Assembly (NCBI GenBank): GCA_964390845.1
Contig: CAYMIL010000002.1
Location: forward strand, 33,885 to 97,884
DNA: 64,000 nt
Reading direction: 5' to 3'
Source of the DNA: an uncultured Candidatus Saccharibacteria bacterium
GTDB taxonomy: Bacteria > Patescibacteriota > Minisyncoccia > Phycocordibacterales > CALRHW01
In this document: positions 1 to 64,000 of the stretch, piece after piece
How the letters are laid out: each line of letters starts with the position of its first letter
How positions within the stretch are numbered: position 1 is the first letter of the stretch
The notes under the pieces: model-generated
Told to the model about the DNA's origin: nothing
Seen by the model: the letters and a program-made list of their open reading frames with translations, nothing else
The model's database searches: none
Translations under genes and position numbers: made by a program

Positions 1-25
1 CCCTCGTGGCGTATGGCTTAGTAGC

Positions 26-409
26 GTGGAGATGGCCCACATGGTACAGTACTTTCTCCACGAGATGCCACAACGTCTCCAGAGGTTCATCGAGAGTGAG
101 GAGGGTCGTGCCGGCCTTCGGCTACTGAAGGCCGGTGGACGAGAACTAGTCCTCCACTCTTTCACTGACGGAAAAACCGTAACAACACTCGTTCTTTCCG
201 GCAAAGGCCTTCAGAAGCAGATTGGCACTATCTTTAATCGCAGAAAAAAGACGGTGCCACTGTCCTACAAGGATGCAGCGACAGCGATGCTCTTCTGCGA
301 TGCACCTTGCCGGAAAACCCATGAACAGGTTGGTTGGATTCGCGATCGTCTCAATGAGATTGCGAACGAGATTTTGCACGAGAAGGAGGAAGGCGCGCTG
401 AAACACTGA
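26..409 (+). CDS. hypothetical protein (127 aa), GTG start
   Basis: Long ORF followed by a rho-independent terminator; no recognizable motifs. Confidence 0.4.
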   Translation: MEMAHMVQYFLHEMPQRLQRFIESEEGRAGLRLLKAGGRELVLHSFTDGKTVTTLVLSGKGLQKQIGTIFNRRKKTVPLSYKDAATAMLFCDAPCRKTHEQVGWIRDRLNEIANEILHEKEEGALKH

Positions 410-432
410 ACCAACCCGCCCCCGCCACGAGA

Positions 433-462
433 GCCCCGCTCTTGTTGCGGGGTTTTCTTTTG
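433..462 (+). terminator. rho-independent terminator (CCCCGC-loop-GCGGGG + T-tract)
   Basis: GC hairpin 434-452 followed by TTTTCTTTT, seen directly. Confidence 0.6.
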
Positions 463-501
463 TGTACAGATTATGATTTAATGTGATGCGGAGGGTTCAT
501 C

Positions 502-771
502 ATGAACAACACCGGGAGTCATCGCAAGGAAACACGTTTCGGGCTATTCCGGCGTGACGCGCCCCACCTCTTTACCTACAGCACAGAGGTCGGAAATGCG
601 ACACTTGCTGACGCGGCACAGGACATCTTTGAAGAAATCCGCGGGATGCAACACCCAATTCCCGTAATTCTCTTCCGGCACCAAGACAAGCAGGTGCAGA
701 TCCGGCCACAAGATGTGTGCCCAAACCACATCATGGAACGGTGGCGCACCCACAGGAGGAATAATTCTTGA
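502..771 (+). CDS. hypothetical small protein (89 aa)
   Basis: GGAGGG RBS about 7 nt upstream of ATG; terminator 915-956 downstream. Confidence 0.35.
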   Translation: MNNTGSHRKETRFGLFRRDAPHLFTYSTEVGNATLADAAQDIFEEIRGMQHPIPVILFRHQDKQVQIRPQDVCPNHIMERWRTHRRNNS

Positions 772-914
772 TGAAACGTTTCAAATACATGTTCTCGAAC
801 TTCTCGGAGTATCGGGGGCGACGACATCGCAGGCGGGGGCACACGCGCGACTACGCACCCCCAACTCGCATACCGACAACGACGCGTTTGCGTCGCACGT
901 CCCCCTTCTCCTTG

Positions 915-956
915 GACCCCACGAGACGCTTCTAGCGCCGTGGGGTCTGTTTTTTA
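915..956 (+). terminator. rho-independent terminator (9-bp stem GACCCCACG/CGTGGGGTC + T6)
   Basis: Hairpin plus TGTTTTTT seen; lies inside the long ORF 713-1768, which argues the deacetylase starts at 989. Confidence 0.55.
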
Positions 957-988
957 GTTCCAAAGAATTTTCATATATACTTACACTC

Positions 989-1768
989 ATGAAGCACGCA
1001 CTCAAACGGCTGATTAAAAATATCCTCTATGGAGTCCGCCTTTTACTACCCTCTCCACGCAACAGAGCGGTTGTTCTTGTCTACCACTCAATTGGACACA
1101 ACTCACTTCCCTTCACTGTATCACCCACCGTATTTCAACAACACATGGCGTGGTTGCATGAGCAACACTTTACAGTAGTGAGTCTCGATACACTCATGGA
1201 CATGAAGCGTCGTGGCGATATACCACCAAAAACTATTACGATTACATTTGATGATGGGTACCGCGACAATCTTATAGAAGCATTTCCTATTCTTTCTCGT
1301 TACAATTTTCCAAGCACTATTTTTCTTATGACTTCAGATTTCGGAAAGGTACGAACACTACACGGCGTACCACTTGAGGTATTATCTGAAGAAGAAATCC
1401 GAACCCTACACGCATCGGGCCTCGTTGCTATAGAACCACACTCGGTAACACACCCGAAACTCAATGAAGTCTCCGCCGAAAATGTGCGTCGAGAAATTTC
1501 AGAATCTGCACGCATCATTGACACTCTCCTCTCAAAACACTCTCAACACTTTGCGTACCCAAAAGGCCGATACAACCAGACTGTACTTGATGTTATGCGC
1601 ACGACAGATATGCACTACGGATATACAACCAAAAACGGATGTGTAACCCCACGCAGTGTGCCGTTTGAAATACCACGAAATGGCATCGGGTACGACACCA
1701 CTATGATAGAGTTTAAAGCAATAGCAAAATCTGGTAGAGTAACGAGACATGACATCTTCCGCCGTTAA
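989..1768 (+). CDS. polysaccharide deacetylase (NodB homology domain)
   Basis: TFDDGYRDN and HSVTHP motifs typical of the carbohydrate esterase 4 / NodB family. Confidence 0.75.
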   Translation: MKHALKRLIKNILYGVRLLLPSPRNRAVVLVYHSIGHNSLPFTVSPTVFQQHMAWLHEQHFTVVSLDTLMDMKRRGDIPPKTITITFDDGYRDNLIEAFPILSRYNFPSTIFLMTSDFGKVRTLHGVPLEVLSEEEIRTLHASGLVAIEPHSVTHPKLNEVSAENVRREISESARIIDTLLSKHSQHFAYPKGRYNQTVLDVMRTTDMHYGYTTKNGCVTPRSVPFEIPRNGIGYDTTMIEFKAIAKSGRVTRHDIFRR

Positions 1769-2690
1769 AGACATCTATTGGGGAGAATTTCCCGAATCAG
1801 AACTCGACATCGTCTTGCGCCACATGCGCGCGGGCGACATGAATAGTGCTCGGGCATATATTGAAGAAAAAACAAAAAGAACGGATTTTATTTTTGGATC
1901 CGCACGATCAGATTTTCTCTATTACACAAGTCACGAACCAGAAACACACTGTCTTGATATTGGCTGTGGTCTCGGAGTGCACACATTTAATATGGCGCGG
2001 TACGCACACAGCGTGACTGCTTTCGACCTTTCTGCAAAACGAGCTGAATTTTGTAACCTTCGAGCACAACTCACAGGTGTCACCAACATATCGTGCACAC
2101 ACGACTCCCTAAAAACATTTGACCCTAAAGGAAAGACGTTTAACACCATCATTATGAACGGCATTCTTGAGTGGGTACCTGAAGACCGTGTACACAAAGA
2201 CCCACGGATGGACCAGCTCGATGCACTACGTAAAGTGAAGAGTCTTATGTCAAAAGACGGCATGCTCTATGTTGGAATTGAAAACCGATTCGCCCTCAAC
2301 TATCTAACGTCCGCCCGAGACCACAATCATTTGCGCTACACATCATTTATGCCACGCTTTCTTGCGTCACTTATCACAAAAATATTATGTGGAAAACCCT
2401 ACAGAACATACACATATTCAGCGTGGGGTTACAAAAAACTATTCCGTGACGCAGGATTTTCTCCAGCACACACCGAGCTCTACATCGCCCACCCCGGATA
2501 CAATTTACCCAAGTACCTTATCCCATTTGAAGATATTTCCGCATTACGCTTTTTTATAGACGGACTTATGGAGGGAAAAGGTGTGCGTGGCTCGATCATA
2601 CGTTTTCTCGCGCGAAGCAATATCTTTTTGCGCATGATTCGTCATGGTTTTTATAGCTACGCGATTTTTGCAAAAAACTCACATGATTAA
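1749..2690 (+). CDS. class I SAM-dependent methyltransferase
   Basis: LDIGCGLGVH glycine-rich SAM-binding motif; overlaps upstream gene by 20 nt (operon). Confidence 0.7.
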   Translation: MTSSAVKDIYWGEFPESELDIVLRHMRAGDMNSARAYIEEKTKRTDFIFGSARSDFLYYTSHEPETHCLDIGCGLGVHTFNMARYAHSVTAFDLSAKRAEFCNLRAQLTGVTNISCTHDSLKTFDPKGKTFNTIIMNGILEWVPEDRVHKDPRMDQLDALRKVKSLMSKDGMLYVGIENRFALNYLTSARDHNHLRYTSFMPRFLASLITKILCGKPYRTYTYSAWGYKKLFRDAGFSPAHTELYIAHPGYNLPKYLIPFEDISALRFFIDGLMEGKGVRGSIIRFLARSNIFLRMIRHGFYSYAIFAKNSHD

Positions 2691-3483
2691 CCGCATACGA
2701 CACATTTGCGCATCCCATCTTTCTGTATCACCCGATACATTATATGTATCGAAGTTTTATCATGGAGACGGCGAACGCGCGCGAAAAACAATCTTTCTGA
2801 TTACCGACGGCACGCAACCACTGTATATTTTTAAAATTGCACGATCCGCAGAGCGAAACCTGCTCATAGAGCGCGAATACGCAGCACTCAAAGATGCGAG
2901 CGCTCGTCCGCACGCACCCTTCAACATACCCCACCCAATTGGACACGGAGAACTCTATGGTCTTGCATATAGCATTGAACGTGTTGTTACTGGCTCGGTC
3001 GTCTCCCAACAACAGGCACCCGACCTTATCAGCTACGTCGTCGAATTTGAACGACAGAAACAACGTGGTGGCACAGTAACGGTTGGCGCGCTCTCTGCTG
3101 TACTTGAAAAAATATACATTGATGGCCCCGCAGAGTACCACGTGCTCCAAAAAGAGCTTGCGGCATACGCCACACATTCCCTCGTACATGCGCATGCGCA
3201 CGGCGACCTGACATTCCGAAACATCATCGCGTCACCCGATTCTACATATACACTGATAGATTGGGAATACGCACCATACAAACCACTGTGGGGTATTGAT
3301 TTTGCACACTATATACTACGAACATACGGACCGAAAGGCAACGTTGCTCACATGTTTCCTGAAATACAAGATTCCCTACCTCCACTCTGCATCATTGATC
3401 GCATATATGATATACTCCAAAAACATAGCAGATGCGACGACATAGAACGCCTCCGTGATTTTTTGAACGCCGCATCTGCGTAA
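2644..3483 (+). CDS. APH/choline-kinase family phosphotransferase (LicA-like)
   Basis: HGDLTFRN catalytic loop and IDWEYA motif (Brenner and IDxE motifs of the APH/ChoK fold). Confidence 0.65.
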   Translation: MVFIATRFLQKTHMINRIRHICASHLSVSPDTLYVSKFYHGDGERARKTIFLITDGTQPLYIFKIARSAERNLLIEREYAALKDASARPHAPFNIPHPIGHGELYGLAYSIERVVTGSVVSQQQAPDLISYVVEFERQKQRGGTVTVGALSAVLEKIYIDGPAEYHVLQKELAAYATHSLVHAHAHGDLTFRNIIASPDSTYTLIDWEYAPYKPLWGIDFAHYILRTYGPKGNVAHMFPEIQDSLPPLCIIDRIYDILQKHSRCDDIERLRDFLNAASA

Positions 3484-3489
3484 CGGGTC

Positions 3490-4677
3490 ATGAATACCAT
3501 ACCAGTACTCTACATTTCAAGGATGTACTTTTCATCCTCTCGCGCAAATGTACACACCGTCTCAAAAACAGCAGAGGCGCTTTCTCAAGACGCCCGCATT
3601 TCTTTTTCTCTTATAAGTACTGACACATCCATACGAAACCCGCGCAATCGCACAGACTATGAGCGCGCGCACAACATCACCACACCATTTCACATAGAAA
3701 CAATATGGTCACCTTCAGGCATACTTCAGCATATCAACGGTCGATTAGCGTTCTATGCAAGCGCACTCTGCGACAACATTGCTCTGGCCATATATATCAC
3801 ACGACGCCGCACACCGACCTCTGTACTCTACGTACGCGACCACATGCTCGCACCGTGCATCCTCTTTGCACACCACGTGCTTGGAATGAAATTCTTTTTC
3901 GAAGCACACTATGTATTACCCAACAAATTTGGTCAGTATCTTACGGACGTATTGGCTCGACGAGCACACGGCATTGTTGCTATCACCAAAGCACTCGCTC
4001 GATACTATACCCGGCACAATACCCGGACAACTGTATCGTATTGTGCAGCAAGTGATATTGAACAATATGAGCAGATTACTCAAAGCACTGCTAACCTCAG
4101 ATCAACACTGGGACTTCCCACGGAAAGCACGATTCTATGCTATACGGGCAACATTGGAAAAACCGGAACAGGCCACGACTACGGTGTGTCGGATATTATT
4201 ATGGCTCTCACCTACCTACCTTCGCACTATTTTCTCCTCATAGTTGGGAAAAAGGCTACTGATAGTAACGAGCTTGAGGAGCTTGCGCGCGTTCATGGTG
4301 TCAGCAACAGGGTTCAAATCCTTCCATGGCAACCACGCAACACCATACCATTGTATGTGCGCGCAAGCGATATCCTCGTCATACCAACGTCCGGTGGTTT
4401 GCCAGGCAATTCTCCTACAAAAATTTTTGAATATTTAGGAAGCGGTCGTCCGATTGTCGCAGCAAACACTGAAGCAATCACTGAGATACTTCGACACGAG
4501 CACAACGCCCTCATTGCAAAACCAGAACACCCAGACACATGGGCGCACGAAATAGAGCGTATTGCTTCAGACAGCGTTCTTCAATCACATCTCACCAAAA
4601 ACGCGCTTCAAGAAGCCCGACATTTTACATGGGCACAGCGCGCCCATACGATTGTTGATCTAATCTTTCACTCATAA
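3490..4677 (+). CDS. glycosyltransferase family 1 (GT4-like)
   Basis: C-terminal EYLGSGRPIVAANTEAITEIL motif typical of the GT1 retaining glycosyltransferase EX7E region. Confidence 0.75.
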   Translation: MNTIPVLYISRMYFSSSRANVHTVSKTAEALSQDARISFSLISTDTSIRNPRNRTDYERAHNITTPFHIETIWSPSGILQHINGRLAFYASALCDNIALAIYITRRRTPTSVLYVRDHMLAPCILFAHHVLGMKFFFEAHYVLPNKFGQYLTDVLARRAHGIVAITKALARYYTRHNTRTTVSYCAASDIEQYEQITQSTANLRSTLGLPTESTILCYTGNIGKTGTGHDYGVSDIIMALTYLPSHYFLLIVGKKATDSNELEELARVHGVSNRVQILPWQPRNTIPLYVRASDILVIPTSGGLPGNSPTKIFEYLGSGRPIVAANTEAITEILRHEHNALIAKPEHPDTWAHEIERIASDSVLQSHLTKNALQEARHFTWAQRAHTIVDLIFHS

Positions 4678-5402
4678 TGCATTTCATTAAGAAACGCTTT
4701 GGCATACAGCATCTTGTCGTATTTTTTGAAGACACTCTTTTTCAAAACGCTGTGGCAAATACATCCTACCCACTCATCACTGCCCTTTCATATACACGAC
4801 ACAACCTTCCTGGAGTTCGTGTGCGAGAAAAAGATACCGCACTCATCGACATCTCACCTTCACCAGAACATATCCTAGCAAGCATGCACAGGACGACACG
4901 AAATGAGATTCTGCGCTCCCTTGCTAAAAACTTTTCTGTAGAGCTACGCGTAGGTTTTCACGAGGATCTATATATGCTCTATGCATCATTTGAACGAGCA
5001 CAAGGTCGGACGCCTATGAAAAAAGATGAGTTTGCTCAGTTTCGATATGTTGTCGTTTCTTTGGACAACACACCACTCTCTGTAGTGTCTCTCATTGAAG
5101 AAAAGCCTTTACTGCGTATTCGATCGATTTTTTCTGCGCGTATGACAACCCAAGATGCCGAACAGAAGAAAAATATCAGCAACGCGTCACGGCGCGCGAT
5201 ATATGAAGCGTGCGTGTGGGGTCATGAAAACGGCTTTACAAGCCTCGATCTCGCATCAGTAAATATTACTGATGCCAACAAAGCACATCTCTCAAAATTT
5301 AAATTGTCATTTGGGGGCACATTTCGGAAAGAGTACACCCACATCTTTGCAACACCGGCTATACAGTTTGTGCTGAAGATACTCTCACGAGTACGTAGCT
5401 AG
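4677..5402 (+). CDS. hypothetical protein, possibly FemAB/GNAT-like acyltransferase
   Basis: Translationally coupled to the GT (ATG overlaps its stop); no firm motif. Confidence 0.3.
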   Translation: MHFIKKRFGIQHLVVFFEDTLFQNAVANTSYPLITALSYTRHNLPGVRVREKDTALIDISPSPEHILASMHRTTRNEILRSLAKNFSVELRVGFHEDLYMLYASFERAQGRTPMKKDEFAQFRYVVVSLDNTPLSVVSLIEEKPLLRIRSIFSARMTTQDAEQKKNISNASRRAIYEACVWGHENGFTSLDLASVNITDANKAHLSKFKLSFGGTFRKEYTHIFATPAIQFVLKILSRVRS

Positions 5403-6624
5403 CAATCAATCTACACACTCGGCTTATTCCGACACCAAGGACAATACCCAAGAGGCCGAAGTATGCGCCAACACAGATTCCTATACACTGAAACACGCTT
5501 CCAGAAACATTAAAATAATAGAGGCGTCGCTTGTCTGCGTGCGCCTGAAGAAAACTTACTGGCAAAACATTGGCTGTACTAAAAAGAAACAGCGCTGACA
5601 CCTGAGAAAGGAACACTGCACCCTCCTCATATTGCGGAAATAGATAGTGGAAAAAATATGGTGCCGCATAAATATAGCAGACACTCACCACAAACATACC
5701 GACAGCAAACACAGTCATCTTGTGCAACATTGTCTTTCGAGCAAGGTCGGGGTTGCCGTGAGAAAATTTTGGCTGTGCGAGCGTTCCAACATTTTTCCCC
5801 AATCCCTTTATTTGCTCCGGAATAGCTATCGCAAAAGAATACACAGCAAGTTGCGCAGGACCAAGAAGCTGGAATGTGATAAGACTATCAATACGATCTA
5901 TAATCCCCCCAAGTACCGACATGATACTGAGGTGAAAACCGTAATTCATTGCCTCTTTATCTACATCTGCATTTTTTGCATATACCCGATTGGCATACCA
6001 ATACACAACACCTTCAGCCACAACACTGGCCATCATAAATGTCGAAACGAGCACAATAAGGTTATGACTCAACAAAACTGCGACTATAGTAGCGGCCGTA
6101 ACACCCACAGACGCAAGCGATGTGGTGAGCGCACTTCGCTTAAAATCTCTTTTTCCAGAAAACACAGAATCTGATAACGACGCACTAGCAAATAATGGCG
6201 ACAAGAGTCCGACAATACAAACAGAAACTGCTAGCAATAGATCTTTCTGAACAAAATAATAGTATCCGGATACAGTAAAAAAAATAAGGAGCGAGGGCAG
6301 GCTCCAGATAAGGTTTTTGCGAAACACATAACGAAGCGTTCCGTCAAAACCTTTTGCGGCAGAATTCATAACCGCAACAGACAAACCAGTTAAAGAAAAG
6401 ACACTTATTGTGCTGGAAATAGCAAAGACATATTTATATGTTCCGTACAGCTCTTTAGAAAGAAAGCGGGCACAGACAATGGCAAACGCAAGAGTTGTGA
6501 GCGCAGATACGGCATGAGAATATGTGAGCCACGTACTGCCCCGCATGACATATCGCACATCCGTTTTGATAACACGCTCAATCCGAGAGAGAACGGGTAT
6601 GTATATTCTTCTTAAGAAACCCAT
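5359..6624 (-). CDS. polysaccharide biosynthesis protein / Wzx-like oligosaccharide flippase (MOP superfamily)
   Basis: 421 aa polytopic membrane protein with a Wzx/RfbX-like N-terminus (LTYSHAVSALTTLAFAIVCARFLSKELYGTY). Confidence 0.7.
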   Translation of the reverse strand: MGFLRRIYIPVLSRIERVIKTDVRYVMRGSTWLTYSHAVSALTTLAFAIVCARFLSKELYGTYKYVFAISSTISVFSLTGLSVAVMNSAAKGFDGTLRYVFRKNLIWSLPSLLIFFTVSGYYYFVQKDLLLAVSVCIVGLLSPLFASASLSDSVFSGKRDFKRSALTTSLASVGVTAATIVAVLLSHNLIVLVSTFMMASVVAEGVVYWYANRVYAKNADVDKEAMNYGFHLSIMSVLGGIIDRIDSLITFQLLGPAQLAVYSFAIAIPEQIKGLGKNVGTLAQPKFSHGNPDLARKTMLHKMTVFAVGMFVVSVCYIYAAPYFFHYLFPQYEEGAVFLSQVSALFLFSTANVLPVSFLQAHADKRRLYYFNVSGSVFQCIGICVGAYFGLLGIVLGVGISRVCRLIASYVLVRVSSAQTV

Positions 6625-6660
6625 ACAAGGAATAATACCAGAACACGGCTCCGTGTCACT

Positions 6661-7227
6661 TTAGTACTTCCTCACAACCCCCTTCACCACCGCGGCGATA
6701 CGGAAACTCTCTGTTGGATAAATGGGCTTGTAGTGTTTGTTGGCAGGCTCAAGCCAGACTTTGCCCCCGCGCGTACGATAATATTTCATCGTCCACCCAC
6801 CATCGACTTCTGCAATAACAATCTCGCCATCGCGCGCATGCTCACGTCGCTCCGCAACCACCATGTCTCCCTCTTTAATTCCCTCCTCAATCATTGAATC
6901 ACCCTTCACTTCGAGCAGATAGGTGTTGCCTTGATCTTCTATCAGAAGCTCGTCGATACTTGTTGTATCAAGCGCGTCTTCCTCTGCGACAGACGGTAGA
7001 CCGGCTTCAACTAAGCCAAGGACAGGGACTTGGCCAAACATATTTTTGGGAATCAACTTACCTCTCGCATCTTTCTCTACAACACCTTCTTCGACAAGAC
7101 GATTGATAAGTTTGTATACTGCGTTTTTCGACTTAAAACCAACGAGCGCCATGATTTCCTGATACGCGGGCATTCGCCGATTTTTTTTATAGAAGCCGAG
7201 AATTTTTTGTTTGTATTCCTGATTCAT
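6661..7227 (-). CDS. lexA: LexA repressor (S24 peptidase)
   Basis: N-terminal wHTH, cleavage-site region VPVLGLVEAG (Ala-Gly), GDSM serine motif, catalytic K in C-terminal domain. Confidence 0.9.
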   Translation of the reverse strand: MNQEYKQKILGFYKKNRRMPAYQEIMALVGFKSKNAVYKLINRLVEEGVVEKDARGKLIPKNMFGQVPVLGLVEAGLPSVAEEDALDTTSIDELLIEDQGNTYLLEVKGDSMIEEGIKEGDMVVAERREHARDGEIVIAEVDGGWTMKYYRTRGGKVWLEPANKHYKPIYPTESFRIAAVVKGVVRKY

Positions 7228-7247
7228 GCGGGTGTATACCCATTATT

Positions 7248-7442
7248 CTACAGGAACGAAGCGAAGCCAAATGAACGTGTGAGCCATGATGCTCGGCGAG
7301 CGCGGTTGAGCTGACTTCGCAATGATCGGTGGCGCCGCGCCTCTTGGGCATATGACTGACCTTTTATAATTTTGATATCGATTTGCTCATTAAGACGCTT
7401 GAGCTCGTCGTGAATCGAATACAGCATTTTTGTTTTACTCAT
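7248..7442 (-). CDS. small hypothetical protein (about 65 aa) co-transcribed upstream of lexA
   Basis: ORF between the SOS promoter and lexA; start chosen at MSKTK. Confidence 0.35.
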   Translation of the reverse strand: MSKTKMLYSIHDELKRLNEQIDIKIIKGQSYAQEARRHRSLRSQLNRARRASWLTRSFGFASFL

Positions 7443-7491
7443 ATATATGTGGCGATAGTTTATTGATAATCCCCCTTCGCACTCTGTGTAT

Positions 7492-7521
7492 AGTATAGGT
7501 GAACATTCGTTCACCAGTCAA
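7492..7521 (-). promoter_or_regulatory. sigma70-like promoter (TTGACT-18nt-TATACT) driving small ORF + lexA
   Basis: Read on minus strand: TTGACT (7516-7521), TATACT (7492-7497), LexA box fills the spacer. Confidence 0.55.
7499..7514. promoter_or_regulatory. LexA operator (Cheo-box-like GTGAACATTCGTTCAC; GAAC-N4-GTTC)
   Basis: Perfect 16-bp palindrome in the lexA promoter spacer; matches Gram-positive-type SOS box consensus CGAACNNNNGTTCG. Confidence 0.6.
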
Positions 7522-7560
7522 TGTGGATAACTTTCACTATGATAAAATGACTGTACTACC

Positions 7561-8643
7561 ATGGCTCCACTCAAGCGAAAACCCGAATTTTATCTCGATG
7601 GCGCACACGCATGGGAAGCGATGCTCACTGCGTGCGAACAAGCGCGCCACTCTATCGACCTTGAACAATACATCTTTATGGTCGACACAATCGGTCGCCG
7701 ATTTATTGACGTTCTCATGCGCAAACGTATTGAAGGTGTGCGTGTGCGCATCATATGTGACACCGTTGGGAGCTTCTCATTTTACAACTCAACCGTACCC
7801 GCAATGCTCCGCGACGCGGGCATTGAGATTCGCTTTTTTAATATCGTAAGTCCGTGGCGCATTCGAGATATTTTTTCTTGGTACTTTAGAGATCATCGCA
7901 AAATACTTGTTGTCGACGAAGCGGTTGGTTTTACCGGCGGTGTCGGTATTCATGACGCCATGCGCACATGGCGCGATACGAGCGTGAGAGTGACTGGTCC
8001 GACTGCCCGAGAAATGCAAGATGCATTTGAAGAAATGTGGGATCTTGCCGCAGAAAAAAATATTTTTTCTCGACTGAAAAAATTTAAGCGCTACCACCGC
8101 GGCGAACGTCTCGTAACCAACGCCCCCTACCCGCGCCGCCGTTTTTTGTATCACACATTCATACAAGCGCTTCGCTCCGCAAGGCAATACGCGTTCCTCA
8201 CAACCCCCTACTTTGTTCCCAACCAGCGTTTTGTAAAAGAACTACGCAGAGCTGTCGCACGCGGAGTAGACGTAAAAATTCTTGTTCCAGAAACGTATGA
8301 TGTAATCTTGGTCAACCGCGCATCACACAGCTTTTTTCACGAGATACTTGAAGCTGGCGCTCATATCTACACATATTCCGGCGCATTCCTGCACGCAAAA
8401 ACAGCGGTTATCGACGATACGTGGGCAACGATCGGAAGTTTCAATTTTGACAACCTCAGCTTTACCTACAACCACGAAGCAAACATCGTTTCTATGGATC
8501 AGGCATTTATCAAGCCCCTCAAGAGCCACTTCCTCGCCGATATAGCCCACTCAAAAGAAATCCTCCTTGAAACATGGAAAAAACGTCCTCTCATATGGAA
8601 ATTGCATGAGTTTTTTGTCCTGCCAATACGCAGATTCCTCTAG
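7561..8643 (+). CDS. phospholipase D family protein / cardiolipin synthase-like (two HKD motifs)
   Basis: HRKILVVDEAVGFTGGVGIHD and HAKTAVIDDTWATIGSFNFDNLS HKD motifs; no N-terminal TM helices. Confidence 0.8.
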   Translation: MAPLKRKPEFYLDGAHAWEAMLTACEQARHSIDLEQYIFMVDTIGRRFIDVLMRKRIEGVRVRIICDTVGSFSFYNSTVPAMLRDAGIEIRFFNIVSPWRIRDIFSWYFRDHRKILVVDEAVGFTGGVGIHDAMRTWRDTSVRVTGPTAREMQDAFEEMWDLAAEKNIFSRLKKFKRYHRGERLVTNAPYPRRRFLYHTFIQALRSARQYAFLTTPYFVPNQRFVKELRRAVARGVDVKILVPETYDVILVNRASHSFFHEILEAGAHIYTYSGAFLHAKTAVIDDTWATIGSFNFDNLSFTYNHEANIVSMDQAFIKPLKSHFLADIAHSKEILLETWKKRPLIWKLHEFFVLPIRRFL

Positions 8644-8717
8644 GTGGGGTACCTATTGCCCATTTTTCAAAAGAATGCTATATTTTTGGGACGTTATTAA
8701 GTTATTTCACACACATA

Positions 8718-9227
8718 TTGAGTACGAAGGTTAGAATCAATCATCAGATAAAAGCCCCGCAATTGCGGGTTATAGGCCCTGACGGGGCTAATATTGGGGT
8801 CATTTCCCTCGAGGAAGCCCTCAAACGAGCCACAGAAGCAGAGCTTGACCTGATTGAGATTTCACCCAATGCCGAGCCTCCGGTCGCCAAGATCATGGAT
8901 TATGGCAAGTTTCAATACGACGACAACAAAAAGCAAAAGCTTGCAAAGGCCAAGGCTCACGTAGTCGAAGTAAAGAACATTCAGGTGAAAGTCGGTACTG
9001 GCGACCACGACCTCGCACTTAAGGCAAAAAAAGCATCGGAATGGCTTTCGGAAGGACATCGAGTCAAAATCGACCTCTTCCTCCCGGGACGCTCAAAGTT
9101 CATGGATCTCAATTTCCTCAAAGAGCGCATGGAACGAGTGTTAAAGCTCATCACCGTAGAATACAAAATTGCCGACGCACCAAAGAAGAGCCCGAAGGGC
9201 CTCACCGCGGTCATCGAACGAGTGTAA
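8718..9227 (+). CDS. infC: translation initiation factor IF-3 (non-ATG start, TTG or ATA)
   Basis: KVRINHQIKAPQLRVIGPDGANIGVISLEEAL... IF-3 N and C domains; atypical start as usual for infC. Confidence 0.9.
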   Translation: MSTKVRINHQIKAPQLRVIGPDGANIGVISLEEALKRATEAELDLIEISPNAEPPVAKIMDYGKFQYDDNKKQKLAKAKAHVVEVKNIQVKVGTGDHDLALKAKKASEWLSEGHRVKIDLFLPGRSKFMDLNFLKERMERVLKLITVEYKIADAPKKSPKGLTAVIERV

Positions 9228-9258
9228 AAATAACATCAGGACGGAAATAATTATTCAT

Positions 9259-9444
9259 ATGAAAACGAATAAATCATTTACAAAGCGATTGAAGCTGACT
9301 CGAAACGGCAAGATTATTGCGCGCAAAACTGGTCAGAACCACTTCAACTCAAAAGAAAGCGGACGATCTGGTATTTCAAAAAAGCGTTCTGCTCGGTTCA
9401 CAATGAACAACAAGCTCAAGAGCCGATATCTTGTAAACCAGTAA
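9259..9444 (+). CDS. rpmI: 50S ribosomal protein L35
   Basis: MKTNKSFTKRLKLTRNGKIIARKTGQNHF... basic 62-aa protein between infC and rplT. Confidence 0.8.
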   Translation: MKTNKSFTKRLKLTRNGKIIARKTGQNHFNSKESGRSGISKKRSARFTMNNKLKSRYLVNQ

Positions 9445-9460
9445 TCAGTAATATACGACC

Positions 9461-9805
9461 ATGACACGAGTAAAGAAGGGTGTAAACGCACTCAAAACAC
9501 GAAGAAATGTTCTCAAGCAGGTAAAAGGTTACCGCTTTGGACGAAGCAAAAAGGAGCGCCAGGCATATGAGGCCATCTCACACGCTGGAACATACGCTTT
9601 TGCTCACCGACGAGACAAGAAAAATGATATCCGCCAGCTTTGGGCGGTCCGCATCAACGCGGCGCTTGAGCCACAGGGTCTCTCATATAGCAAAGTAATC
9701 GGCGCCCTCAAAAAGAAAGGTATCGCGCTCGACCGAAAGATTCTTTCGACACTTGCAGACAAGAATCCTGAAACATTCAACCGAATCATTGCACAGATTA
9801 AGTAA
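9461..9805 (+). CDS. rplT: 50S ribosomal protein L20
   Basis: MTRVKKGVNALKTRRNVLKQVKGYRFGRSKK... canonical L20. Confidence 0.95.
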   Translation: MTRVKKGVNALKTRRNVLKQVKGYRFGRSKKERQAYEAISHAGTYAFAHRRDKKNDIRQLWAVRINAALEPQGLSYSKVIGALKKKGIALDRKILSTLADKNPETFNRIIAQIK

Positions 9806-9807
9806 AC

Positions 9808-9837
9808 AAAAACCCCGCACACGCGGGGTTTTTGTTT
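9808..9837. terminator. bidirectional rho-independent terminator (CCCCGC acac GCGGGG flanked by A and T tracts)
   Basis: Serves rplT (+) and the convergent RNase gene (-). Confidence 0.65.
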
Positions 9838-11206
9838 AGCACGGCAACTCGTATACTTTCCCTCGTTCTGGGTACAGGGCGTTGACACCCACGTAATCTC
9901 GTAATCGCTGAACGAGAAACAAACCTGACTTTGGCTCACCCAGAACAACAAACACTTTTTGCACGGTCTCGGCAGTCTGCGCGACAAACTCAACGAGATG
10001 GTCGGAGTCTTTGTGGGCAGAATATCCGGAAATCGTTTCTATGGTCGCGCGCACAGGCACTTTTTCACCATTCAACACCACCTCTTTTGCACCATCCTGC
10101 AACTGTCGCCCCATCGTCCCCAACCCCTGATACCCAATAAGCAACAACGTATTTTTTTCATCAGACAAATACTGCGCCTCATGAAATACTACCCGCCCAC
10201 CGTTGGACATACCTGAGCCCGCGATAATAATTTTTGGGTTTGATGTATGACTAATCGCACGCGAGTCCTCACCTCGGATACTATTTTTAAGTTTCGGAAA
10301 ATTGAAAATATGATCGCCACCCGCAATATCTTTTCGTATCGCCGAGTTGAAATGTTCCTGTGAACTATACTTGTTATATATTTCAGTAATCTTGATAGCT
10401 AAAGGCGAATCAACAAATACAGGGAGTGGCTCAATTACCCCGTCCTCAACCATATTATTTATCTTGTACAAAATAATTTGTGTGCGCTCAAGCGAAAACG
10501 ATGGGATAATGAGCACACCCTTTTTCTCGATAGTGCGCCGTATTGTCTCTTCAAGTTTTTTGTCTGCGACATCCCTGCTTTCGTGGTTACGGTCACCATA
10601 GACGCTATCAACGACCAAATACGTGGCGTCTGTAACTGCTTCTGTATCCTTTAAAAGCGCCGCTGGAGAATTTCCCAAATCACCACAAAAAACGATTTTC
10701 TTTCCCTGATATTCAAACTCAAAAATAGACGAGCCGAGCACGTGCCCCGCATCCTTGAGCGTTACCTTGAAATCGTCTGAAACGCTTGTTGGTGTATGGT
10801 ATGGTATCGTCTTCCACAAAAGAAAAGCATTGTGCACGTCGGCGTCAAAATATAGTGGTGTGACACCCTTTGTTTTTGACTCTATTTCAATGATACGAAC
10901 CGCATCAAGCAACATGAGCTTTGCAATCTCCATTGTTTCCGGCGTTGAATAAATAACGCCCTTAAAACCGTCACGAACAAGTTTTGGGATTCTGCCAATA
11001 TGGTCGATATGCGCATGCGTCACAAACAACATATCGATCGTTGCGGGGTCATAGAGAAATTCTTTTCGATTCTCCCCCTCTGCATATGAACCACCTTGCA
11101 CCAAGCCACAGTCTACGAGAAGCTTCGTCTTGTCGCTCTCCAAGAGAAAATTCGCGCCCGTTACTGTACCAACACCTGTGCAAAATGTAAGTTTAAGCGT
11201 TGCCAT
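9836..11206 (-). CDS. MBL-fold beta-CASP ribonuclease (RNase J / CPSF-like)
   Basis: HAHIDH zinc motif; beta-CASP-like C-terminal half; start set at MATLKL. Confidence 0.6.
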   Translation of the reverse strand: MATLKLTFCTGVGTVTGANFLLESDKTKLLVDCGLVQGGSYAEGENRKEFLYDPATIDMLFVTHAHIDHIGRIPKLVRDGFKGVIYSTPETMEIAKLMLLDAVRIIEIESKTKGVTPLYFDADVHNAFLLWKTIPYHTPTSVSDDFKVTLKDAGHVLGSSIFEFEYQGKKIVFCGDLGNSPAALLKDTEAVTDATYLVVDSVYGDRNHESRDVADKKLEETIRRTIEKKGVLIIPSFSLERTQIILYKINNMVEDGVIEPLPVFVDSPLAIKITEIYNKYSSQEHFNSAIRKDIAGGDHIFNFPKLKNSIRGEDSRAISHTSNPKIIIAGSGMSNGGRVVFHEAQYLSDEKNTLLLIGYQGLGTMGRQLQDGAKEVVLNGEKVPVRATIETISGYSAHKDSDHLVEFVAQTAETVQKVFVVLGEPKSGLFLVQRLRDYVGVNALYPERGKVYELPC

Positions 11207-11606
11207 GATATGGTTTTTTATATCGATATACCGCAACCGCCACAACTACACCGCCAACAACATCCATAATCAAATCAAGGACTGTGTCGGGGACGTAGTT
11301 GGACACAAGAAATGTAATGCCTGTCACATATTCAAAAACTTCCCACAACACACCAACGACAAGCGCCCCCAACACAGACACACTCACCACATATACAATA
11401 TCTGTGCGTGCCGGCATAGAAAAATATCTGGAATAAAAACAAAGCCAGATACATACAAAACCAATCCATGCACCACCGAGAAAATGCATCAAAATATCAA
11501 ACCACGGAAGAGTCCAATACAGATACCAGTCGACAGCAACCACATGCAGAACCGCGATGAGCACAAGAAAGAAAAAACCGAAGATGAAAAGGGGTTTTTG
11601 AAGCAT
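11193..11606 (-). CDS. hypothetical integral membrane protein (4 TM helices)
   Basis: Hydrophobic segments; start chosen at MLQKPLF. Confidence 0.4.
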   Translation of the reverse strand: MLQKPLFIFGFFFLVLIAVLHVVAVDWYLYWTLPWFDILMHFLGGAWIGFVCIWLCFYSRYFSMPARTDIVYVVSVSVLGALVVGVLWEVFEYVTGITFLVSNYVPDTVLDLIMDVVGGVVVAVAVYRYKKPYHGNA

Positions 11607-11898
11607 GGTGTACCGTGTTGGGTATACACCTATTGTACCGTCTTTGTCCCCCAATTAAAACATCCGCTCGCGCGGATGGTTTAATGAGGGTTACTCGAGT
11701 ATATTGCCCTAGTCTTAAACTAGGTGGGTGCTCGCAACAACAATGCCAAAGCATGATGCGATATAAAGCTCCCTGAATATATCTTTAATCTAGATAATAT
11801 CCCAAATAACCCTGCTGTAATTATACGCCCATGCACTGTGGGCACAAATATTTTCTACTATTGCGATACAAAAGAAATTTTGACGCAAGAAATGCAGC

Positions 11899-11928
11899 AA
11901 AAAACGCCCCAACAAGGGGCGTTTTTTC
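11899..11928. terminator. bidirectional rho-independent terminator downstream of ndk (A6-CGCCCC-loop-GGGGCG-T6)
   Basis: Seen directly. Confidence 0.65.
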
Positions 11929-11944
11929 GACCGACATTCATCTC

Positions 11945-12559
11945 CTACTCAAAAATACCATCCAAATTTACATCATAGAGCATCGCATCCTGAATCAATC
12001 GGTAATCGATAAGCTCTTTCTCTGAAAACCAATGCTTGATCTCGTTTTCCGCCTCTGGTACCGTGCCTGATGCGTGCACAAGGTTGCGCACCGCTCGACC
12101 ATCTGTGTCTGCCATCATGTAGGAGTCGAGCACGAAGTCTCCTCGGATCGTTCCGACATCTGTGCTTCGAGGCTCGGTACCACCTGTAATTTTTCGCACA
12201 ATAGCAACCGCATGAGCGCCCTCCCACACCATAAGCACCACAGGGCCACTCGTCATGTACTTCTTGAGATTGTCGAGTACGATACGAGTAATCTCAAGTG
12301 GGTCGTTGGTAGCAAGCACTTCCCCCTTTTCCTGAGCCGCCTTGATGCGCTTCTCGCCGGTAATACGTCGCCATTCTGGGTCAAGTGTATAGTGTTGCTC
12401 AATCTGCTCAGCCGATGCCGCCATCATTTTCATAGCAACGAGCTTGAGACCCGCGCGCTCATATCGCTTAATAATTTCTCCAATGAGCGTTCGCTGTACG
12501 CCATCCGGCTTGATAATCACAAGTGTTCTCTCTTTCTTTGGGTGTTGTTCCTTTGTCAT
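11945..12559 (-). CDS. ndk: nucleoside diphosphate kinase (long form, 204 aa)
   Basis: ERTLVIIKPDGVQR...; about 55 aa longer than canonical NDK (internal insertion and C-terminal extension). Confidence 0.85.
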   Translation of the reverse strand: MTKEQHPKKERTLVIIKPDGVQRTLIGEIIKRYERAGLKLVAMKMMAASAEQIEQHYTLDPEWRRITGEKRIKAAQEKGEVLATNDPLEITRIVLDNLKKYMTSGPVVLMVWEGAHAVAIVRKITGGTEPRSTDVGTIRGDFVLDSYMMADTDGRAVRNLVHASGTVPEAENEIKHWFSEKELIDYRLIQDAMLYDVNLDGIFE

Positions 12560-12601
12560 ATGGCTATACTCTTAATATCCCGTAAGTATAAATGCTGTCT
12601 G

Positions 12602-13369
12602 CTAGCGAGTCAAAATTTCTGGGTCGCCGTCGGTAATTAGAATAGTGTGCTCGCAGTGCGCACTGCGCTTTCCGTCGCGTGTGCGATATGTGTATCCATC
12701 GCTGTCGAGTTTTGTCCTGCCCGTACCCTCGCAGAGCATCGGCTCGATAGCAAGCACCATACCGGGCTTGAGTGTAATCCCTGTACCCTTTTTGCCAGTG
12801 TTTGGCACATATGGGTCTTCGTGCACGGCATAGCCCACACCATGCCCCGCGAGCCCTTCAGCATGAGAAAAACCAAACGGCTCCACAAACGACTCTATAG
12901 CGTGCCCAATATCCCCAATCTTATTGCCCGCTCGAGCGGCAGAGATACCGCGCATAAGCGCTTCGCGTGTTGTTGAAATAAGCAGACGAGCTTGCTCATC
13001 GACACGTCCCACCGGTACAGTAATTGCCGAATCTGTAAACAGACCTTCATGAATAATTCCCATATCAAGAGACACGATGTCTCCTTCTTTAAGGGTTTTT
13101 GGCTGTTCATTTGGAATACCGTGCACGATTTCGTCATTTATCGAAACACATAGGCTCGCGGGGTATGGACGGCGTGCACCATCTGGTTGATATTCTAGAA
13201 AAGAGGGTTCGTCTCCACCCTCCCGTGTAAGCGCAAGTGCCATCTCATCGAGTTCTTTTGTAGAAATACCCGGACGCACTGCTTTTTGAAGCTCGCGCAA
13301 AATAAACGCGAGGCGAGCACCACCTTCGCGCAAAATCTGTTGTTCTTCTTTCGTCTTTATCGTAACCAT
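12602..13369 (-). CDS. map: methionine aminopeptidase type I
   Basis: Pita-bread fold motifs (D, D, H, E, E ligands); canonical position after adk. Confidence 0.9.
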   Translation of the reverse strand: MVTIKTKEEQQILREGGARLAFILRELQKAVRPGISTKELDEMALALTREGGDEPSFLEYQPDGARRPYPASLCVSINDEIVHGIPNEQPKTLKEGDIVSLDMGIIHEGLFTDSAITVPVGRVDEQARLLISTTREALMRGISAARAGNKIGDIGHAIESFVEPFGFSHAEGLAGHGVGYAVHEDPYVPNTGKKGTGITLKPGMVLAIEPMLCEGTGRTKLDSDGYTYRTRDGKRSAHCEHTILITDGDPEILTR

Positions 13370-13965
13370 TATGAAACCTTCAAATGCGACACAATAAAAT
13401 TGTGCACGTCCTCCTTCCCCATTTCTCCGTTTACCTCAATAAAGTTGCAGTGTGGGTCGTTTCGCAAAAACTCAATACCTGGCATCACGTCAGTATCAAA
13501 CCAATCGAGCTTTTTGTTGATCGCATCAACAGACGCATCGTCTGCGCGGCCACGCGACATAAGATGTTTGAAAGACCATTCCCGACTTACGTTGAGAAAT
13601 ATAACATTGGCAGTATGTCCATAAAAATTGAACGCCGAGCTCATTGCCATTGCTTCAGTGAGAGAGCGCGGAGAACCGTCAAACATAACGTGTTCGTTGC
13701 CTGTGCTCTGCTCGACAAGCACACTCGCCCATCCCCACACACCAAGGAAATCCGCACCACGCTTACCACGAGTGTTTACGTCCTCGCAGAGCTTTCCCGT
13801 GTATGAACCGCCCTTAATGAGCTCGCGAAACCGCCCCCCACTTTCTATATACAAAACAGGCCGAGCTGTAGTATCGTGCTCCTTGAGGTATTCTTTGAGA
13901 AACGTCGCCTGTGTCCCTTTGCCACAGCCCGACCTTCCGATAAACACAAACATATGGGGATTCAT
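13369..13965 (-). CDS. adk: adenylate kinase (divergent)
   Basis: GRSGCGKGTQ P-loop, FDGSPRS and RxxDD motifs; secY-adk-map synteny. Confidence 0.75.
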   Translation of the reverse strand: MNPHMFVFIGRSGCGKGTQATFLKEYLKEHDTTARPVLYIESGGRFRELIKGGSYTGKLCEDVNTRGKRGADFLGVWGWASVLVEQSTGNEHVMFDGSPRSLTEAMAMSSAFNFYGHTANVIFLNVSREWSFKHLMSRGRADDASVDAINKKLDWFDTDVMPGIEFLRNDPHCNFIEVNGEMGKEDVHNFIVSHLKVS

Positions 13966-14005
13966 AGCTTAAGTGTAGCACCAAAGGACGCTCACTGTCT
14001 TGCCC

Positions 14006-15277
14006 CTAGTACTCTCGAATAGAAATCTGCGCCTCAATTTTCTTAATCAAGTCGATAACCACAGAGACGACAATGAGGAGCGCTGTACCACCAATAGAGA
14101 AGGCTGTAATACCCGTTCCTGCCTTCATCGCGAGAGGCAATACTGCGATTATACCGAGGAAGAGTGCGCCGAAGAGTGTAAGACGAGTAAGGATGCGTGC
14201 GATGTATGCTGATGTTGAAGGACCCGGGCGGACACCTGGAATAAACGCACCGCTCTTCTGCAAGTTTACAGAAATTGAATCTGGATCAAACGTAACTGCT
14301 GTGTAGAAGTACGTAAAGATAAAGACAAGGAAGAAGTAAAGTCCTGCGTGCACCCAACCATTATTGAGTGTTGCCAACACAGAAGATGCAACGGACTTAA
14401 ACGTATCACTGTTGATGTTCTGCAAGAAGCTGAAAATCATCTGCGGGAAGAGCAAGATAGACAATGCAAAGATGATTGGAATAACACCCGCTTGGTTGAG
14501 GCGAAGGGGCAAGTATGTTGATACACCACCGTATACCCGTGCTCCACGAACACGCTTTGCGTAGGTAATAGGGATCGGACGTTCTGCCTCAGTGATAAAC
14601 ACAACAGCCGCAATAACGACAAGCGTGATCACAACGAAGAGCGCGTATACAGGAATCTGTGCCGTATCAAAAATAAACTGAAGCTGTGCGAGACCAGCAG
14701 GAAGACGAGAAACGATACCTGCAAAAATGATGAGTGACACACCGTTGCCGATACCATATTCAGTGATGAGCTCACCGAGCCACATCAAGAAGACAGCACC
14801 CGCCGTAACGATAAGGATATTTACAATCTGCTCCTGGAAACTCATCACATCAAGCACACCGTTTGTACGAAGAAGTGCGAGAAAACCGTATGCCTGCACC
14901 GCCGCGATAGGAACAGTGAGGAGTCGTGAGTACTGGCTAAACTTTTTGCGACCAGCATCCCCTTCCTCCTGATAAAGAGCCTTGAGGCGAGGCGACATGA
15001 TTGTGAGCAACTGCATGATGATAGACGCCGTGATGTACGGGCTTACACCAATCATGACGATAGAAAGATTTGAAAAGCCTCCTCCAGAGAAAACGTTGAA
15101 CAAGCTCAAAAAGTCATTGCCTGTAAAGAGTGAATGGAGTCGATTTGGGTCAACACCAGGAATCGGTATTGTTGCACAGAGTCGGAAGACAACGAGTGCC
15201 CCGAGCGTAAAGAGAATCCTCTTTCGGATGATACTGTCCTGAAAGATGGTAACGATTTTATTAAAAAAAGATGTCAT
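14006..15277 (-). CDS. secY: preprotein translocase subunit SecY
   Basis: 10-TM protein with canonical SecY N-terminus and synteny after rplO. Confidence 0.95.
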   Translation of the reverse strand: MTSFFNKIVTIFQDSIIRKRILFTLGALVVFRLCATIPIPGVDPNRLHSLFTGNDFLSLFNVFSGGGFSNLSIVMIGVSPYITASIIMQLLTIMSPRLKALYQEEGDAGRKKFSQYSRLLTVPIAAVQAYGFLALLRTNGVLDVMSFQEQIVNILIVTAGAVFLMWLGELITEYGIGNGVSLIIFAGIVSRLPAGLAQLQFIFDTAQIPVYALFVVITLVVIAAVVFITEAERPIPITYAKRVRGARVYGGVSTYLPLRLNQAGVIPIIFALSILLFPQMIFSFLQNINSDTFKSVASSVLATLNNGWVHAGLYFFLVFIFTYFYTAVTFDPDSISVNLQKSGAFIPGVRPGPSTSAYIARILTRLTLFGALFLGIIAVLPLAMKAGTGITAFSIGGTALLIVVSVVIDLIKKIEAQISIREY

Positions 15278-15280
15278 GTT

Positions 15281-15715
15281 TTAGAGCGTAACACTACCAC
15301 CCGCCTTCTCTATCTTTGCCTGAGCGGATGCAGAAACCTTACATCCTGATACTGCGAGCTTTTTTGAAAGCTCTCCACCGCCGAGAATTTTTACTATTGG
15401 ACGACTACCTTTTCGTGCGCCCACAAGACCCTTCTCAAGAAGAATTGTTGGAGTAACTGCATCGCCAGCAGAAAATGCTTTGTCGAGATCGCCAACATTA
15501 ACAGCGGTTGCCTTTTCCTGAATACTTCGGAATGAGTATCCTCGGAGTTTTGGAAGTCGCTTAATGAAATCTCGAACTTCTGGACGGAGCTTTCCACCAG
15601 CACGCGCTCGCTGTCCTTTTGTTCCTCGTCCTGAAGTTTTTCCACGCTTTCCGCCACGGCCCACTGACTGCGCCTTCTTGTTTTTTGTTTTTCGTTTGAT
15701 GTTATGAATCTGCAT
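15281..15715 (-). CDS. rplO: 50S ribosomal protein L15
   Basis: Gly/Arg-rich N-terminus typical of L15. Confidence 0.9.
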   Translation of the reverse strand: MQIHNIKRKTKNKKAQSVGRGGKRGKTSGRGTKGQRARAGGKLRPEVRDFIKRLPKLRGYSFRSIQEKATAVNVGDLDKAFSAGDAVTPTILLEKGLVGARKGSRPIVKILGGGELSKKLAVSGCKVSASAQAKIEKAGGSVTL

Positions 15716-15726
15716 GGTCGTGTGTA

Positions 15727-16377
15727 TTATGCCGAAACAGTAGTGTCAGCAACTGGAGCTGGAGCAACCTTCTTTACTGTACCAAGTTTTCGAAGCGCTT
15801 CGATTGCTGCACGCGCGTTGTTAATTCGGTTTTTACTTGGAGAAAAGATTTTTGCGCCAATATTTTTGATACCCGCAAGCTCAATCACAGATCGTACTGC
15901 GCTTCCTGCGATAACACCCTTACCCGGAGCAGGCATCACGCGAACGCGTGAACTGCAGTACTTTGCCTCTGCATCATGAGAGATAGACATGTCTTTTGTG
16001 AGGCGAACTGTAATCATGTTCTTCTTTGCGTCTCGGAGTGCTTTTTCGATAGCAAGTGATGTATCACCCGCCTTTCCGATACCAACACCGACGGAACCCT
16101 TTCGGTTTCCAGCAACCATCGCAACGCTGAAACTAAATCGGCGACCTCCCGTAACCACACGTGTTACACGGCGGATGCTGATAATTTTCTGGTCAAACTC
16201 AGGCTTTGCGCGAGCTTCTCGTCGTGGAGCCTTTCGAGGGTTTTTCTGGAAAGAGTTGCGATCACGGCGGCCACCTCGGCGATCGTGCTGTGCATCAGCA
16301 GAAACAGGCGCGACAGGTGAAGCTGTCTCAACAACATCAGTCTGTGCAGTATTCATCGTGTTTGTTTCTTGTTCCAT
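15727..16377 (-). CDS. rpsE: 30S ribosomal protein S5 (N-terminally extended)
   Basis: IISIRRVTRVVTGGRRFSFSVAMVAGN...; immediately followed by rplO with no rpmD (L30) between. Confidence 0.9.
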   Translation of the reverse strand: MEQETNTMNTAQTDVVETASPVAPVSADAQHDRRGGRRDRNSFQKNPRKAPRREARAKPEFDQKIISIRRVTRVVTGGRRFSFSVAMVAGNRKGSVGVGIGKAGDTSLAIEKALRDAKKNMITVRLTKDMSISHDAEAKYCSSRVRVMPAPGKGVIAGSAVRSVIELAGIKNIGAKIFSPSKNRINNARAAIEALRKLGTVKKVAPAPVADTTVSA

Positions 16378-16380
16378 ATA

Positions 16381-16731
16381 TTAAAACGTTAGTCCACCTT
16401 CGCGCGCACCTTCTGCGGCAGCTCGCACTTTTCCTGTATACATATTGCCACCACGGTCAAAGACGACAGCAGTTACACCCTGTGCAAGAGCTTTCTTTGC
16501 AAGCTCAGCACCAGCCGCTCGAGCAGACTCAACAGGAGTCTTCCCTTTTACAGTGCGAGTAGAGATAGCAACGAGTGTCTTTCGTGCTGTGTCATCAATA
16601 ATCTGAAGATACAACGCAGTGTTTGTCTTTGATACTGAAAGTCGTGGGCGTGCTGAAGTACCCGATATCGCAGATCGGATTCGTGCTTGTCGGCGTGCTC
16701 GCTTTGCTGTTTTTATCTGACTCTTATTCAT
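16381..16731 (-). CDS. rplR: 50S ribosomal protein L18
   Basis: Sequence and synteny. Confidence 0.9.
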   Translation of the reverse strand: MNKSQIKTAKRARRQARIRSAISGTSARPRLSVSKTNTALYLQIIDDTARKTLVAISTRTVKGKTPVESARAAGAELAKKALAQGVTAVVFDRGGNMYTGKVRAAAEGAREGGLTF

Positions 16732-16736
16732 AAATA

Positions 16737-17291
16737 TTATGCGGCTTTCTTACCCTGCTTTCGTCGGACAACCTCATCAGAGTATCGGATACCCTTACCC
16801 TTGTACGGCTCAGGCTTTTTGAGCGCACGGATTCGCGCTGTAAACTGACCGACTACTTCTGAATCAATACCCGATACTGTGATAGTGCCCTTTTCTGATA
16901 CAACCTTAAGATCTGAAGGGATTGGAACTTTCACAGGGTGTGAGAAACCAAGACCGAGGATAAGGTCGCTTCCCTTTACTTCTGCTTTGTATCCAATACC
17001 CTCAATAACGAGCTTCTTTTCGTACGCCTTATTGACGCCCTTTACCATGTTCATTACATGAGAAGCGTAGGTGCCCCACAATGCTGGATTGGTGTTGCCC
17101 TTTGCAATAGAGAGCGTGATTGCATTGTCTGCAATAGCAATATCGATTCCGTTTCCGAAAGATCGTGAAAGCTCGCCAAGAGGACCTTTTACGGTAAACA
17201 CATCACCAGAGACACGAGCCTCAGTCTTTTCAGGAATCTGTATTACTTTTTTGCCAATTCGGGACATGGTTCTTGTTACGTTGATTACCAC
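16737..17291 (-). CDS. rplF: 50S ribosomal protein L6
   Basis: MSRIGKKVIQIPEK... Confidence 0.95.
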   Translation of the reverse strand: MVINVTRTMSRIGKKVIQIPEKTEARVSGDVFTVKGPLGELSRSFGNGIDIAIADNAITLSIAKGNTNPALWGTYASHVMNMVKGVNKAYEKKLVIEGIGYKAEVKGSDLILGLGFSHPVKVPIPSDLKVVSEKGTITVSGIDSEVVGQFTARIRALKKPEPYKGKGIRYSDEVVRRKQGKKAA

Positions 17292-17674
17292 ACTTTAAAC
17301 AAAGCCTCTCCGCCAACTTTCTCCTTTCGTGCCTGAGCACCAGTGAGAATACCTTTTGGTGTTGTGAGTACAAGCAAACCTGTGCCGTACTTCACTGGGA
17401 AAATATCTTTTGCTTTCTGGTAAATACGCTTTGAAGATTTTGAGATGCGCTCTACGCCGTTGATCTTTGGCTGACCCTCTGCATCATATGCGAGCTCTAC
17501 TTCAATAAACTTTGTGATCTTCTTACCCTTCTTTGAAACAGACTTAAGGAAGCCTTCTTTCTCAAGAACGGTCGCAATATCAAATTTGAGTTGAGAATAT
17601 GGGAACACGACAGACTCTTTGCGCACGTCGGTCGCATTCTTGATTCGTGTAATCATGTCAGCAATGTGGTCCAT
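17285..17674 (-). CDS. rpsH: 30S ribosomal protein S8
   Basis: MDHIADMITRIKNA... Confidence 0.95.
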   Translation of the reverse strand: MDHIADMITRIKNATDVRKESVVFPYSQLKFDIATVLEKEGFLKSVSKKGKKITKFIEVELAYDAEGQPKINGVERISKSSKRIYQKAKDIFPVKYGTGLLVLTTPKGILTGAQARKEKVGGEALFKVW

Positions 17675-17680
17675 AGTATA

Positions 17681-17866
17681 TTACCAAGAAGACTTCTTAA
17701 TGCCCGGGATCTTACCTTCGTTTGCAAACTCACGGAAACAGATACGGCAGAGATCGAAATCTCGCATATATCCGTGCTTTCGACCACAACGGAAACATCG
17801 TCGAACAACCCGTGTAGAGAATTTCGGGGTCTTCTTTGCTCGTGCTTTTACTGATGTTTTTGCCAT
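17681..17866 (-). CDS. rpsZ: 30S ribosomal protein S14 type Z (zinc-binding)
   Basis: 61 aa with CxxC...CxxC. Confidence 0.95.
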
Positions 17867-17953
17867 TGTGTTATATATTCAAACAAAAAAAGCTCTAAAA
17901 AGCTTGTGCTTCATACTATCAAGTGAGTCTACCGTTGTCAAACAAACCAAGGC

Positions 17954-18535
17954 TTACTTCTTGGCCTTTTTTCGGCCAGCCGATACATCCTCCGACTTCT
18001 TGAATGGGAAGCCAAGATACTCGAAAAATGCCTTCGCATCTTCCGGTGTCTTTGCGGTAGTCACAACCGTGACCGCCATACCAAAGACGTCCTTGAGCTC
18101 CTCATCCGTCGTCTCAGGGAAAATCGTGTGTTCCCTGATGCCGAAGGTGTAATTGCCCATGGCGTCGATAGCTTTTGAGGAAACTCCTCGAAAATCCTTT
18201 GTTCGAGGGAGCGCTACGTGAACGAGCTTATCGAGAAAGTCATACATTCGCTTTCCCTGGAGTGTAACCTGAAAACCAACCGGGTCACCTTGTCGAACCT
18301 TAAATGCCGCAATAGAAATCTTTGCACCTTTCTTTGCTGGCTTCTGGCCTGTAATCTTTGCGAGACGATCCTCAACAAGGTCAATCTTCTTTTTGTCTTT
18401 GAATGATCCGACGCCCGTGCTTACCACAACCTTTACAAGGCGAGGTGCCTGCATTGGGTTGGTGTAACCGCGCGCATCCTTAAGAGCCGCAAACGCGCCA
18501 TCATTCTTTTCTTTCATTGTTTTAATCTTTGCCAT
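17954..18535 (-). CDS. rplE: 50S ribosomal protein L5
   Basis: Sequence and synteny. Confidence 0.95.
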   Translation of the reverse strand: MAKIKTMKEKNDGAFAALKDARGYTNPMQAPRLVKVVVSTGVGSFKDKKKIDLVEDRLAKITGQKPAKKGAKISIAAFKVRQGDPVGFQVTLQGKRMYDFLDKLVHVALPRTKDFRGVSSKAIDAMGNYTFGIREHTIFPETTDEELKDVFGMAVTVVTTAKTPEDAKAFFEYLGFPFKKSEDVSAGRKKAKK

Positions 18536-18544
18536 ATTCGTAGA

Positions 18545-18850
18545 TTACAGCGTTGTTCCGCTCTTTTTGCTTACCCGAACCTTCTTGCCTCCATCAACAG
18601 TAATACCGACTCGAGAACCCTTGTTTGTCTTTGGGTCCACAATCATCACGTTTGAAACATGGATTGGCATTGTCTTGTCGACAATCTGTCCTTTCTGCCC
18701 ACCCTTTCGAGGGCGCTCATGTGCCTTTCGGATATTTACTCCAGAAACAATGATTCGGTTTTCACGAGGAAGGGCCTTGATGACCTTTCCTGTCTTACCC
18801 TTATCCTTGCCGGATATCACTATGACGTTGTCGTTTTTTCGGATTTTCAT
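18545..18850 (-). CDS. rplX: 50S ribosomal protein L24
   Basis: MKIRKNDNVIVISGKDKGK... KOW motif; start trimmed from longer ORF. Confidence 0.9.
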   Translation of the reverse strand: MKIRKNDNVIVISGKDKGKTGKVIKALPRENRIIVSGVNIRKAHERPRKGGQKGQIVDKTMPIHVSNVMIVDPKTNKGSRVGITVDGGKKVRVSKKSGTTL

Positions 18851-18869
18851 GGTTGTAATAAAAAGGAGA

Positions 18870-19241
18870 TTATACGACTTCTGGAGCGCGCGAAATAATA
18901 GTCTGGAAACCAAGCTCTCCAAGCTCACGTGGAATCGGACCGAAAATACGTCCTGCGATAGGCTCGTTCTTTTCTTTTTCCAAAATAACTACTGCGTTTT
19001 CATCAAATCGGACATATGATCCGTCCTTTCGGCGGTATGCAGCTTTTGATCGCACAACAACAGCGCGAAGCACATCCTTCTTTTTAATTGTCTTTCGTGG
19101 TGCCGCTTTCTGCACAGAGAGAATAATAGTGTCGCCGATGCGAGCGTATCGCTTCTTTGAGCTACCAAGCACCTTAAACACTCGTCCGATTTGTGCTCCG
19201 GAGTTGTCAGCAATTTTAATAATGGATCGTGGCTGTATCAT
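18870..19241 (-). CDS. rplN: 50S ribosomal protein L14
   Basis: MIQPRSIIKIADNSGA... Confidence 0.95.
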   Translation of the reverse strand: MIQPRSIIKIADNSGAQIGRVFKVLGSSKKRYARIGDTIILSVQKAAPRKTIKKKDVLRAVVVRSKAAYRRKDGSYVRFDENAVVILEKEKNEPIAGRIFGPIPRELGELGFQTIISRAPEVV

Positions 19242-19247
19242 GGTCGT

Positions 19248-19490
19248 TTATATAACTCGAAACTTCTTATCTTTTGAAACAGGCGCTGTTTCTTCGATAA
19301 CAACGACATCACCAATTTTCTTTGTGTTACCAGCGTCATGCGCTTTGTATTTCTTGTGAAGCTTAATGTACTTGTGGTACTTAGGGTGCTTAACAAATCG
19401 TTGCACGCGAACAACAATCGTATCTTTCATTTTGTCTGATACAACAGTTCCCTTGAGGGTTCGCTTTGTTTTGTTCGCTGTATTATTCAT
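19248..19490 (-). CDS. rpsQ: 30S ribosomal protein S17
   Basis: Sequence and synteny. Confidence 0.9.
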   Translation of the reverse strand: MNNTANKTKRTLKGTVVSDKMKDTIVVRVQRFVKHPKYHKYIKLHKKYKAHDAGNTKKIGDVVVIEETAPVSKDKKFRVI

Positions 19491-19495
19491 AACGA

Positions 19496-19678
19496 TTATT
19501 TCTGTACTGCGTTAATCTCAGTAAGGATTCGAGCGATTTCTCGCTTGAGCTCCTTGCCTTCCTTCACATTACGCACCTTGCTACCCGCAAGACCGAATCG
19601 GAAATTTCGAAGTGCCTCTCGCTTGTCTGCGAGAGTCTTTTCGAGTTCTGTTGTTGTTTTTCCTTTAAATTCGGACAT
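19496..19678 (-). CDS. rpmC: 50S ribosomal protein L29
   Basis: Start trimmed to MSEFKG... Confidence 0.85.
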   Translation of the reverse strand: MSEFKGKTTTELEKTLADKREALRNFRFGLAGSKVRNVKEGKELKREIARILTEINAVQK

Positions 19679-19717
19679 GTGATTGTTGTATACTATCTTT
19701 TTCCGCCGTTGCGTCAA

Positions 19718-20140
19718 CTATCCAACGCGTGCGATTGACTTTGACTTCACCGGCAACTTTGTGCCAGCCTTTCGAAGCGCCTCACGAGCAGTTGCTTCAT
19801 CGACACCGTCAACCTCAAAGATTACTCGGCCTGGCTTTACAGGCACCTGATAACCCTGCGGATCTCCCTTTCCTTTTCCAAGCTTTACTTCAGCAGGCTT
19901 AGATGTAAATGGCATATCTGGGAATACTCGAATCCAGATTCGGCCGTTCTTTCCAAGCGCACGAGAGAGTGCCTTTCGAGCGGCTTCAATCTGGTTTGAT
20001 CGGATACGTGCCGCAGTAAGAGCCTTGAGTCCGTATGAACCGAATGCAAGCGATGTACCTCGAGAAGCGACGCCAGTCTTTGCTGGGTTCTTTCGGAAGG
20101 TATGCCACTTTCGATATTTTACTTTCTTAGGGAGTAACAT
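19718..20140 (-). CDS. rplP: 50S ribosomal protein L16
   Basis: MLLPKKVKYRKWH... Confidence 0.95.
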   Translation of the reverse strand: MLLPKKVKYRKWHTFRKNPAKTGVASRGTSLAFGSYGLKALTAARIRSNQIEAARKALSRALGKNGRIWIRVFPDMPFTSKPAEVKLGKGKGDPQGYQVPVKPGRVIFEVDGVDEATAREALRKAGTKLPVKSKSIARVG

Positions 20141-20157
20141 GGTCGTGTATTAAATGC

Positions 20158-20829
20158 TTATGCTTTCTTTGTGTCTTTTGCAAAAATATCTCCCTTGTAA
20201 ATCCATACCTTAATACCAATCTTTCCGTATGGGAGAAATGCTTCGTACTTACAGAAATCTACGTCTGCACGGAGTGTCTGAAGAGGAATACGTCCCTTCT
20301 TAAGCTTCTCTGTTCGAGACATTTCCGCACCGCCAAGTCGGCCTGAGAGCTCAATCTTTACTCCTGCGACTTCTCGGTTTGCCATGACCTTCTCAATCAT
20401 TTGCTTCATAACACGGCGGAATGGCATGCGCTTCTCAAGACCCTCAGATACCATCTGCGCAACGATAGGAGCACTCGCTTCAGGATAGCGAACCTCTTTT
20501 ACATCCACCTTCAATTCTTCTTTTACAGGAAGACCTTTCTTCTGGAGCATTGAGAGCACATCGCTTCGAAGCTTTGTCATTCCCTCACCGTTTCGGCCAA
20601 TGATAGCTCCTGGTCGAGATGTCTCGATAATGATGCGGAGTGTTTTTGAACCACGCTCGATTTCGATACCGCTTACAAAAGAACCCCGGAGCTTCTTATC
20701 CAAATATTCTCGAATAACAATATCGCTCTGGAGGAATTTCTTGTATTGTTCGCCCACGCCAAACCATCGAGATTTCCAATCTCTGATGATACCGAGTCTA
20801 TGTGCGTATGGGTGAACTCTGTGTGACAT
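20158..20829 (-). CDS. rpsC: 30S ribosomal protein S3
   Basis: KH domain and synteny. Confidence 0.95.
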   Translation of the reverse strand: MSHRVHPYAHRLGIIRDWKSRWFGVGEQYKKFLQSDIVIREYLDKKLRGSFVSGIEIERGSKTLRIIIETSRPGAIIGRNGEGMTKLRSDVLSMLQKKGLPVKEELKVDVKEVRYPEASAPIVAQMVSEGLEKRMPFRRVMKQMIEKVMANREVAGVKIELSGRLGGAEMSRTEKLKKGRIPLQTLRADVDFCKYEAFLPYGKIGIKVWIYKGDIFAKDTKKA

Positions 20830-20830
20830 A

Positions 20831-21208
20831 TTATTTTGTAGTATCTGTTACTGCTTTTTTTACCTTCTTCGGAGAAGCTTTTTCGCCGAGGACAAGTGAA
20901 ATCTTGCTCGTTCGCTTTCGAAGTGGAAACGCTCGTCCGTGTGCCATAGGAAGGCGTCGGTACATAATAGGGCCCGCGTTTACACTCACCTCTCGCACCA
21001 CAAGCACCTCTGTGTTGAGGTCGGCCTGCTTTGCATTTGAAAGTGCTGAACGAAGTAATTTCTCGATAGGGGCAGCTGCTTTTTTATCTGCAAACTGCAA
21101 GCTTGCGAGCGCGCGCTCAACACTCTTTCCTCGAATAAGGTCAGCGACAAGTCGCACCTTTCGTGGTGACTGTCGATAGCTATTGAGATGTGCGCTTGCT
21201 GTATTCAT
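20831..21208 (-). CDS. rplV: 50S ribosomal protein L22
   Basis: Sequence and synteny. Confidence 0.9.
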   Translation of the reverse strand: MNTASAHLNSYRQSPRKVRLVADLIRGKSVERALASLQFADKKAAAPIEKLLRSALSNAKQADLNTEVLVVREVSVNAGPIMYRRLPMAHGRAFPLRKRTSKISLVLGEKASPKKVKKAVTDTTK

Positions 21209-21218
21209 AACAATCTAA

Positions 21219-21560
21219 TTACTTCTTTGTATCTGTAGTAGCTTTAGCGGCCTGAGCAGCTGCAATCTCACCCTCTTTCTTCTTTTGCTCAAGCTCCTTC
21301 TGCATCTTTCCACCGTGCTTATTAAACTTTCGAGTAGGAGAAAACTCGCCAAGTCGGTGCCCTACCATGTCTTCTGTAACGAGTACTTCGATATGCTCAC
21401 GTCCGTTGTGAACACCGAATGTAAAACCTACCATTTCAGGAGAAATCTGGCTGTCTCGCGCCCACGTCTTAATAACGCCGGTTTCTAGCGGTCGTTTGCC
21501 CTCAATTTTTTTGAGGAGTCGTTCGTAGACGTATGGTCCTTTTTTAAGTGATCGTGTCAT
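21219..21560 (-). CDS. rpsS: 30S ribosomal protein S19 (with K/E-rich C-terminal tail)
   Basis: [11 protein letters not shown]... Confidence 0.95.
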
Positions 21561-21649
21561 TGATAGACAAAGATAAACAAAAACAGCACCTAAGCTGCGT
21601 AGCGACTATCATAGCCAAAAGGGCTCTAATAGTCAATTCTTTGCAGCGC

Positions 21650-22489
21650 TTACTTCTTTCCAACCTTGCGTCGGCTGACAATGAGGCGGTTCGAGTACTT
21701 TTTCGGAGTACGCGACTTCTGACCCTTACCTGTCGGCTTGCCCCAACGGCTCTTTGCGCGTCGAGTACCGCGACCCTGTCGTCCTTCACCTCCACCGTAT
21801 GGATGATCCACAGGGTTCATGGCAGTACCTCGTACTGTAGGGCGGATACCGAGCCATCGGCTTCGGCCAGCCTTTCCAATATTTACAAGGCGATTTTCAT
21901 CGTTGGAAACCTCACCGACAGTAGCCCATGCGGTTTCAGGAACCTTTCGAACTTCTGTAGAAGGCATCTTAAGGTCAACATATCCACCGTCTTTCGCGAC
22001 AACTTCCGCGAAACTTCCAGCAGATCGGACAAGCTTTGCGCCACCCTGAGGCTTGATTTCAATATTGTATACAAATGTACCAACAGTAATGTTCTTGAGT
22101 GGGAGGCGATTACCCGCTTTGATTTCTGCTTTTTCTGATGTGACAAGTGTATCACCTACTGTTACACCCTTTGGAAGAAGCACATACCGCTTCTCACCAT
22201 CTCGGTAAAACACAAGACCGATAAAGCCAGAACGGTTTGGATCGTACTCAACAGTCTTTACTGTATATGGAATATCCATTTTCTCGAAACGGAAATCGAT
22301 TTCTCGATAGAGACGCTTGTGACCACTTCCCTTGTGTCGAGTTGTGATGCGTCCGCGGTTGTTTCGGCCGACAGCTCGCTTAAAGCCGTGAGTCAAAGAC
22401 TTTTCTGGCTGACTTGCAGTCAAAAATTGATTGTATGAAATAGTCGTAAGTCCTCGGCGTGATGGCGATGTTGGTTTATATCGTTTCAT
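21650..22489 (-). CDS. rplB: 50S ribosomal protein L2
   Basis: Sequence and synteny. Confidence 0.95.
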   Translation of the reverse strand: MKRYKPTSPSRRGLTTISYNQFLTASQPEKSLTHGFKRAVGRNNRGRITTRHKGSGHKRLYREIDFRFEKMDIPYTVKTVEYDPNRSGFIGLVFYRDGEKRYVLLPKGVTVGDTLVTSEKAEIKAGNRLPLKNITVGTFVYNIEIKPQGGAKLVRSAGSFAEVVAKDGGYVDLKMPSTEVRKVPETAWATVGEVSNDENRLVNIGKAGRSRWLGIRPTVRGTAMNPVDHPYGGGEGRQGRGTRRAKSRWGKPTGKGQKSRTPKKYSNRLIVSRRKVGKK

Positions 22490-22495
22490 GGTCGT

Positions 22496-22858
22496 TTATA
22501 CTAGTTCGATCTTATCGCCCTCCTTGAGATAGACGTATGCTTTCTTCACACCAGACTTTAGACCGGCCTTTCCACGTACAAAAACACGCTTTGCGGGAGA
22601 ACGGACGATTCCAATTTTCACTGGAGTTACTTTGTATGAATTAAAAATTGCCTGCGCAACATCCTTCTTTCCAGCTCGGCCCTGTATCTCAAATACGTAC
22701 ACGTTGCGCTCGCTCTGCACGGTCGCTTTTTCTGTAATACGAGGCTTTACGAGAGTGTGTGCTGAGCTTTTTACAGATGCTGAAACAACAGCCGGAGCTT
22801 CAGTTGCCACCTTCTCTTTCTGTGCTTTCGTATTCTTTTTTCGTCCAAGCATAGCCAT
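22496..22858 (-). CDS. rplW: 50S ribosomal protein L23
   Basis: Sequence and synteny. Confidence 0.9.
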   Translation of the reverse strand: MAMLGRKKNTKAQKEKVATEAPAVVSASVKSSAHTLVKPRITEKATVQSERNVYVFEIQGRAGKKDVAQAIFNSYKVTPVKIGIVRSPAKRVFVRGKAGLKSGVKKAYVYLKEGDKIELV

Positions 22859-22863
22859 GGTAA

Positions 22864-23535
22864 TTATTTCTTAACTTCTGCTGTTCGAGCAATTGCCTTG
22901 ATTGATTCTTCGGGATCAGTAATCACAATGTATTTTGCATTTACGAGCTGCAATGGATCGATGTTTCGGGTTTCGCCAATCTCAATGTTTGCGAAGTTTC
23001 GGAAACTTTTCTCTGTGTTTACATCCTTTCGCCCAAGAGCAATATGAGCCGCGTTGCGTCGCTTTTTTGTAATAGACTCAAAGCCCTTGATACCGCCAAT
23101 AGCGTTGAGTACGTGTTTTGCTTCGCTGGTCTTTGGAGCCTTAAATGAAAGCGAGTCGATAAAGAGCACTTCACCGTCCTTAAACTTCTTTGAAAGAATT
23201 GTGAAGAGCGCCTTAAGCTTCATCTTCTTGTTGATCTTTCGATCGAAGTTTTTGTCATTGCGAGGGCCGTGAGCAACACCTCCACCAACCCAAATCGGTG
23301 ATCGTGTAGAACCGTGTCGAGCGCGACCTGTTCCCTTCTGCTTCCATGGCTTCTTTCCACCTCCGCGTACCTCACCTCGAGTTCGAGAGTGTGCTACGGG
23401 TGTTCGAGAAGACGATAGGATTGATGACACAACCTGATGTACGAGGTCGGCATTCCATGGCAAACCAAACACATTCTCTGGAAGTTTGATGCTTCCTGTC
23501 TCTTTGCCTTGCTGATTGTATACTTTAGTTTCCAT
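22864..23535 (-). CDS. rplD: 50S ribosomal protein L4
   Basis: Sequence and synteny. Confidence 0.95.
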   Translation of the reverse strand: METKVYNQQGKETGSIKLPENVFGLPWNADLVHQVVSSILSSSRTPVAHSRTRGEVRGGGKKPWKQKGTGRARHGSTRSPIWVGGGVAHGPRNDKNFDRKINKKMKLKALFTILSKKFKDGEVLFIDSLSFKAPKTSEAKHVLNAIGGIKGFESITKKRRNAAHIALGRKDVNTEKSFRNFANIEIGETRNIDPLQLVNAKYIVITDPEESIKAIARTAEVKK

Positions 23536-23552
23536 GATAATGCGTATCGTGA

Positions 23553-24173
23553 TTATATCGATCGGATTTCGACGAGTGTTCCCTTTCGGCCTGGAAGTGC
23601 ACCGAGGACGAGCACCTGGTTGTGTGCTGTGTCGATATCAACAATCTTGAGATTCTTGACGGTGATGCGATCGCCACCCATTCGGCCGGCCATACGCATG
23701 TTCTTTGGAACACGTCCTCCGTTTCGATTTCCTCCAGAAATAGATCCTGGTTCGCGCTCAGAATGTTTCTGACCGTGACTTCGTGGACCACCACCGAAAC
23801 CATGTCGCTTTACGACACCCTGAAATCCCTTACCTTTTGAAATAGCAGATACCTCTACAGCATCTCCCTGAGCAAATGTACCCGCCTCAATCTTGTCGCC
23901 AACCTTAAATGGAATCTCGGCGCCGTCCATTCGGAACTCCTGCACGTGCATGAAGTTGCCAAGGTCTTTAAAGTGACCCTTCTGTGCCTTAGAGATGTTC
24001 TTCTCTTTTCGAGCGCCGAAGCCTACCTGAACAGCTTTATAGCCGTCTTTTCCGCCGTCTTTTACCTGAGTGACGACCATGGGGCCAGCCTCAACAACGG
24101 TAACAGGAACTACCTCGCCCTGAGCGTTGAAGACTTGTGACATCCGTATTTTTTTTCCAAGAATGAATTTCAT
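23553..24173 (-). CDS. rplC: 50S ribosomal protein L3
   Basis: Sequence and synteny. Confidence 0.95.
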   Translation of the reverse strand: MKFILGKKIRMSQVFNAQGEVVPVTVVEAGPMVVTQVKDGGKDGYKAVQVGFGARKEKNISKAQKGHFKDLGNFMHVQEFRMDGAEIPFKVGDKIEAGTFAQGDAVEVSAISKGKGFQGVVKRHGFGGGPRSHGQKHSEREPGSISGGNRNGGRVPKNMRMAGRMGGDRITVKNLKIVDIDTAHNQVLVLGALPGRKGTLVEIRSI

Positions 24174-24241
24174 GCTGTATTTTCAAGCCATTATAAGACT
24201 CTAGGCAGGTTGTACCCTGCCTTTAGAGCCCCATACTACCC

Positions 24242-24598
24242 CTACATTATCTTTACGTCAATATTTACGCCCGACGGAAGACTGAGGTTCGTAAGCGACT
24301 CAATAATCTTAGGACTTGGGTTAAGAATATCGATAAGTCGCTTGTGAATTCTCATTTCAAACTGCTCTCGAGCATTTTTGTACACGAACGCCGCTCGATT
24401 GACCGTATATTTCTTAATCTCGGTCGGTAGAGGGATTGGACCAAGCACCTGCGCATCATAACGAATCGCTGTATCGATAATCTGCTTTACAGACAAATCG
24501 AGTACTTTGTATTCGTACGCCTGCACGCGAATGCGAAGCTTCTGGATACCGTCTCCTGCTTTCTTTGGCGTCTTTTTTGTGGCAGTTGCCTTAGTCAT
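24242..24598 (-). CDS. rpsJ: 30S ribosomal protein S10
   Basis: IRIRVQAYEYKVLD... ; immediately downstream of tuf. Confidence 0.95.
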   Translation of the reverse strand: MTKATATKKTPKKAGDGIQKLRIRVQAYEYKVLDLSVKQIIDTAIRYDAQVLGPIPLPTEIKKYTVNRAAFVYKNAREQFEMRIHKRLIDILNPSPKIIESLTNLSLPSGVNIDVKIM

Positions 24599-24620
24599 GT
24601 TGGTCGTTTATGAGATGAAG

Positions 24621-25820
24621 TTAGGCGATGATCTTTGTTACAACACCAGCACCCACTGTCTTTCCACCTTCTCGAATAGCGAAGTTCTGCTTCTCTTCAA
24701 GAGCAACAGGGGCTACGAGCTTTACCTTGAAAGTAACCGTGTCTCCAGGCATAACCATTTCTACACCTTCCTTGAGAGTCACGTCTCCCGTTACGTCTGT
24801 AGTTCGAACGTAGAACTGAGGCTTGTAACCAGAGAAGAATGGAGTGTGTCGGCCACCTTCCTCCTTCTTGAGGATGTATACTTCTGCCTCGAATTCTGTG
24901 TGAGGAGTTACTGATCCTGGCTTTGCAAGAACCTGACCTCGAGAGATGTCTTCTTTCTTAAGACCTCGAACAAGGATACCTGCGTTGTCTCCAGCAAGAC
25001 CTTCCTGAAGAGACTTGTTGAACATTTCGATACCAGTCACGACAGTCTTTGCAGATGCCTTAAGACCGATAACTTCAACTTCTTCACCTACCTTGATGCG
25101 ACCTCGCTCGATTCGGCCTGTTACTACAGTTCCACGACCTTCAATAGAGAAGATGTCTTCAACTGGCATAAGGAATGGCTTGTCGAGTTCACGCTCTGGG
25201 ATTGGAACGTATGTGTCGAGAGCATTAGCAAGCTCAAGAATCTTCTGTGCCCATTCGTCAGAATTATCCTTTGACTCAAGAGCCTTAAGGCCTGAACCTC
25301 GGATTACAGGAGTGTTTGCGCCGTCATAACCGTTCTTTGTGAGAAGCTCTCGAACTTCCTCTTCAACAAGGTCAATAAGCTCCTTATCAGGAACCATGTC
25401 ACACTTGTTAAGGAATACGATAATCTTTGGCACACCGATCTGATGAGCGAGGAGAACGTGCTCACGAGTCTGGGGCATAACACCGTCAGTAGCAGCAACC
25501 ACGATAATAGCGCCGTCCATCTGTGCGGCACCAGTAATCATGTTCTTGATGTAGTCGGCATGACCAGGAGCGTCGATGTGTGCGTAGTGACGAGTTGGAG
25601 TTTCGTACTCGTTGTGAGAAAGGGCAATAGTAATTCCACGTGCCTTTTCTTCAGGCGCCTTATCAATACCGTCGATACCGACGATTTTCGCGCTGTAGCC
25701 ATTACCCTGTCGTCCGAGGACTGAGAGGATAGCCGCTGTAAGCGTAGTCTTTCCGTGGTCAACGTGTCCGATAGTACCGACGTTCACGTGTGGTTTTGAT
25801 CGATCAAAATCTCCTGCCAT
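24621..25820 (-). CDS. tuf: elongation factor Tu
   Basis: [23 protein letters not shown]-motifs. Confidence 0.98.
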
Positions 25821-25922
25821 AGTTTTAATTTCTATTTATTAATAATTGCTTGTATATTTGACGGTTTTTATTGGGCATCTGAAGGCCACAAAACAAAAAC
25901 AGCGCAAAAAGCGATAACGCTC

Positions 25923-25950
25923 ATATTAGCAAACGGCTCATGTAAGTCAA
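25923..25950 (-). promoter_or_regulatory. candidate sigma70 promoter for tuf (TTGACT-16nt-TAATAT on minus strand)
   Basis: Reverse complement of 25945-25950 = TTGACT, of 25923-25928 = TAATAT; about 95-nt 5' UTR. Confidence 0.45.
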
Positions 25951-25987
25951 GTAAGCTACCCCGAAAGGGTAGTTTCACTCGTTACCA

Positions 25988-26971
25988 CTAGAGAGAATTG
26001 GGTGTCGGGGGACCGAATATTTCAGGTTTATGGTGTATTGGATAGCCTGGAAGGAATGGGAGGAGGGGGTCATCTATAACGATGGGGGTGCATTTCGGAA
26101 TACCATATTCAATGTTTACGCAAAAACACCATGCATTTTTATTATCTGGGCATTTCTTAAACTCATAGTATCCCCAGCCACCAGGCAAATCCTCCCAACA
26201 ATCATCTCCCAGACAAATTAATTTTCTTTTATAGCAAACAAAGTTATATCCCCCATCAGGAGAAAGTGATATATCACATTTTATATGCGGTAAAATCATA
26301 CCGTCGACAATATCAATCGTGCAATTACCAGACTCATCACAGACAATTGTCGCTCTATAGCAGATTTTTATACCCTCAACGAAGAAACACACCTGAAGCT
26401 TATCTTTACCCAATATCTTTACACAAAGAACGTAGCCATTAACGGTAAACTGTTGCTCCCCGGCAGCGCAGGAGGCACCTTCTTGGGGAGCTTCGTTGGC
26501 AGCCAGGTATAATTCTGCTTCAACGGCGGAAAATGTCTGGGATTGAAGGACTTCGAGGGTGTTTGCATCAACGATGCCAGTTTGCGGGAGGTCGTTCTTC
26601 TGCTGAAACTTTTTTACAGCAATCGCAGTAAGCTGACCAAACACATCCGATTCATTACGGGGAGAACCTGTACCAAACTGAGCAATCGGAAAACCTAGAA
26701 TATTCAACGCTTTCTGTATATCCCGCACACCTTCACTCACCACCCCCAGACCAAGGGGTGAAAAAGATTCTGTCTCCTGGGCTTTTTCTGGTTCTTGGAC
26801 CTTCACAGCTGGTGATTTTGTTCTCAACTGAGCGATGTTTTGCACTGAGGCTACCCAAGAAGAGCTTTGGTACTCACCACCCCTTACGTATGAGACAATA
26901 ACAGATAACAGAGCGAGAGCTACCACCGAACACAAAAGACCAACAACGGCCTTGAGGTTTTTGTTTTTCAT
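25988..26971 (-). CDS. secreted/membrane-anchored protein: N-terminal TM, PG_binding_1-like domain, C-terminal Cys-rich (about 20 Cys) domain
   Basis: MKNKNLKAVVGLLCSVVALALL TM segment; VRDIQKALNILGF...FGQLTAIAVKKFQQKNDLPQTGIVDANT matches the peptidoglycan-binding domain consensus; dense Cys in last about 170 aa. Confidence 0.6.
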   Translation of the reverse strand: MKNKNLKAVVGLLCSVVALALLSVIVSYVRGGEYQSSSWVASVQNIAQLRTKSPAVKVQEPEKAQETESFSPLGLGVVSEGVRDIQKALNILGFPIAQFGTGSPRNESDVFGQLTAIAVKKFQQKNDLPQTGIVDANTLEVLQSQTFSAVEAELYLAANEAPQEGASCAAGEQQFTVNGYVLCVKILGKDKLQVCFFVEGIKICYRATIVCDESGNCTIDIVDGMILPHIKCDISLSPDGGYNFVCYKRKLICLGDDCWEDLPGGWGYYEFKKCPDNKNAWCFCVNIEYGIPKCTPIVIDDPLLPFLPGYPIHHKPEIFGPPTPNSL

Positions 26972-26989
26972 ACACACAGTATACCACGC

Positions 26990-27024
26990 AAAAACCCCCA
27001 GATTTTTCAATCTGGGGGTTTTTG
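26990..27024. terminator. rho-independent terminator after fusA (CCCCCAGA-loop-TCTGGGGG + T5), bidirectional
   Basis: Seen directly; lies only about 18 nt upstream of the start of the Cys-rich gene. Confidence 0.65.
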
Positions 27025-27032
27025 CTGTTTTG

Positions 27033-29177
27033 CTATTTTCGACTCTCGACGATCGTCTTCTCGACGTTCGGAGGAACGATCTCGTAGTGATCAAATTCCA
27101 TACCGGCATTACCACGACCCTCTGTCATAGAGCGGAGCTGTGTGGTATACCCGAACATTTCAGACAATGGAACCATCGCGCGGATAACCTTCACACCACC
27201 TGGTCGGTCCTCAAATCCTTCAATCTGAGCACGCTTTGAAGAGAGGCTTCCTGTCACATCACCAAAGAATTTTTCAGGAGCTGTCACCTCGACTTTCATA
27301 ATAGGCTCGAGAATCACAGGACGTGCACGCTTAGCGGCCTCTTGGAATGCCTGAGAACCCGCAATCTTGTAGGCAATTTCAGATGAGTCCACGTCGTGGT
27401 ACGAACCGAATGTGAGTTCGCAGGATACGTTTACCATCTTGAAGCCAGCAACGATACCGCGATCCATTGCCTCCTTTACACCCTTTTCTACCGCAGGGAT
27501 AAATTCCTGAGGAATAACACCTCCCTTGATAGAATCAATAAACTCGAAGTCGTCGTATCGCTTAACGTTCTTAGGTACTTTTTCACCCTCCTCAAGCTTC
27601 TCCATAGGCTTAAGGGTGATTTTAACGTGACCGTACTGACCCTTACCTCCAGACTGCTTGATGTACTTGTGTTCTGCTTCAGCTTCGCCAGTGATAGTTT
27701 CCTTGTATGACACCTGAGGCTTTCCAACGTTTGCCTCAACACCGAACTCTCGCTTCATTCGATCAACCATGATTTCAAGATGAAGCTCTCCCATGCCTGA
27801 GATGATAGTCTCGCCTGTTTCAGCGTTTGAACCAATTTTAAATGTAGGGTCTTCGTCTGAGAGTTTCTTGAGAGCGATACCCATTTTTTCCTGATCTGCC
27901 TTTGTTTTCGGTTCGATTCGGAGGGATACCACTGGCTCAACGAACTTAATCGGGTCGAGAATGATTGGGTTGTTTTCGTCGCAGAATGTATGCGATGTCT
28001 TTGCGCTCTTGATACCCACAGCGGCAGCAATTTCACCTGCAAACACCTTCTTTACCTCTTCTCGCTTATCTGCCTGAAGGCGGACAATACGGCCAAGGCG
28101 CTCTTTCTCACCAGTCGTTGAGTTGTATAAATAGCTTCCCGCTTCAACTGTTCCAGAATACACACGGAAGAATGTGAGCTGTCCGACGAATGGGTCGTTT
28201 TGGAGCTTGAAGGCAAGCGCCGCAAACGGCTCGCTGTCTGAAGGACCACGCTCGATTTCATTGCCTGTCTTAGGGTCAATTCCCTTTACTGGAGGCATGT
28301 CTAGAGGAGATGGGAGGTATCGAACAACAGCATCGAGCACAAGCTGAACACCTTTGTTTTTGAGCGCAGAACCTGCGTACACAGGAATGAGCTTAACTGC
28401 GAGTGTCGCTTTTCGAAGTGCCGCATGAAGCGCATCCATTTCAGGCTCTTTGCCCTCAAGATACATGCTCATAAGCGCATCGTCTGTCTCGACAATTCTC
28501 TCGATGAGTTCTGCTCGATACTTCTTTGCTTCCTCTACATACTCTGCAGGAACTTCATCTTCACGAATAGTGTTACCCATTGTTCCCTCAAAGTAGAATG
28601 CCTTCATCTTGAGAAGGTCGATAACACCGAGGAAGTTTTCCTCAAGACCAATAGGAATCTGCATACGAACTGCATTTTTGTTGAGGCGGTCAAGAATAGA
28701 TTTGTATGATCGCTCAAAACTTGCGCCCATTCGGTCGAGCTTGTTGATAAAACAGATTCGAGGCACTTTTCCGTCGTCAGCATAGCGCCAGTTTGTTTCA
28801 GACTGAGGCTCCACACCCGCCACACCGTCGAAAACTACCACCGCACCGTCGAGCACTCGAAGGGAGCGCTTCACTTCAGCGGTAAAGTCGATGTGTCCAG
28901 GAGTATCGATAATATTAAAACGATGCTTGAAAGAGGTGTCCGCACCCATGAATGTCGGATTCCAGAAACATGTAATCGCCGCGGCAGTAATGGTAATGCC
29001 ACGCTCTCGTTCCTGCTCCATCCAGTCGGTCGTCGTATTACCCTCGTGCACCTCGCCGATCTTATGACTCTCGCCGGTGTAGTAGAGCACGCGCTCAGAC
29101 GTAGTCGTCTTTCCGGCGTCGATGTGCGCAATAATTCCAAAATTTCTAACTTTTTCTAGAGGGTAATCTCGGTTCAT
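27033..29177 (-). CDS. fusA: elongation factor G
   Basis: [18 protein letters not shown]-motifs; 714 aa. Confidence 0.98.
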
Positions 29178-29208
29178 AATGAATTACGTAATAATTTGTA
29201 TAAGCCCC

Positions 29209-29268
29209 GTGCAGAAATGTACCTCGCGCCGTCGCGCTCGTAAGTCTCCGCTCAACACATTTCTGCAC
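29209..29268. promoter_or_regulatory. structured rpsG-fusA intercistronic element (12-bp stem GTGCAGAAATGT/ACATTTCTGCAC, 36-nt loop)
   Basis: Perfect inverted repeat seen in the 115-nt spacer between rpsG and fusA. Confidence 0.4.
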
Positions 29269-29292
29269 ACGGAAAACAGATAGATACTAAGT

Positions 29293-29763
29293 CTACCACG
29301 CAAAATGCGCGAATGCTTTGTTTGCCTCGGCCATCTTGTGGGTATTTTCCCGCTTTTTGACGGCCTCACCTTCGTTTTTGCTTGCAGCGATAATCTCGTC
29401 TGAAAGGCGGTTTGCCATAGGAGAGCCCTTCTTTGAGCGAGCCGCCTCAATAATCCACTTCATAGAAAGCGCGAGTCGGCGCTCTGGGCGAACTTCTCGA
29501 GGAATCTGGTAGTTTGCACCACCGACACGTCGAGAACGAACCTCCATAAGAGGGCCTGTGTTTTTCAGCGCCGCATCGAGAACTTCGAGAGGATCGGTTG
29601 TCTTTGCCTTATCTTTGAGTTGCTCAAGGGCATCGTAGACTACCGTACGAGCAGTCTGCTTCTTTCCATCAAGCATTACGTAGTTGATAAGCTTTCCAAC
29701 CTTCTCTGATTCGTAGACAAAGTCTGGACCAACAATATTTCGATTCTTAACTTTTCGTCGCAT
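29293..29763 (-). CDS. rpsG: 30S ribosomal protein S7
   Basis: Sequence and synteny. Confidence 0.95.
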   Translation of the reverse strand: MRRKVKNRNIVGPDFVYESEKVGKLINYVMLDGKKQTARTVVYDALEQLKDKAKTTDPLEVLDAALKNTGPLMEVRSRRVGGANYQIPREVRPERRLALSMKWIIEAARSKKGSPMANRLSDEIIAASKNEGEAVKKRENTHKMAEANKAFAHFAW

Positions 29764-29780
29764 AGTGAGATAAATTCGGC

Positions 29781-30191
29781 TTATTTCTTAGGTTTTTTAG
29801 CACCGTAGACAGAACGGCTCGTGTTTCGGTTCTCTACACCAGTAGCATCGAGTACGCCTCGAACAATAGTGTATCGAAGACCAACGTCCTTTACACGACC
29901 ACCTCGAATCATTACCACGGAGTGCTCTTGGAGGTTGTGGCCAATACCTGGGATGTATGCGGTGACTTCCATGCCGTTTGTAAGGCGAACTCGGGCGATT
30001 TTTCGGATAGCTGAGTTAGGCTTTTTTGGAGTCTTTGTTGTTACCTTTGTACATACACCTCGCTTAAATGGAGCGGCGTAGTATACGGGTCGGTTTTTAA
30101 TCACATTGAAACCACGAGAAAGAGCGACAGCCTTAGACTTTCGCTTAATTTTGCTTCGGTTTCGTTTTACGAGCTGATTTATTGTTGACAT
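29781..30191 (-). CDS. rpsL: 30S ribosomal protein S12
   Basis: [12 protein letters not shown]..., conserved PNSA region. Confidence 0.97.
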
Positions 30192-30287
30192 GCCTTGTGG
30201 GCGAAATTAAAACCGCAACGCGGAATACGGGATACTTTAATATGTAACGCTAAAAAATGCAAGTGCCGAGCGCAAGACCCTGCTCCC

Positions 30288-30896
30288 CTAAAGCCCAAGG
30301 ATAAGCCGAAAGACCATCTCAACAACAGGATAGAGAAACTGCCAGAGGAAAAAGATAAAGATGAGCACAAACATAAAGCCATATCGCTCAAGGAATTCGC
30401 GAACCCTCCTCATGTGATATGGCAAGAAAGCAAAGAGTATTTTTGACCCATCGAGTGGAGGAATGGGCACGAGATTAAACACCGCCAAAAGAATATTGAT
30501 GAACACGAGAGTGGCTGTCGCCGAAAGAAGGCTGTCCGGCAATATACCGAGCGGACCAACAAACCGAAGCGCAAGTCCAAACACAAGTGCAATCGACAGA
30601 TTTGAGAGTGGCCCCGCTGCCGCAACAATTGCCTCGCCCCATCGCTGGTTGCGCAGGTTGTATGGGTTGTATGGCACCGGCTTTGCCCAGCCAAACACAA
30701 TCCCCGTACGGGTGAGCACAAAGAGTACTGGAATGATAATCGAACCCCATAGGTCTATATGTTTGAGCGGATTGGGGGTAAGGCGCCCTTGGAGCTTTGC
30801 GGTTGGATCACCAAGATAGTACGCTGCGTATCCATGGGACACCTCATGAACAACAACTGACATAATAAGGAGAAGTATTTCAAAAAGTGTGTCCAT
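30288..30896 (-). CDS. site-2 protease family (peptidase M50) membrane metalloprotease
   Basis: HEVSHG HExxH motif in TM helix; multiple TM segments; start trimmed to MDTLFEILL. Confidence 0.7.
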   Translation of the reverse strand: MDTLFEILLLIMSVVVHEVSHGYAAYYLGDPTAKLQGRLTPNPLKHIDLWGSIIIPVLFVLTRTGIVFGWAKPVPYNPYNLRNQRWGEAIVAAAGPLSNLSIALVFGLALRFVGPLGILPDSLLSATATLVFINILLAVFNLVPIPPLDGSKILFAFLPYHMRRVREFLERYGFMFVLIFIFFLWQFLYPVVEMVFRLILGL

Positions 30897-30957
30897 GGGT
30901 GGGTATGGCTTGCCAAATATAGGAGTTATGATACCATACGGTTCATTCAATAAAAAC

Positions 30958-31200
30958 ATGGCTAGGACTTGCGCAATCACAAAACGAGGTTCAATTGTAG
31001 GAGGCGGATACAGCAACCGCACTCGTGCAACGCAGTTTAACCCTACAGGGAAGGTCCGCAAATACATCAATCTCAAGCGGAAGAAAATTTACGTGCCTGA
31101 GCTCAAGAAGCACGTTGTATTGACCGTCTCCACTCGAGCGCTCAAGACCATCAACAAGAACGGTGCATTCTCAACTCTCAAGAAAGCAGGACTCATTTAA
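30958..31200 (+). CDS. rpmB: 50S ribosomal protein L28
   Basis: MARTCAITKRGSIVGGGYSNRTRATQFNPTGKVRKY... ; start trimmed. Confidence 0.8.
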   Translation: MARTCAITKRGSIVGGGYSNRTRATQFNPTGKVRKYINLKRKKIYVPELKKHVVLTVSTRALKTINKNGAFSTLKKAGLI

Positions 31201-31206
31201 AAAAAA

Positions 31207-31241
31207 TAACCGCTCGGCAAATGCCGGGCGGTTATTTTTTT
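31207..31241 (+). terminator. rho-independent terminator after rpmB
   Basis: TAACCGCTCGGCA aat GCCGGGCGGTTA + T7. Confidence 0.6.
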
Positions 31242-32089
31242 GCCCATTGTAGACCATCAGACTCAAACACAATTCTCCCCTCTGCATACGTACCAAACAC
31301 TTGGACGCCAAAAGAGCGCAATCTGTCTACAACTATCGGCGACGGGTGGCCATATGAATTCTTTTTACCAGCCGAAATGACTGCATACATGGGCGAGACA
31401 GCCTGTAGAAATTCATCACTTGTTGATGTTTTCGACCCATGATGGCCGACCTTGAGAATGTCGCTGTCGAGCATATCGGCATCAAGACCGACGAGGTGTT
31501 TTTCTGTTTTCTCCGGAGCATCACCCGTAAGCATCATCGTCGTGCTGCCATACACAAGCTTTGCGACAATCGAGCCGTCGTTTGTAGACAAAGCCGATGG
31601 ATCAGTATCTGGAAAAAGCACAAGAAGATGCACACCCTCATCAAGAACAATATCCATGCCCCTACGCGCGAGAACTCGACGAGAACCCTCTGCAACAACG
31701 AGCCTTTCTAACTGTGCATACGTCGCACTATCTGAAACAGTGCCCGGCTCTAGAACGAGCGACACGTCGTATCGCCGTAGCACATCGATAAACCCTCCAA
31801 TATGATCCTTGTCCGGATTAGTTACCATAAGCACATCAATAGTATGGTCAAAAAACGACATCTGCGAACGCAGTTGTGCCAATACCTTAGCAGAAGAACC
31901 ACCATCGATAAGAATCTGGCGTCCATGTGGCGTTTCTATAAAAATAGCGTCCCCCTGCCCCACATCAAGTACGGCGACACTGAGTACACCTCTGCCATCA
32001 AGACGCACGAGAGCGCACACTGAGACGATGTATACACACAGACATAGCGCGGTCGCAGAAAGTAGTGGAAATGTAAGCAGGTATTTCAT
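31232..32089 (-). CDS. ComEC/Rec2-associated MBL-fold metallo-hydrolase (ComEC C-terminal domain as a separate ORF)
   Basis: VLDVGQGDAIFIETPHGRQILIDGG and HHGS motifs typical of the ComEC beta-lactamase-like domain; N-terminal signal/TM. Confidence 0.7.
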   Translation of the reverse strand: MKYLLTFPLLSATALCLCVYIVSVCALVRLDGRGVLSVAVLDVGQGDAIFIETPHGRQILIDGGSSAKVLAQLRSQMSFFDHTIDVLMVTNPDKDHIGGFIDVLRRYDVSLVLEPGTVSDSATYAQLERLVVAEGSRRVLARRGMDIVLDEGVHLLVLFPDTDPSALSTNDGSIVAKLVYGSTTMMLTGDAPEKTEKHLVGLDADMLDSDILKVGHHGSKTSTSDEFLQAVSPMYAVISAGKKNSYGHPSPIVVDRLRSFGVQVFGTYAEGRIVFESDGLQWAKK

Positions 32090-32111
32090 AAGTTTGATAT
32101 AGTATGCGCAT

Positions 32112-32711
32112 ATGAAACCATACACCGAACACACATTTTCGATTCCTGAACTTGCAGGAATTTCGAAAAAAAATATTGAAGAGCATCTTAAGCTCTACGC
32201 GGGCTACGTAAAAAGCGTAAACACCATTTTTAGCAAGATTGAAGAACTACGTACCGATAGTGAAAAAAACGCGTACGTACTAGGCGAGCTTCAACGACGA
32301 CTCGGATTTGAATTTGATGGTATGCGCAATCATGAATACTATTTCAAAAGCCTCGAAGGTGGAGCTACCGCTCTCGCTGAAGGATCACTCAAGCAGGCAC
32401 TTGAAGCACAATTTGGTAGTGTTGACGCGTGGATGAACACGTTTTCAGCACTCGCCCTCACTCGAGGTGTCGGTTGGGCGATACTGTACTGGGATCATCA
32501 GACGGAGCAATTTGTGCACACATGGGTAGAAGAACAGCATCTCGGCCACCTCGTCGGCCTTCAGCCGGTGCTCGCGCTCGATATGTGGGAACACGCATAC
32601 GTCTACGACTACCCAACATCTGAAAAGAAAAAATATATCGCGGCATTTTTTGCAAATCTTAACTGGTCCGTTGTTGAACAAAACTTCGCCGACGCACAAA
32701 CTCGATCATAA
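32112..32711 (+). CDS. sod: Fe/Mn-family superoxide dismutase
   Basis: C-terminal DMWEHAYVYDY signature (DxWEHAYY) and 199 aa length. Confidence 0.8.
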   Translation: MKPYTEHTFSIPELAGISKKNIEEHLKLYAGYVKSVNTIFSKIEELRTDSEKNAYVLGELQRRLGFEFDGMRNHEYYFKSLEGGATALAEGSLKQALEAQFGSVDAWMNTFSALALTRGVGWAILYWDHQTEQFVHTWVEEQHLGHLVGLQPVLALDMWEHAYVYDYPTSEKKKYIAAFFANLNWSVVEQNFADAQTRS

Positions 32712-34167
32712 ACACAACATAAAACACAACAACAAGCCACGCGGAGATGCGTGGCACTGTTGTATATGCATACGGCACTGACGCACCAAACTCAACAACG
32801 ACAAGCGCATACCGCAACAACATATATGCGCCCAAGCCGATCATTGTAGAGCATATCGGCAAAAGAAAACCAACAACACCCGCGAGAAAACTAAGACCCA
32901 TCGCGGAAGGTATGAGTGGCGGCACAAGAACATTTGTGACCAAAGAGATAAACGACACCATACCTGTCATATATACAAGCATCGGGAACAAAAAACACTG
33001 CGTCGCAAGTGTCGTTGCAACGCATGCGCGCAGACCAAACTTCTCTGGAATAATACTAAGGCGCGATTCAAAAAAAGGAACACATGCAACAAGAGCAAAT
33101 GTTGCCATGCACGATAATTGAAATGATGGGTCGGAGATGAGGATGAGTGGGTTGTGCAAGACCATCACCGTAGCGGCAATGGCAAGCGCGCGGAGTAAAT
33201 CATATTCCCTGCCATATGCCCGAGCAACAAGAGCGATGCACGCCATAATGGACGCGCGCACGACAGTAGCGCCACTGCCCGTTACAATTGCGAAGACGAT
33301 AATACCGAACACCCCACCGAGAACGCCCGAAGGTTTCGGGAGAAATGAAAACATTTTTATAATACACTCCGCGACAATAGTAACGTTGTAACCAGAAAGT
33401 ACGACGATATGCACCAAGCCCACCTGACGAAACTTTTCTTGCAAATCCTTACCCAGCGACTGTTTTGTCCCAAGGAGAATTCCTCCCGCAAGCGCGGACT
33501 CTGGAGATGGAATGGCGTATTCTATACGGGCAATAAATGCTTGCTTTGCATACAGCAGTGCACGACGCAGAAATGATCCGTGTCCGCGAGATAATAGAGA
33601 AAATGTGGGATTGTCTACATAATACCCAACATTATCTTTTTCTAGATACGCGCGATAATCGAACACTCGCCCCGTGTCAGTTTCAAAATTTTCTGGCAAC
33701 TGCAGAAGACCCGAGAGGCGGACTTCATCGCCGTACAAAAACTCTGTATCGGTATACGGCGCCACCACAAGTATATCGTGGCGGTACCCCTCAAGTGTGG
33801 TGTTGTTGTAAAGATGTGGCGTTACCATGAGACGCACATGTGTCTCGCGCCTATCTGGCTCTTCTGAAACAACACCAACAATATCGACCACCTCCCCCAC
33901 GGCATGCACCAAAGCATCGTGTGCCCGATATGAAAGTGTGTATGCATGGCGCGCTACGCCAACACACACACTACACAAGCACACACCCATAAGAAAGACG
34001 CGCGGATGTGCTCGATACACATACGTACACACCGCACAACAACACGCGAGGAACATCGCCGCATATCCAGATACGATGTGAAACAGCACAGTGTTGAGCG
34101 CAACACCACATAAAAAACCAGCAACACTTGTATACAACACCCTTGAAGGCATACGCCCAGTATGCAC
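32659..34167 (-). CDS. comEC: ComEC/Rec2 DNA internalization channel (membrane competence domain)
   Basis: Polytopic membrane protein, LVHIVVLSGYNVTIVAECI competence-domain motif; lacks the MBL domain, which sits in a separate downstream ORF. Confidence 0.75.
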   Translation of the reverse strand: MHTGRMPSRVLYTSVAGFLCGVALNTVLFHIVSGYAAMFLACCCAVCTYVYRAHPRVFLMGVCLCSVCVGVARHAYTLSYRAHDALVHAVGEVVDIVGVVSEEPDRRETHVRLMVTPHLYNNTTLEGYRHDILVVAPYTDTEFLYGDEVRLSGLLQLPENFETDTGRVFDYRAYLEKDNVGYYVDNPTFSLLSRGHGSFLRRALLYAKQAFIARIEYAIPSPESALAGGILLGTKQSLGKDLQEKFRQVGLVHIVVLSGYNVTIVAECIIKMFSFLPKPSGVLGGVFGIIVFAIVTGSGATVVRASIMACIALVARAYGREYDLLRALAIAATVMVLHNPLILISDPSFQLSCMATFALVACVPFFESRLSIIPEKFGLRACVATTLATQCFLFPMLVYMTGMVSFISLVTNVLVPPLIPSAMGLSFLAGVVGFLLPICSTMIGLGAYMLLRYALVVVEFGASVPYAYTTVPRISAWLVVVFYVVFMIEFVRRRSFVQQRTS

Positions 34168-34224
34168 ATACGCGATACATTTTTTCTAAAGAGAACATAA
34201 AAGACTGTTATACTAAAAGTACAC

Positions 34225-34701
34225 ATGAAAAAGAATTCATCGGGGTTATCTATCGTGGAAATTATCGTGAGTGTCGCCATCCTCTCTCTATTTGCAACAA
34301 TTAGTTTGTATTCTTTTTTTGCACTAAGCCGTCGTAGTGCGCTCGACACAAGTGCAACCATCGTAAAATCTGTACTCACTGAAGCGCGTTCAAAAACACT
34401 CGCGGGAGAAAGTGGCACTCGATACGGTGTGTATTTTTCCTCCTCATCAGTCACCACCTTCTCTGGAACGTCATACACAGCAAACGCATCGGGAAATGTT
34501 GTTAGCCCCCTTCAATCAGGTGTCACCATTTCAAATGTCTCACTCGCTGGAGGTGGCGCATGCTCAAGCTCATCATGCAACATCATCTTCAACCGTCTCA
34601 CTGGCGAGACATCACTTGCAGGGACAAGCACCGTAACACTTCGCGGGCAAGATGGCGCAACAACGAGCGTTACAATTTTCGGCACAGGTATTGTAGAATA
34701 A
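34225..34701 (+). CDS. type IV pilin-like / pseudopilin (prepilin N-terminal motif G|LSIVE)
   Basis: MKKNSSG-LSIVEIIVSVAIL: class III signal peptide with Gly at -1 and Glu at +5. Confidence 0.75.
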   Translation: MKKNSSGLSIVEIIVSVAILSLFATISLYSFFALSRRSALDTSATIVKSVLTEARSKTLAGESGTRYGVYFSSSSVTTFSGTSYTANASGNVVSPLQSGVTISNVSLAGGGACSSSSCNIIFNRLTGETSLAGTSTVTLRGQDGATTSVTIFGTGIVE

Positions 34702-34706
34702 CTATC

Positions 34707-35189
34707 ATGAACGCACGCAAAGGTATGGTTCTTGCAGAAGCACTTGTTGGCGCATCCGTGCTGATTGTGTTTATCTCCGCACTCGTGCTTGCGCAACGCA
34801 TCTTTATCGCGCAGTCATCGATGTCTATCGACAAAACACAGTCTGCACTCCTTGCAGAAGAAGGTATCGAGGTTGCAAAGTTTTTGCGTGATGAAAACTG
34901 GGCAAATATCGCCTGCGCAAGCACAACCTGTGGTCCCTACGGCCTCCAGTGGGATACGACGTGGTCAACAACCACATCCGCCGAAATTATCGACGAAAAA
35001 TTTTATCGCACCCTCACTATCGACCGCGTCTGTCGTAACAACAGCACATTTGCCATAGCATCATCATGTTCTGGTGCTGTTACCAACGATCCAAACACCA
35101 AAAAGGTAACCATTTCCGTATCGTGGTCGCGCAACAACGCGACAACAACAAAAACGATGGCGACATATCTCACCAACTTCCATGAATAA
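34707..35189 (+). CDS. type IV pilin-like / pseudopilin (G|MVLAE)
   Basis: MNARKG-MVLAEALVGASVLIV; start trimmed from longer ORF. Confidence 0.7.
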   Translation: MNARKGMVLAEALVGASVLIVFISALVLAQRIFIAQSSMSIDKTQSALLAEEGIEVAKFLRDENWANIACASTTCGPYGLQWDTTWSTTTSAEIIDEKFYRTLTIDRVCRNNSTFAIASSCSGAVTNDPNTKKVTISVSWSRNNATTTKTMATYLTNFHE

Positions 35190-35694
35190 GCACAGAGGAT
35201 TTAGCTTGGCAGAAATGATTGTGTACGTCGCGCTCGTAGCGATGCTCCTCTTTATCGTTATCAACATTCTCATTGTGGGGCTCAACATGTATCGACGCTT
35301 TGATGCGGCGCGCAATGTGCAGGATGCGGCAATTGCTGTAATCGAGCGGGTCGTATCCGAATCTCGCAACGCATCAATGATCAGTGTCGAGGCATCTGGC
35401 GTCGACAGCAGTGGCCAAAACGCTCTCGTTATGTACAACGAAAACGATGCTCGGTTGGCACAATTCACCATTGGCACCGATGGTATCATTCGGCTCTACA
35501 ACAGTAGCGGAAACCTCGTTGGCCCCCTTACTCCAAAGGATGTAACCGCTGCGGGGTCGTATTTCCTCATTGCATCAAGCACTTCTGGTACGCCACTGGC
35601 GCGCGTGATCCTCATTCTTCGTTCAGGCGAAGGAGAGACAGAGCGCACAGAAAATTTTTACACATCTGTCGTGCCTCGCGGTTCATATAAATAA
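35182..35694 (+). CDS. type IV pilin-like / pseudopilin (G|FSLAE)
   Basis: MNKHRG-FSLAEMIVYVALV; 8-nt overlap with upstream pilin (translational coupling). Confidence 0.75.
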   Translation: MNKHRGFSLAEMIVYVALVAMLLFIVINILIVGLNMYRRFDAARNVQDAAIAVIERVVSESRNASMISVEASGVDSSGQNALVMYNENDARLAQFTIGTDGIIRLYNSSGNLVGPLTPKDVTAAGSYFLIASSTSGTPLARVILILRSGEGETERTENFYTSVVPRGSYK

Positions 35695-35699
35695 ACACC

Positions 35700-37718
35700 A
35701 TGCGTTCCCTTTTTAAACACATACACAACACACGCGGAGGATACGTTGTACTCACAGCGGCCCTTTGTTTTATCGCAGTATCACTCACTATTATTTTTGG
35801 TATTGTGTCGCCGGCAATCGCACAGGTAAAAAATTCTTCTCGTTCGTTTGTGTCGCGCGAAAGCTATTTTCTCGCTGAGGCAGGAGTCGAAGATGCAGTG
35901 TACCAGTTCAAAAACGGATACACCCCAACATCAGGACAGCTCAGTATCAATGGCGAAACTGTAGCTGTCACCATAGCAACAGGTAACGGCTCGACCACCA
36001 TCACCGCGACAGGTGATAAAAACAACACCGAGCGAAAGGTAGAAGCTGAGCTCGTTGGCGACACCGGTGCTATTTTCAACAATGCCGTATTCTCTGGTAA
36101 TGGTGGTTTTAGCATCACCGGCGGATCACAGATTATCGGTAGCGTATATTCCAACGGCGACATCATCGGTGGTGGTGGTTCTTCGATTTCACAAAATGCT
36201 GTCTCTGCAACGCTTGTAAGCCCATCAGTCAACCAATCAAACGGCACCGTCTTCCCTCCTGCGTACGGCATTAGCTTTGGAAGCAACGTTGCCCCACAAG
36301 ATGTCGCGCAAAGTTTCCAAGTTTCCACATCAACAGCGATAACCGCGATCCGTCTGTATATCAAAAAGAGCACAAGCGGATGGATGAACGACATCACCTT
36401 GCGCATCATGAGCAACAACTCGGGCACAGGAAACCCAGGCACAACAAGTATCGCATCCGTTAATATTCCCGCATCGCAGATTTCTACATCATACGGTTAC
36501 CTCGCAGTAACCCTTCCAACAGCGCCCACACTCACACCAGGTACAACATACTGGATCGTCCTTGATACAGGCTCAACCTACGGAGCGTCATACACCATTG
36601 GCGCGGCGAGTGCGTCATACGCAAATGGCCTCGCGAAAGTTGGAACATACAATAGTAGCTGGTCCAACACATCTCCATCTGGACTCGATGCATATTTCGA
36701 CATTGTTGTCGGTGGCGACCCGGGCGTCATTTCTGGCTTAAGTATTGGCGGTGATGCGTGGGCGTACAATGTTGCAAACTCGTCTATTTCAGGAACAGCG
36801 TATTGCCAGATTGGCTCCGGCAACAACAAGTCCTGCAACACGACGCGGACAGACCCAAGCCCTGTCGGCTTCCCCATCTCCGACACAAATGTCACAACAT
36901 GGAAAGCAGGTGTTACCTCAGCAATTTCTCCGGCAATTACTGGCGGATGGACATACACAGGCAATCTCACTATCGGATACCAGGGCACCACAACTTCAAC
37001 ACTCAAGAAAGTAAACGGAAATCTTACGCTCTCTTGCTCAAGCGCTCCCGCAACATTTGGAGATTTGTGGGTTACCGGAAACGTGACGATTGGTAGTGGT
37101 TGTATCTTTAACGCAAATCAGGTAAAAATCGATGGCTCATTCAACGCGGGTTCTGGCCAAGGCAACATCGGCGCGCTTGAGGTGGTGGGAAATATTAGCA
37201 TCACAAGCGGAAACACATTGACCGCTGGGCCGATTAAAGTCGGTGGCGATCTCACTGTCGGCTCCACAGCGCTTGTCCTCAAGGGCACCCTGTGGACCGT
37301 CGGTAAAATTACTGTACAAAGCGGAGCGGCTGTGAGACTCCACTCATCCTACGGTACTCAACCAGGTGTCATCGTTGTCGACGGACGTGTCGACCTCGGA
37401 GGCGGCGGATCATTCTCTGGTTCTGGACAAACAGGAAGCTACCCTGTGCTTGTATCCCTCAGTACGTGTCCGACAGGTACCGGCTGTAGTAGCAACAACG
37501 CTATCCAAATGAGTGGAGGCGCGGGAGCAATTCTCCTTATTGCACAAAACGGAACAGTGAGCATGACCGGTGGAACAGCGGCGAAGGCGCTTATCGGAAA
37601 ACAAGTGGTTCTTTCAAACGGTGCTCGAGTAACATACGACAACAACCTCATCAATCTTGATTTCCAAAGCGGTCCTGCAGATGGCTATGACATCGGACTC
37701 TGGAAAGAAGTTGAGTAG
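35700..37718 (+). CDS. large pilus-associated protein (672 aa): N-terminal TM/pilin-like anchor lacking Glu+5, beta-helix-like Gly/Thr-rich repeats
   Basis: Follows three pilins; repeats such as GNVTIGSGCIFNANQVKIDGSFNAGSGQGNIGALEVVGNISITSGN suggest a parallel beta-helix. Confidence 0.5.
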   Translation: MRSLFKHIHNTRGGYVVLTAALCFIAVSLTIIFGIVSPAIAQVKNSSRSFVSRESYFLAEAGVEDAVYQFKNGYTPTSGQLSINGETVAVTIATGNGSTTITATGDKNNTERKVEAELVGDTGAIFNNAVFSGNGGFSITGGSQIIGSVYSNGDIIGGGGSSISQNAVSATLVSPSVNQSNGTVFPPAYGISFGSNVAPQDVAQSFQVSTSTAITAIRLYIKKSTSGWMNDITLRIMSNNSGTGNPGTTSIASVNIPASQISTSYGYLAVTLPTAPTLTPGTTYWIVLDTGSTYGASYTIGAASASYANGLAKVGTYNSSWSNTSPSGLDAYFDIVVGGDPGVISGLSIGGDAWAYNVANSSISGTAYCQIGSGNNKSCNTTRTDPSPVGFPISDTNVTTWKAGVTSAISPAITGGWTYTGNLTIGYQGTTTSTLKKVNGNLTLSCSSAPATFGDLWVTGNVTIGSGCIFNANQVKIDGSFNAGSGQGNIGALEVVGNISITSGNTLTAGPIKVGGDLTVGSTALVLKGTLWTVGKITVQSGAAVRLHSSYGTQPGVIVVDGRVDLGGGGSFSGSGQTGSYPVLVSLSTCPTGTGCSSNNAIQMSGGAGAILLIAQNGTVSMTGGTAAKALIGKQVVLSNGARVTYDNNLINLDFQSGPADGYDIGLWKEVE

Positions 37719-37728
37719 TCTCGAGAAA

Positions 37729-38451
37729 TTATGAAAATGAGGCGATAATCTCCTGCTCCTCTGAAGCGGACAATGCCTTTTTAAAACGTGCGCCGGCAAC
37801 GCCTTTGACGCGGCGCTCGCATTCGGCCCACGTCGCGTGAGTCTCTATCACTCCCCCAACCGCGCTCACATACGAATACGCCTGCGCGCGTGAGCGAGCG
37901 CCGCGCCCACTTTTTTCCCTTTGTCGTTTCTCCACGCGCCCTGTATCTGCAACTGTCTCAGAAAGATCAACTGTGTACTGCGCTCGCGCACCAGAAAAAA
38001 GCTCCACGGCTTTCCCCTCGGCATACGATGAGGCAATTTCATCAACACGCTCATTGCCTGGGATACCGACGTGACCGCCAACATGTTTCCATTCAATCCG
38101 TGCCGAGCGCTCTTCAATAAGCGCACTCAGTGTTTCCCACAAATCCCGATTCACCACGTCCTTTTTTTGTATAGTCTTCCAATTTCTTCGACGCCAATTT
38201 TCAAGCCACGATGTAATACCCGAGATAACATACGAGGAATCCGTGTGCACAACAACACATCCAGGGATAGTGCGCAGTTCTTCAAATGCACGGATTACTG
38301 CCGTAAGCTCCATGCGGTTGTTTGTAGTGTGGTCTTCCCGACCACCACGCTCTACTACCTGCGCTCCATACGCAACAATAGCGCCCCAGCCACCTGGCCC
38401 TGGGTTTCCCTTAGACGCACCATCGCTCCATACAACAATATGACCAGTCAT
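37729..38451 (-). CDS. rnhA: ribonuclease HI with C-terminal hybrid-binding (Cauli_VI-like) domain
   Basis: SDGASKGNPGPGGWG, TNNRMEL, HTDSSY, HVGIPGNERVD RNase H motifs; C-terminal YSYVSAVGGVIETHATWAECERRVKGVAGARFKKALSASEEQEII matches the HBD consensus. Confidence 0.85.
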   Translation of the reverse strand: MTGHIVVWSDGASKGNPGPGGWGAIVAYGAQVVERGGREDHTTNNRMELTAVIRAFEELRTIPGCVVVHTDSSYVISGITSWLENWRRRNWKTIQKKDVVNRDLWETLSALIEERSARIEWKHVGGHVGIPGNERVDEIASSYAEGKAVELFSGARAQYTVDLSETVADTGRVEKRQREKSGRGARSRAQAYSYVSAVGGVIETHATWAECERRVKGVAGARFKKALSASEEQEIIASFS

Positions 38452-38454
38452 CCG

Positions 38455-40185
38455 CTATACAATAATATCTACAATCCTCAAACGCAATTCTGGAAAATTT
38501 CTAAACATAGATTTCTCAAGTGTGCCAACAAGATTGATACTCATGCCCGCACGCACCGCAGACTTTTGTTCTGAAGAAGCAAAAAAGGCTATTGCTGAAA
38601 CTGGTTTGCCCGACGCCGTAGCAAGTTTGAGCTCAAGATGATTTTTTTCTTTACCAAACATCTTACTTTCTCCGACAACTACACGCTCAAACAAGAAAAG
38701 TGGTTTAGGGTTGCCAACACCAAACGGCGCGAGGCGCTCAACGAGTTTGTATGTATCCCAATTTACGTCATTGATTGAAAGCCGTCTGTCGATGAGGACT
38801 TTTTCTGGCTCGCGAGATGCATGATGAGCGGTGATACGCTCGTACGCCGAAACAATCGCATCTTCAAGCGTATGGATATGCTCATGAGAAACAGCGAAGC
38901 CTCCAGACATCGCATGACCACCAAATGTAACAAATGAGTCTTTTGTCGCCTCCATAAGCTCCACAACGCTTACTGTGCCGTCAGAACGACACGACCCTCG
39001 TATGAGCTCGCCACCTTCTCGCCCCCACAAAAATACCGTGCATCCATAATCATTTTTGAGTGTGTTGGCCGCAAGACCAAGCAATGCGGGCTTCCAGTCT
39101 GGATTACCGATTACCAACACCCTCTTAAAAGTTCCATTATCAATACGCTCGGCAATTGTCTTTTTTATCTCCTTTACCATCGACGCAACAATTCCCTTTC
39201 GTTCATTGTTGATGCCATCCAAATGCGTTGAGAGTTCGTCAGCCTCAAGCTCATCGCGCGTTGAAAGAAGTCTAAATGCATCGCGCGGAATACCCATACG
39301 TGACGCCGCGTTTATGCGCGGTGAAATCATAAAGCCAATATCATCTTCGTTGACATGACGTTGGTTTGTTTTTGCGGCACGTAACAATTTCATAAGCCCG
39401 ATACGTGGAGAGATGCGCAATACTTTAAGTCCATAATATGCAAAGACGCGATTCTCACCAACAAGTGGCACCATATCAGAAAGAGTTGCAATACCGACCA
39501 TATCAAGGAGCCACTTTTCCCATCCGTTAGGAATATTTTTTACGATATCTCGCTGACGCGCGGTATACATAAGCGCCTGCACAAATTTGAAAATGACACC
39601 TGCACCACAGAGTATTTTTTCTGGATACTGACACGTTGCTTGTTTTGGATTTACAATCGCATACGCGGGCGGAAGCTCCGAACCTGGCTCATGATGATCG
39701 GTGATGATAACGTCCATACCGAGCTCAACAGCTCTGCGTACCGGTGCAACATCTGCGATACCGCAATCTATCGTGATAACAAGCGCGGTACCTCGCTTGG
39801 CAAACTCTTCAATTGCCGGAATATTAAGGCCGAAACCCTCATCATGGCGATGTGGAATATAATTTTCGAAATGTTCAAAACCAATTTTCTTAAAAAAATC
39901 ATGCAACACCACAGCACCCGGAATACCATCTGCATCATAATCACTAAAAATTACCACCCGCTCCTTGCTTTCAATTGCCTTAAGTACGCGTTCGACAGCC
40001 CGCTCCATATCTTTCATTCGATACGGGTGATGGTTGTCTCGATCGTAATTTGGATTGAGAAATTGCTCGGCGTCTTCGGCGCGAGTGATACCGCGGGCCG
40101 TGAGAAGATCACGTAAGAGCTCCGGATACCCATTCAAACTATCTCCCGATGTCTGAACAGAGTAATCTCGAAGCGCGTAGTTCAT
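38455..40185 (-). CDS. recJ: single-stranded-DNA-specific exonuclease RecJ
   Basis: DHH motifs (FSDYDADG, ITDHH) and DHHA1 domain. Confidence 0.85.
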   Translation of the reverse strand: MNYALRDYSVQTSGDSLNGYPELLRDLLTARGITRAEDAEQFLNPNYDRDNHHPYRMKDMERAVERVLKAIESKERVVIFSDYDADGIPGAVVLHDFFKKIGFEHFENYIPHRHDEGFGLNIPAIEEFAKRGTALVITIDCGIADVAPVRRAVELGMDVIITDHHEPGSELPPAYAIVNPKQATCQYPEKILCGAGVIFKFVQALMYTARQRDIVKNIPNGWEKWLLDMVGIATLSDMVPLVGENRVFAYYGLKVLRISPRIGLMKLLRAAKTNQRHVNEDDIGFMISPRINAASRMGIPRDAFRLLSTRDELEADELSTHLDGINNERKGIVASMVKEIKKTIAERIDNGTFKRVLVIGNPDWKPALLGLAANTLKNDYGCTVFLWGREGGELIRGSCRSDGTVSVVELMEATKDSFVTFGGHAMSGGFAVSHEHIHTLEDAIVSAYERITAHHASREPEKVLIDRRLSINDVNWDTYKLVERLAPFGVGNPKPLFLFERVVVGESKMFGKEKNHLELKLATASGKPVSAIAFFASSEQKSAVRAGMSINLVGTLEKSMFRNFPELRLRIVDIIV

Positions 40186-40223
40186 GTGTTCATTGTATCA
40201 CGTACCGCAGAGTACCATGCTAG

Positions 40224-41740
<1,517 letters not shown>

Positions 41741-41754
<14 letters not shown>

Positions 41755-42517
41755 TGGCAGTTATGTTGATAATGTCTGCAAATGCAACCTTATCGAGACT
41801 CTGGCGCCCCACAAGAAAACCATCAACAGCACCCTGCTCCATGATGTCCCCCGCATTAATAGGCGCCACAGAACCGCCGTAGAGAATATAGACATCGGCA
41901 GACTCTTCTTTACCGTACATGTCAGCAAGGACTTTTCGAATAAAAATAGACATGTGCTGAATGTCCGCCCCAGACATCGCTTCAGAAAAACTTTTACCAA
42001 TAGCCCACACAGGCTCATACGCAATCACAAGCCCAGAGAGCATTCGCTTTGGAACACGCGCGAGAGATTCTTTTATTTGGTTTTTTACAACCTCAAGATA
42101 CGCACCATGCTCATCGCGTGTTTGTTCACCAATACACACAACCGTTGCGATTCCAGCTTTCAGTGCAGCGAATGCCTTCTTTGACACCATATCATCAGTT
42201 TCACCGCGCGCGCGACGCTCCGAATGACCGACAATTACATACGATGCGCCAAGGGAAGCAAGCATTGAGGCGCTCACGTCGCCCGTAAACGAGCCCGCAT
42301 CCTCCCAAAACACATCCTGCGCACCAAGATAGAGAGGCTTTTTAAACCGAGTACACGCCGAAAGGAACGGAAATGGCGGACACACAACAACATCCACACC
42401 ACGCACCTTTTGCATCACTCGCTTTACCGATGCAACAAGCGCTCGAGTTTCTTCAAGCGTCTGCGGATTCATCTTCCAGTTCCCCACAACTAGCTTTCTG
42501 CGTTTTCCGTTTTTCAT
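41741..42517 (-). CDS. tpiA: triosephosphate isomerase
   Basis: VVGNWKMN, AYEPVWAIG, YGGSV motifs. Confidence 0.92.
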
Positions 42518-42567
42518 GTCACTATTTTACCACACCGCACACACCTCACTGCACACGACAAAGGGTA

Positions 42568-43788
42568 CTAGATAGCGTCAACAAGAGAATACATCGGTCC
42601 AAGCATAGAGATTGCAAAGAATCCGACCGCGATACCAATAAACACCATAAGAAACGGCTCAATGATTGTCGACATATCTTTTGTCTTTTGGTCGACCTCA
42701 TCCTCGTAAAACTGAGCAACGTTTGTAAACATTTCAGACAATTTTCCAGTTTCTTCGCCAATACTCGTCATTTCACCCACAAACACGGGGTACAGTTTCT
42801 CGTGCGCAAGGAAGATGCCCGACATCGGCTCTCCTTTCTCGACACTACTTTCTGCCTCTGCAAGCACTGTTTTGTAATAAGAGTTTTGAATCACATCTTT
42901 TGTAATACGAATGGCTACCAGCACATCAACACCTGAGGACAGGAGGGAGGAGAGGGTGCGCGCTGTTCGAGCGGCGTTTACGTTTTTTACAATTGGTGAA
43001 ACAAGTGGAATATGAAGGACGATTGTATCAAGTGTGCGCTTACCTGAAGCAGTACGCGCAAAGAGATATACACCACACGCAAGCGCAATGAGCGAGCCGA
43101 GGGAAATTAAAATATTGTTTTTCAAAAAATCAGAGAGGAAGATTACGATGCGCGTCGACAGCGGAAGTGTAAGCTTAAGCTCGCGAAACGTTGCGGTGAG
43201 TGTCGGCACAAGATACACAAGCATAAGAACACCGATAACAAGCATAATGGAAAGTACGATACCAGGATAAATGAGCGCGCCGCGCACCTTTTTCGTCAGC
43301 AAATATGCCTTCTCAAGCTGGTCAGCAACTGTTTTAAGGGCGATAGTAAGCGTACCACTCTGCTCTCCAGACTTTACCATCGAGACGAAAAGTGTCGAAA
43401 ATGCCGACGGATGCTTTACCATTGCCTCACTAAGCTCACTTCCCTTGCTAATATCTGCCGAGAGGTTTGCGATGACACTCTTAAGTTTCTTATTCTTTGC
43501 TTGACGTTCCATCACAGAAAGAGCACGAGCCATCGGCAAACCCGCGGTAATCATCGTGCCAAGATTGCGCGCAAACAAAATACGGTCAATTGTTTTGACA
43601 CTTCCACCCTGAAGGCTCGCGAAAGCACTCGCAAGAAACCCTGAACGCTGTTTTTTTTCTTCTGCAAAGGTAACCGTTCCACCCTCCCCCTTTATCTGAC
43701 TATACAGCGCAGATTTATTTGCGGCCTCTTGCTCACCTTCATATCGCTCACCCGACGCATTAATAGCTTTAAATGTAAAAATTGGCAT
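42568..43788 (-). CDS. pilC: type IV pilus assembly platform protein PilC / GspF family
   Basis: Two GspF repeats, three TM helices; directly downstream of pilB. Confidence 0.85.
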   Translation of the reverse strand: MPIFTFKAINASGERYEGEQEAANKSALYSQIKGEGGTVTFAEEKKQRSGFLASAFASLQGGSVKTIDRILFARNLGTMITAGLPMARALSVMERQAKNKKLKSVIANLSADISKGSELSEAMVKHPSAFSTLFVSMVKSGEQSGTLTIALKTVADQLEKAYLLTKKVRGALIYPGIVLSIMLVIGVLMLVYLVPTLTATFRELKLTLPLSTRIVIFLSDFLKNNILISLGSLIALACGVYLFARTASGKRTLDTIVLHIPLVSPIVKNVNAARTARTLSSLLSSGVDVLVAIRITKDVIQNSYYKTVLAEAESSVEKGEPMSGIFLAHEKLYPVFVGEMTSIGEETGKLSEMFTNVAQFYEDEVDQKTKDMSTIIEPFLMVFIGIAVGFFAISMLGPMYSLVDAI

Positions 43789-43791
43789 AGA

Positions 43792-45576
43792 TTATTCTGA
43801 AATTACACGGAGAATTTCTTCGATTGTTGTGTGGCCTTGTACCGCCTTAAAGATGCCATCTTCAATCATTGTGAGCATTCCTTCTGTTTTTGCCTGCTTC
43901 TCAATGTCTTTATCTGTTTTCCCCTGCATCACAAGCTCTTTAATAGCAGGAGAAATTTTTAATATTTCATAAATGCCGACGCGACCACTAAACGCTTCTT
44001 CCTCAGAAGCACCCGCCTTTGGCCGATAAAACGGCACTTTGTCCCATGACACCTTACCCTCAACCACCTGCTCTTCTTTGAGGAACTTGAGTACACGATC
44101 GAGATCGACCGTTTTTTTGAGAGTTTCAATTTCAGCATCTGATAAAAAGTATTTTTCTTTTTTATCTGTGAGCTTTCGAACAAGACGTTGGGCAATGACG
44201 ATGTTGACTGTCGACACAATAAGAAACGGCTCAACCTTCATGTCGATAAGACGTGGGATAGCGCCCGCAGCGGAGTTGGTGTGCAATGTGGAAAGCACGA
44301 GGTGGCCCGTGAGCGACGCGTTGATCGCAAGCGACGCTGTTTCACCGTCTCGAATTTCTCCCACCATAATAATATCCGGATCCTGACGCACCAAGGTGCG
44401 CAACCCCGCAGAAAACGTGAGGCCAATTTCTGGCTTCACCTGTGTTTGGTTAATCCGATTCATCTGATACTCTACAGGATCTTCGATAGTGGAAATATTT
44501 ACATCCGGCGTGTTGAGAATATCGAGCAAGGTGTAGAGGGTTGTTGTTTTTCCAGAACCAGTCGGACCAGTGGTGAGAATCATACCCGTCGTGAGTTTCA
44601 TTGTGTGGTGAATACGCTCAAGCGCTTCTCCATGGAAGCCAAGCGCTTCCAGCGTAAAGCCTGAGGCTGTCTCACGCAACAAACGCATCACTGTCTTCTC
44701 TCCGTAATAGACAGGGAGTGTCGACACACGAAATGACACCTTTTCATTGTTAACCTCAATTTTGAAACGACCATCTTGAGGAAGGCGCTTCTCATCAAGC
44801 TTCAAATTTGCGAGCACTTTAATACGTGCCGTGATACTCGGCGCAATATTTCTCGGCAATGTCATCGCGTCGTGAAGTAGGCCGTCGATTCGGTAACGGA
44901 CAATCACCTGCTGTTCAAGTGGTTCAATATGAATATCGGAAGCATTTTGCAAAATAGCATGCTTGAGCAGTGTGTCGACAATACGCACAACAGGCACGTC
45001 CTCTGCGAGTTTCTTGAGGTCACTTTCAGACACATCCTCTCCCCCCTCATGTTCTTCTACTGTCTTGAGTGAGACCGCATCTTTTTGAATCAAATCGCCA
45101 AATTCTGCCTTGAGACTTTTCTGATACTGCAACAACGCCCCCTTCATCGACTCATTATCTGTAAGGCGGGGCAAAATTTTCAAACCTACTTTCTTTTTTA
45201 CGAAATCAATCGCCGTAAGATCGGCAATATCGAGCATCGCCACCTCAAGCGCGCCAGCAATTTTTTTAAAGGCAACAATGTTGTGGTTGCGAGCAATCGG
45301 CTCTGGCACAAGCGAGAGTACTTCAAAGTCGAGCTTCTGCCCTTTCAAGTCGACAAACGGTATGCCGAGCACGTGCGCGTGAATCCGGCGCAAATCGTCC
45401 TCACTAATCTTTCCTCGACTCACGAGAATTTCTCCAACGCTTACGTCGGTTGCCTTCGATTCTTTTTCTGCATCAGCAAAATCGGCTTTTGAGACAAGGC
45501 CTGCGTCAAGAATAAAATCCTTAAATTGTTTTTCTTCAACGTGCATCTGAACGTAGTGTTGACTTAAGTATAACAA
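43792..45576 (-). CDS. pilB: type IV pilus assembly ATPase PilB / GspE (with N-terminal GSPII_E_N domains)
   Basis: Walker A GPTGSGKTTT, Asp box, Walker B, His box; ORF starts TTG at 45576, an ATG (MHVEEK) lies at 45546. Confidence 0.9.
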   Translation of the reverse strand: MLYLSQHYVQMHVEEKQFKDFILDAGLVSKADFADAEKESKATDVSVGEILVSRGKISEDDLRRIHAHVLGIPFVDLKGQKLDFEVLSLVPEPIARNHNIVAFKKIAGALEVAMLDIADLTAIDFVKKKVGLKILPRLTDNESMKGALLQYQKSLKAEFGDLIQKDAVSLKTVEEHEGGEDVSESDLKKLAEDVPVVRIVDTLLKHAILQNASDIHIEPLEQQVIVRYRIDGLLHDAMTLPRNIAPSITARIKVLANLKLDEKRLPQDGRFKIEVNNEKVSFRVSTLPVYYGEKTVMRLLRETASGFTLEALGFHGEALERIHHTMKLTTGMILTTGPTGSGKTTTLYTLLDILNTPDVNISTIEDPVEYQMNRINQTQVKPEIGLTFSAGLRTLVRQDPDIIMVGEIRDGETASLAINASLTGHLVLSTLHTNSAAGAIPRLIDMKVEPFLIVSTVNIVIAQRLVRKLTDKKEKYFLSDAEIETLKKTVDLDRVLKFLKEEQVVEGKVSWDKVPFYRPKAGASEEEAFSGRVGIYEILKISPAIKELVMQGKTDKDIEKQAKTEGMLTMIEDGIFKAVQGHTTIEEILRVISE

Positions 45577-45630
45577 AAAACACTCACCCTGAAGTGGATA
45601 AGTGTCTTTTGTGTTTAGTGAAAAATGAGA

Positions 45631-46635
45631 TTACTCGATTCGAAGCGCCCAACCAAATCGTGTCTCTCCACAATCATAGTCATTACCAGAGCTCAAACAA
45701 CTTGTTGGTGGCACACCTCCGATACTACCGATTGTTGTGCCGCCAGCGTACACGCCCATGTATACATATGGAGTAGCTGTATACATTTCACGGTCTGCTG
45801 TACTGTCTCCTATCTGATCCATTCGTGTAAGGTTCACAAGCCACTTTGCGCTTGCGCCGCCAGGGAGCGTTGGGCCAGCACCGCTGTTGAGCACATCACC
45901 TGCCCATGATGTAGACCATTTTGATCCATCCACACCGATATTATGTCCCGGCTCGTTTCCATACGCCTCCAAGTATCCGAAGGCAAAAGAGATTGTAGCC
46001 CCAACGCCCGTTGTTTGGTTGGTGCCCGTTCCATATGGAAGCATGACTGATCTCCAATCACCCTGACCGCCCGTACCTGTTGCAGTAAAGACCTTTCCGT
46101 TTGAAGGCGTGCCACCTGTTACCTGAAGTGTTCCCGCAACTTTCACGTTGGTTGAAGACTGGGACATGATGGAGTTTGAAAGTGTCGTGCCGTTTGGAGA
46201 AAAGAACGGAATGTAGTTTGTTGTACCAGAGCCACCAATACCACCTGTACCCCCACCTGATGGCCATGTGTCTTTACATACTCCTCGAATACACAATCCT
46301 CCAGCAGTTGCAGAACCTCCGTTGATGTATCCTTCAGTATTAATTTTATAGTTTGGATCATGTGCTACAGTTCCCGCGATAATTGAGCCTGCGGATGCGC
46401 GAAGCGCAACTTCAGGAGCACCTGTACCTATCACGAGTCCACCAATTTTTGTCTGAGAAGCACTGCTCACATTAATCGGCGCATCACATCCGGGGCTACC
46501 TGATGTACATGCCGGTGGCAATGATGACGGCGCAGACCAGTCTGCGCGAAGTGCGCCGATGCCAACGGTGAGCATAAGCGCGAGTACAATCACTTTCACG
46601 CTCTGCAGAATTTCTTGTTTATTTATGATTTTCAT
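45631..46635 (-). CDS. secreted Gly/Thr-rich protein (334 aa), signal peptide
   Basis: N-terminal hydrophobic signal; low-complexity GGTGG tracts; upstream of pilB on same strand. Confidence 0.45.
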   Translation of the reverse strand: MKIINKQEILQSVKVIVLALMLTVGIGALRADWSAPSSLPPACTSGSPGCDAPINVSSASQTKIGGLVIGTGAPEVALRASAGSIIAGTVAHDPNYKINTEGYINGGSATAGGLCIRGVCKDTWPSGGGTGGIGGSGTTNYIPFFSPNGTTLSNSIMSQSSTNVKVAGTLQVTGGTPSNGKVFTATGTGGQGDWRSVMLPYGTGTNQTTGVGATISFAFGYLEAYGNEPGHNIGVDGSKWSTSWAGDVLNSGAGPTLPGGASAKWLVNLTRMDQIGDSTADREMYTATPYVYMGVYAGGTTIGSIGGVPPTSCLSSGNDYDCGETRFGWALRIE

Positions 46636-46675
46636 ACGTTGTTAATTAATCTATTACTATAAGTATACACCACTA

Positions 46676-46993
46676 CTACCTCATCGAGCCCACAGGGCTT
46701 GTCTCTCGAAGAAACTGTGCCTCCTGCTCCGGCGTCAGCGTCGATGAGACGCTTGCGCTCGACTCTGCGCGAAACTGTTTTTCCTGATCAGTAGAGAGTT
46801 GTGAGCCACTTGATGCGCTCGACTCTGCGCGAAAACGGTCCTCCTGACTCATCTCCGGCTCGCGAGAAGAATTGAAGAATGTAAAAATCGCAGCGAGAAC
46901 GATGAGGCACACGATAAACACAACAATCCAACGAGCCTTGTGCTGTGACGGAGGCATCGGAAACGTCTGTTGTGAGGGTGATTGAAATTCCAT
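46676..46993 (-). CDS. small single-pass membrane protein with tandem 20-aa repeat (FRAESSAS...)
   Basis: TM WIVVFIVCLIVLAAIFTFF; 60-bp DNA tandem repeat at 46745-46865. Confidence 0.4.
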   Translation of the reverse strand: MEFQSPSQQTFPMPPSQHKARWIVVFIVCLIVLAAIFTFFNSSREPEMSQEDRFRAESSASSGSQLSTDQEKQFRAESSASVSSTLTPEQEAQFLRETSPVGSMR

Positions 46994-47004
46994 ATGTGTT
47001 GAGA

Positions 47005-49269
47005 TTAAAATTCGTTAATTGATGGACGAACGATAACTGTCGCCTCCGCTTGAGGACAGACCGCAACATTTCCATTTGCGTCGGTTACCGTGAGCTTTCC
47101 GTGCTTAATACCTGTTGTCTGATAAATCTTTGTAACGGAAACACCTGTTCCAGAAAGTCCGTTATCTCCGCTCCACTGGTATGTAAGCGGAGGCACGCCG
47201 CCAGCAACAGTTCCCACCCACGTAAGTGGCGCATTTACCAAATACGGTGGATCATCCTGAAGCTCACACGTTACATCGATAGGAGCGTCTAGTGTCGGAG
47301 CAATCACTTCGACAGTTACAGTAACTGTGCGTGACGTTGCACCACTCACTCCCGTAAAGACCACGTTGTAAATACCCGGCTCTGCATTTGCCCATGCCGC
47401 GATTGTTACTGTTGTTGAACATGTAGGGTTACATGTTTGAGTAGCCCCCGGAATTGAAACCGTAAGAGGAGTATCTTCGGATATGGATGAAGTAATTGTT
47501 ACAGCCTCACTCACACCCGCATCAAGAATTCGAGAGATCTTTGTTGTCTTTTGAGTACCACGGTCGATAGTAAGATACACGGGCATTGCTGAGAGGTGAA
47601 AATCAAACTTCCCTGAAGGCTTTCCATAGGTAACCTTCGGATATCCATCACTCGAAGAATGCGAACCTCCAAAATACAACCACCCAACAACATCACCGCC
47701 CCACGCATATCCAACAATTCGTCCCGTTGCCGCATGGTATGTAAGGCCACGAGTACCGTCAGTAAATCCAGAAGGATATGTTGGTCCTGAGAGACTTATC
47801 CATCCATCCCACCCTGATGTGAGGTCTCCAAGCACCGCCTTTGCCCACCCTTTTATTGTCATACTGTCAGACTGAAGTGTCGCGTTTTGTGTATATGGCT
47901 CAGCAGAAGAAGGAAAACCTGACAAATTTCCAAACTTAATCCAACCGATTGACGGCGACCATGCGTGTCCAGTGATTGTTCCTGGACCACCCATCGTGCC
48001 GCCGTTATTGATAGTCACAGCAAACGGTTTGTTTGTTGATGTTGTTGTCTGACAGTTGGTTGTCGCCGCAGTACCATCGTCTGCAACACCGTCTACAGTA
48101 GCCACGCCGTTCACAATCGGATACGCATCTTCACAGCTGTTCATTTTTACCCACCCAATATTTGAAGACCATGCCCATCCGAAGACATTTCCTGTCTCCG
48201 CTGTACCCGTAAGTACACACAAACCATTTTCTGCAGTATATCCAGATGGACATGTTCGCTCGCACTTTGTTGCCTTGGTACACGAAGCCACAAGACCCCA
48301 CTGTGTTGGCTGTGTTAGCCCAGTGTCGTCACTTGAACACATCGTTGAGAGCGGGTCGTATGATCCATAACACACGTTTGAAGCAATCGGTATACATGCA
48401 CCATTTGAAAGTGTGTAGCCAGCGGAACATGTCGCTTCACACTTTGCTGATGTACACGAAGACACCGCCGCCCATGATGCAGGACTCGTCAATCCAGAAT
48501 CGTCGCCGGAACACATCGTGGAATTTGACGGCTGACTGCCGGAACATGAATACGTTTCAACATCTCCTCCACCGCCATCAGACTGAGTGATTGGAGAAAT
48601 TTCTCTCCACGCGCTCCATGCCTGCATACAATCTTTCCAATTTCTTACTCCAACCCTCAAACTCTGTCCGTAATATGCGTTACCGCCAGTAGTAAGCCCC
48701 GCGACAAGATTCCACGCAGAATGAATGTCACTTCGCGTGTCAGACCACATCGCGTCAGACACTTCGCTAAAACTCTGATTTGCCAAAATAACAGCGACCT
48801 GCTGTGCATCGCCCACACCAGCATCTGGATCACCGGGAATAGTAATGGAGAGGTTGTTTACACCACTTGCAGAATACACATCAGAGAAGCTTGCCGAAAG
48901 GTATGACGGCGCGACAGGTGCTTCTTGAGTACAGACACCGCCCCCGTCGTCGGTACCATCAGAAAGACCGGAGTCGTCGCTCACACCGATATCGCCACCA
49001 CCAAGACTTGGGGGTGTTTGACACGTTCCCGCACCAGAGGTTGTACACGAGCCTGTTGTTCCTGCGCAGTATCCAGACTGACACTGAGCATTTGAACTAC
49101 AGATACCACCATTTCTTGTGTTGTTGTTACATGAAAGCACCTGAGTTCCCGAAACGCCCTGCACGGGTGTTGCTTGAGAAAATAGGAACAGTCCCGACAA
49201 AAGCACCGCGGCAAGCACTGCGAGCGTGACGAGCTGTTTATTGCGCACAATTCCTCGAATATGTTTCAT
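47005..49269 (-). CDS. large secreted protein (about 754 aa): repeated Cys-rich modules, GW motifs, C-terminal PKD-like domain
   Basis: Signal/TM MKHIRGIVRNKQLVTLAVLAAVLLSGLF; two paralogous about 50-aa modules; GWAWSSNIGWVKM / GHAWSPSIGWIKF / GYAWGGDVVGWLYF; PKD-like YQWSGDNGLSG...LTVTDANG. Confidence 0.55.
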   Translation of the reverse strand: MKHIRGIVRNKQLVTLAVLAAVLLSGLFLFSQATPVQGVSGTQVLSCNNNTRNGGICSSNAQCQSGYCAGTTGSCTTSGAGTCQTPPSLGGGDIGVSDDSGLSDGTDDGGGVCTQEAPVAPSYLSASFSDVYSASGVNNLSITIPGDPDAGVGDAQQVAVILANQSFSEVSDAMWSDTRSDIHSAWNLVAGLTTGGNAYYGQSLRVGVRNWKDCMQAWSAWREISPITQSDGGGGDVETYSCSGSQPSNSTMCSGDDSGLTSPASWAAVSSCTSAKCEATCSAGYTLSNGACIPIASNVCYGSYDPLSTMCSSDDTGLTQPTQWGLVASCTKATKCERTCPSGYTAENGLCVLTGTAETGNVFGWAWSSNIGWVKMNSCEDAYPIVNGVATVDGVADDGTAATTNCQTTTSTNKPFAVTINNGGTMGGPGTITGHAWSPSIGWIKFGNLSGFPSSAEPYTQNATLQSDSMTIKGWAKAVLGDLTSGWDGWISLSGPTYPSGFTDGTRGLTYHAATGRIVGYAWGGDVVGWLYFGGSHSSSDGYPKVTYGKPSGKFDFHLSAMPVYLTIDRGTQKTTKISRILDAGVSEAVTITSSISEDTPLTVSIPGATQTCNPTCSTTVTIAAWANAEPGIYNVVFTGVSGATSRTVTVTVEVIAPTLDAPIDVTCELQDDPPYLVNAPLTWVGTVAGGVPPLTYQWSGDNGLSGTGVSVTKIYQTTGIKHGKLTVTDANGNVAVCPQAEATVIVRPSINEF

Positions 49270-49462
49270 GACAAAAATGGTTAAGTACTCGTTTGAAATT
49301 ATATCACACGACACCTGCTCAGAAGCGCGCTATGCACAGTTTTTGACAGATAAGCCCGACTTGACTTTTCTCTTTCAATTTACTATTATATGTGCATTGA
49401 AGTTCGCCCCCGGCGAGCTCATTTTTTTAGATAACGCCGGTTTCCCGGCAACATACACACAT

Positions 49463-50620
49463 ATGTTAGACCTAAAAGTAATACATTCCGTACTCCACCA
49501 GCTCGAAGAGGAGCGCGGTATTCCGCAGGCAAAAATCCTCGAAGCGATCGAGATGGCGCTCGCGACCGCATACAAGAAAGAATATGGCGAAAAAGGCCAG
49601 ATTGTTCGCGCAAAATTCGACATCAATAGCGGAAAAACAGAGTTTTTCCAGGTGAAAATCGTTGTCGACGACACAACGGTTGTTGTCGCTGACAAAAACG
49701 GCGATGTCGACTTTGAGCGTGCTGAGAAAGAAGAGAAGGACATCTTCAACCCAGAGCACCACATCATGATCGACGATGCTCGAAAGATTAAGAAAGACGT
49801 TACCCTTGGAGAAGAGATGATTTTCCCTCTCGAAGGACGCGAAGAATACGGCCGAATTGCTTCACAGACCGCGAAACAGGTCATTATTCAGAAAATCCGC
49901 GAAGCAGAAAAGACAGCGGTGCTCGGCGAGTATGGTAAACAAGAAGGCCAGATTGTAAACGGCACTGTTCAGCGCATCGAACGTGGCACTATCTTTGTCG
50001 ACATGGGTCGCGCAACAGGTATCCTCTCCTACGAAGACCAGATTCCGGGTGAGCGATACTCTCAGGGTGAGCGCGTACGAGCATACTTGTACCGTGTAGA
50101 GGAAACTCCTCGAGGTGTTTTCCTTCGTCTTTCCCGTTCGCATCCGCAGTTTTTGCAGAAACTCTTTGAGGTTGAAACCCCAGAAATCGGCGCGGGTGTT
50201 GTAGAAATTAAGTCGATTGCACGCGAAGCGGGCTCTCGCACAAAAATTGCTGTTGCATCGACAGATGAACACATCGATCCTGTTGGCTCTATGGTTGGAC
50301 AGCGTGGCGTACGTGTATCGACTGTCATGAGCGAGCTTGGTGGCGAAAAAATCGATATTATTGAGTGGTCAGCAGACTCAAAAAAGTTTGTTGAGGACTC
50401 GCTCTCCCCTGCAAAAGTACTCTCTGTTGAAATTGATGAGACAGAAAAGAAGGCTACCGTAAAGGTTTCTGAAGATCAGCAGTCACTTGCTATAGGTAAG
50501 GGTGGACAAAATGTGCGCCTTGCCGCAAAACTCACTGGCTGGAAAATAGACATCCAGTCTACTGTTGGTGAACACATCGAAGAGACAGATGGCGAAGCAT
50601 CTACTGAAGAATCTCACTAA
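49463..50620 (+). CDS. nusA: transcription termination/antitermination factor NusA
   Basis: N-terminal domain, S1 and two KH domains; start set at MLDLKVIHSVLHQLEEERGI. Confidence 0.9.
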   Translation: MLDLKVIHSVLHQLEEERGIPQAKILEAIEMALATAYKKEYGEKGQIVRAKFDINSGKTEFFQVKIVVDDTTVVVADKNGDVDFERAEKEEKDIFNPEHHIMIDDARKIKKDVTLGEEMIFPLEGREEYGRIASQTAKQVIIQKIREAEKTAVLGEYGKQEGQIVNGTVQRIERGTIFVDMGRATGILSYEDQIPGERYSQGERVRAYLYRVEETPRGVFLRLSRSHPQFLQKLFEVETPEIGAGVVEIKSIAREAGSRTKIAVASTDEHIDPVGSMVGQRGVRVSTVMSELGGEKIDIIEWSADSKKFVEDSLSPAKVLSVEIDETEKKATVKVSEDQQSLAIGKGGQNVRLAAKLTGWKIDIQSTVGEHIEETDGEASTEESH

Positions 50621-50648
50621 ACACATTAACAACTAACCATATTTCACT

Positions 50649-51173
50649 ATGAATTTGTGGCACGATATTGCTCCAGGAACAGCAGAATCAATTACAACAA
50701 TCGTTGAAATCAACAAGGGTTCAAAAAATAAGTACGAGGTAGACAAGGAAACAGGCCTCATTGCTCTCGACCGCGTCCTACACTCATCCCAAGACTTCCC
50801 TTTTGATTACGGCTTTGTACCGCAGACCCTCTGGGACGACGGCGATCCTGTAGACGTTGTACTCCTCACAACCTATCCCCTCATGCCGGGCATGCTTGTG
50901 CGCGTACGACCCGTCGCCATCATGAACATGACCGACAGTGGGGACTCTGACGCAAAGGTTATTGCTGTTCCCGTCGACGACCCTCGCTGGAATGATGTGC
51001 AAGACCTTGGCGACATCAACAAACACACCATAAAAGAAATCGAACACTTCTACGCAACATACAAAAAGCTCCAAAATAAAGAAGTTGTTGTTCATGGATT
51101 TGAAGGAAAAGATAAAGCAATAGAAGCATTTGCTCGAGGTACCGAGTTGTACAAGCAGAAATATCCAAAGTAA
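50649..51173 (+). CDS. ppa: inorganic pyrophosphatase (family I)
   Basis: DYGFVPQTLWDDGDPVDVVLL signature. Confidence 0.92.
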   Translation: MNLWHDIAPGTAESITTIVEINKGSKNKYEVDKETGLIALDRVLHSSQDFPFDYGFVPQTLWDDGDPVDVVLLTTYPLMPGMLVRVRPVAIMNMTDSGDSDAKVIAVPVDDPRWNDVQDLGDINKHTIKEIEHFYATYKKLQNKEVVVHGFEGKDKAIEAFARGTELYKQKYPK

Positions 51174-51197
51174 GCCATACGCTTATCCTCTACAAAA

Positions 51198-51222
51198 AAC
51201 CCGCCTTGCGCGGGTTTTTTGT
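51198..51222 (+). terminator. rho-independent terminator after ppa
   Basis: ACCCGC cttgc GCGGGT + T6. Confidence 0.6.
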
Positions 51223-51259
51223 TATACTTATAGACATATCAGAATTAACAATACAATCT

Positions 51260-51880
51260 ATGAAACATGTAATCATTCCTTTGTGCATTATGGCCGTGGT
51301 GTATACAGTAGCACCGCTTCGCGCGGGAGCAATGGAGCCACAGCGCGGGTTTTTTGATGCACGCGTAAAAGTTGCTTCACCAGAAGATACTGAAAAAATG
51401 CGAGCTCTCAAGCAAGCTCCGACAATGAAACCCGAAATGCGGAAAGTGATGCTCGACGGCGCTACAGGCACACCTCGCGCCCTCCTCAACGCTCACCCAC
51501 GCATGATCGAGCGACTTGAGAAAAAGATGGAGACTGTGTCAGACACACAACGCCCAAAAGTTGAGGCACGATTGCAGAAAGCCGAAGATATTCTCACGGC
51601 GCGCATTGAAGCGGCACTTGAGCGATTTTCCGGCATCGTTGAGCGGCTCGAGTCTCGCATTGATACACTCAAAACAAACGGCGTAGATACAAGCGAAGCA
51701 GAAAAGCATCTTGCAGAAGCAAAGAGTGCGATTGATACAGCATCCGCTGGTCTTTCGGGAGATGCTCGCAGTGCAATACAGGAGATGAAATCAAATCTCT
51801 TCACTATCCGACAACACCTCTCAGAGACTATCGCGAGCCTCAAGGCTGGAGTAAACACCTCAGCAGAACCAACTCTTTAA
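51260..51880 (+). CDS. secreted alpha-helical protein (paralog of C-terminal domain of 52214-53368)
   Basis: Signal peptide MKHVIIPLCIMAVVYTVAPLRAGA; RLESRIDTLKTNGVDTSEAEKHLAEAKSAI aligns with RIESRMEKMRSDGISIAAAEVFVERAKTSA of the dockerin protein. Confidence 0.5.
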   Translation: MKHVIIPLCIMAVVYTVAPLRAGAMEPQRGFFDARVKVASPEDTEKMRALKQAPTMKPEMRKVMLDGATGTPRALLNAHPRMIERLEKKMETVSDTQRPKVEARLQKAEDILTARIEAALERFSGIVERLESRIDTLKTNGVDTSEAEKHLAEAKSAIDTASAGLSGDARSAIQEMKSNLFTIRQHLSETIASLKAGVNTSAEPTL

Positions 51881-51900
51881 TCAACTAACATACACACATT

Positions 51901-52203
51901 ATGGAAACACCACACATGCAGTATCAGCCTCAGCAATCTCAGCAGGCACCAACACCAAAGCGCTCAACAACAGGTCCTGTTATTGGCATTGTCGTAGTAC
52001 TTGCAATGATTGTCGTTGGCGTTTTGTACTTCTGGGGCGAGCGTGTTGATACACTCAACAAAAATCGTGAGTTGCTTCAGAAAGGAGCAGACACGCAGGT
52101 TGAGCAACTTCAGACACAAAGCGCGTCAGATGACCTCACTTCTATCGAAGCAGATCTCGACGCAACCGATATCAATGCAATAGACACTGGCATTAGCAAC
52201 TAA
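51901..52203 (+). CDS. small single-pass membrane protein (paralog of 53373-53669)
   Basis: TM GPVIGIVVVLAMIVVGVLYFW; C-terminal SDDLTSIEADLDATD motif shared with paralog SDDIPSIEADLNATS. Confidence 0.5.
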   Translation: METPHMQYQPQQSQQAPTPKRSTTGPVIGIVVVLAMIVVGVLYFWGERVDTLNKNRELLQKGADTQVEQLQTQSASDDLTSIEADLDATDINAIDTGISN

Positions 52204-52213
52204 CGCATACGTC

Positions 52214-53368
52214 ATGATTACCCCGAAGAGATCTTTGCGGACCGTTGGCCTCATCGTACTGGTTGCCGTAGTGTCCTTTGCGCACGTTCCAACGGCACTT
52301 GCGAAGGCGGCATCGACAGAAACAACGAGTGTCCAAACAAACACATCAAACTCCTCAGTCAACACATCGGCAACACAAGCGGTCAGCACAACAAACTCTG
52401 CACCAAGTGCGACACCACAGAAATCAAGTGATCTCAATCACGATGGGTACGTCACAAATGCAGACGTAAATCTCGTACTCAGCAGTTTTGGTACATGCCA
52501 ACTAAGCGCGTCATGCCCGGCAGACATCAACAATGATGGTTCTGTAAACAATGCAGATCTCTCTATTGTTGTAAAAAACGCAAACTCTTCGACTGCGGGT
52601 GGCAATGGTGCACTCACTGGCGGCGGAATCAACAACACCTCAAACACTTCTGTCAGCACGACAGACGGCTCAACAAACTCTTCATCAAACGGCACAACAC
52701 ACACAACATCAAACTCAACAACGAACACCAATACAAACACATCCGGAAACACTTCACCCGTTTCATCAACACAACGCACTGGCGGTTCAACAGGAATAAA
52801 CCCGAACGCGTTTCTTGGAAACCAATCTCAGGTTCCTGCGGTAACACGCCAACTCATTGAGTTTGTCCTCCCTATCCCAAACTACATGCAAAATCCGAGC
52901 ACGCCACGTGTTGTAAATGAGGAAGAAGAGATGAAAGCACGAAGTGCGCGCTCAAGCACTGCTCAACAAAATTTCCAGACGATTCAAGACCGGCTTGAAG
53001 CAGGAACACAGCGTATCGACACACTCATTACACGCATCGAATCTCGCATGGAGAAAATGCGATCGGATGGTATCAGTATTGCCGCGGCTGAAGTGTTTGT
53101 GGAACGAGCAAAAACAAGCGCTGGTGTGGCGCGAGCAAATACCGCAGGACTTGAAGAAGCATTCAACAATGCCCTTGCACAAACAACAGACAACGATGCA
53201 CGCATCGCATTTGAAAGCGTGCGCGCACTCATCGCAAGCGCAAAATCTCAGCTTGAAGGAGCTCGACGAAATCTTCTTGAAGCAGTTCGCATCATGAAAG
53301 CGGCGCAAGAACGTTTTCAACCACAAGTATCGGCTGAGGACAGCGCACTCGAGAGTGAGTTAAACTAA
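52214..53368 (+). CDS. secreted dockerin-domain protein with S/T/N-rich linker and C-terminal alpha-helical domain
   Basis: Signal peptide; duplicated Ca-binding loops DLNHDGYVTNAD and DINNDGSVNNAD spaced 19 aa apart (type I dockerin pattern DxNxDGxVNxxD). Confidence 0.6.
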   Translation: MITPKRSLRTVGLIVLVAVVSFAHVPTALAKAASTETTSVQTNTSNSSVNTSATQAVSTTNSAPSATPQKSSDLNHDGYVTNADVNLVLSSFGTCQLSASCPADINNDGSVNNADLSIVVKNANSSTAGGNGALTGGGINNTSNTSVSTTDGSTNSSSNGTTHTTSNSTTNTNTNTSGNTSPVSSTQRTGGSTGINPNAFLGNQSQVPAVTRQLIEFVLPIPNYMQNPSTPRVVNEEEEMKARSARSSTAQQNFQTIQDRLEAGTQRIDTLITRIESRMEKMRSDGISIAAAEVFVERAKTSAGVARANTAGLEEAFNNALAQTTDNDARIAFESVRALIASAKSQLEGARRNLLEAVRIMKAAQERFQPQVSAEDSALESELN

Positions 53369-53372
53369 ACGC

Positions 53373-53669
53373 ATGCAACCTGAACACCCATACATTCCTG
53401 AAGTTACACCTGTAGAGCTCAAATCTCGCACGCCATTCATCATCATCGTGGCAAGCGGAGTGCTCGCACTTTTGGCGGCTGTGGGCTTTTATTTCTACAT
53501 CACCCGCCCAGTATCCACGACGACACCGGATGTTGTTGTGCCACAAGGCGATAATCAGTTGCATCAATTAGAAAACCAGAGCCTCTCAGATGACATACCG
53601 TCCATTGAGGCAGATCTCAACGCAACCAGCTTCGATGGTATCGATGCAGGTGCCGAAGAACTGAGATAA
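53373..53669 (+). CDS. small single-pass membrane protein (paralog of 51901-52203)
   Basis: TM FIIIVASGVLALLAAVGFYFY; shared C-terminal SIEADL motif. Confidence 0.5.
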   Translation: MQPEHPYIPEVTPVELKSRTPFIIIVASGVLALLAAVGFYFYITRPVSTTTPDVVVPQGDNQLHQLENQSLSDDIPSIEADLNATSFDGIDAGAEELR

Positions 53670-53685
53670 AAACGCAAGGAGAAGC

Positions 53686-53712
53686 AAAAACCCCGCCATC
53701 GCGGGGTTTTTG
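53686..53712 (+). terminator. rho-independent terminator (CCCCGC catc GCGGGG + T5)
   Basis: Seen directly. Confidence 0.6.
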
Positions 53713-53759
53713 CTTGCAAAGAGACGACAATCTCTATACACTGTGAAGCTACAACACAT

Positions 53760-54764
53760 ATGAAAAAAGACAAGCCATATTCAAATATTACAATTTCCCC
53801 CCTCGAACACTCTGAGGTCCTCATTGAGGGAGAAATCACTGCAGAGTATCTTGAGGAAAAGCGTGCGGAAGCACTCAAAAAACTCGTAACCGGAGCAGAA
53901 ATTCCTGGTTTCAGAAAAGGCACGGCCCCTGAACATCTTGTGGTCCGTCACTTTGGCGAATCACGCATTCTCGAAAACGCTGCTCAGGATGTGATTGAAG
54001 CACAGTACTGGGATATTGTCGCGGACAACTCTCTGCGCGCAATCGGCACCCCAGACATCACTATCACCAAACTCGCAGCAGGCAATCCTCTTGGTTTCAA
54101 GATCAAGACAGCAGTCATGCCAGAAGTCACACTTCCGGACTACGAGGCACTTGCACGTAAGGTAAACGCTGAGCCACAAGAAACACTTTCTGTTGATGAC
54201 AAAGAAATCGATAGCGCGCTCGAACAACTCAAAGAGGTGAAAAAGGTAGAAACAATCGACGATGCATTTGCTCAGTCATTGGGAGATTTCAAAACACTCG
54301 ACGAGCTCAAAAGTAAGATCTCAGAAAACATGCTCGCTGAAAAAAACGTACGCGCGAAAGAAAAGCGCAGACTCGCAATTCTTGAGGCAATTCTCGCAGA
54401 GACAACCTTCCCCGTACCTCAGGTTCTCGTAGATTTTGAATTGCAAAAAATGATTGCGCAATTTAAAGATGATGTTGCGCGCGCGGGTCTTGAATATTCT
54501 TCATACCTCAAGCAGATAAACAAAACAGAGGCGGACATTGCAACTGAATGGAAAGAAAGCGCTATCAAACGAGCGCGCACTCAGCTTATCTTCGGAAAAA
54601 TTTCTAAGGACAAACAACTCGTTCCCGACGAAAAAACAATCGAACACGAAGTCGACCACATCATTGAGCACCACAAAGACGCCGATAGGTTCCGCGCGCG
54701 CATGTTTGTAGAAAACATGCTCACCAACGAAAAGGTTCTTGAGTTTCTAGAGAATCAAAAATAG
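53760..54764 (+). CDS. tig: trigger factor (short form, 334 aa, apparently lacking PPIase domain)
   Basis: N-terminal ribosome-binding region with PGFRKGTAP signature (GFRxGxxP). Confidence 0.75.
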   Translation: MKKDKPYSNITISPLEHSEVLIEGEITAEYLEEKRAEALKKLVTGAEIPGFRKGTAPEHLVVRHFGESRILENAAQDVIEAQYWDIVADNSLRAIGTPDITITKLAAGNPLGFKIKTAVMPEVTLPDYEALARKVNAEPQETLSVDDKEIDSALEQLKEVKKVETIDDAFAQSLGDFKTLDELKSKISENMLAEKNVRAKEKRRLAILEAILAETTFPVPQVLVDFELQKMIAQFKDDVARAGLEYSSYLKQINKTEADIATEWKESAIKRARTQLIFGKISKDKQLVPDEKTIEHEVDHIIEHHKDADRFRARMFVENMLTNEKVLEFLENQK

Positions 54765-55448
54765 TGCGGGCGCAACAGTTGCCGCGGTCTCAGCCCTCAA
54801 TACATACTCGCCCATTGTGCGGACACGTACACCATGAGCCGTGCACACCTCTATTTCACGCTCATCCCACCCGCCCTCTGGGCCGATAAAAAGTGCAACC
54901 GGCTGAGGCTCGGAACGCTCTGCAGACAAAAGCGGGGTACCGGTTGTATGAAAAAGAATCTTGTCTTCTGGCATCTGTGGATGCTCCAGCGCCTCTGTGA
55001 GAGACATGGGTTCGTGTACCTGTGGAAGCATTCCTCTGCCCGACTGCTCGCTCGCTTCTCGAGCAATTTTTAGCAAACGTTCCATATGGAGAGACTTTTT
55101 TTCAGAACGGAGGGCAATAATTGGGACAATATGTGTAACACCAAGCTCCGTTGCTTTCTGTACCACCCACTCAAAGTTGTCTTTTTTAATAATCGCTACG
55201 CACAACCACACTTCCCGAGACGGGCTCACAACAAGACGCGATTCTTCCACGCGCACATGAATCTCCTGTGCCGATAATAGTTCAATGGTACACACATATT
55301 CCTCTCCGTGCCCATCGCACAGTACAATCTGGTCACCAGCAGACAAACGAAACACCCGTTTAAGCTGATGGATTAAATCCGCATCAGAGAGAGCTATTCG
55401 CTTTCTACCAGATAGGCGCTCTGTTACAAAAAATCTATGAAGTCTCAT
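54747..55448 (-). CDS. rsmE: 16S rRNA (uracil1498-N3)-methyltransferase RsmE
   Basis: MRLHRFFV... PUA-like N-terminus and SPOUT C-terminus (FIGPEGGW). Confidence 0.8.
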   Translation of the reverse strand: MRLHRFFVTERLSGRKRIALSDADLIHQLKRVFRLSAGDQIVLCDGHGEEYVCTIELLSAQEIHVRVEESRLVVSPSREVWLCVAIIKKDNFEWVVQKATELGVTHIVPIIALRSEKKSLHMERLLKIAREASEQSGRGMLPQVHEPMSLTEALEHPQMPEDKILFHTTGTPLLSAERSEPQPVALFIGPEGGWDEREIEVCTAHGVRVRTMGEYVLRAETAATVAPALFLIL

Positions 55449-55482
55449 AGGGACAGTCTAGAACGCATTGGATAAAAAAGGA

Positions 55483-55520
55483 AGCGGCGCGTGGCGCGCG
55501 CAGTTGCGCCACGCGCCGCT
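55483..55520. promoter_or_regulatory. 15-bp perfect GC-rich inverted repeat (AGCGGCGCGTGGCGC-8nt-GCGCCACGCGCCGCT) in divergent rsmE/clpP promoter region
   Basis: Seen directly; followed by TATACT (55525-55530) upstream of clpP. Confidence 0.4.
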
Positions 55521-55559
55521 CTGGTATACTATACGTGCACTATTAATAACAACACTTCC

Positions 55560-56132
55560 ATGCTCATACCAACAGTTATTGAAAAAACAAGTTTCGGCGA
55601 GCGAGCATACGATATTTACTCTCGCCTCCTTAAGGAGCGTATTATTTTCCTTGGTGGGCCAATCGACGACCACACCGCAAACATCATCATTGCTCAGCTT
55701 CTTTTTCTTGAGTCTGAAGACCCAAAGAAAGACATTCACCTCTACATCAACTCACCTGGAGGCTCAGTCACCGCAACACTTGCGATGCTCGACACAATGA
55801 ACCACGTGAAGCCAGACGTTTCCACTGTCTGCGTCGGTATGGCTGCGTCTGGTGCCGCTATCCTCCTCTCTGGTGGTGCAAAAGGAAAGCGCCTCGCTCT
55901 CCCAAACGCTGAAGTGATGATCCACCAGCCTCACGGCGGTGCAGAGGGTCAGGCAACAGATATCGAGATTACTGCAAAACAGATTCTCAAACTTCGAGCA
56001 CGCCTCAACAAAATTCTCGCCGAAGCAACAGGAAAATCAATCGAGCAAATAGAGAAAGACGTCGAACGCGATTACTTCATGGATTCTGCAGAAGCAAAAA
56101 AATACGGAATCATCGACAAAGTTATCCAGTAA
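55560..56132 (+). CDS. clpP: ATP-dependent Clp protease proteolytic subunit
   Basis: Catalytic triad context (GMAASGAA Ser, MIHQP His); start trimmed to MLIPTV. Confidence 0.92.
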
Positions 56133-56145
56133 CAACTCATACAAT

Positions 56146-56175
56146 GGATACAAAGAAACCGCCCGCAAGGTGGTT
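56146..56175. terminator. rho-independent terminator after clpP (GAAACC-loop-GGTTTC + TTTG), bidirectional
   Basis: Seen directly. Confidence 0.5.
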
Positions 56176-56205
56176 TCTTTGCGTAGGCGGTTGTTGCGCA
56201 GAAGG

Positions 56206-56433
56206 TCAGGTGACCGGTCCAATGATGCGATCGCCCGACATCGTCAGGAGACTGTTGTGCCGGACGATGGGACGGAGCTCCTTCGGGAACCCCTCCTCTT
56301 CCGTATCAACGGAAACGGTGATGGATGCCCCCACGATTCTGACGATGACGCCGTGCCACTCCACACGATCCCCCTTGGGTGTGTGGTCGAAAAAACGGAC
56401 ACGGTCGCTCACCTCGAGCTTGTTGTCGGGCAT
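56206..56433 (-). CDS. small hypothetical protein (75 aa)
   Basis: Strong AGGAGG RBS 5 nt upstream of ATG. Confidence 0.45.
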   Translation of the reverse strand: MPDNKLEVSDRVRFFDHTPKGDRVEWHGVIVRIVGASITVSVDTEEEGFPKELRPIVRHNSLLTMSGDRIIGPVT

Positions 56434-56720
56434 ATGCCCTCCTTGGCCTAAGGCCTAGTTATTTCCAAAGGAGAGAATACAAGAAAATGACCCATAAGTC
56501 AAAATTAGACAAGTCCAATACTTTCTTGTAGTATGAAATTGTTCACTTATTTGTAATTTTTAACGGTGCAGCTTTCAGATTTCCCTATCTTATGACGTTT
56601 TTTCCCGCATACCCCACAGACATGACCTTCACATTCAACACTACGAAGCAAAGAACACACAGCGCGGCCATATCCCCTATCTGCGTGTAAGGAATCTCCA
56701 GGCGGCATCGTCCGCACACC

Positions 56721-58250
56721 ATGACATTAAAATTAGCACTGCTCTTTGCGAGCTTTGCTGGACTCATGGGCGTCGTGCTCGGATATTTCGTGCGCTTGAT
56801 GCTGTCGCTCGGCAAGAAAGGTTCTGTCGAGCTTGCTATCAAGCAGATGGAGCTTAAGGCAAAAGAAGAAGCCCAGAGAATCATCACAGAAGCCGAAGAA
56901 AAAGCCGAACAGACACTCAAAGAAGCCCGCGCAGAGATCAGAGAGCGAGAAGAAAAAGTAAAAAAAGCAGAAGACAGAGTTATTAAGAAAGAAGAGCTTT
57001 TGGATAAGCGCCAGATAGATATCGACTCAGAAGTAGAACACATCAAACTTCGCATCGGAGAGATAAAATCCATCAAAGAGCGCGCAGATACCCTTCTTGC
57101 AGAACGTCAGGCAGAGCTTGAGAAGGTTGCCCAGATGACATCAGACGCGGCAAAGAAAGAACTTCTCGAGACAATCGAAAAGCAGTCCGAAGAAGATTTG
57201 CTTGTACGCATGCAAAAGCTTGAGGTCCATGCCCAAGAGACACTGGATCGAAAAGCAAAAGATATTCTTGCAACATCAATTCAGCGCCTCGCGACATCCG
57301 TGTCTTCAGACATGCTCACCACGAGCGTACCAATTCCTTCAGATGAAGTGAAAGGAAAAATCATCGGAAAAGAGGGTCGAAACATTAAGGCATTCGAGCG
57401 TGCGACGGGTGTTGAAATCATTGTCGACGACACGCCGGGCGCTATCACCATTTCCTCATTCGACCCCGTACGCCGCCAAGTGGCGCGCGTCGCCCTCGAA
57501 AATCTCATCACCGACGGCCGTATTCAGCCTGCAAAAATCGAAGAAATGGTAGAAAAGGCAAAAAACGAGATCAATAAAATCATCAAGGAAAAAGGTGAGG
57601 CGGCAGCATTCGAATGTGGCGTACTGAATCTCGATCCGCGCGTCCTTGCAATACTCGGACGCCTACATTTCCGTACAAGCTACGGCCAGAATGTACTTCA
57701 GCACTCAATCGAGATGACACACCTCGCCGGCATGATTGCCGAGGAGCTTGGTGCAAATGTTGCCGTCGCAAAAGCAGGCGCCCTTCTTCACGACATCGGC
57801 AAAGCACTCGACCACGAAGTCGCTGGTTCACACGTAGAAATTGGCCGACGCATTCTCCAGAAATTCGTCGTTAGCGAAGAAATCATCAAGGCAATGCAAG
57901 CTCATCATGAGGAATATCCGTACGAAACGATTGAGTCAATCATCGTACAGACGGCAGATGCTATCTCGGGCGGTCGCCCAGGAGCACGTCGCGACAGCGT
58001 AGAAAACTATCTCAAGCGCCTCGGCGATCTTGAAGCAATCGCAAACGGCTTCAAAGGCGTTGAAAAGTCCTACGCCCTCCAAGCAGGCCGTGAAATCCGC
58101 GTTTTTGTCCTTCCTCAGCAAGTAAGCGACCTCGAAGCAAAAGACATGGCGCGCAATATCGCACTCAAAATCGAAAAAGACCTCAAGTATCCGGGTGAAA
58201 TTAAGGTAAATGTCATTCGCGAGAGCCGTTCGATAGAGTTTGCTCGCTAG
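56721..58250 (+). CDS. rny: ribonuclease Y
   Basis: N-terminal TM, coiled coil, KH domain (GKIIGKEGRNIKAFE) and HD domain (LLHDIGKA). Confidence 0.92.
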   Translation: MTLKLALLFASFAGLMGVVLGYFVRLMLSLGKKGSVELAIKQMELKAKEEAQRIITEAEEKAEQTLKEARAEIREREEKVKKAEDRVIKKEELLDKRQIDIDSEVEHIKLRIGEIKSIKERADTLLAERQAELEKVAQMTSDAAKKELLETIEKQSEEDLLVRMQKLEVHAQETLDRKAKDILATSIQRLATSVSSDMLTTSVPIPSDEVKGKIIGKEGRNIKAFERATGVEIIVDDTPGAITISSFDPVRRQVARVALENLITDGRIQPAKIEEMVEKAKNEINKIIKEKGEAAAFECGVLNLDPRVLAILGRLHFRTSYGQNVLQHSIEMTHLAGMIAEELGANVAVAKAGALLHDIGKALDHEVAGSHVEIGRRILQKFVVSEEIIKAMQAHHEEYPYETIESIIVQTADAISGGRPGARRDSVENYLKRLGDLEAIANGFKGVEKSYALQAGREIRVFVLPQQVSDLEAKDMARNIALKIEKDLKYPGEIKVNVIRESRSIEFAR

Positions 58251-58337
58251 TACCCCACCCTGCACAGGCCGGTTGCGCTAAAAATGGCCTATTATATAAT
58301 TGGGGCGTAGCTTACAAGCAAGCCTTAACGAAATATT

Positions 58338-58610
58338 ATGAACAAACAAGGAATTGTAGACGCAGTGCACGGAAAGTTGATGGGCACAAAAGCACAGGCA
58401 GAAGAAGTGGTAGACATGATGATCGACTCAATCGTCTCCACACTCAAGAAAGGTGACGAAGTTTCTATCGCTGGCCTCGGCATCTTCTCCACGAAGACAC
58501 GCGCGGCTCGATCAGCTCGAAACCCACGCACGGGCGAGACCATTCAGGTCCCTGCAATGCGGGTTCCAAAGTTCCGAGCGGCAAAAGCGCTCAAGGACGC
58601 GGTGAAATAA
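58338..58610 (+). CDS. hup: DNA-binding protein HU
   Basis: MNKQGIVDAV... RNPRTGETI arm motif. Confidence 0.92.
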   Translation: MNKQGIVDAVHGKLMGTKAQAEEVVDMMIDSIVSTLKKGDEVSIAGLGIFSTKTRAARSARNPRTGETIQVPAMRVPKFRAAKALKDAVK

Positions 58611-58629
58611 TCTCTCTCGCACCCGCACA

Positions 58630-58658
58630 AAAAACCGCCCTTTCGGCGGTTTTTTTGT
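58630..58658 (+). terminator. rho-independent terminator after hup
   Basis: CCGCCC tttc GGCGG + T7. Confidence 0.65.
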
Positions 58659-58801
58659 TGCTAAAATTTGTTTTCCGCTAAGTAATTTAATATTGACTTA
58701 TCGTGTTTTAAATGTCACTATTACATTGTTGATGAAATGAAGTAATCGACCGCCACGTTGCCGGTGCATAGGCAAAGTTCATTTCAGAAAGGAGTGTCCC
58801 C

Positions 58802-59047
58802 GTGGCACTCAGCCCAGAACGGATTGGTCGAATCTCATTCCTCGTGCTTCAGCGGATGTTGGAGGACGAGAATAAGATTCGCCTGAACCCAAAGGAGGTT
58901 AAACGGAATGTCGCCAATGAGGCCAAGAAGTACGGCATTCCGCCACATGAAGCCGCTGAGTTCGCGCAACTGGTCATCAAGAGCGCGTACGAGCGGACGA
59001 TGGCAGAACTTGGGACCATGCTCAATCCCAATCCAGACGACAAGTAA
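58802..59047 (+). CDS. hypothetical small alpha-helical protein (81 aa), GTG start
   Basis: AGGAG RBS; own terminator at 59190-59229. Confidence 0.4.
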   Translation: MALSPERIGRISFLVLQRMLEDENKIRLNPKEVKRNVANEAKKYGIPPHEAAEFAQLVIKSAYERTMAELGTMLNPNPDDK

Positions 59048-59189
59048 CACCGCCCAACGGATAAGGTCGAGAAAGGACCACTTTCTCATAAAGGGGTAAT
59101 TCCGGTTTGCACTCAGCTGATCCGCTTCGGCCGATCCGCACAACAGCAAACCCAAGAGAACAAGAACCCTCACCTCTCCACTCACACGA

Positions 59190-59229
59190 TCCCCACTCAG
59201 CTCAAGCTGACGTGGGGGTTCTTTTTTTA
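59190..59229 (+). terminator. rho-independent terminator (CCCCAC-loop-GTGGGG + T7)
   Basis: Seen directly. Confidence 0.5.
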
Positions 59230-59347
59230 TAGTTATTTTGCAACAAATAAGCAGTGAACTTAAGCAAAGTAGATATTTGACTTCTTTTATAAAAATGATA
59301 CTGTTTTTTTCGAACTGATCCTCACCAAAACCCAAGGAGGTGCCCAT

Positions 59348-59872
59348 ATGTACCTATACCACAGGGTGCCGGATAACATGGACGGCACGATCCTCTACCC
59401 ACTCAATGAGTTGCGACTCATTAAGCCTGAGCTGTATGAGGCGCATGCCAAGAAGTACCGGAAGCGAGAAGCATTAATGGATAGACGCATCCCGCATCTC
59501 AACTGTCTGTGGAACGATGTGCTATTCTTCACGGCTGTTCATCCATCCGTGTTCAGGAAAGCATTCGAGCGATTTTGCTGGAGGCTTCCGCCATTCCGAT
59601 GCTTCAGGTTCAGCCCAACTGGACTCAACCCAACGCTCATGACAGTCCTAACGCGAATGAGTGGACCTAGAGGCGGATTCGAGGAATACGAACCATTTGA
59701 CCCACACAATCTCGAAAAGCACGCCACAATTCCTCAGGAAACGTTCGACTACTGGAATGATGAAATATCCTCTGGAAGCAGATCCGTTTTCTTGTGGCTG
59801 CACATTCCCCACATCCTTCACCGAGGACCGCTAGACACACGCCTTGCCACCATAGAAGAATCCACCGCGTAG
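59348..59872 (+). CDS. hypothetical protein (174 aa), strong RBS
   Basis: AGGAGGTG 6 nt before ATG; His/Trp/Phe-rich; no recognized motif. Confidence 0.5.
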   Translation: MYLYHRVPDNMDGTILYPLNELRLIKPELYEAHAKKYRKREALMDRRIPHLNCLWNDVLFFTAVHPSVFRKAFERFCWRLPPFRCFRFSPTGLNPTLMTVLTRMSGPRGGFEEYEPFDPHNLEKHATIPQETFDYWNDEISSGSRSVFLWLHIPHILHRGPLDTRLATIEESTA

Positions 59873-59900
59873 ACCAACAACTGGGTCTACGCGGTTTTTC
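59865..59900 (+). terminator. rho-independent terminator (11-bp stem CCGCGTAGACC/GGTCTACGCGG + T5)
   Basis: Seen directly; overlaps stop codon of 59348-59872. Confidence 0.65.
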
Positions 59901-59933
59901 ATGCGTGAATTCTACAGAGACCTAGAAATCTTT

Positions 59934-60006
59934 GGTGCGGGATGGGGGAATCGAACCCCCGACCTCGGTTTGGAAAACCGATATTATACCATTTAACCAA
60001 TCCCGC
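59934..60006 (-). tRNA. tRNA-Gly (anticodon TCC), CCA encoded
   Basis: Cloverleaf folded by hand: acceptor GCGGGAT, anticodon loop TTTCCAA, T-loop TTCGATT. Confidence 0.8.
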
Positions 60007-60043
60007 TTTTGTCGCGCACCTCTGTGCGTCAGACGTCATACTA

Positions 60044-60343
60044 TCACGGCTTTTTCGCGCTCGCAATTTTGAGCACCGCGTCAAAATTGTCCTTTTCAGA
60101 AACCTTATTACGCCGTATAAAACCACATTTCTCACACCGATGTACCAAATCGTACTTCCCCACTATCCCCTCTACCCCGACCGGTTTCATCATTCCCCCG
60201 CACACCTCGAGTCTGTCCCCTGGGTCTTTATCAACGTGCTTACTCCAGAGGCATTGCCGACAATGATTGGTAAAACCAGTGCCCGCATTTTCTGCGCCAC
60301 AATGCTCACATACAAAGTCTTCAACCGTCTTTTTAAACGCCAT
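60044..60343 (-). CDS. RNHCP domain-containing protein (Cys-rich, Zn-ribbon-like)
   Basis: FVCEHCGAENAGTGFTNHCRQCLWSKHVDKDPGDR matches the RNHCP motif; CxxC pairs. Confidence 0.6.
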   Translation of the reverse strand: MAFKKTVEDFVCEHCGAENAGTGFTNHCRQCLWSKHVDKDPGDRLEVCGGMMKPVGVEGIVGKYDLVHRCEKCGFIRRNKVSEKDNFDAVLKIASAKKP

Positions 60344-60365
60344 AGCCTTTGGCTTTACGCCTATA

Positions 60366-60440
60366 TGGTCGGGGCGCCGGGATTCGAACCCGGAGTCACT
60401 TGATCCCAAGTCAAGCATGTTACCGTTACACCACGCCCCG
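60366..60440 (-). tRNA. tRNA-Pro (anticodon TGG), CCA encoded
   Basis: Acceptor CGGGGCG, anticodon loop CTTGGGA, T-loop TTCGAAT. Confidence 0.8.
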
Positions 60441-60508
60441 AAAAACCAATGAACCATATACTAGCACAGAGACTCGAAATTCAAAAATGTTTGAGAAAAA
60501 AGGCTGTA

Positions 60509-60889
60509 TTAAAGGATATTAATGTGTTCTAAAAGACGTACGCGCCCTACACTCGCTTGGGTATCAAGCCCGACAACAATGCCATCTATCTGAAAAGGTG
60601 TTTCATGTGGAACACCAGACTTTAGGAGAAACATCTGCACGGTCTTTGCTACCTTGTTGATTTTTCTAGTGTGCATATTATCCTCTCCTCTCATATAGCT
60701 TTCACGTGAAACAGTTTTAACCTCAACAAAGTGTATAATCCCCTGCTTTTTGGCCACAATATCTATTTCCCCACATTTTTCACGGAAATTTCTCGCTAGT
60801 ATCGAAAAACCATGTTTCATGAGAAACATAACGGCTATTTCTTCACCCAAAGCACCTGTCTGTATATTTTTTGGCCTTTTTTCGTGCAT
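60509..60889 (-). CDS. yraN: YraN family (UPF0102) predicted endonuclease
   Basis: GALGEEIAVMFL...GEIDIVA...VEVK motifs of the PD-(D/E)xK YraN family. Confidence 0.75.
   Translation of the reverse strand: MHEKRPKNIQTGALGEEIAVMFLMKHGFSILARNFREKCGEIDIVAKKQGIIHFVEVKTVSRESYMRGEDNMHTRKINKVAKTVQMFLLKSGVPHETPFQIDGIVVGLDTQASVGRVRLLEHINIL
60695..60714. repeat. 20-nt motif TATAGCTTTCACGTGAAACA (contains 12-bp palindrome TTTCACGTGAAA), copy inside yraN
   Basis: Seen directly. Confidence 0.5.
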
Positions 60890-60918
60890 TTTGTGTGTTT
60901 CATGAATAACATTGCTTC

Positions 60919-60938
60919 TATAGTTTCACGTGAAACAT
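60919..60938. repeat. 20-nt motif TATAGTTTCACGTGAAACA (14-bp perfect palindrome GTTTCACGTGAAAC), copy 35-47 nt upstream of yraN start
   Basis: Seen directly. Confidence 0.5.
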
Positions 60939-61156
60939 ATATTTGAGCAAAGTGACAAAAAATCCCTTATCTAAGCCATTTTTTGGCCAAAAGACACTTC
61001 TAACAGACAGTTAAAATAGTGTCTTTAATGCACATATCCCCATAGTTATCCCCAGTTTTCCACACTTTTTGGGACAACGTCAGGGTCATTTGTCGCTAAA
61101 AAGCGAGTATAAAGACATTAGTCCCTAATACGTCCGAGAAGGCAGAAGAGAAGAAG

Positions 61157-61230
61157 TGGTGCGGGTAGGGGGAATCGAACCCCCGTCTCGTCCTTGGCAA
61201 GGACGTATTCTACCACTAAACCATACCCGC
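61157..61230 (-). tRNA. tRNA-Gly (anticodon GCC), CCA encoded
   Basis: Acceptor GCGGGTA, anticodon loop TTGCCAA, T-loop TTCGATT. Confidence 0.8.
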
Positions 61231-61308
61231 ATTCATGAAACCCTAAAGAAACAATAACGAATTATACTGCAGGATCATGTCGTTGCACAATCCAGCCCGC
61301 TGTACGGG

Positions 61309-61380
61309 TGCTCTCGGAGGGATTCGAACCCCCAACAACGGTTCCGAAGACCGGTATGATATCCATTTCACCACGAGAGC
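61309..61380 (-). tRNA. tRNA-Arg (anticodon TCG), 3' CCA not encoded (ACCC)
   Basis: Acceptor GCTCTCG/CGAGAGC, D-loop with GG, anticodon loop CTTCGGA, T-loop TTCGAAT; one C-U mismatch at top of anticodon stem. Confidence 0.6.
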
Positions 61381-61439
61381 GATAGGGAATATCATACTCT
61401 AGATTGGCTAAAAATCAAAAGCCATACTAAAATAAACCC

Positions 61440-62966
61440 ATGAAACGACCCTCCTCGTCTCGAAAAAAGGCAGATTCCTCCTTGCCCGACACATCAGCTC
61501 GGGTTGATTTTACCGTACCAGAAGAGGTTTCACGAGTAACAAAAACCCTGAAAAATGCTGGTTTTGAGGCCTTTTTAGTCGGTGGATGCGTCCGAGACCT
61601 CCTTATGGGTCGAACCCCCAAAGACTGGGATGTTACGACAAATGCAACTCCTGAAGAAATTATTCCACTCTTTCCAAAGACGTTTTATGAAAATCCGTAT
61701 GGCACAGTAGGTGTTGTACACGAAGGAACCGAAGATCCCACACTTAAAGTCGTGGAAGTCACTCCATACCGCCTTGAAACGAGCTATTCCGACGGTAGAC
61801 GCCCCGATTCAGTGCAATTCAGTAAAAGACTCGAGGACGACCTAAAACGTCGTGATTTCACGATTAACGCGATTGCGATGGGGTCCGATGGAGAGATTGT
61901 GGACTTGTATGGAGGCATAAAGGACATTCACGCGGGAATCATTCGAACTGTGGGTGATGCGGGGGAGCGCTTCTCTGAAGACGGCCTGCGTATCATGCGT
62001 GCAGTACGTCTCTTTGCAGAACTTGGCTTTTCTATCGACCAAGATACAGAAGAGGGCATAAAAAAAATGGCTACAATGCTTGGTAAAATAGCAAAAGAGC
62101 GTATTCGTGATGAGTTTGTGAGAATTATAGAGTCTCCTCGGCCAGCGCAGGGCCTCGAAATGTCCTTTAAGCTTGGTATTCTTGGCTACATCGTGCCCGA
62201 GCTCGAACAGGGAATTGGTATAAGACAAAACCAAGCGCATGCATTTGATGTGTGGACACATCTTTTAAAAACACTTCAACACGCCGCAGACAAACAGTGG
62301 CCCCTACATATTCGTCTCGCCGCACTATTCCACGACGTAGGGAAGCCGAAAACACGTCGCTTTGATGAAGGTAAGAAAGACTACACATTCTACGGACACG
62401 AAGTTGTCGGCGCACGCATGACAGAAAAAATCATGCAGAACCTTCGTTTTTCCAACGACCTCACCGATCAAGTCGTCAAACTCGTACGCTGGCACATGTT
62501 TTTCTCAGATACAGAGCAAATAACGCTCTCAGCAGTACGCCGTCTCATCGCAAAAGTCGGGAAAGAGAACGTCTGGGACCTTATGAATGTCCGTATTTGC
62601 GACCGTATAGGCACCGGTCGCCCTAAGGAAAACCCGTATCGTCTACGAAAATACAAATCTATGATAGAGGAGGTGATGCGCGACCCCGTCTCTGTGGGTA
62701 TGCTCAAGATAGATGGAAAAGGGGTCATGGAAGCCGCACATATACCAGCAGGGCCAAAAATTGGGCATATTTTGCATGCACTCCTTGAGGAGGTACTCGA
62801 TGACCCGACACGAAACACCTCTGAATATCTACAGGAGCGAGCACTCACACTATCTACACTTTCAGAAACAGAGCTTGAAGCAATAGGAAAAAAGGGAAGA
62901 GAGAAGAAAGAGGAAGAAGATGAAAAAGGAGTAAAAGAGATTCGAGACAAGTATCACGTCGAATAA
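61440..62966 (+). CDS. cca: CCA-adding tRNA nucleotidyltransferase with C-terminal HD domain
   Basis: GGCVRDLLMGRTPKDWDVTT polymerase-beta head motif; HD motif LFHDVGK; K/E-rich tail. Confidence 0.85.
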   Translation: MKRPSSSRKKADSSLPDTSARVDFTVPEEVSRVTKTLKNAGFEAFLVGGCVRDLLMGRTPKDWDVTTNATPEEIIPLFPKTFYENPYGTVGVVHEGTEDPTLKVVEVTPYRLETSYSDGRRPDSVQFSKRLEDDLKRRDFTINAIAMGSDGEIVDLYGGIKDIHAGIIRTVGDAGERFSEDGLRIMRAVRLFAELGFSIDQDTEEGIKKMATMLGKIAKERIRDEFVRIIESPRPAQGLEMSFKLGILGYIVPELEQGIGIRQNQAHAFDVWTHLLKTLQHAADKQWPLHIRLAALFHDVGKPKTRRFDEGKKDYTFYGHEVVGARMTEKIMQNLRFSNDLTDQVVKLVRWHMFFSDTEQITLSAVRRLIAKVGKENVWDLMNVRICDRIGTGRPKENPYRLRKYKSMIEEVMRDPVSVGMLKIDGKGVMEAAHIPAGPKIGHILHALLEEVLDDPTRNTSEYLQERALTLSTLSETELEAIGKKGREKKEEEDEKGVKEIRDKYHVE

Positions 62967-63268
62967 ATCAGCCAAACAAAAACCGCCCGACGCAGTCCTC
63001 GTGAAAGCGTAGAGCGGTTGAGAAGTCCGCTCAGAAGAACAGATAGGGAGCCGGAAGCTATATCTCATTTGGGGGAGAAATTGAAGATATATATGTCCGA
63101 TATGATCCCGTCTGCCCAAGCGACCCTCGTGGGGTGGCCGACCCAATTCCTGACAGAACTATTGAGGTAAATGTCCTTTAGGGGGACTAAACGGACTCTC
63201 CTCGGCTCTGGCAAAAGTATAGCACGCATAAAAAAATGTAAAAGACATTTCCTGTGGATAAGTGTCCT

Positions 63269-64000
63269 TTATGCTTTCAAAAAGAGCGCGAGTGGACAAT
63301 GATCTGACCCCCCAACAGTGTGGAGCATGTCCATCGACTGAACCCGAGGCAACATGTCTGGACTCACGAAAAAATAATCGATACGCCAGCCAACATTGCG
63401 TTCACGCGCAAATGTTTTCATATCCCAATAGCTATAGGCATCTTTTTTATCTGGGTACAAATAGCGAAACACGTCTACATACCCGTGTTCGATAACACTA
63501 TCTATCCACGCCCGCTCCTCGGGGAGAAAACCTGTATGCTCAGCGTTTTCTTTCGGTCGAGCGAGATCTATTTCTTTATGAGCAGTGTTGACGTCGCCAC
63601 AAAAAATGACCCCCTTGCCGGTTTTTCTCAATTTCTCAATATAGTTTAAAAACTCGGCGTAAAAATTGAGTTTATACTGAAGGCGCTCTGGGCCACCACC
63701 TCCATTGGGGAAATATACGTTTACCAAGACAAAATCGTTAAAATGAGCTGCGATTAGACGACCTTCATCATCGAGAGTCGGGACACCCATGATGTACTCG
63801 ACGTGTTCAGGCTCTTTTTTTGAGTATATGGCGACACCACTGTAGCCCTTTTTCTGCTTAGGAAAATCAAAAAAAGCATGGTATCCCTTTGGCGCACGCA
63901 CCTCATTTGGCAATTGATCCGGCTCAGCCTTCATTTCCTGCAAACAAAACATATCTGGAGACTCTTTGATGAGCCAATCCCACTGGCCCTTCCTATGAAG
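63269..64000 (-). CDS. xth: exodeoxyribonuclease III / AP endonuclease (5' end beyond window)
   Basis: CLQEMK, NVYFPNGG, DVNTAHKEIDL, SDHCPL motifs of the EEP/ExoIII family; ORF continues to the window edge. Confidence 0.85.
   Translation of the reverse strand, partial: LHRKGQWDWLIKESPDMFCLQEMKAEPDQLPNEVRAPKGYHAFFDFPKQKKGYSGVAIYSKKEPEHVEYIMGVPTLDDEGRLIAAHFNDFVLVNVYFPNGGGGPERLQYKLNFYAEFLNYIEKLRKTGKGVIFCGDVNTAHKEIDLARPKENAEHTGFLPEERAWIDSVIEHGYVDVFRYLYPDKKDAYSYWDMKTFARERNVGWRIDYFFVSPDMLPRVQSMDMLHTVGGSDHCPLALFLKA

What the first reader, a model, noticed from the sequence alone, without database searches (positions are those of the whole stretch)
6661..7560. Complete SOS module: lexA operon with a Gram-positive-type LexA box in a near-consensus promoter, divergent from a PLD-family gene
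LexA is clearly recognizable: the AG cleavage site, the GDSM serine motif and the catalytic K are all present. Upstream on the same strand sits a 65-aa ORF.

The two genes are preceded by TTGACT-18nt-TATACT (read on the minus strand). The perfect palindrome GTGAACATTCGTTCAC (GAAC-N4-GTTC) fills the spacer between the hexamers. That is the classic arrangement for LexA autorepression.

A perfect DnaA-box 9-mer (TGTGGATAA, 7522-7530) abuts the -35 element. The same region is the upstream region of the divergent HKD-motif phospholipase D / cardiolipin-synthase-like gene, so that gene could be SOS-regulated too.

The small ORF in the operon is a candidate SOS effector, for example a cell-division inhibitor analogue.
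Basis: partly seen in the sequence, partly recalled or inferred. Interest (0 to 1): 0.55.

Follow-up and report, generated by a model that had tools for sequence, protein, structure and literature searches.

The report
Self-repressed lexA operon with conserved small gene
This is the DNA-damage (SOS) repressor gene lexA of an ultra-small Paceibacteria (CPR) bacterium; across at least 80 related species it is transcribed together with an uncharacterised 64-residue protein from one promoter that carries a LexA operator and a DnaA-box-like 9-mer.

Summary
lexA lies at 6661-7227(-) and scores above the NCBIfam LexA cut-off; by alignment to E. coli LexA it has the cleavage site A75-G76 and the catalytic S111 and K148. 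A 64-aa ORF (7248-7442, not 65 aa) sits directly upstream. Both are preceded by TTGACT-18-TATACT, and GGTGAAC-GAAT-GTTCACC fills the spacer exactly.

One GAAC-N4-GTTC in 64 kb equals chance. The evidence is conservation:
- 79 of 80 lexA loci from different Paceibacteria species have the small ORF directly upstream.
- 73 have a perfect GTGAAC-N4-GTTCAC between the hexamers, with a free N4.
- All 73 have TTATCCACA (two-thirds exact, the rest one mismatch) just upstream of the -35.
- Four distant members of the small-protein family show the same layout.

The small protein is under purifying selection (dN/dS about 0.05-0.11). It is very basic, a predicted helical hairpin with an aromatic C-tail, and matches no known family. 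dinB, umuDC-like or rarA-like genes follow lexA in some relatives.

Not supported:
- SOS control of the PLD gene. It abuts the promoter only in this genome.
- A 'complete' module. There is no recA in the window, no second box, and uvrA in three relatives has no box.

The 9-mer also occurs in other promoters of the clade, so it is not specific to lexA. The LexA part is ordinary. The small protein and the 9-mer are the leads.

The parts
6661..7227 (-). lexA, 188 aa: N-terminal winged-helix DNA-binding part plus an S24 self-cleaving domain (A75-G76 cleavage site, S111/K148 dyad)
   Evidence: It scores 128.1 bits against TIGR00498, above the cut-off of 110.95. Peptidase_S24 matches at 6.9e-27. The catalytic residues follow from the alignment to E. 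coli and T. maritima LexA structures. Relatives of 62-87% identity occur in more than 570 species.
7248..7442 (-). Small ORF, 64 aa, first gene of the operon: a basic (+9) predicted helical hairpin with an aromatic/hydrophobic C-terminal tail, from an uncharacterised family
   Evidence: It has no Pfam, NCBIfam or PDB sequence match. The family has 287 cluster representatives. It lies upstream of lexA in 79 of 80 species and in 4 of 4 distant members. dN/dS is 0.05-0.11. AlphaFold2 predicts helices 3-27 and 32-57 with pLDDT 79.
7492..7497 (-). -10 hexamer TATACT
   Evidence: Found by the promoter scan. TATACT or TATAAT occupies the same place in 73 orthologous promoters.
7498..7515 (.). LexA operator GGTGAAC-GAAT-GTTCACC (core GAAC-N4-GTTC at 7501-7512), filling the 18-nt spacer
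   Evidence: Located. A perfect GTGAAC-N4-GTTCAC occurs in 73 species with a variable N4 and in distant loci L119-L122.
7516..7521 (-). -35 hexamer TTGACT
   Evidence: Found by the promoter scan. TTGACn or TTGCAG is conserved at this position.
7522..7530 (-). DnaA-box-like 9-mer TTATCCACA, abutting the -35
   Evidence: It is exact in 47 and one mismatch off in 26 of 73 orthologous promoters, always in the same orientation. Only 1.6% of random 45-nt windows match as well. It also occurs in other promoters of the clade.
7561..8643 (+). Divergent neighbour, not part of the module: a PLD-family, cardiolipin-synthase-like gene with two HKD motifs. Its own candidate promoter is TGATAAAAT at 7540-7548.
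   Evidence: PLDc_2 matches at 1.8e-43. TIGR04265 scores 261 bits, below its cut-off of 290. The close adjacency to the box is unique to this genome.

Best explanation
This is the autoregulated lexA operon of a Paceibacteria (Parcubacteria, CPR) bacterium.

One sigma-70-type promoter (TTGACT-18-TATACT) drives a two-gene transcript: a 64-aa basic helical protein, then LexA. The LexA dimer binds GTGAAC-N4-GTTCAC, which occupies the whole spacer between the -35 and the -10, so bound LexA excludes RNA polymerase. After DNA damage, RecA-stimulated self-cleavage of LexA at A75-G76 (dyad S111/K148) frees the promoter, and both proteins are made. New LexA then closes the promoter again.

A TTATCCACA element just upstream of the -35 is a second, conserved input. 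It is most likely a DnaA site that couples the promoter to replication status.

The small protein is most likely an SOS effector. My preferred guess is an inhibitor of cell division or another membrane-proximal process, with the aromatic C-tail acting as a membrane-binding or turnover signal.

Shown: gene identities, promoter and operator anatomy, conservation, selection on the small ORF, and operon linkage with dinB/umuDC in relatives.
Inferred: LexA binding, RecA dependence, DnaA binding, and any function of the small protein.
For: LexA identity rests. The promoter and operator geometry rests.

The operator is conserved. 73 of the 75 loci with enough upstream DNA have a perfect GTGAAC-N4-GTTCAC exactly between -35-like and -10-like hexamers, and the four central bases vary freely. 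This is the signature of a dimer-binding dyad. GAAC-N4-GTTC is the experimentally established LexA motif of Firmicutes and Actinobacteria (PMC4951493).

The operon structure is conserved. The small ORF lies directly upstream on the same strand in 79 of 80 species. The gap from its stop codon to the lexA start is -4 to 40 nt in most. Four distant family members show the same layout and the same promoter.

The operon has SOS character. dinB follows lexA directly in at least 10 of 80 species and in 5 of 5 loci of a more distant clade. An umuD-like gene plus an umuC-like gene follow in L119, and a rarA-like gene follows in L036.

The small ORF is coding. dN/dS is 0.05-0.11, and differences at codon positions 1/2/3 are 0.46/0.34/0.64.

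The 9-mer is conserved in 73 of 73 promoters within one mismatch, in a fixed orientation and at two preferred spacings.
Against: - No binding or expression data exist for this organism.
- Only one box is in the window, and no further boxes above chance occur within 10 kb of lexA in 80 species.
- uvrA in three relatives has no box, and recA could not be examined. The regulon may be very small, and the link to a wider SOS response is unproven.
- The small protein has no transmembrane segment. Its longest run without K, R, D, E, H, N or Q is 15 residues.
- It has no detectable homology or specific fold match to any division inhibitor or RecA/LexA modulator.
- TTATCCACA also sits about 30 nt upstream of -10 hexamers of other genes and candidate RNA genes in the clade. 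It may therefore be a general promoter element rather than a lexA-specific DnaA input.
Confidence: 0.8

Rival explanations
1. The small protein is not a downstream effector. It is a partner or modulator of LexA or RecA, such as a co-repressor or an anti-cleavage factor, made in fixed ratio with LexA. It would resemble small phage or host proteins that tune LexA or RecA (gp7 of phage GIL01, DinI, RecX; named from general knowledge).
For: The two genes are tightly or translationally coupled: the stop-to-start distance is -4 to 40 nt in most species, with ATGA overlaps in four. The pairing is near-absolute in both directions. The protein is very basic, with median net charge +8, and forms a helical hairpin. 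Both features suit binding to DNA or to another protein.
Against: A sister clade with a LexA of about 55% identity uses the same box and promoter without any small ORF, so LexA works without it. There is no sequence or fold similarity to known modulators. The conserved aromatic/hydrophobic C-tail is not explained by this idea.
Confidence: 0.25
2. TTATCCACA is not a DnaA site here. It is a clade-specific upstream promoter element or the site of another global factor, shared by a class of Paceibacteria promoters.
For: There are 38 exact sites outside lexA promoters in 1.3 Mb. About 15 of them have a -10-like hexamer 24-34 nt downstream in the same orientation, with a peak at 30 nt. In the opposite-orientation control, only 15 of 203 relaxed sites do. 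One example in the window is 63261-63253(-), which is followed by TTTACA-17-TATACT and a structured non-coding stretch. Several such promoters lack a good -35.
Against: The 9-mer is identical to the near-universal DnaA-box consensus (general knowledge). The window also holds a head-to-tail array of three such boxes, with starts 13 and 10 nt apart (61033-61064), next to a cluster of parS-like sites. That is a typical DnaA setting. In clade L088/L089 the element appears inverted, which suits a factor site better than a core promoter element.
Confidence: 0.35
3. One reading: the divergent PLD/cardiolipin-synthase-like gene shares the operator and is SOS-regulated.
For: In this genome the palindrome ends only 45 nt before the PLD start codon. 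The intergenic region is 118 nt.
Against: PLD is a neighbour only in the window's own clade (6 of 80 species), and there it lies 400-920 nt from the box. PLD keeps its own TAAAAT 6-12 nt before the ATG in all of them. In the window that would put the box at about -57 to -40 relative to the PLD start site, outside an extended -10 promoter. The promoter scan found no promoter-like site on the + strand in the intergenic region.
Confidence: 0.1
4. The S24 protein is a prophage or mobile-element repressor (CI, HdiR or UmuDAb-like) rather than the chromosomal LexA.
For: The Pfam LexA_DNA_bind match is below its cut-off, at 17.8 bits against 23.7.
Against: The full-length LexA equivalog model scores above its cut-off. 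The gene sits among housekeeping genes (infC-rpmI-rplT, polysaccharide genes), and this synteny is kept in relatives. It is present in more than 570 species with a conserved promoter. No phage genes are nearby.
Confidence: 0.02

Closest known systems
LexA (DinR) and the GAAC-N4-GTTC operator ('Cheo box') of Firmicutes and Actinobacteria
   Same: The dyad core GAAC-N4-GTTC is the same (PMC4951493). The repressor has the same domain plan and catalytic residues. The operator overlaps the repressor's own promoter, giving autoregulation.
   Different: The flanks are TG/CA (GTGAAC...GTTCAC), not CG/CG. A single operator fills the -35/-10 spacer exactly. lexA is the second gene, behind a small ORF. 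A DnaA-box-like 9-mer is part of the conserved promoter.
SOS network of the Patescibacteria (Sanchez-Osuna, Barbe and Erill, Environ Microbiol 2017;19:3465, cited in PMC8565304)
   Same: It covers the same superphylum and the same regulator. The paper is cited as documenting the SOS response in this group.
   Different: The paper is not held in the library. I therefore could not check which motif it reports, or whether it mentions the small ORF or the 9-mer. Any overlap lowers the novelty.
Small SOS-induced cell-division inhibitors encoded next to lexA in Gram-positive bacteria (YneA, SosA, ChiZ/Rv2719c, DivS; general knowledge)
   Same: They are small genes physically linked to lexA and controlled by the same LexA operator region.
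   Different: Those genes are divergent from lexA and encode proteins with a transmembrane segment, often with LysM. This gene is co-transcribed upstream of lexA. Its product has no transmembrane segment and no sequence similarity to them.
DnaA-box-controlled promoters (E. coli dnaA, nrdAB, uvrB P3; B. subtilis sda; general knowledge)
   Same: A consensus 9-mer TTATCCACA lies close to the -35 of a promoter tied to replication or repair.
   Different: Here there is a single box rather than a cluster. The spacing classes are fixed, either abutting the -35 or about 8 nt further up. It co-occurs with a LexA operator in every species examined. No paper in the searched library holds both 'DnaA box' and 'lexA promoter'.
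lexA operons carrying translesion polymerase genes (lexA-imuA-imuB-dnaE2 in Opitutus, PMC4951493)
   Same: In relatives the operon continues into dinB or into umuD/umuC-like genes.
   Different: In the window itself no polymerase gene follows lexA. The next gene on the same strand is a polysaccharide-biosynthesis membrane protein.

Membership tests
LexA repressor | C-terminal S24 self-cleaving peptidase domain | tested here: met
   PF00717 matches at 6.9e-27 over residues 68-181.
LexA repressor | Ala-Gly cleavage site and Ser/Lys catalytic dyad | tested here: met
   A75-G76, S111 and K148 align with A84-G85, S119 and K156 of E. coli LexA. They are invariant in 27 relatives.
LexA repressor | N-terminal LexA-type winged-helix DNA-binding domain | tested here: inconclusive
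   PF01726 scores 17.8 bits, below its cut-off of 23.7. However, the full-length equivalog TIGR00498 scores 128.1 against a cut-off of 110.95, covering residues 14-187.
LexA repressor | Palindromic operator in its own promoter (autoregulation) | tested here: met
   The operator lies in the spacer of TTGACT-18-TATACT and is conserved in 73 species.
LexA repressor | RecA-stimulated cleavage after DNA damage | not testable with these tools
   No recA is in the window or in any fetched locus. This needs biochemistry.
Firmicutes/Actinobacteria-type LexA box | Inverted repeat GAAC-N4-GTTC | tested here: met
   The core is at 7501-7512. The arms are invariant and the N4 is free across species, although those 73 rows were selected by this pattern. 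73 of 75 eligible loci have it.
Firmicutes/Actinobacteria-type LexA box | CGAAC...GTTCG flanks of the B. subtilis consensus | tested here: not met
   The flanks are GTGAAC...GTTCAC in all 73 promoters.
SOS regulon (several LexA-controlled operons) | Boxes upstream of core SOS genes (recA, uvrA, dinB) | tested here: inconclusive
   dinB and umuDC-like genes are controlled by being inside the lexA operon in some species. uvrA has no box in 3 of 3 relatives. There are no extra boxes above chance near lexA. recA was not available.
DnaA box | 9-mer matching TTATCCACA | tested here: met
   It is exact at 7522-7530(-).
DnaA box | Functional constraint (conservation at orthologous sites) | tested here: met
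   73 of 73 orthologous promoters match within one mismatch, against 1.6% of random 45-nt windows.
DnaA box | Bound by DnaA | not testable with these tools
   No dnaA locus is in the held sequences. The element also occurs in other promoters.
SOS cell-division inhibitors (SulA, YneA, SosA, ChiZ, SidA) | Sequence homology to a known inhibitor family | tested here: not met
   No Pfam or NCBIfam family matches the window protein or ten family members. The PDB profile search found nothing significant.
SOS cell-division inhibitors (SulA, YneA, SosA, ChiZ, SidA) | Membrane anchor (transmembrane helix) as in YneA, SosA and SidA | tested here: not met
   The longest run without K, R, D, E, H, N or Q is 15 residues at most, with a median of 8. 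There is only a short aromatic C-tail.
SOS cell-division inhibitors (SulA, YneA, SosA, ChiZ, SidA) | Expression under LexA control | tested here: met
   It is the first gene behind the LexA-operator promoter in 79 of 80 species. This is inferred from the anatomy, not measured.
Phospholipase D / cardiolipin synthase (neighbour gene) | Two HKD motifs | tested here: met
   There are two PLDc/PLDc_2 matches. HRKILVVD and HAKTAVID can be read in the translation. TIGR04265 scores 261 bits, below its cut-off of 290, so it is 'cardiolipin-synthase-like' only.

The most novel reading that the evidence does not exclude
Two linked claims make up this reading. First, the 64-aa basic helical protein founds an undescribed, clade-wide family of SOS effectors of Paceibacteria, for example a new kind of division or growth inhibitor with a C-terminal membrane or turnover tail. 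It has been co-transcribed with lexA since before the radiation of these lineages. Second, the lexA promoter integrates two signals: LexA for DNA damage and DnaA for replication status, the latter through an invariant TTATCCACA at the -35. DnaA, or whatever binds that 9-mer, would also drive a wider class of promoters in these reduced genomes.
Probability: 0.3. Interest if true: 0.7.

Novelty: new variant of a known kind. Interest (0 to 1): 0.5.

Why it matters
CPR/Patescibacteria make up a large share of bacterial diversity. Most are uncultured, and they have very few regulators. A lexA operon kept almost unchanged in more than 80 species shows that the SOS switch is retained in these tiny genomes.

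The analysis points to two concrete, testable unknowns:
- A small protein that always travels with LexA. It is a candidate new SOS effector or LexA partner.
- A DnaA-box-like element built into the same promoter and into other promoters of the clade.

Both can be tested with purified proteins and heterologous expression, without cultivating the organisms. The LexA and operator part itself is textbook.

Tried and rejected
- **Chance inside the window.** GAAC-N4-GTTC, relaxed TGAAC-N4-GTTCA and the DnaA 9-mer are not enriched in the window. The window cannot define a regulon.
- **Known families for the small protein.** Pfam, NCBIfam and the PDB sequence profile gave nothing. Foldseek against the PDB gave only generic helical hairpins with E above 1, which is uninformative.
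- **Regulon tests.** recA is absent from the window and from all fetched loci. uvrA in three relatives has no box. The metagenome scan with a Paceibacteria DinB returned only 6 loci. In the five that include sequence upstream of dinB, dinB sits directly behind lexA; the sixth is a 1.2-kb fragment. No free-standing dinB promoter could therefore be examined.
- **Viral-contig scan.** The scan for the box plus TATA gave 27 hits, about what chance predicts. Most were one repeated phage coding sequence. Only L113 looked promoter-like, before a rarA-C-like ORF.
- **DnaA specificity.** dnaA and dnaN were not found in the held sequences, so I could not check the clade's origin boxes.
- **Rfam.** It found only four tRNAs in the window and nothing in the candidate RNA region at 62850-63300.
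- **Literature.** The key paper on the Patescibacteria SOS network is not held. No held paper contains both 'DnaA box' and 'lexA promoter'. None of the 10 listed CPR papers holds TTATCCACA.
- **Internal lexA promoter.** I rejected TTGGCT-17-AATAAT at 7270-7242 as an internal promoter. The '-35' is conserved only because it encodes the conserved SFGFAS tail, and the '-10' is not conserved.
Full report
**What is in the window**

The region 6661-7560 holds two genes on the minus strand.
- The first is a 188-aa LexA at 6661-7227. Twenty bases upstream of its start is a 64-aa ORF at 7248-7442.
- The LexA call is solid. The full-length NCBIfam equivalog TIGR00498 scores 128.1 bits against a cut-off of 110.95. 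The S24 peptidase domain matches at 6.9e-27.
- Aligned to E. coli LexA, A75-G76 falls on the A84-G85 cleavage site, S111 on S119 and K148 on K156.
- The Pfam model of the N-terminal LexA DNA-binding domain is below its cut-off, at 17.8 against 23.7 bits.
- Exact-sequence look-up places the window on a 212-kb metagenomic scaffold. The relatives of its proteins are labelled Paceibacterota or Parcubacteria, so this is a CPR/Patescibacteria genome.

**The promoter**

Read on the minus strand, 7530-7492 is TTATCCACA-TTGACT-GGTGAACGAATGTTCACC-TATACT.
- The promoter scan reports TTGACT-18-TATACT, matching 10 of 12 consensus positions.
- The 18-nt spacer is entirely an inverted repeat with 7-nt arms (GGTGAAC/GTTCACC) around a non-palindromic GAAT.
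Two small corrections apply: the ORF has 64 residues, and only the arms are palindromic.
- Inside the window the motifs are not above chance. GAAC-N4-GTTC occurs once against 1.2 expected. The relaxed 14-mer occurs 25 times against 37 expected. The 9-mer with at most one mismatch occurs 14 times against 13.7 expected.

**Conservation decides the matter**

A scan of one genome per species with an alignment of LexA relatives found more than 570 species with a relative. I kept the best 80 loci, with LexA 62-87% identical.
- A profile of the small-protein family hits a frame directly upstream of lexA, on the same strand, in 79 of 80 loci. The exception has only 96 nt of upstream DNA.
- In 73 of the 75 loci with enough upstream sequence there is a perfect GTGAAC-N4-GTTCAC. 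It always sits between a -35-like hexamer (TTGACn or TTGCAG) and TATACT/TATAAT. One further locus has a single mismatch.
- The four central bases vary freely while the arms do not. The 73 rows were selected with the arm pattern, so the meaningful number is 73 of 75. This pattern is what a dimeric repressor site looks like.
- GAAC-N4-GTTC is the experimentally established LexA motif of Firmicutes and Actinobacteria (PMC4951493).

Autorepression by LexA binding in the spacer is therefore the best-supported mechanism, although nobody has shown binding for this clade in the material I could read.

**The small ORF is a real gene**
- Within the window's clade, synonymous sites are close to saturation (pS 0.6-0.9) while non-synonymous differences are 0.10-0.21. 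This gives dN/dS of about 0.05-0.11.
- Across 76 orthologues, differences at codon positions 1/2/3 are 0.46/0.34/0.64.
- The distance from its stop codon to the lexA start is -4 to 40 nt in most species, so the two genes form an operon and are often translationally coupled.
- A profile search of 1.84 billion representative proteins finds 287 clusters at E <= 0.001, all 46-133 aa long.
- The consensus is MSK...I..E(L/I)..LN..ID.KII.G.SY..EARRHK.L, then a variable linker, then an aromatic/hydrophobic tail such as WF.RS..F.S.F.F.
- Ten members whose gene call starts too early carry 'GE(L/R)xFTYT' before the real start. That is the translation of GGTGAAC-N4-GTTCACC-TATACT.
- Four distant members (37-46% identical to P0041, the lead sequence of that search; one is labelled Nomurabacteria) were looked up. 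All four sit directly upstream of an S24/LexA gene and behind the same 9-mer/-35/box/-10 promoter.
- No Pfam, NCBIfam or PDB sequence match exists for the family. Every source calls it hypothetical.
- AlphaFold2 predicts a helical hairpin, helices 3-27 and 32-57, with pLDDT 79. Foldseek returns only generic hairpins with E above 1.
- The protein is strongly basic, with median net charge +8. It has no stretch long enough for a transmembrane helix. It usually ends in L or F after about four aromatic residues.

**SOS character and extent of the regulon**
- dinB directly follows lexA in at least 10 of the 80 species.
- In a more distant clade (LexA about 55% identical) the arrangement is box-lexA-dinB in 5 of 5 loci, and the small ORF is absent.
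- One distant locus reads small ORF, lexA, umuD-like gene, umuC-like gene. Another has a rarA-like gene 2 nt after lexA.
- So the promoter controls classical SOS genes where they are attached to it.
- In the 1.2 Mb around lexA in 80 species there are only 18 other GAAC-N4-GTTC, within the 7-19 expected. None has GTGAAC arms or a promoter context.
- uvrA in three relatives has no box even at three mismatches. recA was not present in any sequence I could fetch.
- 'Complete SOS module' is therefore not shown. The regulon may be very small.

**The 9-mer TTATCCACA**
It is exact in 47 and one mismatch off in 26 of the 73 promoters, always in the same orientation. It sits either abutting the -35 or about 8 nt further upstream. 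Only 1.6% of random 45-nt windows of the same loci do as well.
- It is also present in the distant loci. In two of them it is inverted.
- It is not specific to lexA. The 9-mer occurs 82 times in the 1.2 Mb against 13 expected, and 35 of these are outside lexA promoters.
- Once the later loci and the window are added, there are 38 exact non-lexA sites. About 15 of them have a -10-like hexamer 24-34 nt downstream in the same orientation, with a peak at 30 nt. In the opposite-orientation control, 15 of 203 relaxed sites do.
- In the window, 63261-63253(-) is TTATCCACA-G-8 nt-TTTACA-17-TATACT. It is followed by about 245 nt without an ORF or Rfam match that folds better than shuffles, with z = -2.6.
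- Three head-to-tail box-like 9-mers lie at 61033-61064, next to five parS-like sites.
- I read the element as a DnaA site used by a class of promoters. A clade-specific promoter element bound by something else cannot be excluded.

**The PLD neighbour**
- The divergent gene has two HKD motifs and resembles cardiolipin synthases, but scores below the equivalog cut-off.
- It is the neighbour of the operon only in the window's own clade (6 of 80 species). There its start lies 400-920 nt from the box.
- It keeps its own TAAAAT a few bases before the ATG in every case. In the window this is TGATAAAAT at 7540-7548.
- The 45-nt distance in this genome looks like a local deletion. SOS control of PLD is not supported.

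**Mechanism and its weak points**

Three steps are supported by sequence anatomy and conservation:
- LexA sits on the spacer and blocks the promoter.
- Damage-induced self-cleavage opens it.
- The small protein and LexA, plus a polymerase in some species, are then made together.

Three steps are inferred: LexA binding, RecA dependence and DnaA input.

For the small protein I commit, with low confidence, to an SOS effector acting at or near the membrane, or marked for fast turnover by its tail. The grounds are that Gram-positive bacteria keep their small SOS division inhibitors next to lexA (general knowledge) and that the tail is conserved. The main rival is a LexA or RecA partner, suggested by the tight coupling. 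The sister clade, however, works without it.

**Novelty**

A self-repressed lexA with a GAAC-N4-GTTC box is known biology. The SOS response of Patescibacteria has been described in a paper I could not read (cited in PMC8565304). Two features are the new variants: the obligatory small partner gene and the conserved 9-mer at the -35. I found no paper in the library that mentions either.

Noticed in passing
window 60599-61541: There is a cluster of five parS-like sites (TGTTTCACGTGAAACA with 1-3 mismatches) at 60599, 60698, 60813, 60922 and 61526. Only 0.4 are expected in the whole window. Four of them are spaced about 100-115 nt apart, inside or beside a yraN-like gene. This is probably an origin-proximal centromere-like region. 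GC skew shows no sign change in the window.
   Followed up: partly
window 61033-61064 (+): Three head-to-tail DnaA-box-like 9-mers (ATATCCCCA, TTATCCCCA, TTTTCCACA), with starts 13 and 10 nt apart, lie in the intergenic region between the yraN-like gene and tRNA-Gly(gcc).
   Followed up: no
window 62967-63261 (-): TTATCCACA-G-8 nt-TTTACA-17-TATACT is followed by about 245 nt without an ORF. This stretch contains GAGGAGAGTCCG, ends in a hairpin plus a T-run, and folds with z = -2.6. It has no Rfam match at any threshold. It is a candidate non-coding RNA gene driven by a promoter of the same class as the lexA promoter.
   Followed up: partly
loci L012, L045, L048, L055, L057, L061, L063, L068, L071, L072, L077, L079, L082 (positions): Exact TTATCCACA sits about 24-34 nt upstream of -10-like hexamers, with a peak at 30 nt, in many non-lexA promoters of Paceibacteria. 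Several are followed by GGCTTCGGCC-type sequences that look like RNA genes. L014, L017 and L034 instead have the 9-mer upstream of a gap-like gene.
   Followed up: partly
L013, L028, L033, L035, L037, L042, L043, L045, L048, L055, L086-L090; L119:3567-5273; L036:10575-11753: In relatives the lexA operon continues into other genes. It continues into dinB in at least 10 of 80 close species and in 5 of 5 loci of a distant clade. It continues into an umuD-like plus umuC-like pair in L119, and into a rarA/mgsA-like gene in L036. In the window the next gene is a polysaccharide-biosynthesis membrane protein instead.
   Followed up: partly
window 7540-7560 and L006-L011 upstream of the PLD gene: The PLD gene keeps a TAAAAT only 6-12 nt before its ATG in all relatives. 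In the window this is TGATAAAAT, an extended -10. This implies a very short or absent mRNA leader.
   Followed up: no
record titles of L037, L052 and many others: Several genomes carrying this Paceibacteria-type operon are labelled 'Nanoarchaeia archaeon', 'Bacteroidales bacterium' or 'Saccharibacteria'. These are likely mislabelled or contaminated metagenome bins.
   Followed up: no
L113:5064-5084 (viral contig IMGVR_UViG_3300037483_001801): The only promoter-like copy of the box outside lexA operons is GGGTGAACGGTTGTTCACTTATAAT, 27 nt before an ORF that resembles the C-terminal domain of RarA/MgsA.
   Followed up: no

Follow-up and report, generated by a model that had tools for sequence, protein, structure and literature searches.

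A cysteine-rich, putatively wall-tethered protein encoded in a variable slot between fusA and tuf of an uncultured Paceibacteria bacterium

We lean towards reading protein X, which is encoded between fusA and tuf, as a surface or binding protein that is tethered to the wall and expressed from a leaderless transcription unit of its own in a variable fusA-tuf slot. The source organism is an uncultured Paceibacteria (Patescibacteria/CPR) bacterium known as a MAG, and the analysis covered a stretch of 64,000 nucleotides of its DNA (the window). Taken alone, gene X would add one more to the uncharacterised surface proteins of CPR. Of greater value are three by-products, namely the variable slot, the leaderless signal and the Cys-rich C-terminal domain of X (the head); none of them overturns current views. 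The gene and its neighbours are as follows.

25988..26971 (-): gene X, ATG at 26971, 327 aa plus stop codon, from the ORF list and the sequence
27033..29177 (-): fusA (EF-G), 714 aa, upstream neighbour, from the ORF list and from EF-G domains (Pfam) of the identical contig
24621..25820 (-): tuf (EF-Tu), 399 aa, with rpsJ and the S10 operon behind it

Gene X lies 61 nt after fusA on the same strand, and tuf and the S10 operon come next. This confirms the 327-aa same-strand gene that the earlier note had placed in the fusA-tuf interval, with the CDS at 25988-26971 (-); of the range 25988-27032 given there, the remainder up to 27032 is the fusA-X spacer. Protein X occurs in identical form on seven public-assembly contigs. 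A word-indexed search of the full-length protein against 5.8 billion proteins returned the self-match alone, and tblastn with X against 80 related-species loci gave zero matches. A 120-aa antisense ORF of locus L037 came up as a possible head homologue (phmmer E=3e-4 in a tiny database) and was judged spurious. The literature on fusA/tuf insertions in Parcubacteria and on Cys-rich PG-binding proteins in CPR yielded nothing relevant.

In E. coli and most bacteria, fusA and tufA of the classical str operon (rpsL-rpsG-fusA-tufA) are adjacent and co-transcribed. The classical order rpsL, rpsG, fusA ... tuf, rpsJ is kept here on a single strand, but three things come between fusA and tuf, namely a predicted terminator, an additional gene that has a putative -10 element, and a candidate tuf promoter; such a split is the rule in relatives. 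The EF-G proteins of Paceibacteria MAGs are 62-84% identical to this fusA product. Among the 42 relatives with tuf found downstream, the fusA-tuf gap is shorter than 200 nt in only four; measured gaps range from 114 to 4574 nt (median ~960 nt), and in the clade they extend to >5 kb, with differing cargo. An additional 20 relatives have no tuf match, by the scoring used, within at least 4.5 kb of fusA. The interruption, which had been called unusual, is so in comparison with bacteria at large but not inside the clade. The fusA-tuf junction in this clade is a variable cargo slot and its interruption is normal: a junction that is usually invariant is open in over 90% of the examined species in this Paceibacteria branch.

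Among the 150 cargo ORFs of the relatives, no Pfam family is as frequent as PG_binding_1. Seven cargo proteins in six relatives combine a signal peptide, PG_binding_1 and a variable head, and none of these carries the Cys-rich head of X. Examples, by locus and position, are listed here.

L081, 7329-9908: signal peptide-PG_binding_1 cargo protein
L022, 3572-5650: signal peptide-PG_binding_1 cargo protein
L031, 9396-11660: signal peptide-PG_binding_1 cargo protein
L019, 7751-10234 and 10383-11735: signal peptide-PG_binding_1 cargo proteins
L035, 5333-7027: signal peptide-PG_binding_1 cargo protein

At L081 and L022, the PG_binding_1 protein is the sole gene between fusA and tuf. Like X, these proteins are encoded after fusA on the same strand and have an exchangeable C-terminus. 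Their N-terminal layout is that of X, with PG_binding_1 always right behind the signal peptide and starting at about residues 67-113. Conversely, they are larger (450-859 aa vs 327 aa), show zero similarity to X outside PF01471, and bear heads of TIG, PKD with DUF4214, cupredoxin or 4-Cys repeats, never the domain of X. A coiled-coil stretch precedes the binding domain in several of the inspected proteins. Gene X would be one occupant of a slot that often holds proteins built from a signal peptide, PG_binding_1 and an exchangeable head. With its variable, often secreted cargo, the slot makes a practical marker for surface proteins that are specific to a strain. A further-reaching proposal is that the Paceibacteria fusA-tuf junction is a dedicated diversification slot, in which a constant signal peptide/PG_binding_1 stalk receives swappable heads for host recognition or attachment, and that the head of X is a new fold moved horizontally between a CPR and a non-CPR bacterium, possibly its host; we regard this as a long shot. 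The ORFs downstream of fusA in relatives also include two of the IS200 transposase type and two of the HepT/nucleotidyltransferase toxin-antitoxin type. Long EF-G matches at several loci (L017, L021, L037, L040 and others) had raised inteins as a cause, and were traced to the scan running into the adjacent tuf GTPase domain.

The architecture of X comprises four parts, which are listed from the N-terminus.

26885..26971 (-): residues 1-29, N-terminus rich in Lys, then a hydrophobic segment of 22 residues; putative signal anchor, cleavage uncertain, no lipobox
26546..26734 (-): residues 80-142, PG_binding_1 (PF01471), Pfam HMM E=3e-15
26090..26470 (-): residues 168-294, Cys-rich all-beta domain (predicted), 14 Cys, no described family
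25991..26089 (-): residues 295-327, Pro-rich tail with the motif D-P...LP[FL][LI]PGY

The N-terminus reads MKNKNLK followed by 22 hydrophobic residues, as seen by eye in the sequence, and this is the single TM-like segment in X. Single-sequence AF2 models residues 4-35 as a helix; block-mean pLDDT is 72-87 across residues 1-30. The segment looks like an uncleaved signal anchor, which would hold X in the membrane or export it. The PF01471 domain that the earlier note had proposed to search for was detected at residues 80-142 with 56.6 bits (cut-off 23), covering positions 3-57 of the 57-position profile. No other protein in the 64-kb window has PF01471. Single-sequence AF2 gives helices at 80-91, 108-125 and 136-143 in this region, at pLDDT of only 30-40; the full-length model (pLDDT 46) was too poor for use. 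An anchor is predicted upstream of the domain, in keeping with the extracytoplasmic location that marks PG_binding_1 proteins, and the module would tether X to peptidoglycan.

Behind this module, the C-terminus consists of a Cys-rich part of ~130 aa and a Pro-rich tail of ~33 aa. The outline of anchor, PF01471 and Cys-rich C-terminus drawn in the earlier note therefore stands, except that the Cys count is 14 (residues 168-294) plus one in the anchor and not ~20. When 1.84 billion cluster representatives were searched exhaustively with the head by HMMER, a single true match emerged, P0002; P0003, from the same search, is a spurious repeat protein. A profile search with the head family added only P0004, and the head profile matched nothing among viral contigs and JGI metagenome contigs. 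Head identity between X and P0002/P0004 is 34-37%, and 12 Cys are invariant across the alignment of the three sequences. The two homologues compared with each other give a dN/dS of ~0.38, which shows, at the level of sequence comparison, that the head family is under purifying selection. The tail motif is common to X, P0002 and P0004, and aligns with the C-termini of the latter two; in the AF2 models, the tail of X is of low confidence or disordered.

P0002/P0005 (263 aa) and P0004 (259 aa), the only detectable head homologues, are metagenomic proteins that are likewise predicted to be exported. Unlike X, they lack PG_binding_1; in its place, a cleavable-looking signal peptide is followed by ~75 aa of unrelated N-terminal sequence. 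The extra Cys pair of X, C253/C258, is absent from them too. P0002 is encoded on ERZ28593291 scaffold_223 (82.8 kb). The gene content of their contigs (PutA, acetyl-CoA carboxylase, a hybrid histidine kinase and T2SS-K are encoded there) is non-CPR, and the homologues sit away from fusA and tuf. Judged by sequence, X, P0002/P0005 and P0004 would form an undescribed family of exported proteins with 12 conserved Cys, a beta-rich domain of ~130 aa and an LP[FL][LI]PGY tail. Three members are known among ~1.8 billion protein clusters, and the fold searches gave no match.

The AF2 model of the head, which was built from the three-sequence alignment (pLDDT 72.4, pTM 0.62), is an all-beta meander of 10 strands. 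Foldseek with this model against PDB and BFVD returned nothing at E≤1e-3, and the best match among PDB sequences was an activin-receptor ectodomain that is not significant (E=0.098). A 'porin-like' fold match was rejected, the protein being read as a soluble disulfide-rich ectodomain. All six exported single-anchor Cys-containing proteins in the window have an even number of Cys (14, 4, 6, 6, 26 and 2). An even Cys count is reportedly a signature of disulfide-forming organisms, and the counts in the window suggest extracytoplasmic disulfide formation in this CPR bacterium. The head is probably stapled by seven disulfides. X would display this all-beta head of ~130 aa, with the Pro-rich tail behind it, at the cell surface, where its most likely role would be that of a non-enzymatic binding or adhesion module.

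That gene X is nonfunctional, a chance ORF or the decayed remnant of a larger PG_binding_1 protein, is hardly credible. It has no orthologues in relatives and is shorter than their 450-859-aa PG_binding_1 cargo. Both of its ends are nevertheless intact, with the anchor present and a tail motif that aligns to the C-termini of P0002/P0004, and the significant Pfam match, the conservation of the 12 Cys in the homologue alignment and the dN/dS of a family under purifying selection effectively refute this reading. The earlier note had named the absence of PF01471 together with that of the ORF from close relatives as speaking against its proposal; the domain was detected, and the ORF is missing from 80 of 80 related species genomes. 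Gene X is confirmed as a real gene on sequence grounds because it has a significant Pfam domain and 12 Cys invariant with two head homologues, whose dN/dS is ~0.38.

PG_binding_1 is classically fused to wall-acting enzymes such as amidases, peptidases and SleB-type hydrolases, and CPR bacteria are generally regarded as episymbionts, a way of life in which cell walls have to be breached or remodelled. Both points would suit a cell-wall-acting enzyme or lytic effector with a catalytic Cys-rich head aimed at its own or a host's peptidoglycan. The NCBIfam and PHROG matches of X are indeed to SleB and endolysins, but they are confined to residues 63-175, the PG_binding_1 stretch with its immediate flanks, and none falls in the head from residue 180 on. 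E260, D261 and D212 are invariant among the three family members and are indistinguishable from catalytic residues because only three sequences exist. The head matches no known hydrolase fold or family, and no catalytic family was found for it in Pfam, NCBIfam, PHROGs, PADLOC or PDB sequences. Moreover, both head homologues lack a wall-targeting domain, and the same N-terminal module bears non-enzymatic heads (TIG, PKD, cupredoxin) in relatives. We consider an enzymatic X unlikely. X shares with SleB, phage endolysins and the Zn D-Ala-D-Ala carboxypeptidase an extracytoplasmic PG_binding_1 module joined to a second domain. In contrast to SleB/endolysin-type proteins, the module of X lies N-terminal to the head, directly behind the membrane anchor, and its partner is a Cys-rich beta domain in which no known hydrolase, peptidase or transpeptidase domain is recognised. 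In terms of the wall-hydrolase groups considered (SleB, endolysins, amidases, M15 peptidases and YkuD), no recognisable catalytic domain stands beside PG_binding_1 in X.

As to its origin, X or its head could have been gained recently by horizontal transfer or domain swap in a slot prone to recombination, as strain-specific cargo with little conserved role. X is missing from all 80 species-level relatives, its only head homologues sit on contigs with gene content unlike CPR, and the head-coding part has a GC content of 42.0%, compared with 46.8% for the N-terminal part and a gene mean of 47.5 ± 2.1%. The two IS200-type transposase and two HepT/nucleotidyltransferase ORFs downstream of fusA in relatives point the same way. 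On the other hand, the low GC is explicable by an abundance of the amino acids Cys, Ile, Lys, Asn and Tyr, and any transfer would be old because head identity to the homologues is only 34-37%. Because EF-G identity reaches only 84% even in the closest relative, the lack of X in other genomes is a poor guide to its time of arrival. The locus itself is devoid of mobility features: no integrase, transposase or recombinase lies between fusA and tuf, no flanking repeats occur around gene X beyond chance 10-18-mers, and no tRNA is found within 30 kb (Rfam detects only four tRNAs, far from the locus). Recent acquisition is possible but doubtful.

Four elements in the flanks of gene X bear on its expression.

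26988..27025 (-): candidate intrinsic terminator downstream of fusA, a hairpin with a perfect stem of 17 bp and a 4-nt loop
26978..26986 (-): extended -10-like element TGGTATACT, 6 nt before the ATG; candidate leaderless promoter, read from sequence
25956..25972 (-): weak hairpin CUACCC-UUUC-GGGGUAG, 16 nt past the X stop codon, poor U-tract
25923..25950 (-): tuf promoter-like site TTGACT-N16-TAATAT, TG before the -10, 9/12 consensus matches

The hairpin after fusA begins 7 nt past the stop codon of fusA, and its end is 16 nt short of the ATG of X. Its arms of 17 nt each (26988-27004 and 27009-27025) pair perfectly around a G+C core, with the A-tract and the U-tract as part of the stem, and its folding energy is -33.3 kcal/mol (z=-6.5 vs shuffles). 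In the following spacer, TATACT (26978-26983) is preceded by TGG, which makes it an extended -10, and is separated from the ATG by six nucleotides. No good -35 lies upstream; a TTGAAA is found 21 nt away. The promoter of tuf that the earlier note had reported, TTGACT-N16-TAATAT, is present at 25950-25923 as a consensus match only, since the promoter scan found as many such sites as in shuffled sequence, and implies a leader of ~95 nt. Termination after gene X is uncertain: the region around the second hairpin does not fold significantly (z=-1.5), and gene X and tuf may share some transcripts because this hairpin is weak. With promoter, terminator and leaderless start read from their consensus, the fusA transcript would stop at the strong terminator, RNA polymerase would start from TGGTATACT at the A of the ATG to give a leaderless gene X mRNA, and tuf would be driven separately by its own promoter. 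The layout of fusA, gene X and tuf is that of three putative separate units, and gene X seems to be transcribed as a unit by itself.

The opposite possibility is that gene X is a str operon member, reached by read-through from fusA and expressed at very high, growth-rate-coupled levels. Its strand and its position 61 nt after fusA, with tuf and the S10 operon behind, fit this, and to our knowledge intrinsic terminators are never fully efficient; the weakness of the hairpin after X would also let X transcripts reach tuf. Contiguity is however broken by the perfect 17-bp, G+C-cored terminator-like hairpin with its U-tract, which on a read-through RNA would also hinder 30S binding, as it would lie 16 nt before the ATG. 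Gene X has its own extended -10 at leaderless distance, and tuf its own candidate promoter. Nor is presence conserved: with 0 of 80 related loci matching X and slot content varying freely among genomes, X does not resemble a stoichiometric operon member. We judge operon membership quite unlikely. The very high, growth-coupled expression that the earlier note had suggested finds no support because a terminator follows fusA and X and tuf have their own -10 and promoter, respectively.

A separate leaderless unit for gene X is in accordance with signals elsewhere in the window. The arrangement TGnTAnnnT-N5-8-ATG occurs at 21 sites, 9 of which are at annotated gene starts, gene X included, compared with ~0.6 expected, an enrichment of about 16-fold. 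The suggestion that the mRNA may be leaderless has gained support because this extended -10/ATG arrangement is so strongly enriched at gene starts. The missing Shine-Dalgarno, which had been held to be notable, is uninformative: an SD core precedes just 2 of 59 window genes, compared with 3.6 expected by chance, and a leaderless gene X mRNA would be in keeping with a genome without Shine-Dalgarno usage. Such a genome, with a clear leaderless/extended -10 signal, bears on gene calling and on translation start in CPR. Leaderless genes of Actinobacteria and Deinococcus reportedly have a -10 box ~7 nt upstream of the start codon. Gene X likewise combines a -10 5-8 nt upstream of its start codon with the absence of an SD; 6 nt separate its hexamer from the ATG, and the arrangement recurs at many gene starts of the genome. 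Unlike in those genes, the hexamer here is nearly always preceded by TGn, and no -35 is evident. In 9 of 46 relatives, the same TGnTAnnnT-N5-8-ATG arrangement was observed at in-frame start codons that coincide with, or are close to, the beginning of the first cargo gene.

Gene X, a 327-aa ORF, lies between fusA and tuf. The genes rpsL, rpsG, fusA, X and tuf and the rpsJ/S10 operon are all encoded on the minus strand, in that order:

29781-30191, minus strand: rpsL
29293-29763, minus strand: rpsG
27033-29177, minus strand: fusA
26988-27025, minus strand: hairpin with a perfect 17-bp stem and a 4-nt loop, 7 nt after the fusA stop codon
25988-26971, minus strand: X, with its ATG at 26971
24621-25820, minus strand: tuf, followed by rpsJ and the S10 operon

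By its sequence, X is a real gene, predicted to encode a membrane-anchored, peptidoglycan-tethered surface protein. From the ATG at 26971, the N-terminus reads MKNKNLK followed by 22 hydrophobic residues, a textbook-like anchor. A 375-aa version from a GTG at 27115 is not credible; it runs into the 3´ end of fusA. An HMM search located PG_binding_1 (PF01471) at residues 80-142 (E=3e-15; 56.6 bits against a Pfam cut-off of 23). The NCBIfam (SleB) and PHROG (endolysin) matches are confined to residues 63-175, which comprise PG_binding_1 and its immediate flanks, and neither reaches the rest of the Cys-rich C-terminal head. Residues 168-294 hold 14 cysteines, one more is located in the anchor, and a 33-residue Pro-rich tail follows the Cys-rich part. 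The earlier note's observation of a same-strand gene between fusA and tuf, encoding a transmembrane segment and a PG_binding_1-like domain, is therefore confirmed with small corrections; its count of about 20 C-terminal cysteines was too high.

A protein identical to X was found on metagenomic contigs of 212-302 kb. EF-G shares 62-84% identity with the EF-G of MAGs labelled Zambryskibacteria, Nomurabacteria, Kaiserbacteria, Paceibacterota and Minisyncoccia, which places the organism in the class Paceibacteria of the Patescibacteria (CPR). The closest species-level relative has 84% EF-G identity, with none above. The interval from the fusA end to the tuf start was examined in 80 related loci. 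Downstream tuf was found in 42 of them, with a gap of 114-4574 nt (median ~960 nt), and only 4 of these 42 gaps are shorter than 200 nt. Twenty further loci extend at least 4.5 kb beyond fusA with no tuf match under the scoring used; two of these, L041 and L069, carry an EF-Tu-domain ORF and then rpsJ, which suggests a tuf gene about 3.4 and 1.6 kb downstream, respectively. These counts make an interrupted fusA-tuf junction the rule in this clade. A gene at this position, previously regarded as an oddity, is ordinary within the clade. X itself has zero tblastn matches in the 80 loci. What the position of X reflects is a slot of variable content shared across the clade, rather than X belonging to the str operon.

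The content of this slot varies between genomes of the Paceibacteria relatives. The 150 ORFs of at least 100 aa downstream of fusA comprise 101 Pfam families, including pyrimidine-biosynthesis genes, PNPase and DnaG (housekeeping genes, in some genomes), two IS200 transposase ORFs and two HepT/nucleotidyltransferase (HepT/MNT) toxin-antitoxin-type ORFs. Across the related loci L003-L082, the slot is hypervariable, with gaps from 114 nt to more than 5 kb, and large secreted proteins of up to ~1200 aa are encoded 3´ of fusA. The commonest single family is PG_binding_1, with seven proteins in six relatives (L081, L022, L031, two in L019, L035, and a weak match in L012); in two of them, L081 and L022, such a protein is the sole gene from fusA to tuf. 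The domain starts at about residues 67-113, right behind the signal peptide, and is followed by heads that differ by protein (TIG, PKD with DUF4214, cupredoxin, PKD, and 4-Cys repeats). X belongs to the same modular class but is short, and its head is present in none of these proteins, which makes it a variant not described before among PG_binding_1 proteins. The 4-Cys units (CP..x..P..C.G.L....D.NGCQTGWQC) recur in two neighbouring L019 proteins (7751-10234 and 10383-11735) and form a Cys-rich module distinct from that of X. An enzymatic role is the less likely reading of X. Because the same stalk in relatives bears non-enzymatic heads and X carries no catalytic signature, X most likely serves to display a binding module.

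Among 5.8 billion proteins searched by word index, X alone was recovered. An exhaustive HMMER search of 1.84 billion cluster representatives with residues 160-327 identified one true relative, the metagenomic protein P0002 (E=6e-5, 39% identity over 120 residues); the second match was a spurious repeat protein. A profile search added a second homologue, P0004. P0002 (the same protein as P0005) has a true size of 263 aa and a signal peptide that looks cleavable. In contrast to X, P0002 and P0004 are without PG_binding_1, and their N-terminal region is unrelated. Their contigs encode PutA, acetyl-CoA carboxylase, a hybrid histidine kinase and T2SS-K, a gene content that is not CPR-like. The three heads share 12 invariant cysteines, with an extra pair (C253 and C258) in X, and the tail motif D-P...LP[FL][LI]PGY. 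A dN/dS of ~0.38 between P0002 and P0004 indicates purifying selection on the family. AlphaFold2, run with the 3-sequence alignment, predicts an all-beta meander of ten strands (pLDDT 72.4, pTM 0.62). Foldseek with this model gave no match at E≤1e-3 in PDB or BFVD, and the head had no match in viral contigs, JGI contigs, PDB sequences or PADLOC. All six Cys-containing exported single-anchor proteins in the window (at 25988, 34560, 35700, 45631, 47005 and 52214) have an even number of cysteines after the anchor (14, 4, 6, 6, 26 and 2), which suggests that the organism forms extracytoplasmic disulfide bonds; the fit points to seven disulfides in X. As modelled, the head represents a tiny, undescribed, disulfide-rich beta-domain family.

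The head-coding part of X has a GC content of 42.0%, compared with 46.8% for the N-terminal part and 47.5 ± 2.1% for window genes. The difference hints weakly that the module is foreign or was swapped in; low GC can also be a consequence of amino-acid composition. The X locus showed neither flanking direct repeats nor recombinase genes or tRNAs. The P0002 gene is located at contig ends in two assemblies (L083 1-1900 and L084 1-1900). These contigs are identical for ~1460 nt and diverge inside a ~90-nt repeated element (…TTTTACTCTAATTTTACTAAAGAGACACTAGCTTATTGTTTGTCGCGC…) preceded by a 25-nt direct repeat, GTATCGGGGTTACTTTTCCAGTCAA; both are probably intergenic repeats at which assemblies break off.

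A second Cys-rich exported protein (47005-49314, minus strand; 769 aa, 26 cysteines beyond the anchor) shows no sequence kinship with the X head. Its weak C-terminal PKD_4 match is slightly under the Pfam cut-off (26.2 versus 27 bits). Its neighbourhood includes 45631-46635 and two large, possibly pilus-related ORFs at 42568-45576 (all minus strand). About 10 kb away, 35182-35694 (plus strand) encodes a pseudopilin that has an N_methyl motif. An exported 384-aa protein (52214-53368, plus strand) has a Dockerin_1 match (E=1.8e-6), a domain unusual for a CPR genome.

The hairpin between fusA and X folds at -33.3 kcal/mol (z=-6.5 versus shuffles), and its A-tract and U-tract belong to the stem. 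A putative extended -10 element, TGGTATACT, begins 2 nt after the hairpin and is separated by 6 nt from the X ATG. The missing Shine-Dalgarno (SD) sequence, formerly taken as a pointer to a leaderless mRNA, carries no weight because only 2 of 59 window genes have an SD core (GGAG/GAGG/AGGA at -20 to -5; 3.6 expected from shuffles); judged from these 59 curated starts, SD sequences are not used by this genome. The motif TGnTAnnnT-N5-8-ATG has 21 occurrences when the two strands of the window are counted together, nine of them at annotated starts, against ~0.6 expected with gene starts making up 59 of 2164 ATG triplets. These starts are 1749(+), 6624(-), 13965(-), 15277(-), 26971(-, X), 32112(+), 40185(-), 40233(+) and 42517(-), including a divergent pair (40185/40233) with starts 47 nt apart and the motif at each. 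In 9 of 46 relatives, the same arrangement stands ahead of an in-frame start codon that coincides with, or lies close to, the start of the first gene in the slot. The enrichment suggests that leaderless transcripts are widespread and, together with the recurrence in relatives, makes the proposed leaderless X mRNA, started from an extended -10 promoter, a reasonable inference; X is probably transcribed on its own in this form. The hairpin downstream of X is weak. The near-consensus TTGACT-N16-TAATAT reported ahead of tuf was seen ~95 nt before the gene, with an upstream TG. This layout of a terminator-like hairpin, a putative promoter of X, X, and a putative tuf promoter lends no support to the very high, growth-coupled expression once proposed for X through the str operon. 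Beyond X itself, three side findings are of modest interest: the variable slot, the signal for leaderless transcripts and the orphan domain.

A(A/C)ACGACC recurs directly ahead of the ATG of several ribosomal-protein genes, on the minus strand at 24598 (rpsJ), 22489 (rplB), 20140 (rplP), 15715 and 19241. CGACC precedes 5 of 59 starts in the window and ACC 9 of 59, and the longer motif may be a non-SD initiation context.

Follow-up and report, generated by a model that had tools for sequence, protein, structure and literature searches.

What kind of filament is built from three small prepilins and a 672-aa pilin-like protein whose genes stand head-to-head with comEC? The sequence-only reading of this DNA had answered with a compact competence-pilus locus, in which the tip or minor pilin is an unusually large beta-helical protein. 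Patescibacteria (CPR) have few conserved surface machines, type IV pili among them; these pili are thought to serve host attachment and possibly DNA scavenging, and what is known of their tip ligands comes from a few cultured Saccharibacteria. From the window, i.e., the whole 64-kb stretch of DNA analysed, and from 80 related Patescibacteria loci, we consider that the four genes encode, with a probability of about 0.75, the core minor-pilin cassette (a priming and tip complex) for a type IV pilus that lacks a secretin, in a patescibacterium of the Paceibacteria/Parcubacteria type, capped by the 672-aa protein, hereafter ORF4 (gene big).

The three small ORFs are type IV prepilins with a class III signal peptide. 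On the forward strand lie pil1 (34225..34701; 158 aa; leader MKKNSSG/LSIVE, the slash marking cleavage after G7), pil2 (34707..35189; 160 aa; MNARKG/MVLAE, G6), pil3 (35182..35694; 170 aa; MNKHRG/FSLAE, G6) and ORF4 (35700..37718). The true start of pil2 is the ATG at 34707, within a longer mechanical ORF (34560-35189), which leaves 5 nt after pil1; pil2 and pil3 overlap by 8 nt (35182-35189), and another 5 nt separate pil3 from ORF4. When every six-frame ORF of 50 aa or more in the window was scanned by regex, the class III pattern followed by a strongly hydrophobic stretch (15–18 of 21 residues) turned up in pil1, pil2 and pil3 only; four further, weaker matches (12–13 of 21) are apparently spurious. 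Pfam N_methyl (PF07963) scored 21.9 bits for pil1 and 25.0 bits for pil3 against a gathering score of 21.2, and it gave no match to the window copy of pil2 while matching 29 of 45 pil2 orthologues at E<=0.05. The G/xxxxE motif is kept in about 60 orthologues of each protein. The scan, the N_methyl scores and this conservation together indicate that the motif is more than chance, and the lollipop fold of type IV prepilins, a long N-terminal helix on an antiparallel sheet, was also found. The consecutive Gly-1/Glu+5 signal peptides and the gene overlap described in the sequence-only reading are therefore both borne out.

The three prepilins can be placed in minor-pilin classes to different degrees. 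Pfam matches in orthologues make pil1 a candidate GspH/FimU-class subunit: GspH matches 13 of 46 orthologues (best E 8e-7), the orthologue in L082 combines N_methyl with a weak GspH match, and the window copy itself matches N_methyl only. The structural model of pil2 matches GspI/EpsI/XcpV and Thermus PilA2, the fold of the GspI/PilV class. N_methyl matches 39 of 46 orthologues of pil3, and its globular part has no family match; its GspJ/PilW class is suggested by gene position only.

ORF4 begins as a pilin and continues as something else. Its N-terminus reads MRSLFKHIHNTRGG/YVVLT, with Thr at +5; across the family, all 37 of the 37 homologues aligned have Gly-1, and their residue at +5 is I, L, T, V or M, never Glu (0 of 37), as expected from the earlier comparison with GspK/PilX-type pilins. 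Pfam N_methyl does not match ORF4, and hhalign aligns its N-terminus with that of pil2 at 87% probability with the two Gly-1 residues superposed. In the AlphaFold2 model (pLDDT 85), a pilin lollipop (helix 12-71 and 4-stranded sheet 79-119) leads into a first beta-solenoid (residues ~126-194), a CBM-like sandwich (~195-330) and a second beta-solenoid (~416-655), which backs the beta-helical body predicted from the letters. After the second solenoid and a low-confidence linker comes a conserved C-terminal strand (residues 664-671), in which W668, E670 and V671 are invariant in a 12-sequence alignment. Structurally, ORF4 is best matched by tapirins, phage baseplate proteins, Thermus ComZ and ice-binding proteins, and its middle domain by phage baseplate/central-fibre proteins and CBM16/22/11. 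No sequence homology to ComZ or GspK was found, as a 43-member profile searched against all PDB sequences at E<=10 returned a phage phi812 protein only. ORF4 is the largest of the four proteins, lacks Glu+5 and joins a pilin domain to large non-pilin modules, all features of the K class, and the model supports a pilin-like subunit in the GspK/PilX position with a large beta-helical body.

The cassette is not self-contained. In the 80 loci, the usual order on a single strand is pilB-pilC-pil1-pil2-pil3-big (median gaps 16, 2.5, 3.5, 0 and 6 nt), followed at some distance, where the flank reaches, by recJ-rnhA-comEC-(sod)-MBL, the last encoding a metallo-beta-lactamase protein. Where at least 5 kb of upstream DNA was available, pilB was present in 55 of 62 loci and pilC in 58 of 62. 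The pil1 gene lies immediately 3' of pilC in 56 loci (median gap 2.5 nt), and pil3 sits between pil2 and big in 63. Prepilin genes stand directly upstream of the big homologue in all upstream-reaching fetched loci except L063, whose big homologue has no canonical N-terminus; the occurrence of homologues in non-pilus contexts only, which would have spoken against a pilus role, is thus not what we observed. Divergent lineages keep pilB-pilC, two prepilins and big; pil1 is not detectable there, and the two prepilins that are left show a weak resemblance to pil2 and pil3. In the window, pilC (42568..43788, minus strand; platform protein with two Pfam T2SSF domains, E 2e-54) and pilB (43792..45576, minus strand; assembly ATPase of 594 aa with Pfam T2SSE, E 1e-124, and MshEN) are found 5 kb from the cassette. 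The real start of pilB is likely ~30 nt 3' of the ORF start, and the orthologue in L001, the closest relative, has 584 aa. The window cassette is, judged by synteny, the distal two-thirds of this six-gene unit, relocated and inverted; pilC would ancestrally have stood directly upstream of pil1, with the cassette as the 3' part of a pilB-pilC-pil1-pil2-pil3-big operon. The type IV pilus gene set proposed from the letters alone stands, with its overlooked pilB/pilC context added. Peptidase_A24 (PilD), PilM/N/O and a second T2SSE (PilT) were indeed not found among the scanned window ORFs. The window contains no major pilin, and around the cassette no promoter or terminator signal exceeded shuffle expectation.

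From the gene order, motifs, folds and synteny of the cassette, we infer its processing, assembly order, tip location and ligand as follows. The small prepilins would enter the membrane, and a prepilin peptidase whose gene lies elsewhere would cleave them behind Gly-1; PilD is reported to be widespread in CPR (PMC6744442). On the PilC platform they would join ORF4 in a GspH-I-J-K-like complex, beneath which the PilB ATPase would polymerise a major pilin, also encoded elsewhere. ORF4 would cap the filament, and its combination of an invariant cleavage-site Gly with the lack of Glu+5 is what is expected of a subunit having nothing above it. The ~550-residue beta-solenoid with its CBM-like beta-sandwich would then be displayed as a ligand-binding head.

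The closest precedent is the competence pilin locus pilA1-pilA2-pilA3-comZ of Thermus thermophilus, whose ComZ (structure 6QVI) binds dsDNA and is required for transformation (PMC6561018). Both loci place three small prepilins before a far larger pilin-like protein without canonical pilin features, and in both the large protein, which takes the place of GspK, is proposed to form the tip or cap. A ComZ-like tip pilin would also be expected to bind a PilA2-like partner. Like ComZ, ORF4 carries a pilin-like domain with a large triangular beta-solenoid resembling ice-binding proteins, so a large beta-helical tip pilin is not as unusual as first supposed (PMC6561018). ORF4, however, has no detectable sequence homology to ComZ and contains an extra central CBM-like sandwich; its host lacks an outer membrane and PilQ; and pilA4 comes after comZ, whereas no major pilin gene follows ORF4. 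In the ComZ topology the solenoid is an insertion between the last two strands of the pilin sheet, and the conserved C-terminal strand of ORF4 is at most a candidate for such a final strand. The resemblance could be convergent, as beta-solenoids are common.

Two other systems are alike in part. The core minor (pseudo)pilins GspH-I-J-K of the T2SS and FimU-PilV-PilW-PilX of type IVa pili are likewise encoded by four consecutive genes, which in the cassette begin with a candidate GspH-like and a GspI-like one, and the last subunit is the largest and lacks Glu+5; the role of the set would be assembly priming and tip formation. GspK, unlike ORF4, has an alpha-helical insert instead of a beta-solenoid and sandwich; the J class of pil3 is suggested by position only, and some lineages have two prepilins and big. 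In cultured Saccharibacteria, PilX2 is a large minor pilin without a canonical PilD signal peptide that is needed for efficient host binding, and PilX1 is similar (PMC11623550). These TM7x proteins also belong to patescibacterial type IV pili and carry lectin-like accessory domains, for which a tip adhesin role is proposed (PMC11623550). Their accessory folds differ from those of ORF4, and their loci include pilT, pilM/N/O and pilD, whereas pilB-pilC alone accompany the cassette here.

The fold likeness of ORF4 points weakly to its ligand. A polysaccharide or the cell surface of a host or substrate stands somewhat short of an even chance and is judged slightly more likely than DNA, which is a possible but doubtful ligand. 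The glycan or surface reading draws on the phage-fibre and CBM matches of the middle domain, on the acidity of the ORF4 family (median pI 4.77) and on the part of PilX2 in host binding. ComZ itself binds DNA without obvious basic patches.

The strongest alternative, which we regard as tentative, is a sharpened form of the sequence-only reading: a dedicated DNA-uptake pilus with ORF4 as a ComZ-type DNA receptor at the tip. DNA would pass by retraction or disassembly to a split ComEC channel and nuclease, and RecJ and RNase H would process it for recombination or nucleotide salvage. Genes for these putative steps are close by, all on the minus strand. The comEC gene (32659..34167) encodes the DNA channel part only (Pfam Competence E 2e-45, DUF4131 E 8e-17), and the separate MBL protein (31232..32134) is homologous to the ComEC C-terminal nuclease domain: in a phmmer search of the PDB it matches 9ic4 'Competence protein' (E 1e-38) and ComEC residues 533-792 (E 5e-38). 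Some two dozen of the fetched loci show the order comEC-sod(opposite strand)-MBL again (MBL 29, SOD 27). On the other side of the cassette lie rnhA (37729-38451; Pfam RNase_H E 5e-40) and recJ (38455-40185; assigned by synteny and by orthologues carrying DHH/DHHA1/RecJ_OB), which in most relatives are conserved neighbours between the cassette and comEC. The group recJ-rnhA-comEC-MBL moves together. Of the 39 loci with full flanks, 28 have comEC no more than 10 kb from the cassette, and three arrangements keep the two close: comEC is found downstream in most loci, stands head-to-head with the cassette in the window and in L001, and sits immediately 5' of pilB in L081. CPR bacteria, moreover, lack nucleotide synthesis and show an enrichment of type IV pilus and ComEC genes (PMC6744442), and the ComZ parallel in architecture and layout has already been described.

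Several observations weigh against this DNA-uptake pilus. The head-to-head arrangement is real, with 57–58 bp between the comEC ORF start and pil1 (72 bp with the gene-caller ATG of a 497-aa ComEC), but it is confined to the window and L001; in other relatives comEC lies 4–9.5 kb downstream on the same strand, with tpiA, pgk, a HIT gene, recJ and rnhA in between. The closeness that seemed special in the window is thus a local rearrangement of a broader, looser synteny and weak evidence for co-regulation. Since the wider region (NusA ... S12/S7) is syntenic too and housekeeping genes intervene, the pilus/comEC linkage may be plain synteny, and 11 of the 39 full-flank loci have no comEC nearby. 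The best fold matches of ORF4 are to polysaccharide adhesins, CBMs and phage receptor-binding modules, the family is acidic as noted above, and ComEA, DprA and PilT are absent from the window. In TM7x, mutants of T4P-2, one of its two pilus systems, are as competent as the wild type, a result that covers this system only, the other being essential. A bolder version, rather unlikely in our view, casts the ComZ-like tip pilin as extracellular DNA receptor in a DNA-scavenging pathway that would extend across the Parcubacteria, with the pilus operon, recJ, rnhA, comEC and the separate nuclease domain as one functional unit. If true, the unit would supply nucleotides to organisms unable to make their own by capturing, importing and degrading foreign DNA, and the CBM-like insert would also let the tip dock on host cell walls.

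In comG operons, the ATPase gene is followed by the platform gene and then the pilin genes. The six-gene unit shows the same order and could parallel comGA-comGB-comGC-comGD...GG as a self-contained Com-like pseudopilus, in which pil1 could be the major subunit of a short filament and not a GspH-like adaptor. We consider this improbable. The lack of pilM/N/O and pilT near the operon agrees with it, as does the GAST content of pil1, the highest at 50.6%, and there are weak NCBIfam and Pfam ComGE matches. However, the NCBIfam ComGC/ComGE scores of 13.8–16.6 bits fall far below the cutoffs of 75 and 49 and cover the N-terminal helix only. PilB, at 594 aa with an MshEN N-domain, resembles type IVa/MSH ATPases and not the short ComGA. 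Orthologues of pil1 match GspH, a minor-pilin family, and the divergent lineages without detectable pil1 nevertheless keep the rest of the unit.

The minor-pilin cassette must also be weighed against the view that ORF4 is no pilus subunit at all, but a membrane-anchored, tapirin-like surface adhesin merely co-transcribed with the pilins. Caldicellulosiruptor tapirins (4WA0, 6N2B) are structural matches of ORF4 at 12–14% sequence identity, and the absence of Glu+5 and of an N_methyl match would suit such a protein. Tapirins are not pilins and have neither the pilin helix nor the lollipop domain. ORF4 has both in its model, its helix is homologous to that of pil2, Gly is invariant at the cleavage-site-equivalent position, and its gene keeps strictly to the GspK/ComZ position, right behind the prepilin genes (median gap 6 nt), which makes the adhesin reading less probable still. 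A type II secretion pseudopilus (GspH-I-J-K) for protein export is very unlikely, since the H/I-class likeness of pil1 and pil2 to T2SS pseudopilins is set against Patescibacteria lacking an outer membrane and secretin (PMC6744442) and a window without GspD, GspC, GspL and GspM.

The ORF4 family is very large: 1025 clusters reach E<=1e-30 in a library of 1.8 billion proteins, and no description of it was found in the literature searched. NCBI labels its members 'choice-of-anchor R' after NCBIfam NF041539, which matches ORF4 residues 195-325 (36 bits against a cutoff of 30) and is silent on the pilin N-terminus, the solenoid and the pilus context. This family can now be assigned the capping position in a conserved pilB-pilC-minor-pilin operon and gains a concrete structural model, a ComZ-like solenoid with a CBM-like domain. 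Binding assays (DNA versus glycans) thereby gain a defined target, as does the inference of host range from metagenomes. ORF4 has a GAST content of 46% and two conserved Cys pairs, C369/C379 and C590/C596, features typical of exposed extracellular proteins.

The four-gene cassette of the window is best read, with a probability of about 0.75, as a GspH/I/J/K-type priming and tip complex of a PilB/PilC-driven, secretin-less type IV pilus, which ORF4 would cap with a displayed binding head. Three small prepilin genes, pil1 (34225–34701, 158 aa, leader MKKNSSG/LSIVE), pil2 (34707–35189, 160 aa, leader MNARKG/MVLAE) and pil3 (35182–35694, 170 aa, leader MNKHRG/FSLAE), precede the gene of the 672-aa protein ORF4 ("big", 35700–37718). 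All four lie head to tail on the plus strand, with a 5-nt gap between pil1 and pil2, an 8-nt overlap of pil2 and pil3, and a 5-nt gap before ORF4. The pilin leader of pil2 depends on the ATG at 34707, as the mechanically called ORF begins earlier, at 34560. The sequence-only reading had described these prepilin ORFs and the 672-aa ORF, and its description is confirmed, because, in a regex scan of all six-frame window ORFs, only pil1, pil2 and pil3 combined a class III signal peptide with a strongly hydrophobic tail, and pil1 and pil3 pass the gathering score of Pfam N_methyl. Pfam gave no match for ORF4 or for the window pil2, and a promoter and terminator scan around the cassette performed no better than shuffles.

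The pilin classes are recognizable to different degrees. Pfam GspH is matched by 13 of 46 pil1 orthologues (best E = 8e-7), the window copy matching N_methyl only, while the recognizable part of pil3 is its N-terminal motif and its gene position suggests a GspJ-like role. When profiles of pil1, pil2 and pil3 were run against PDB sequences, they aligned with generic pilins over the N-terminal helix only; therefore, their globular domains are not classified in that way.

ORF4 combines a pilin domain with large accessory folds. The predicted model (43 sequences, pLDDT 85.2) starts with a pilin domain made of a 60-residue N-terminal helix (12–71) and a four-stranded antiparallel sheet (79–119), followed by beta-solenoid turns, a beta-sandwich at about 195–330 (36 bits to NCBIfam choice-of-anchor R, cutoff 30), a long beta-solenoid at about 416–655, and a conserved terminal strand (664–671). 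Its N-terminus aligns with that of pil2 with the cleavage-site Gly superposed (profile-profile probability 87%, E = 3.9e-6). This Gly is kept in 37 of 37 family members, and position +5 is occupied by I, L, T, V or M and never by Glu. In Foldseek, the sandwich matched baseplate and central-fibre proteins of phages as well as CBM16/22/11. Repeat searches found no DNA-level tandem repeats underlying the beta-helix. The bactofilin or "polymer-forming cytoskeletal" label used in some source annotations was rejected because of the pilin helix, the conserved disulfide-type Cys pairs, the extracellular-type composition and the strict pilus context. The family is also modular: many representatives of ~410–450 aa apparently have no choice-of-anchor R sandwich in the middle, as their matches are limited to the N-terminal part and profile positions of about 335–589, and members of 730–1000 aa carry extra inserts.

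Systems of this kind, in which a core minor-pilin cassette includes a large modular tip pilin, are already known. In Thermus, the pilA1-pilA2-pilA3-comZ locus encodes three minor pilins and then ComZ, which is devoid of canonical pilin sequence features, carries an ice-binding-protein-like beta-solenoid of roughly 380 residues inserted into a GspK-like pilin domain, binds PilA2 and dsDNA, and has been proposed to cap the competence pilus (PMC6561018). The window cassette shares this layout and has a capping subunit of the same kind, and ComZ, a close structural analogue, is the best Foldseek match to full-length ORF4 (E = 8e-3), although the ORF4 family has no match to it at the sequence level. 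In contrast to the Thermus system, ORF4 has an extra CBM-like domain, and its lineage has neither outer membrane nor secretin (PMC6744442). The large minor pilins of cultured Saccharibacteria, which have no canonical PilD signal peptide, carry accessory folds other than those of ORF4, a jelly roll in PilX1 and a propeller in PilX2, and PilX2 is required for host binding (PMC11623550). Type IV pili and ComEC enrichment in CPR bacteria (Patescibacteria) are likewise published. What appears to be new is the placing of the very large Patescibacteria ORF4 family in a tip-pilin role; a literature search on choice-of-anchor R and solenoid pilins in Patescibacteria found no paper on it.

The pilus context of ORF4 is widespread. 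A word-indexed search of 5.8 billion proteins returned more than 470 homologues, Patescibacteria wherever the source names the organism and some labeled "choice-of-anchor R domain-containing protein" by NCBI; an exhaustive profile search gave 1025 clusters (50% identity) at E ≤ 1e-30 and 2631 at E ≤ 1e-10. Using a 12-sequence alignment, we fetched 80 loci from Paceibacterota/Parcubacteria, Nomura-, Kaiser-, Moranii-, Zambryski-, Azam- and Woykebacteria and one Saccharimonadales bin, and searched their ORFs with the window proteins. The dominant order is pilB-pilC-pil1-pil2-pil3-big on a single strand, with median gaps of 16, 2.5, 3.5, 0 and 6 nt, and recJ-rnhA-comEC-(sod, opposite strand)-MBL follows further downstream where the flank is long enough. 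Where upstream DNA extends for 5 kb or more, 55/62 loci carry pilB and 58/62 carry pilC. The homologues are not confined to non-pilus contexts, as prepilin genes lie directly upstream of big in all but one of the loci with upstream DNA. Most loci whose small pilins were missed by phmmer still have one to three class III prepilins there, and those short of prepilins are largely truncated by a contig end. One subset has only two prepilins, weakly resembling pil2 and pil3. Kaiser-/Moraniibacteria-type loci (L036, L054–L060, L064–L066, L072 and L075) typically encode only two prepilins, of about 130 and 190 aa, between pilC and big, about 1 kb upstream of big; a GspH-like pil1 was undetectable in them, and in a few the motif scan caught just one of the two prepilins.

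The window itself encodes the motor and platform overlooked by the sequence-only reading: PilB (43792–45576, minus; T2SSE, E = 1e-124, and MshEN) and PilC (42568–43788, minus; T2SSF) lie 5 kb downstream of the cassette. Scanned window ORFs included no Peptidase_A24, PilM/N/O or second T2SSE ATPase, and the other sizeable ones are ribosomal, translation, glycolytic, cell-envelope or RNA-processing genes. Three ORFs on the pilB strand, directly upstream of that gene (45631–49314), could encode further pilus-associated surface proteins. The first product, of 769 aa, is rich in Cys and combines a PKD domain with repeats of a G[WHY]AWS..IGW[IV]KF-like motif; another, of 105 aa, is a TM-anchored repeat protein; and the third, of 334 aa, is rich in Gly and hydrophobic at its N-terminus. 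The 769-aa and 334-aa products have homologues upstream of pilB in 8–11 other loci.

In the capping mechanism, PilD would process the prepilins, pil1–3 and ORF4 would assemble on the PilC platform before the filament beneath them, and ORF4 would present its binding head at the tip. This reading builds on observed features: the sequence motifs, an operon structure seen across lineages, the modeled folds of pil2 and ORF4, and a Gly−1 retained in the absence of Glu+5. A polysaccharide or cell-surface ligand is slightly favored, because ORF4 matches the folds of tapirins, CBMs and phage receptor-binding proteins, its family is acidic (median pI of 4.77), and host binding has a precedent in the cultured Saccharibacterium TM7x. 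The leading alternative is DNA: ORF4 and ComZ have a shared architecture, comEC lies within 10 kb in 28/39 loci with full flanks, and it occurs near pilus genes in three different arrangements. However, this synteny argument is weakened because housekeeping genes intervene between the pilus operon and recJ-comEC and the entire region is syntenic. It is unlikely that the genes form a self-contained Com-like pseudopilus in which pil1 is the major subunit. Somewhat less probable still is a non-pilus, anchored adhesin resembling tapirins, cellulose adhesins whose genes also adjoin type IV pilus loci. A T2SS pseudopilus is very improbable and was rejected, since CPR bacteria have no secretin or outer membrane.

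The interpretation as a competence-pilus locus divergent from comEC holds only in part. The comEC gene (32659–34167, minus; Pfam Competence and DUF4131) does start 57 bp upstream of pil1 on the opposite strand, but this head-to-head pairing is limited to the window and its closest relative L001 (69% identity), the only fetched locus that shares the relocated arrangement. The Pfam-annotated locus L082 shows the full ancestral neighborhood: NusA, followed by pilB-pilC-pil1-pil2-pil3-big-tpiA-pgk-HIT-recJ-rnhA-comEC-sod-MBL-L28-M50-S12-S7. The window has the same gene content, but here the cassette has moved out of the pilC-tpiA interval and lies, inverted, between comEC and rnhA. Repeat searches at the junctions detected neither flanking inverted repeats nor scars of mobile elements. 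Other loci are also rearranged: the cassette is oriented opposite to pilC-pilB in L011 and L057, neither of which has comEC within 10 kb; L081 carries recJ-rnhA-comEC immediately upstream of pilB; and a 3.2-kb insertion separates pil1 from pil2 in L080 (5648–8898). The pil2-pil3-big block is contiguous in all four, with pil1 attached except in L080.

ComEC is split over two genes, because the separate metallo-beta-lactamase gene MBL (31232–32134, minus; 300 aa) encodes a clear homologue of the C-terminal nuclease domain of ComEC (E = 1e-38 and 5e-38 against ComEC structures). The 502-aa comEC product contains the DUF4131 and Competence domains only. Between these two genes, a Fe/Mn superoxide dismutase gene (sod, 32112–32711, plus) overlaps both on the opposite strand. 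About two dozen related loci show this comEC-sod-MBL order too (MBL in 29, SOD in 27).

Elsewhere in the window, a 375-aa ORF with a peptidoglycan-binding domain (PG_binding_1; 25988–27115, minus) between tuf and fusA seems to have been inserted recently into the str operon region, as L001 has only a 237-nt gap there. Two ORFs (52214–53368 and 51206–51880, both plus) encode secreted-looking low-complexity proteins that resemble each other in a coiled-coil-like C-terminal region; one of the two has dockerin-type repeats and tracts rich in Ser, Thr and Asn.
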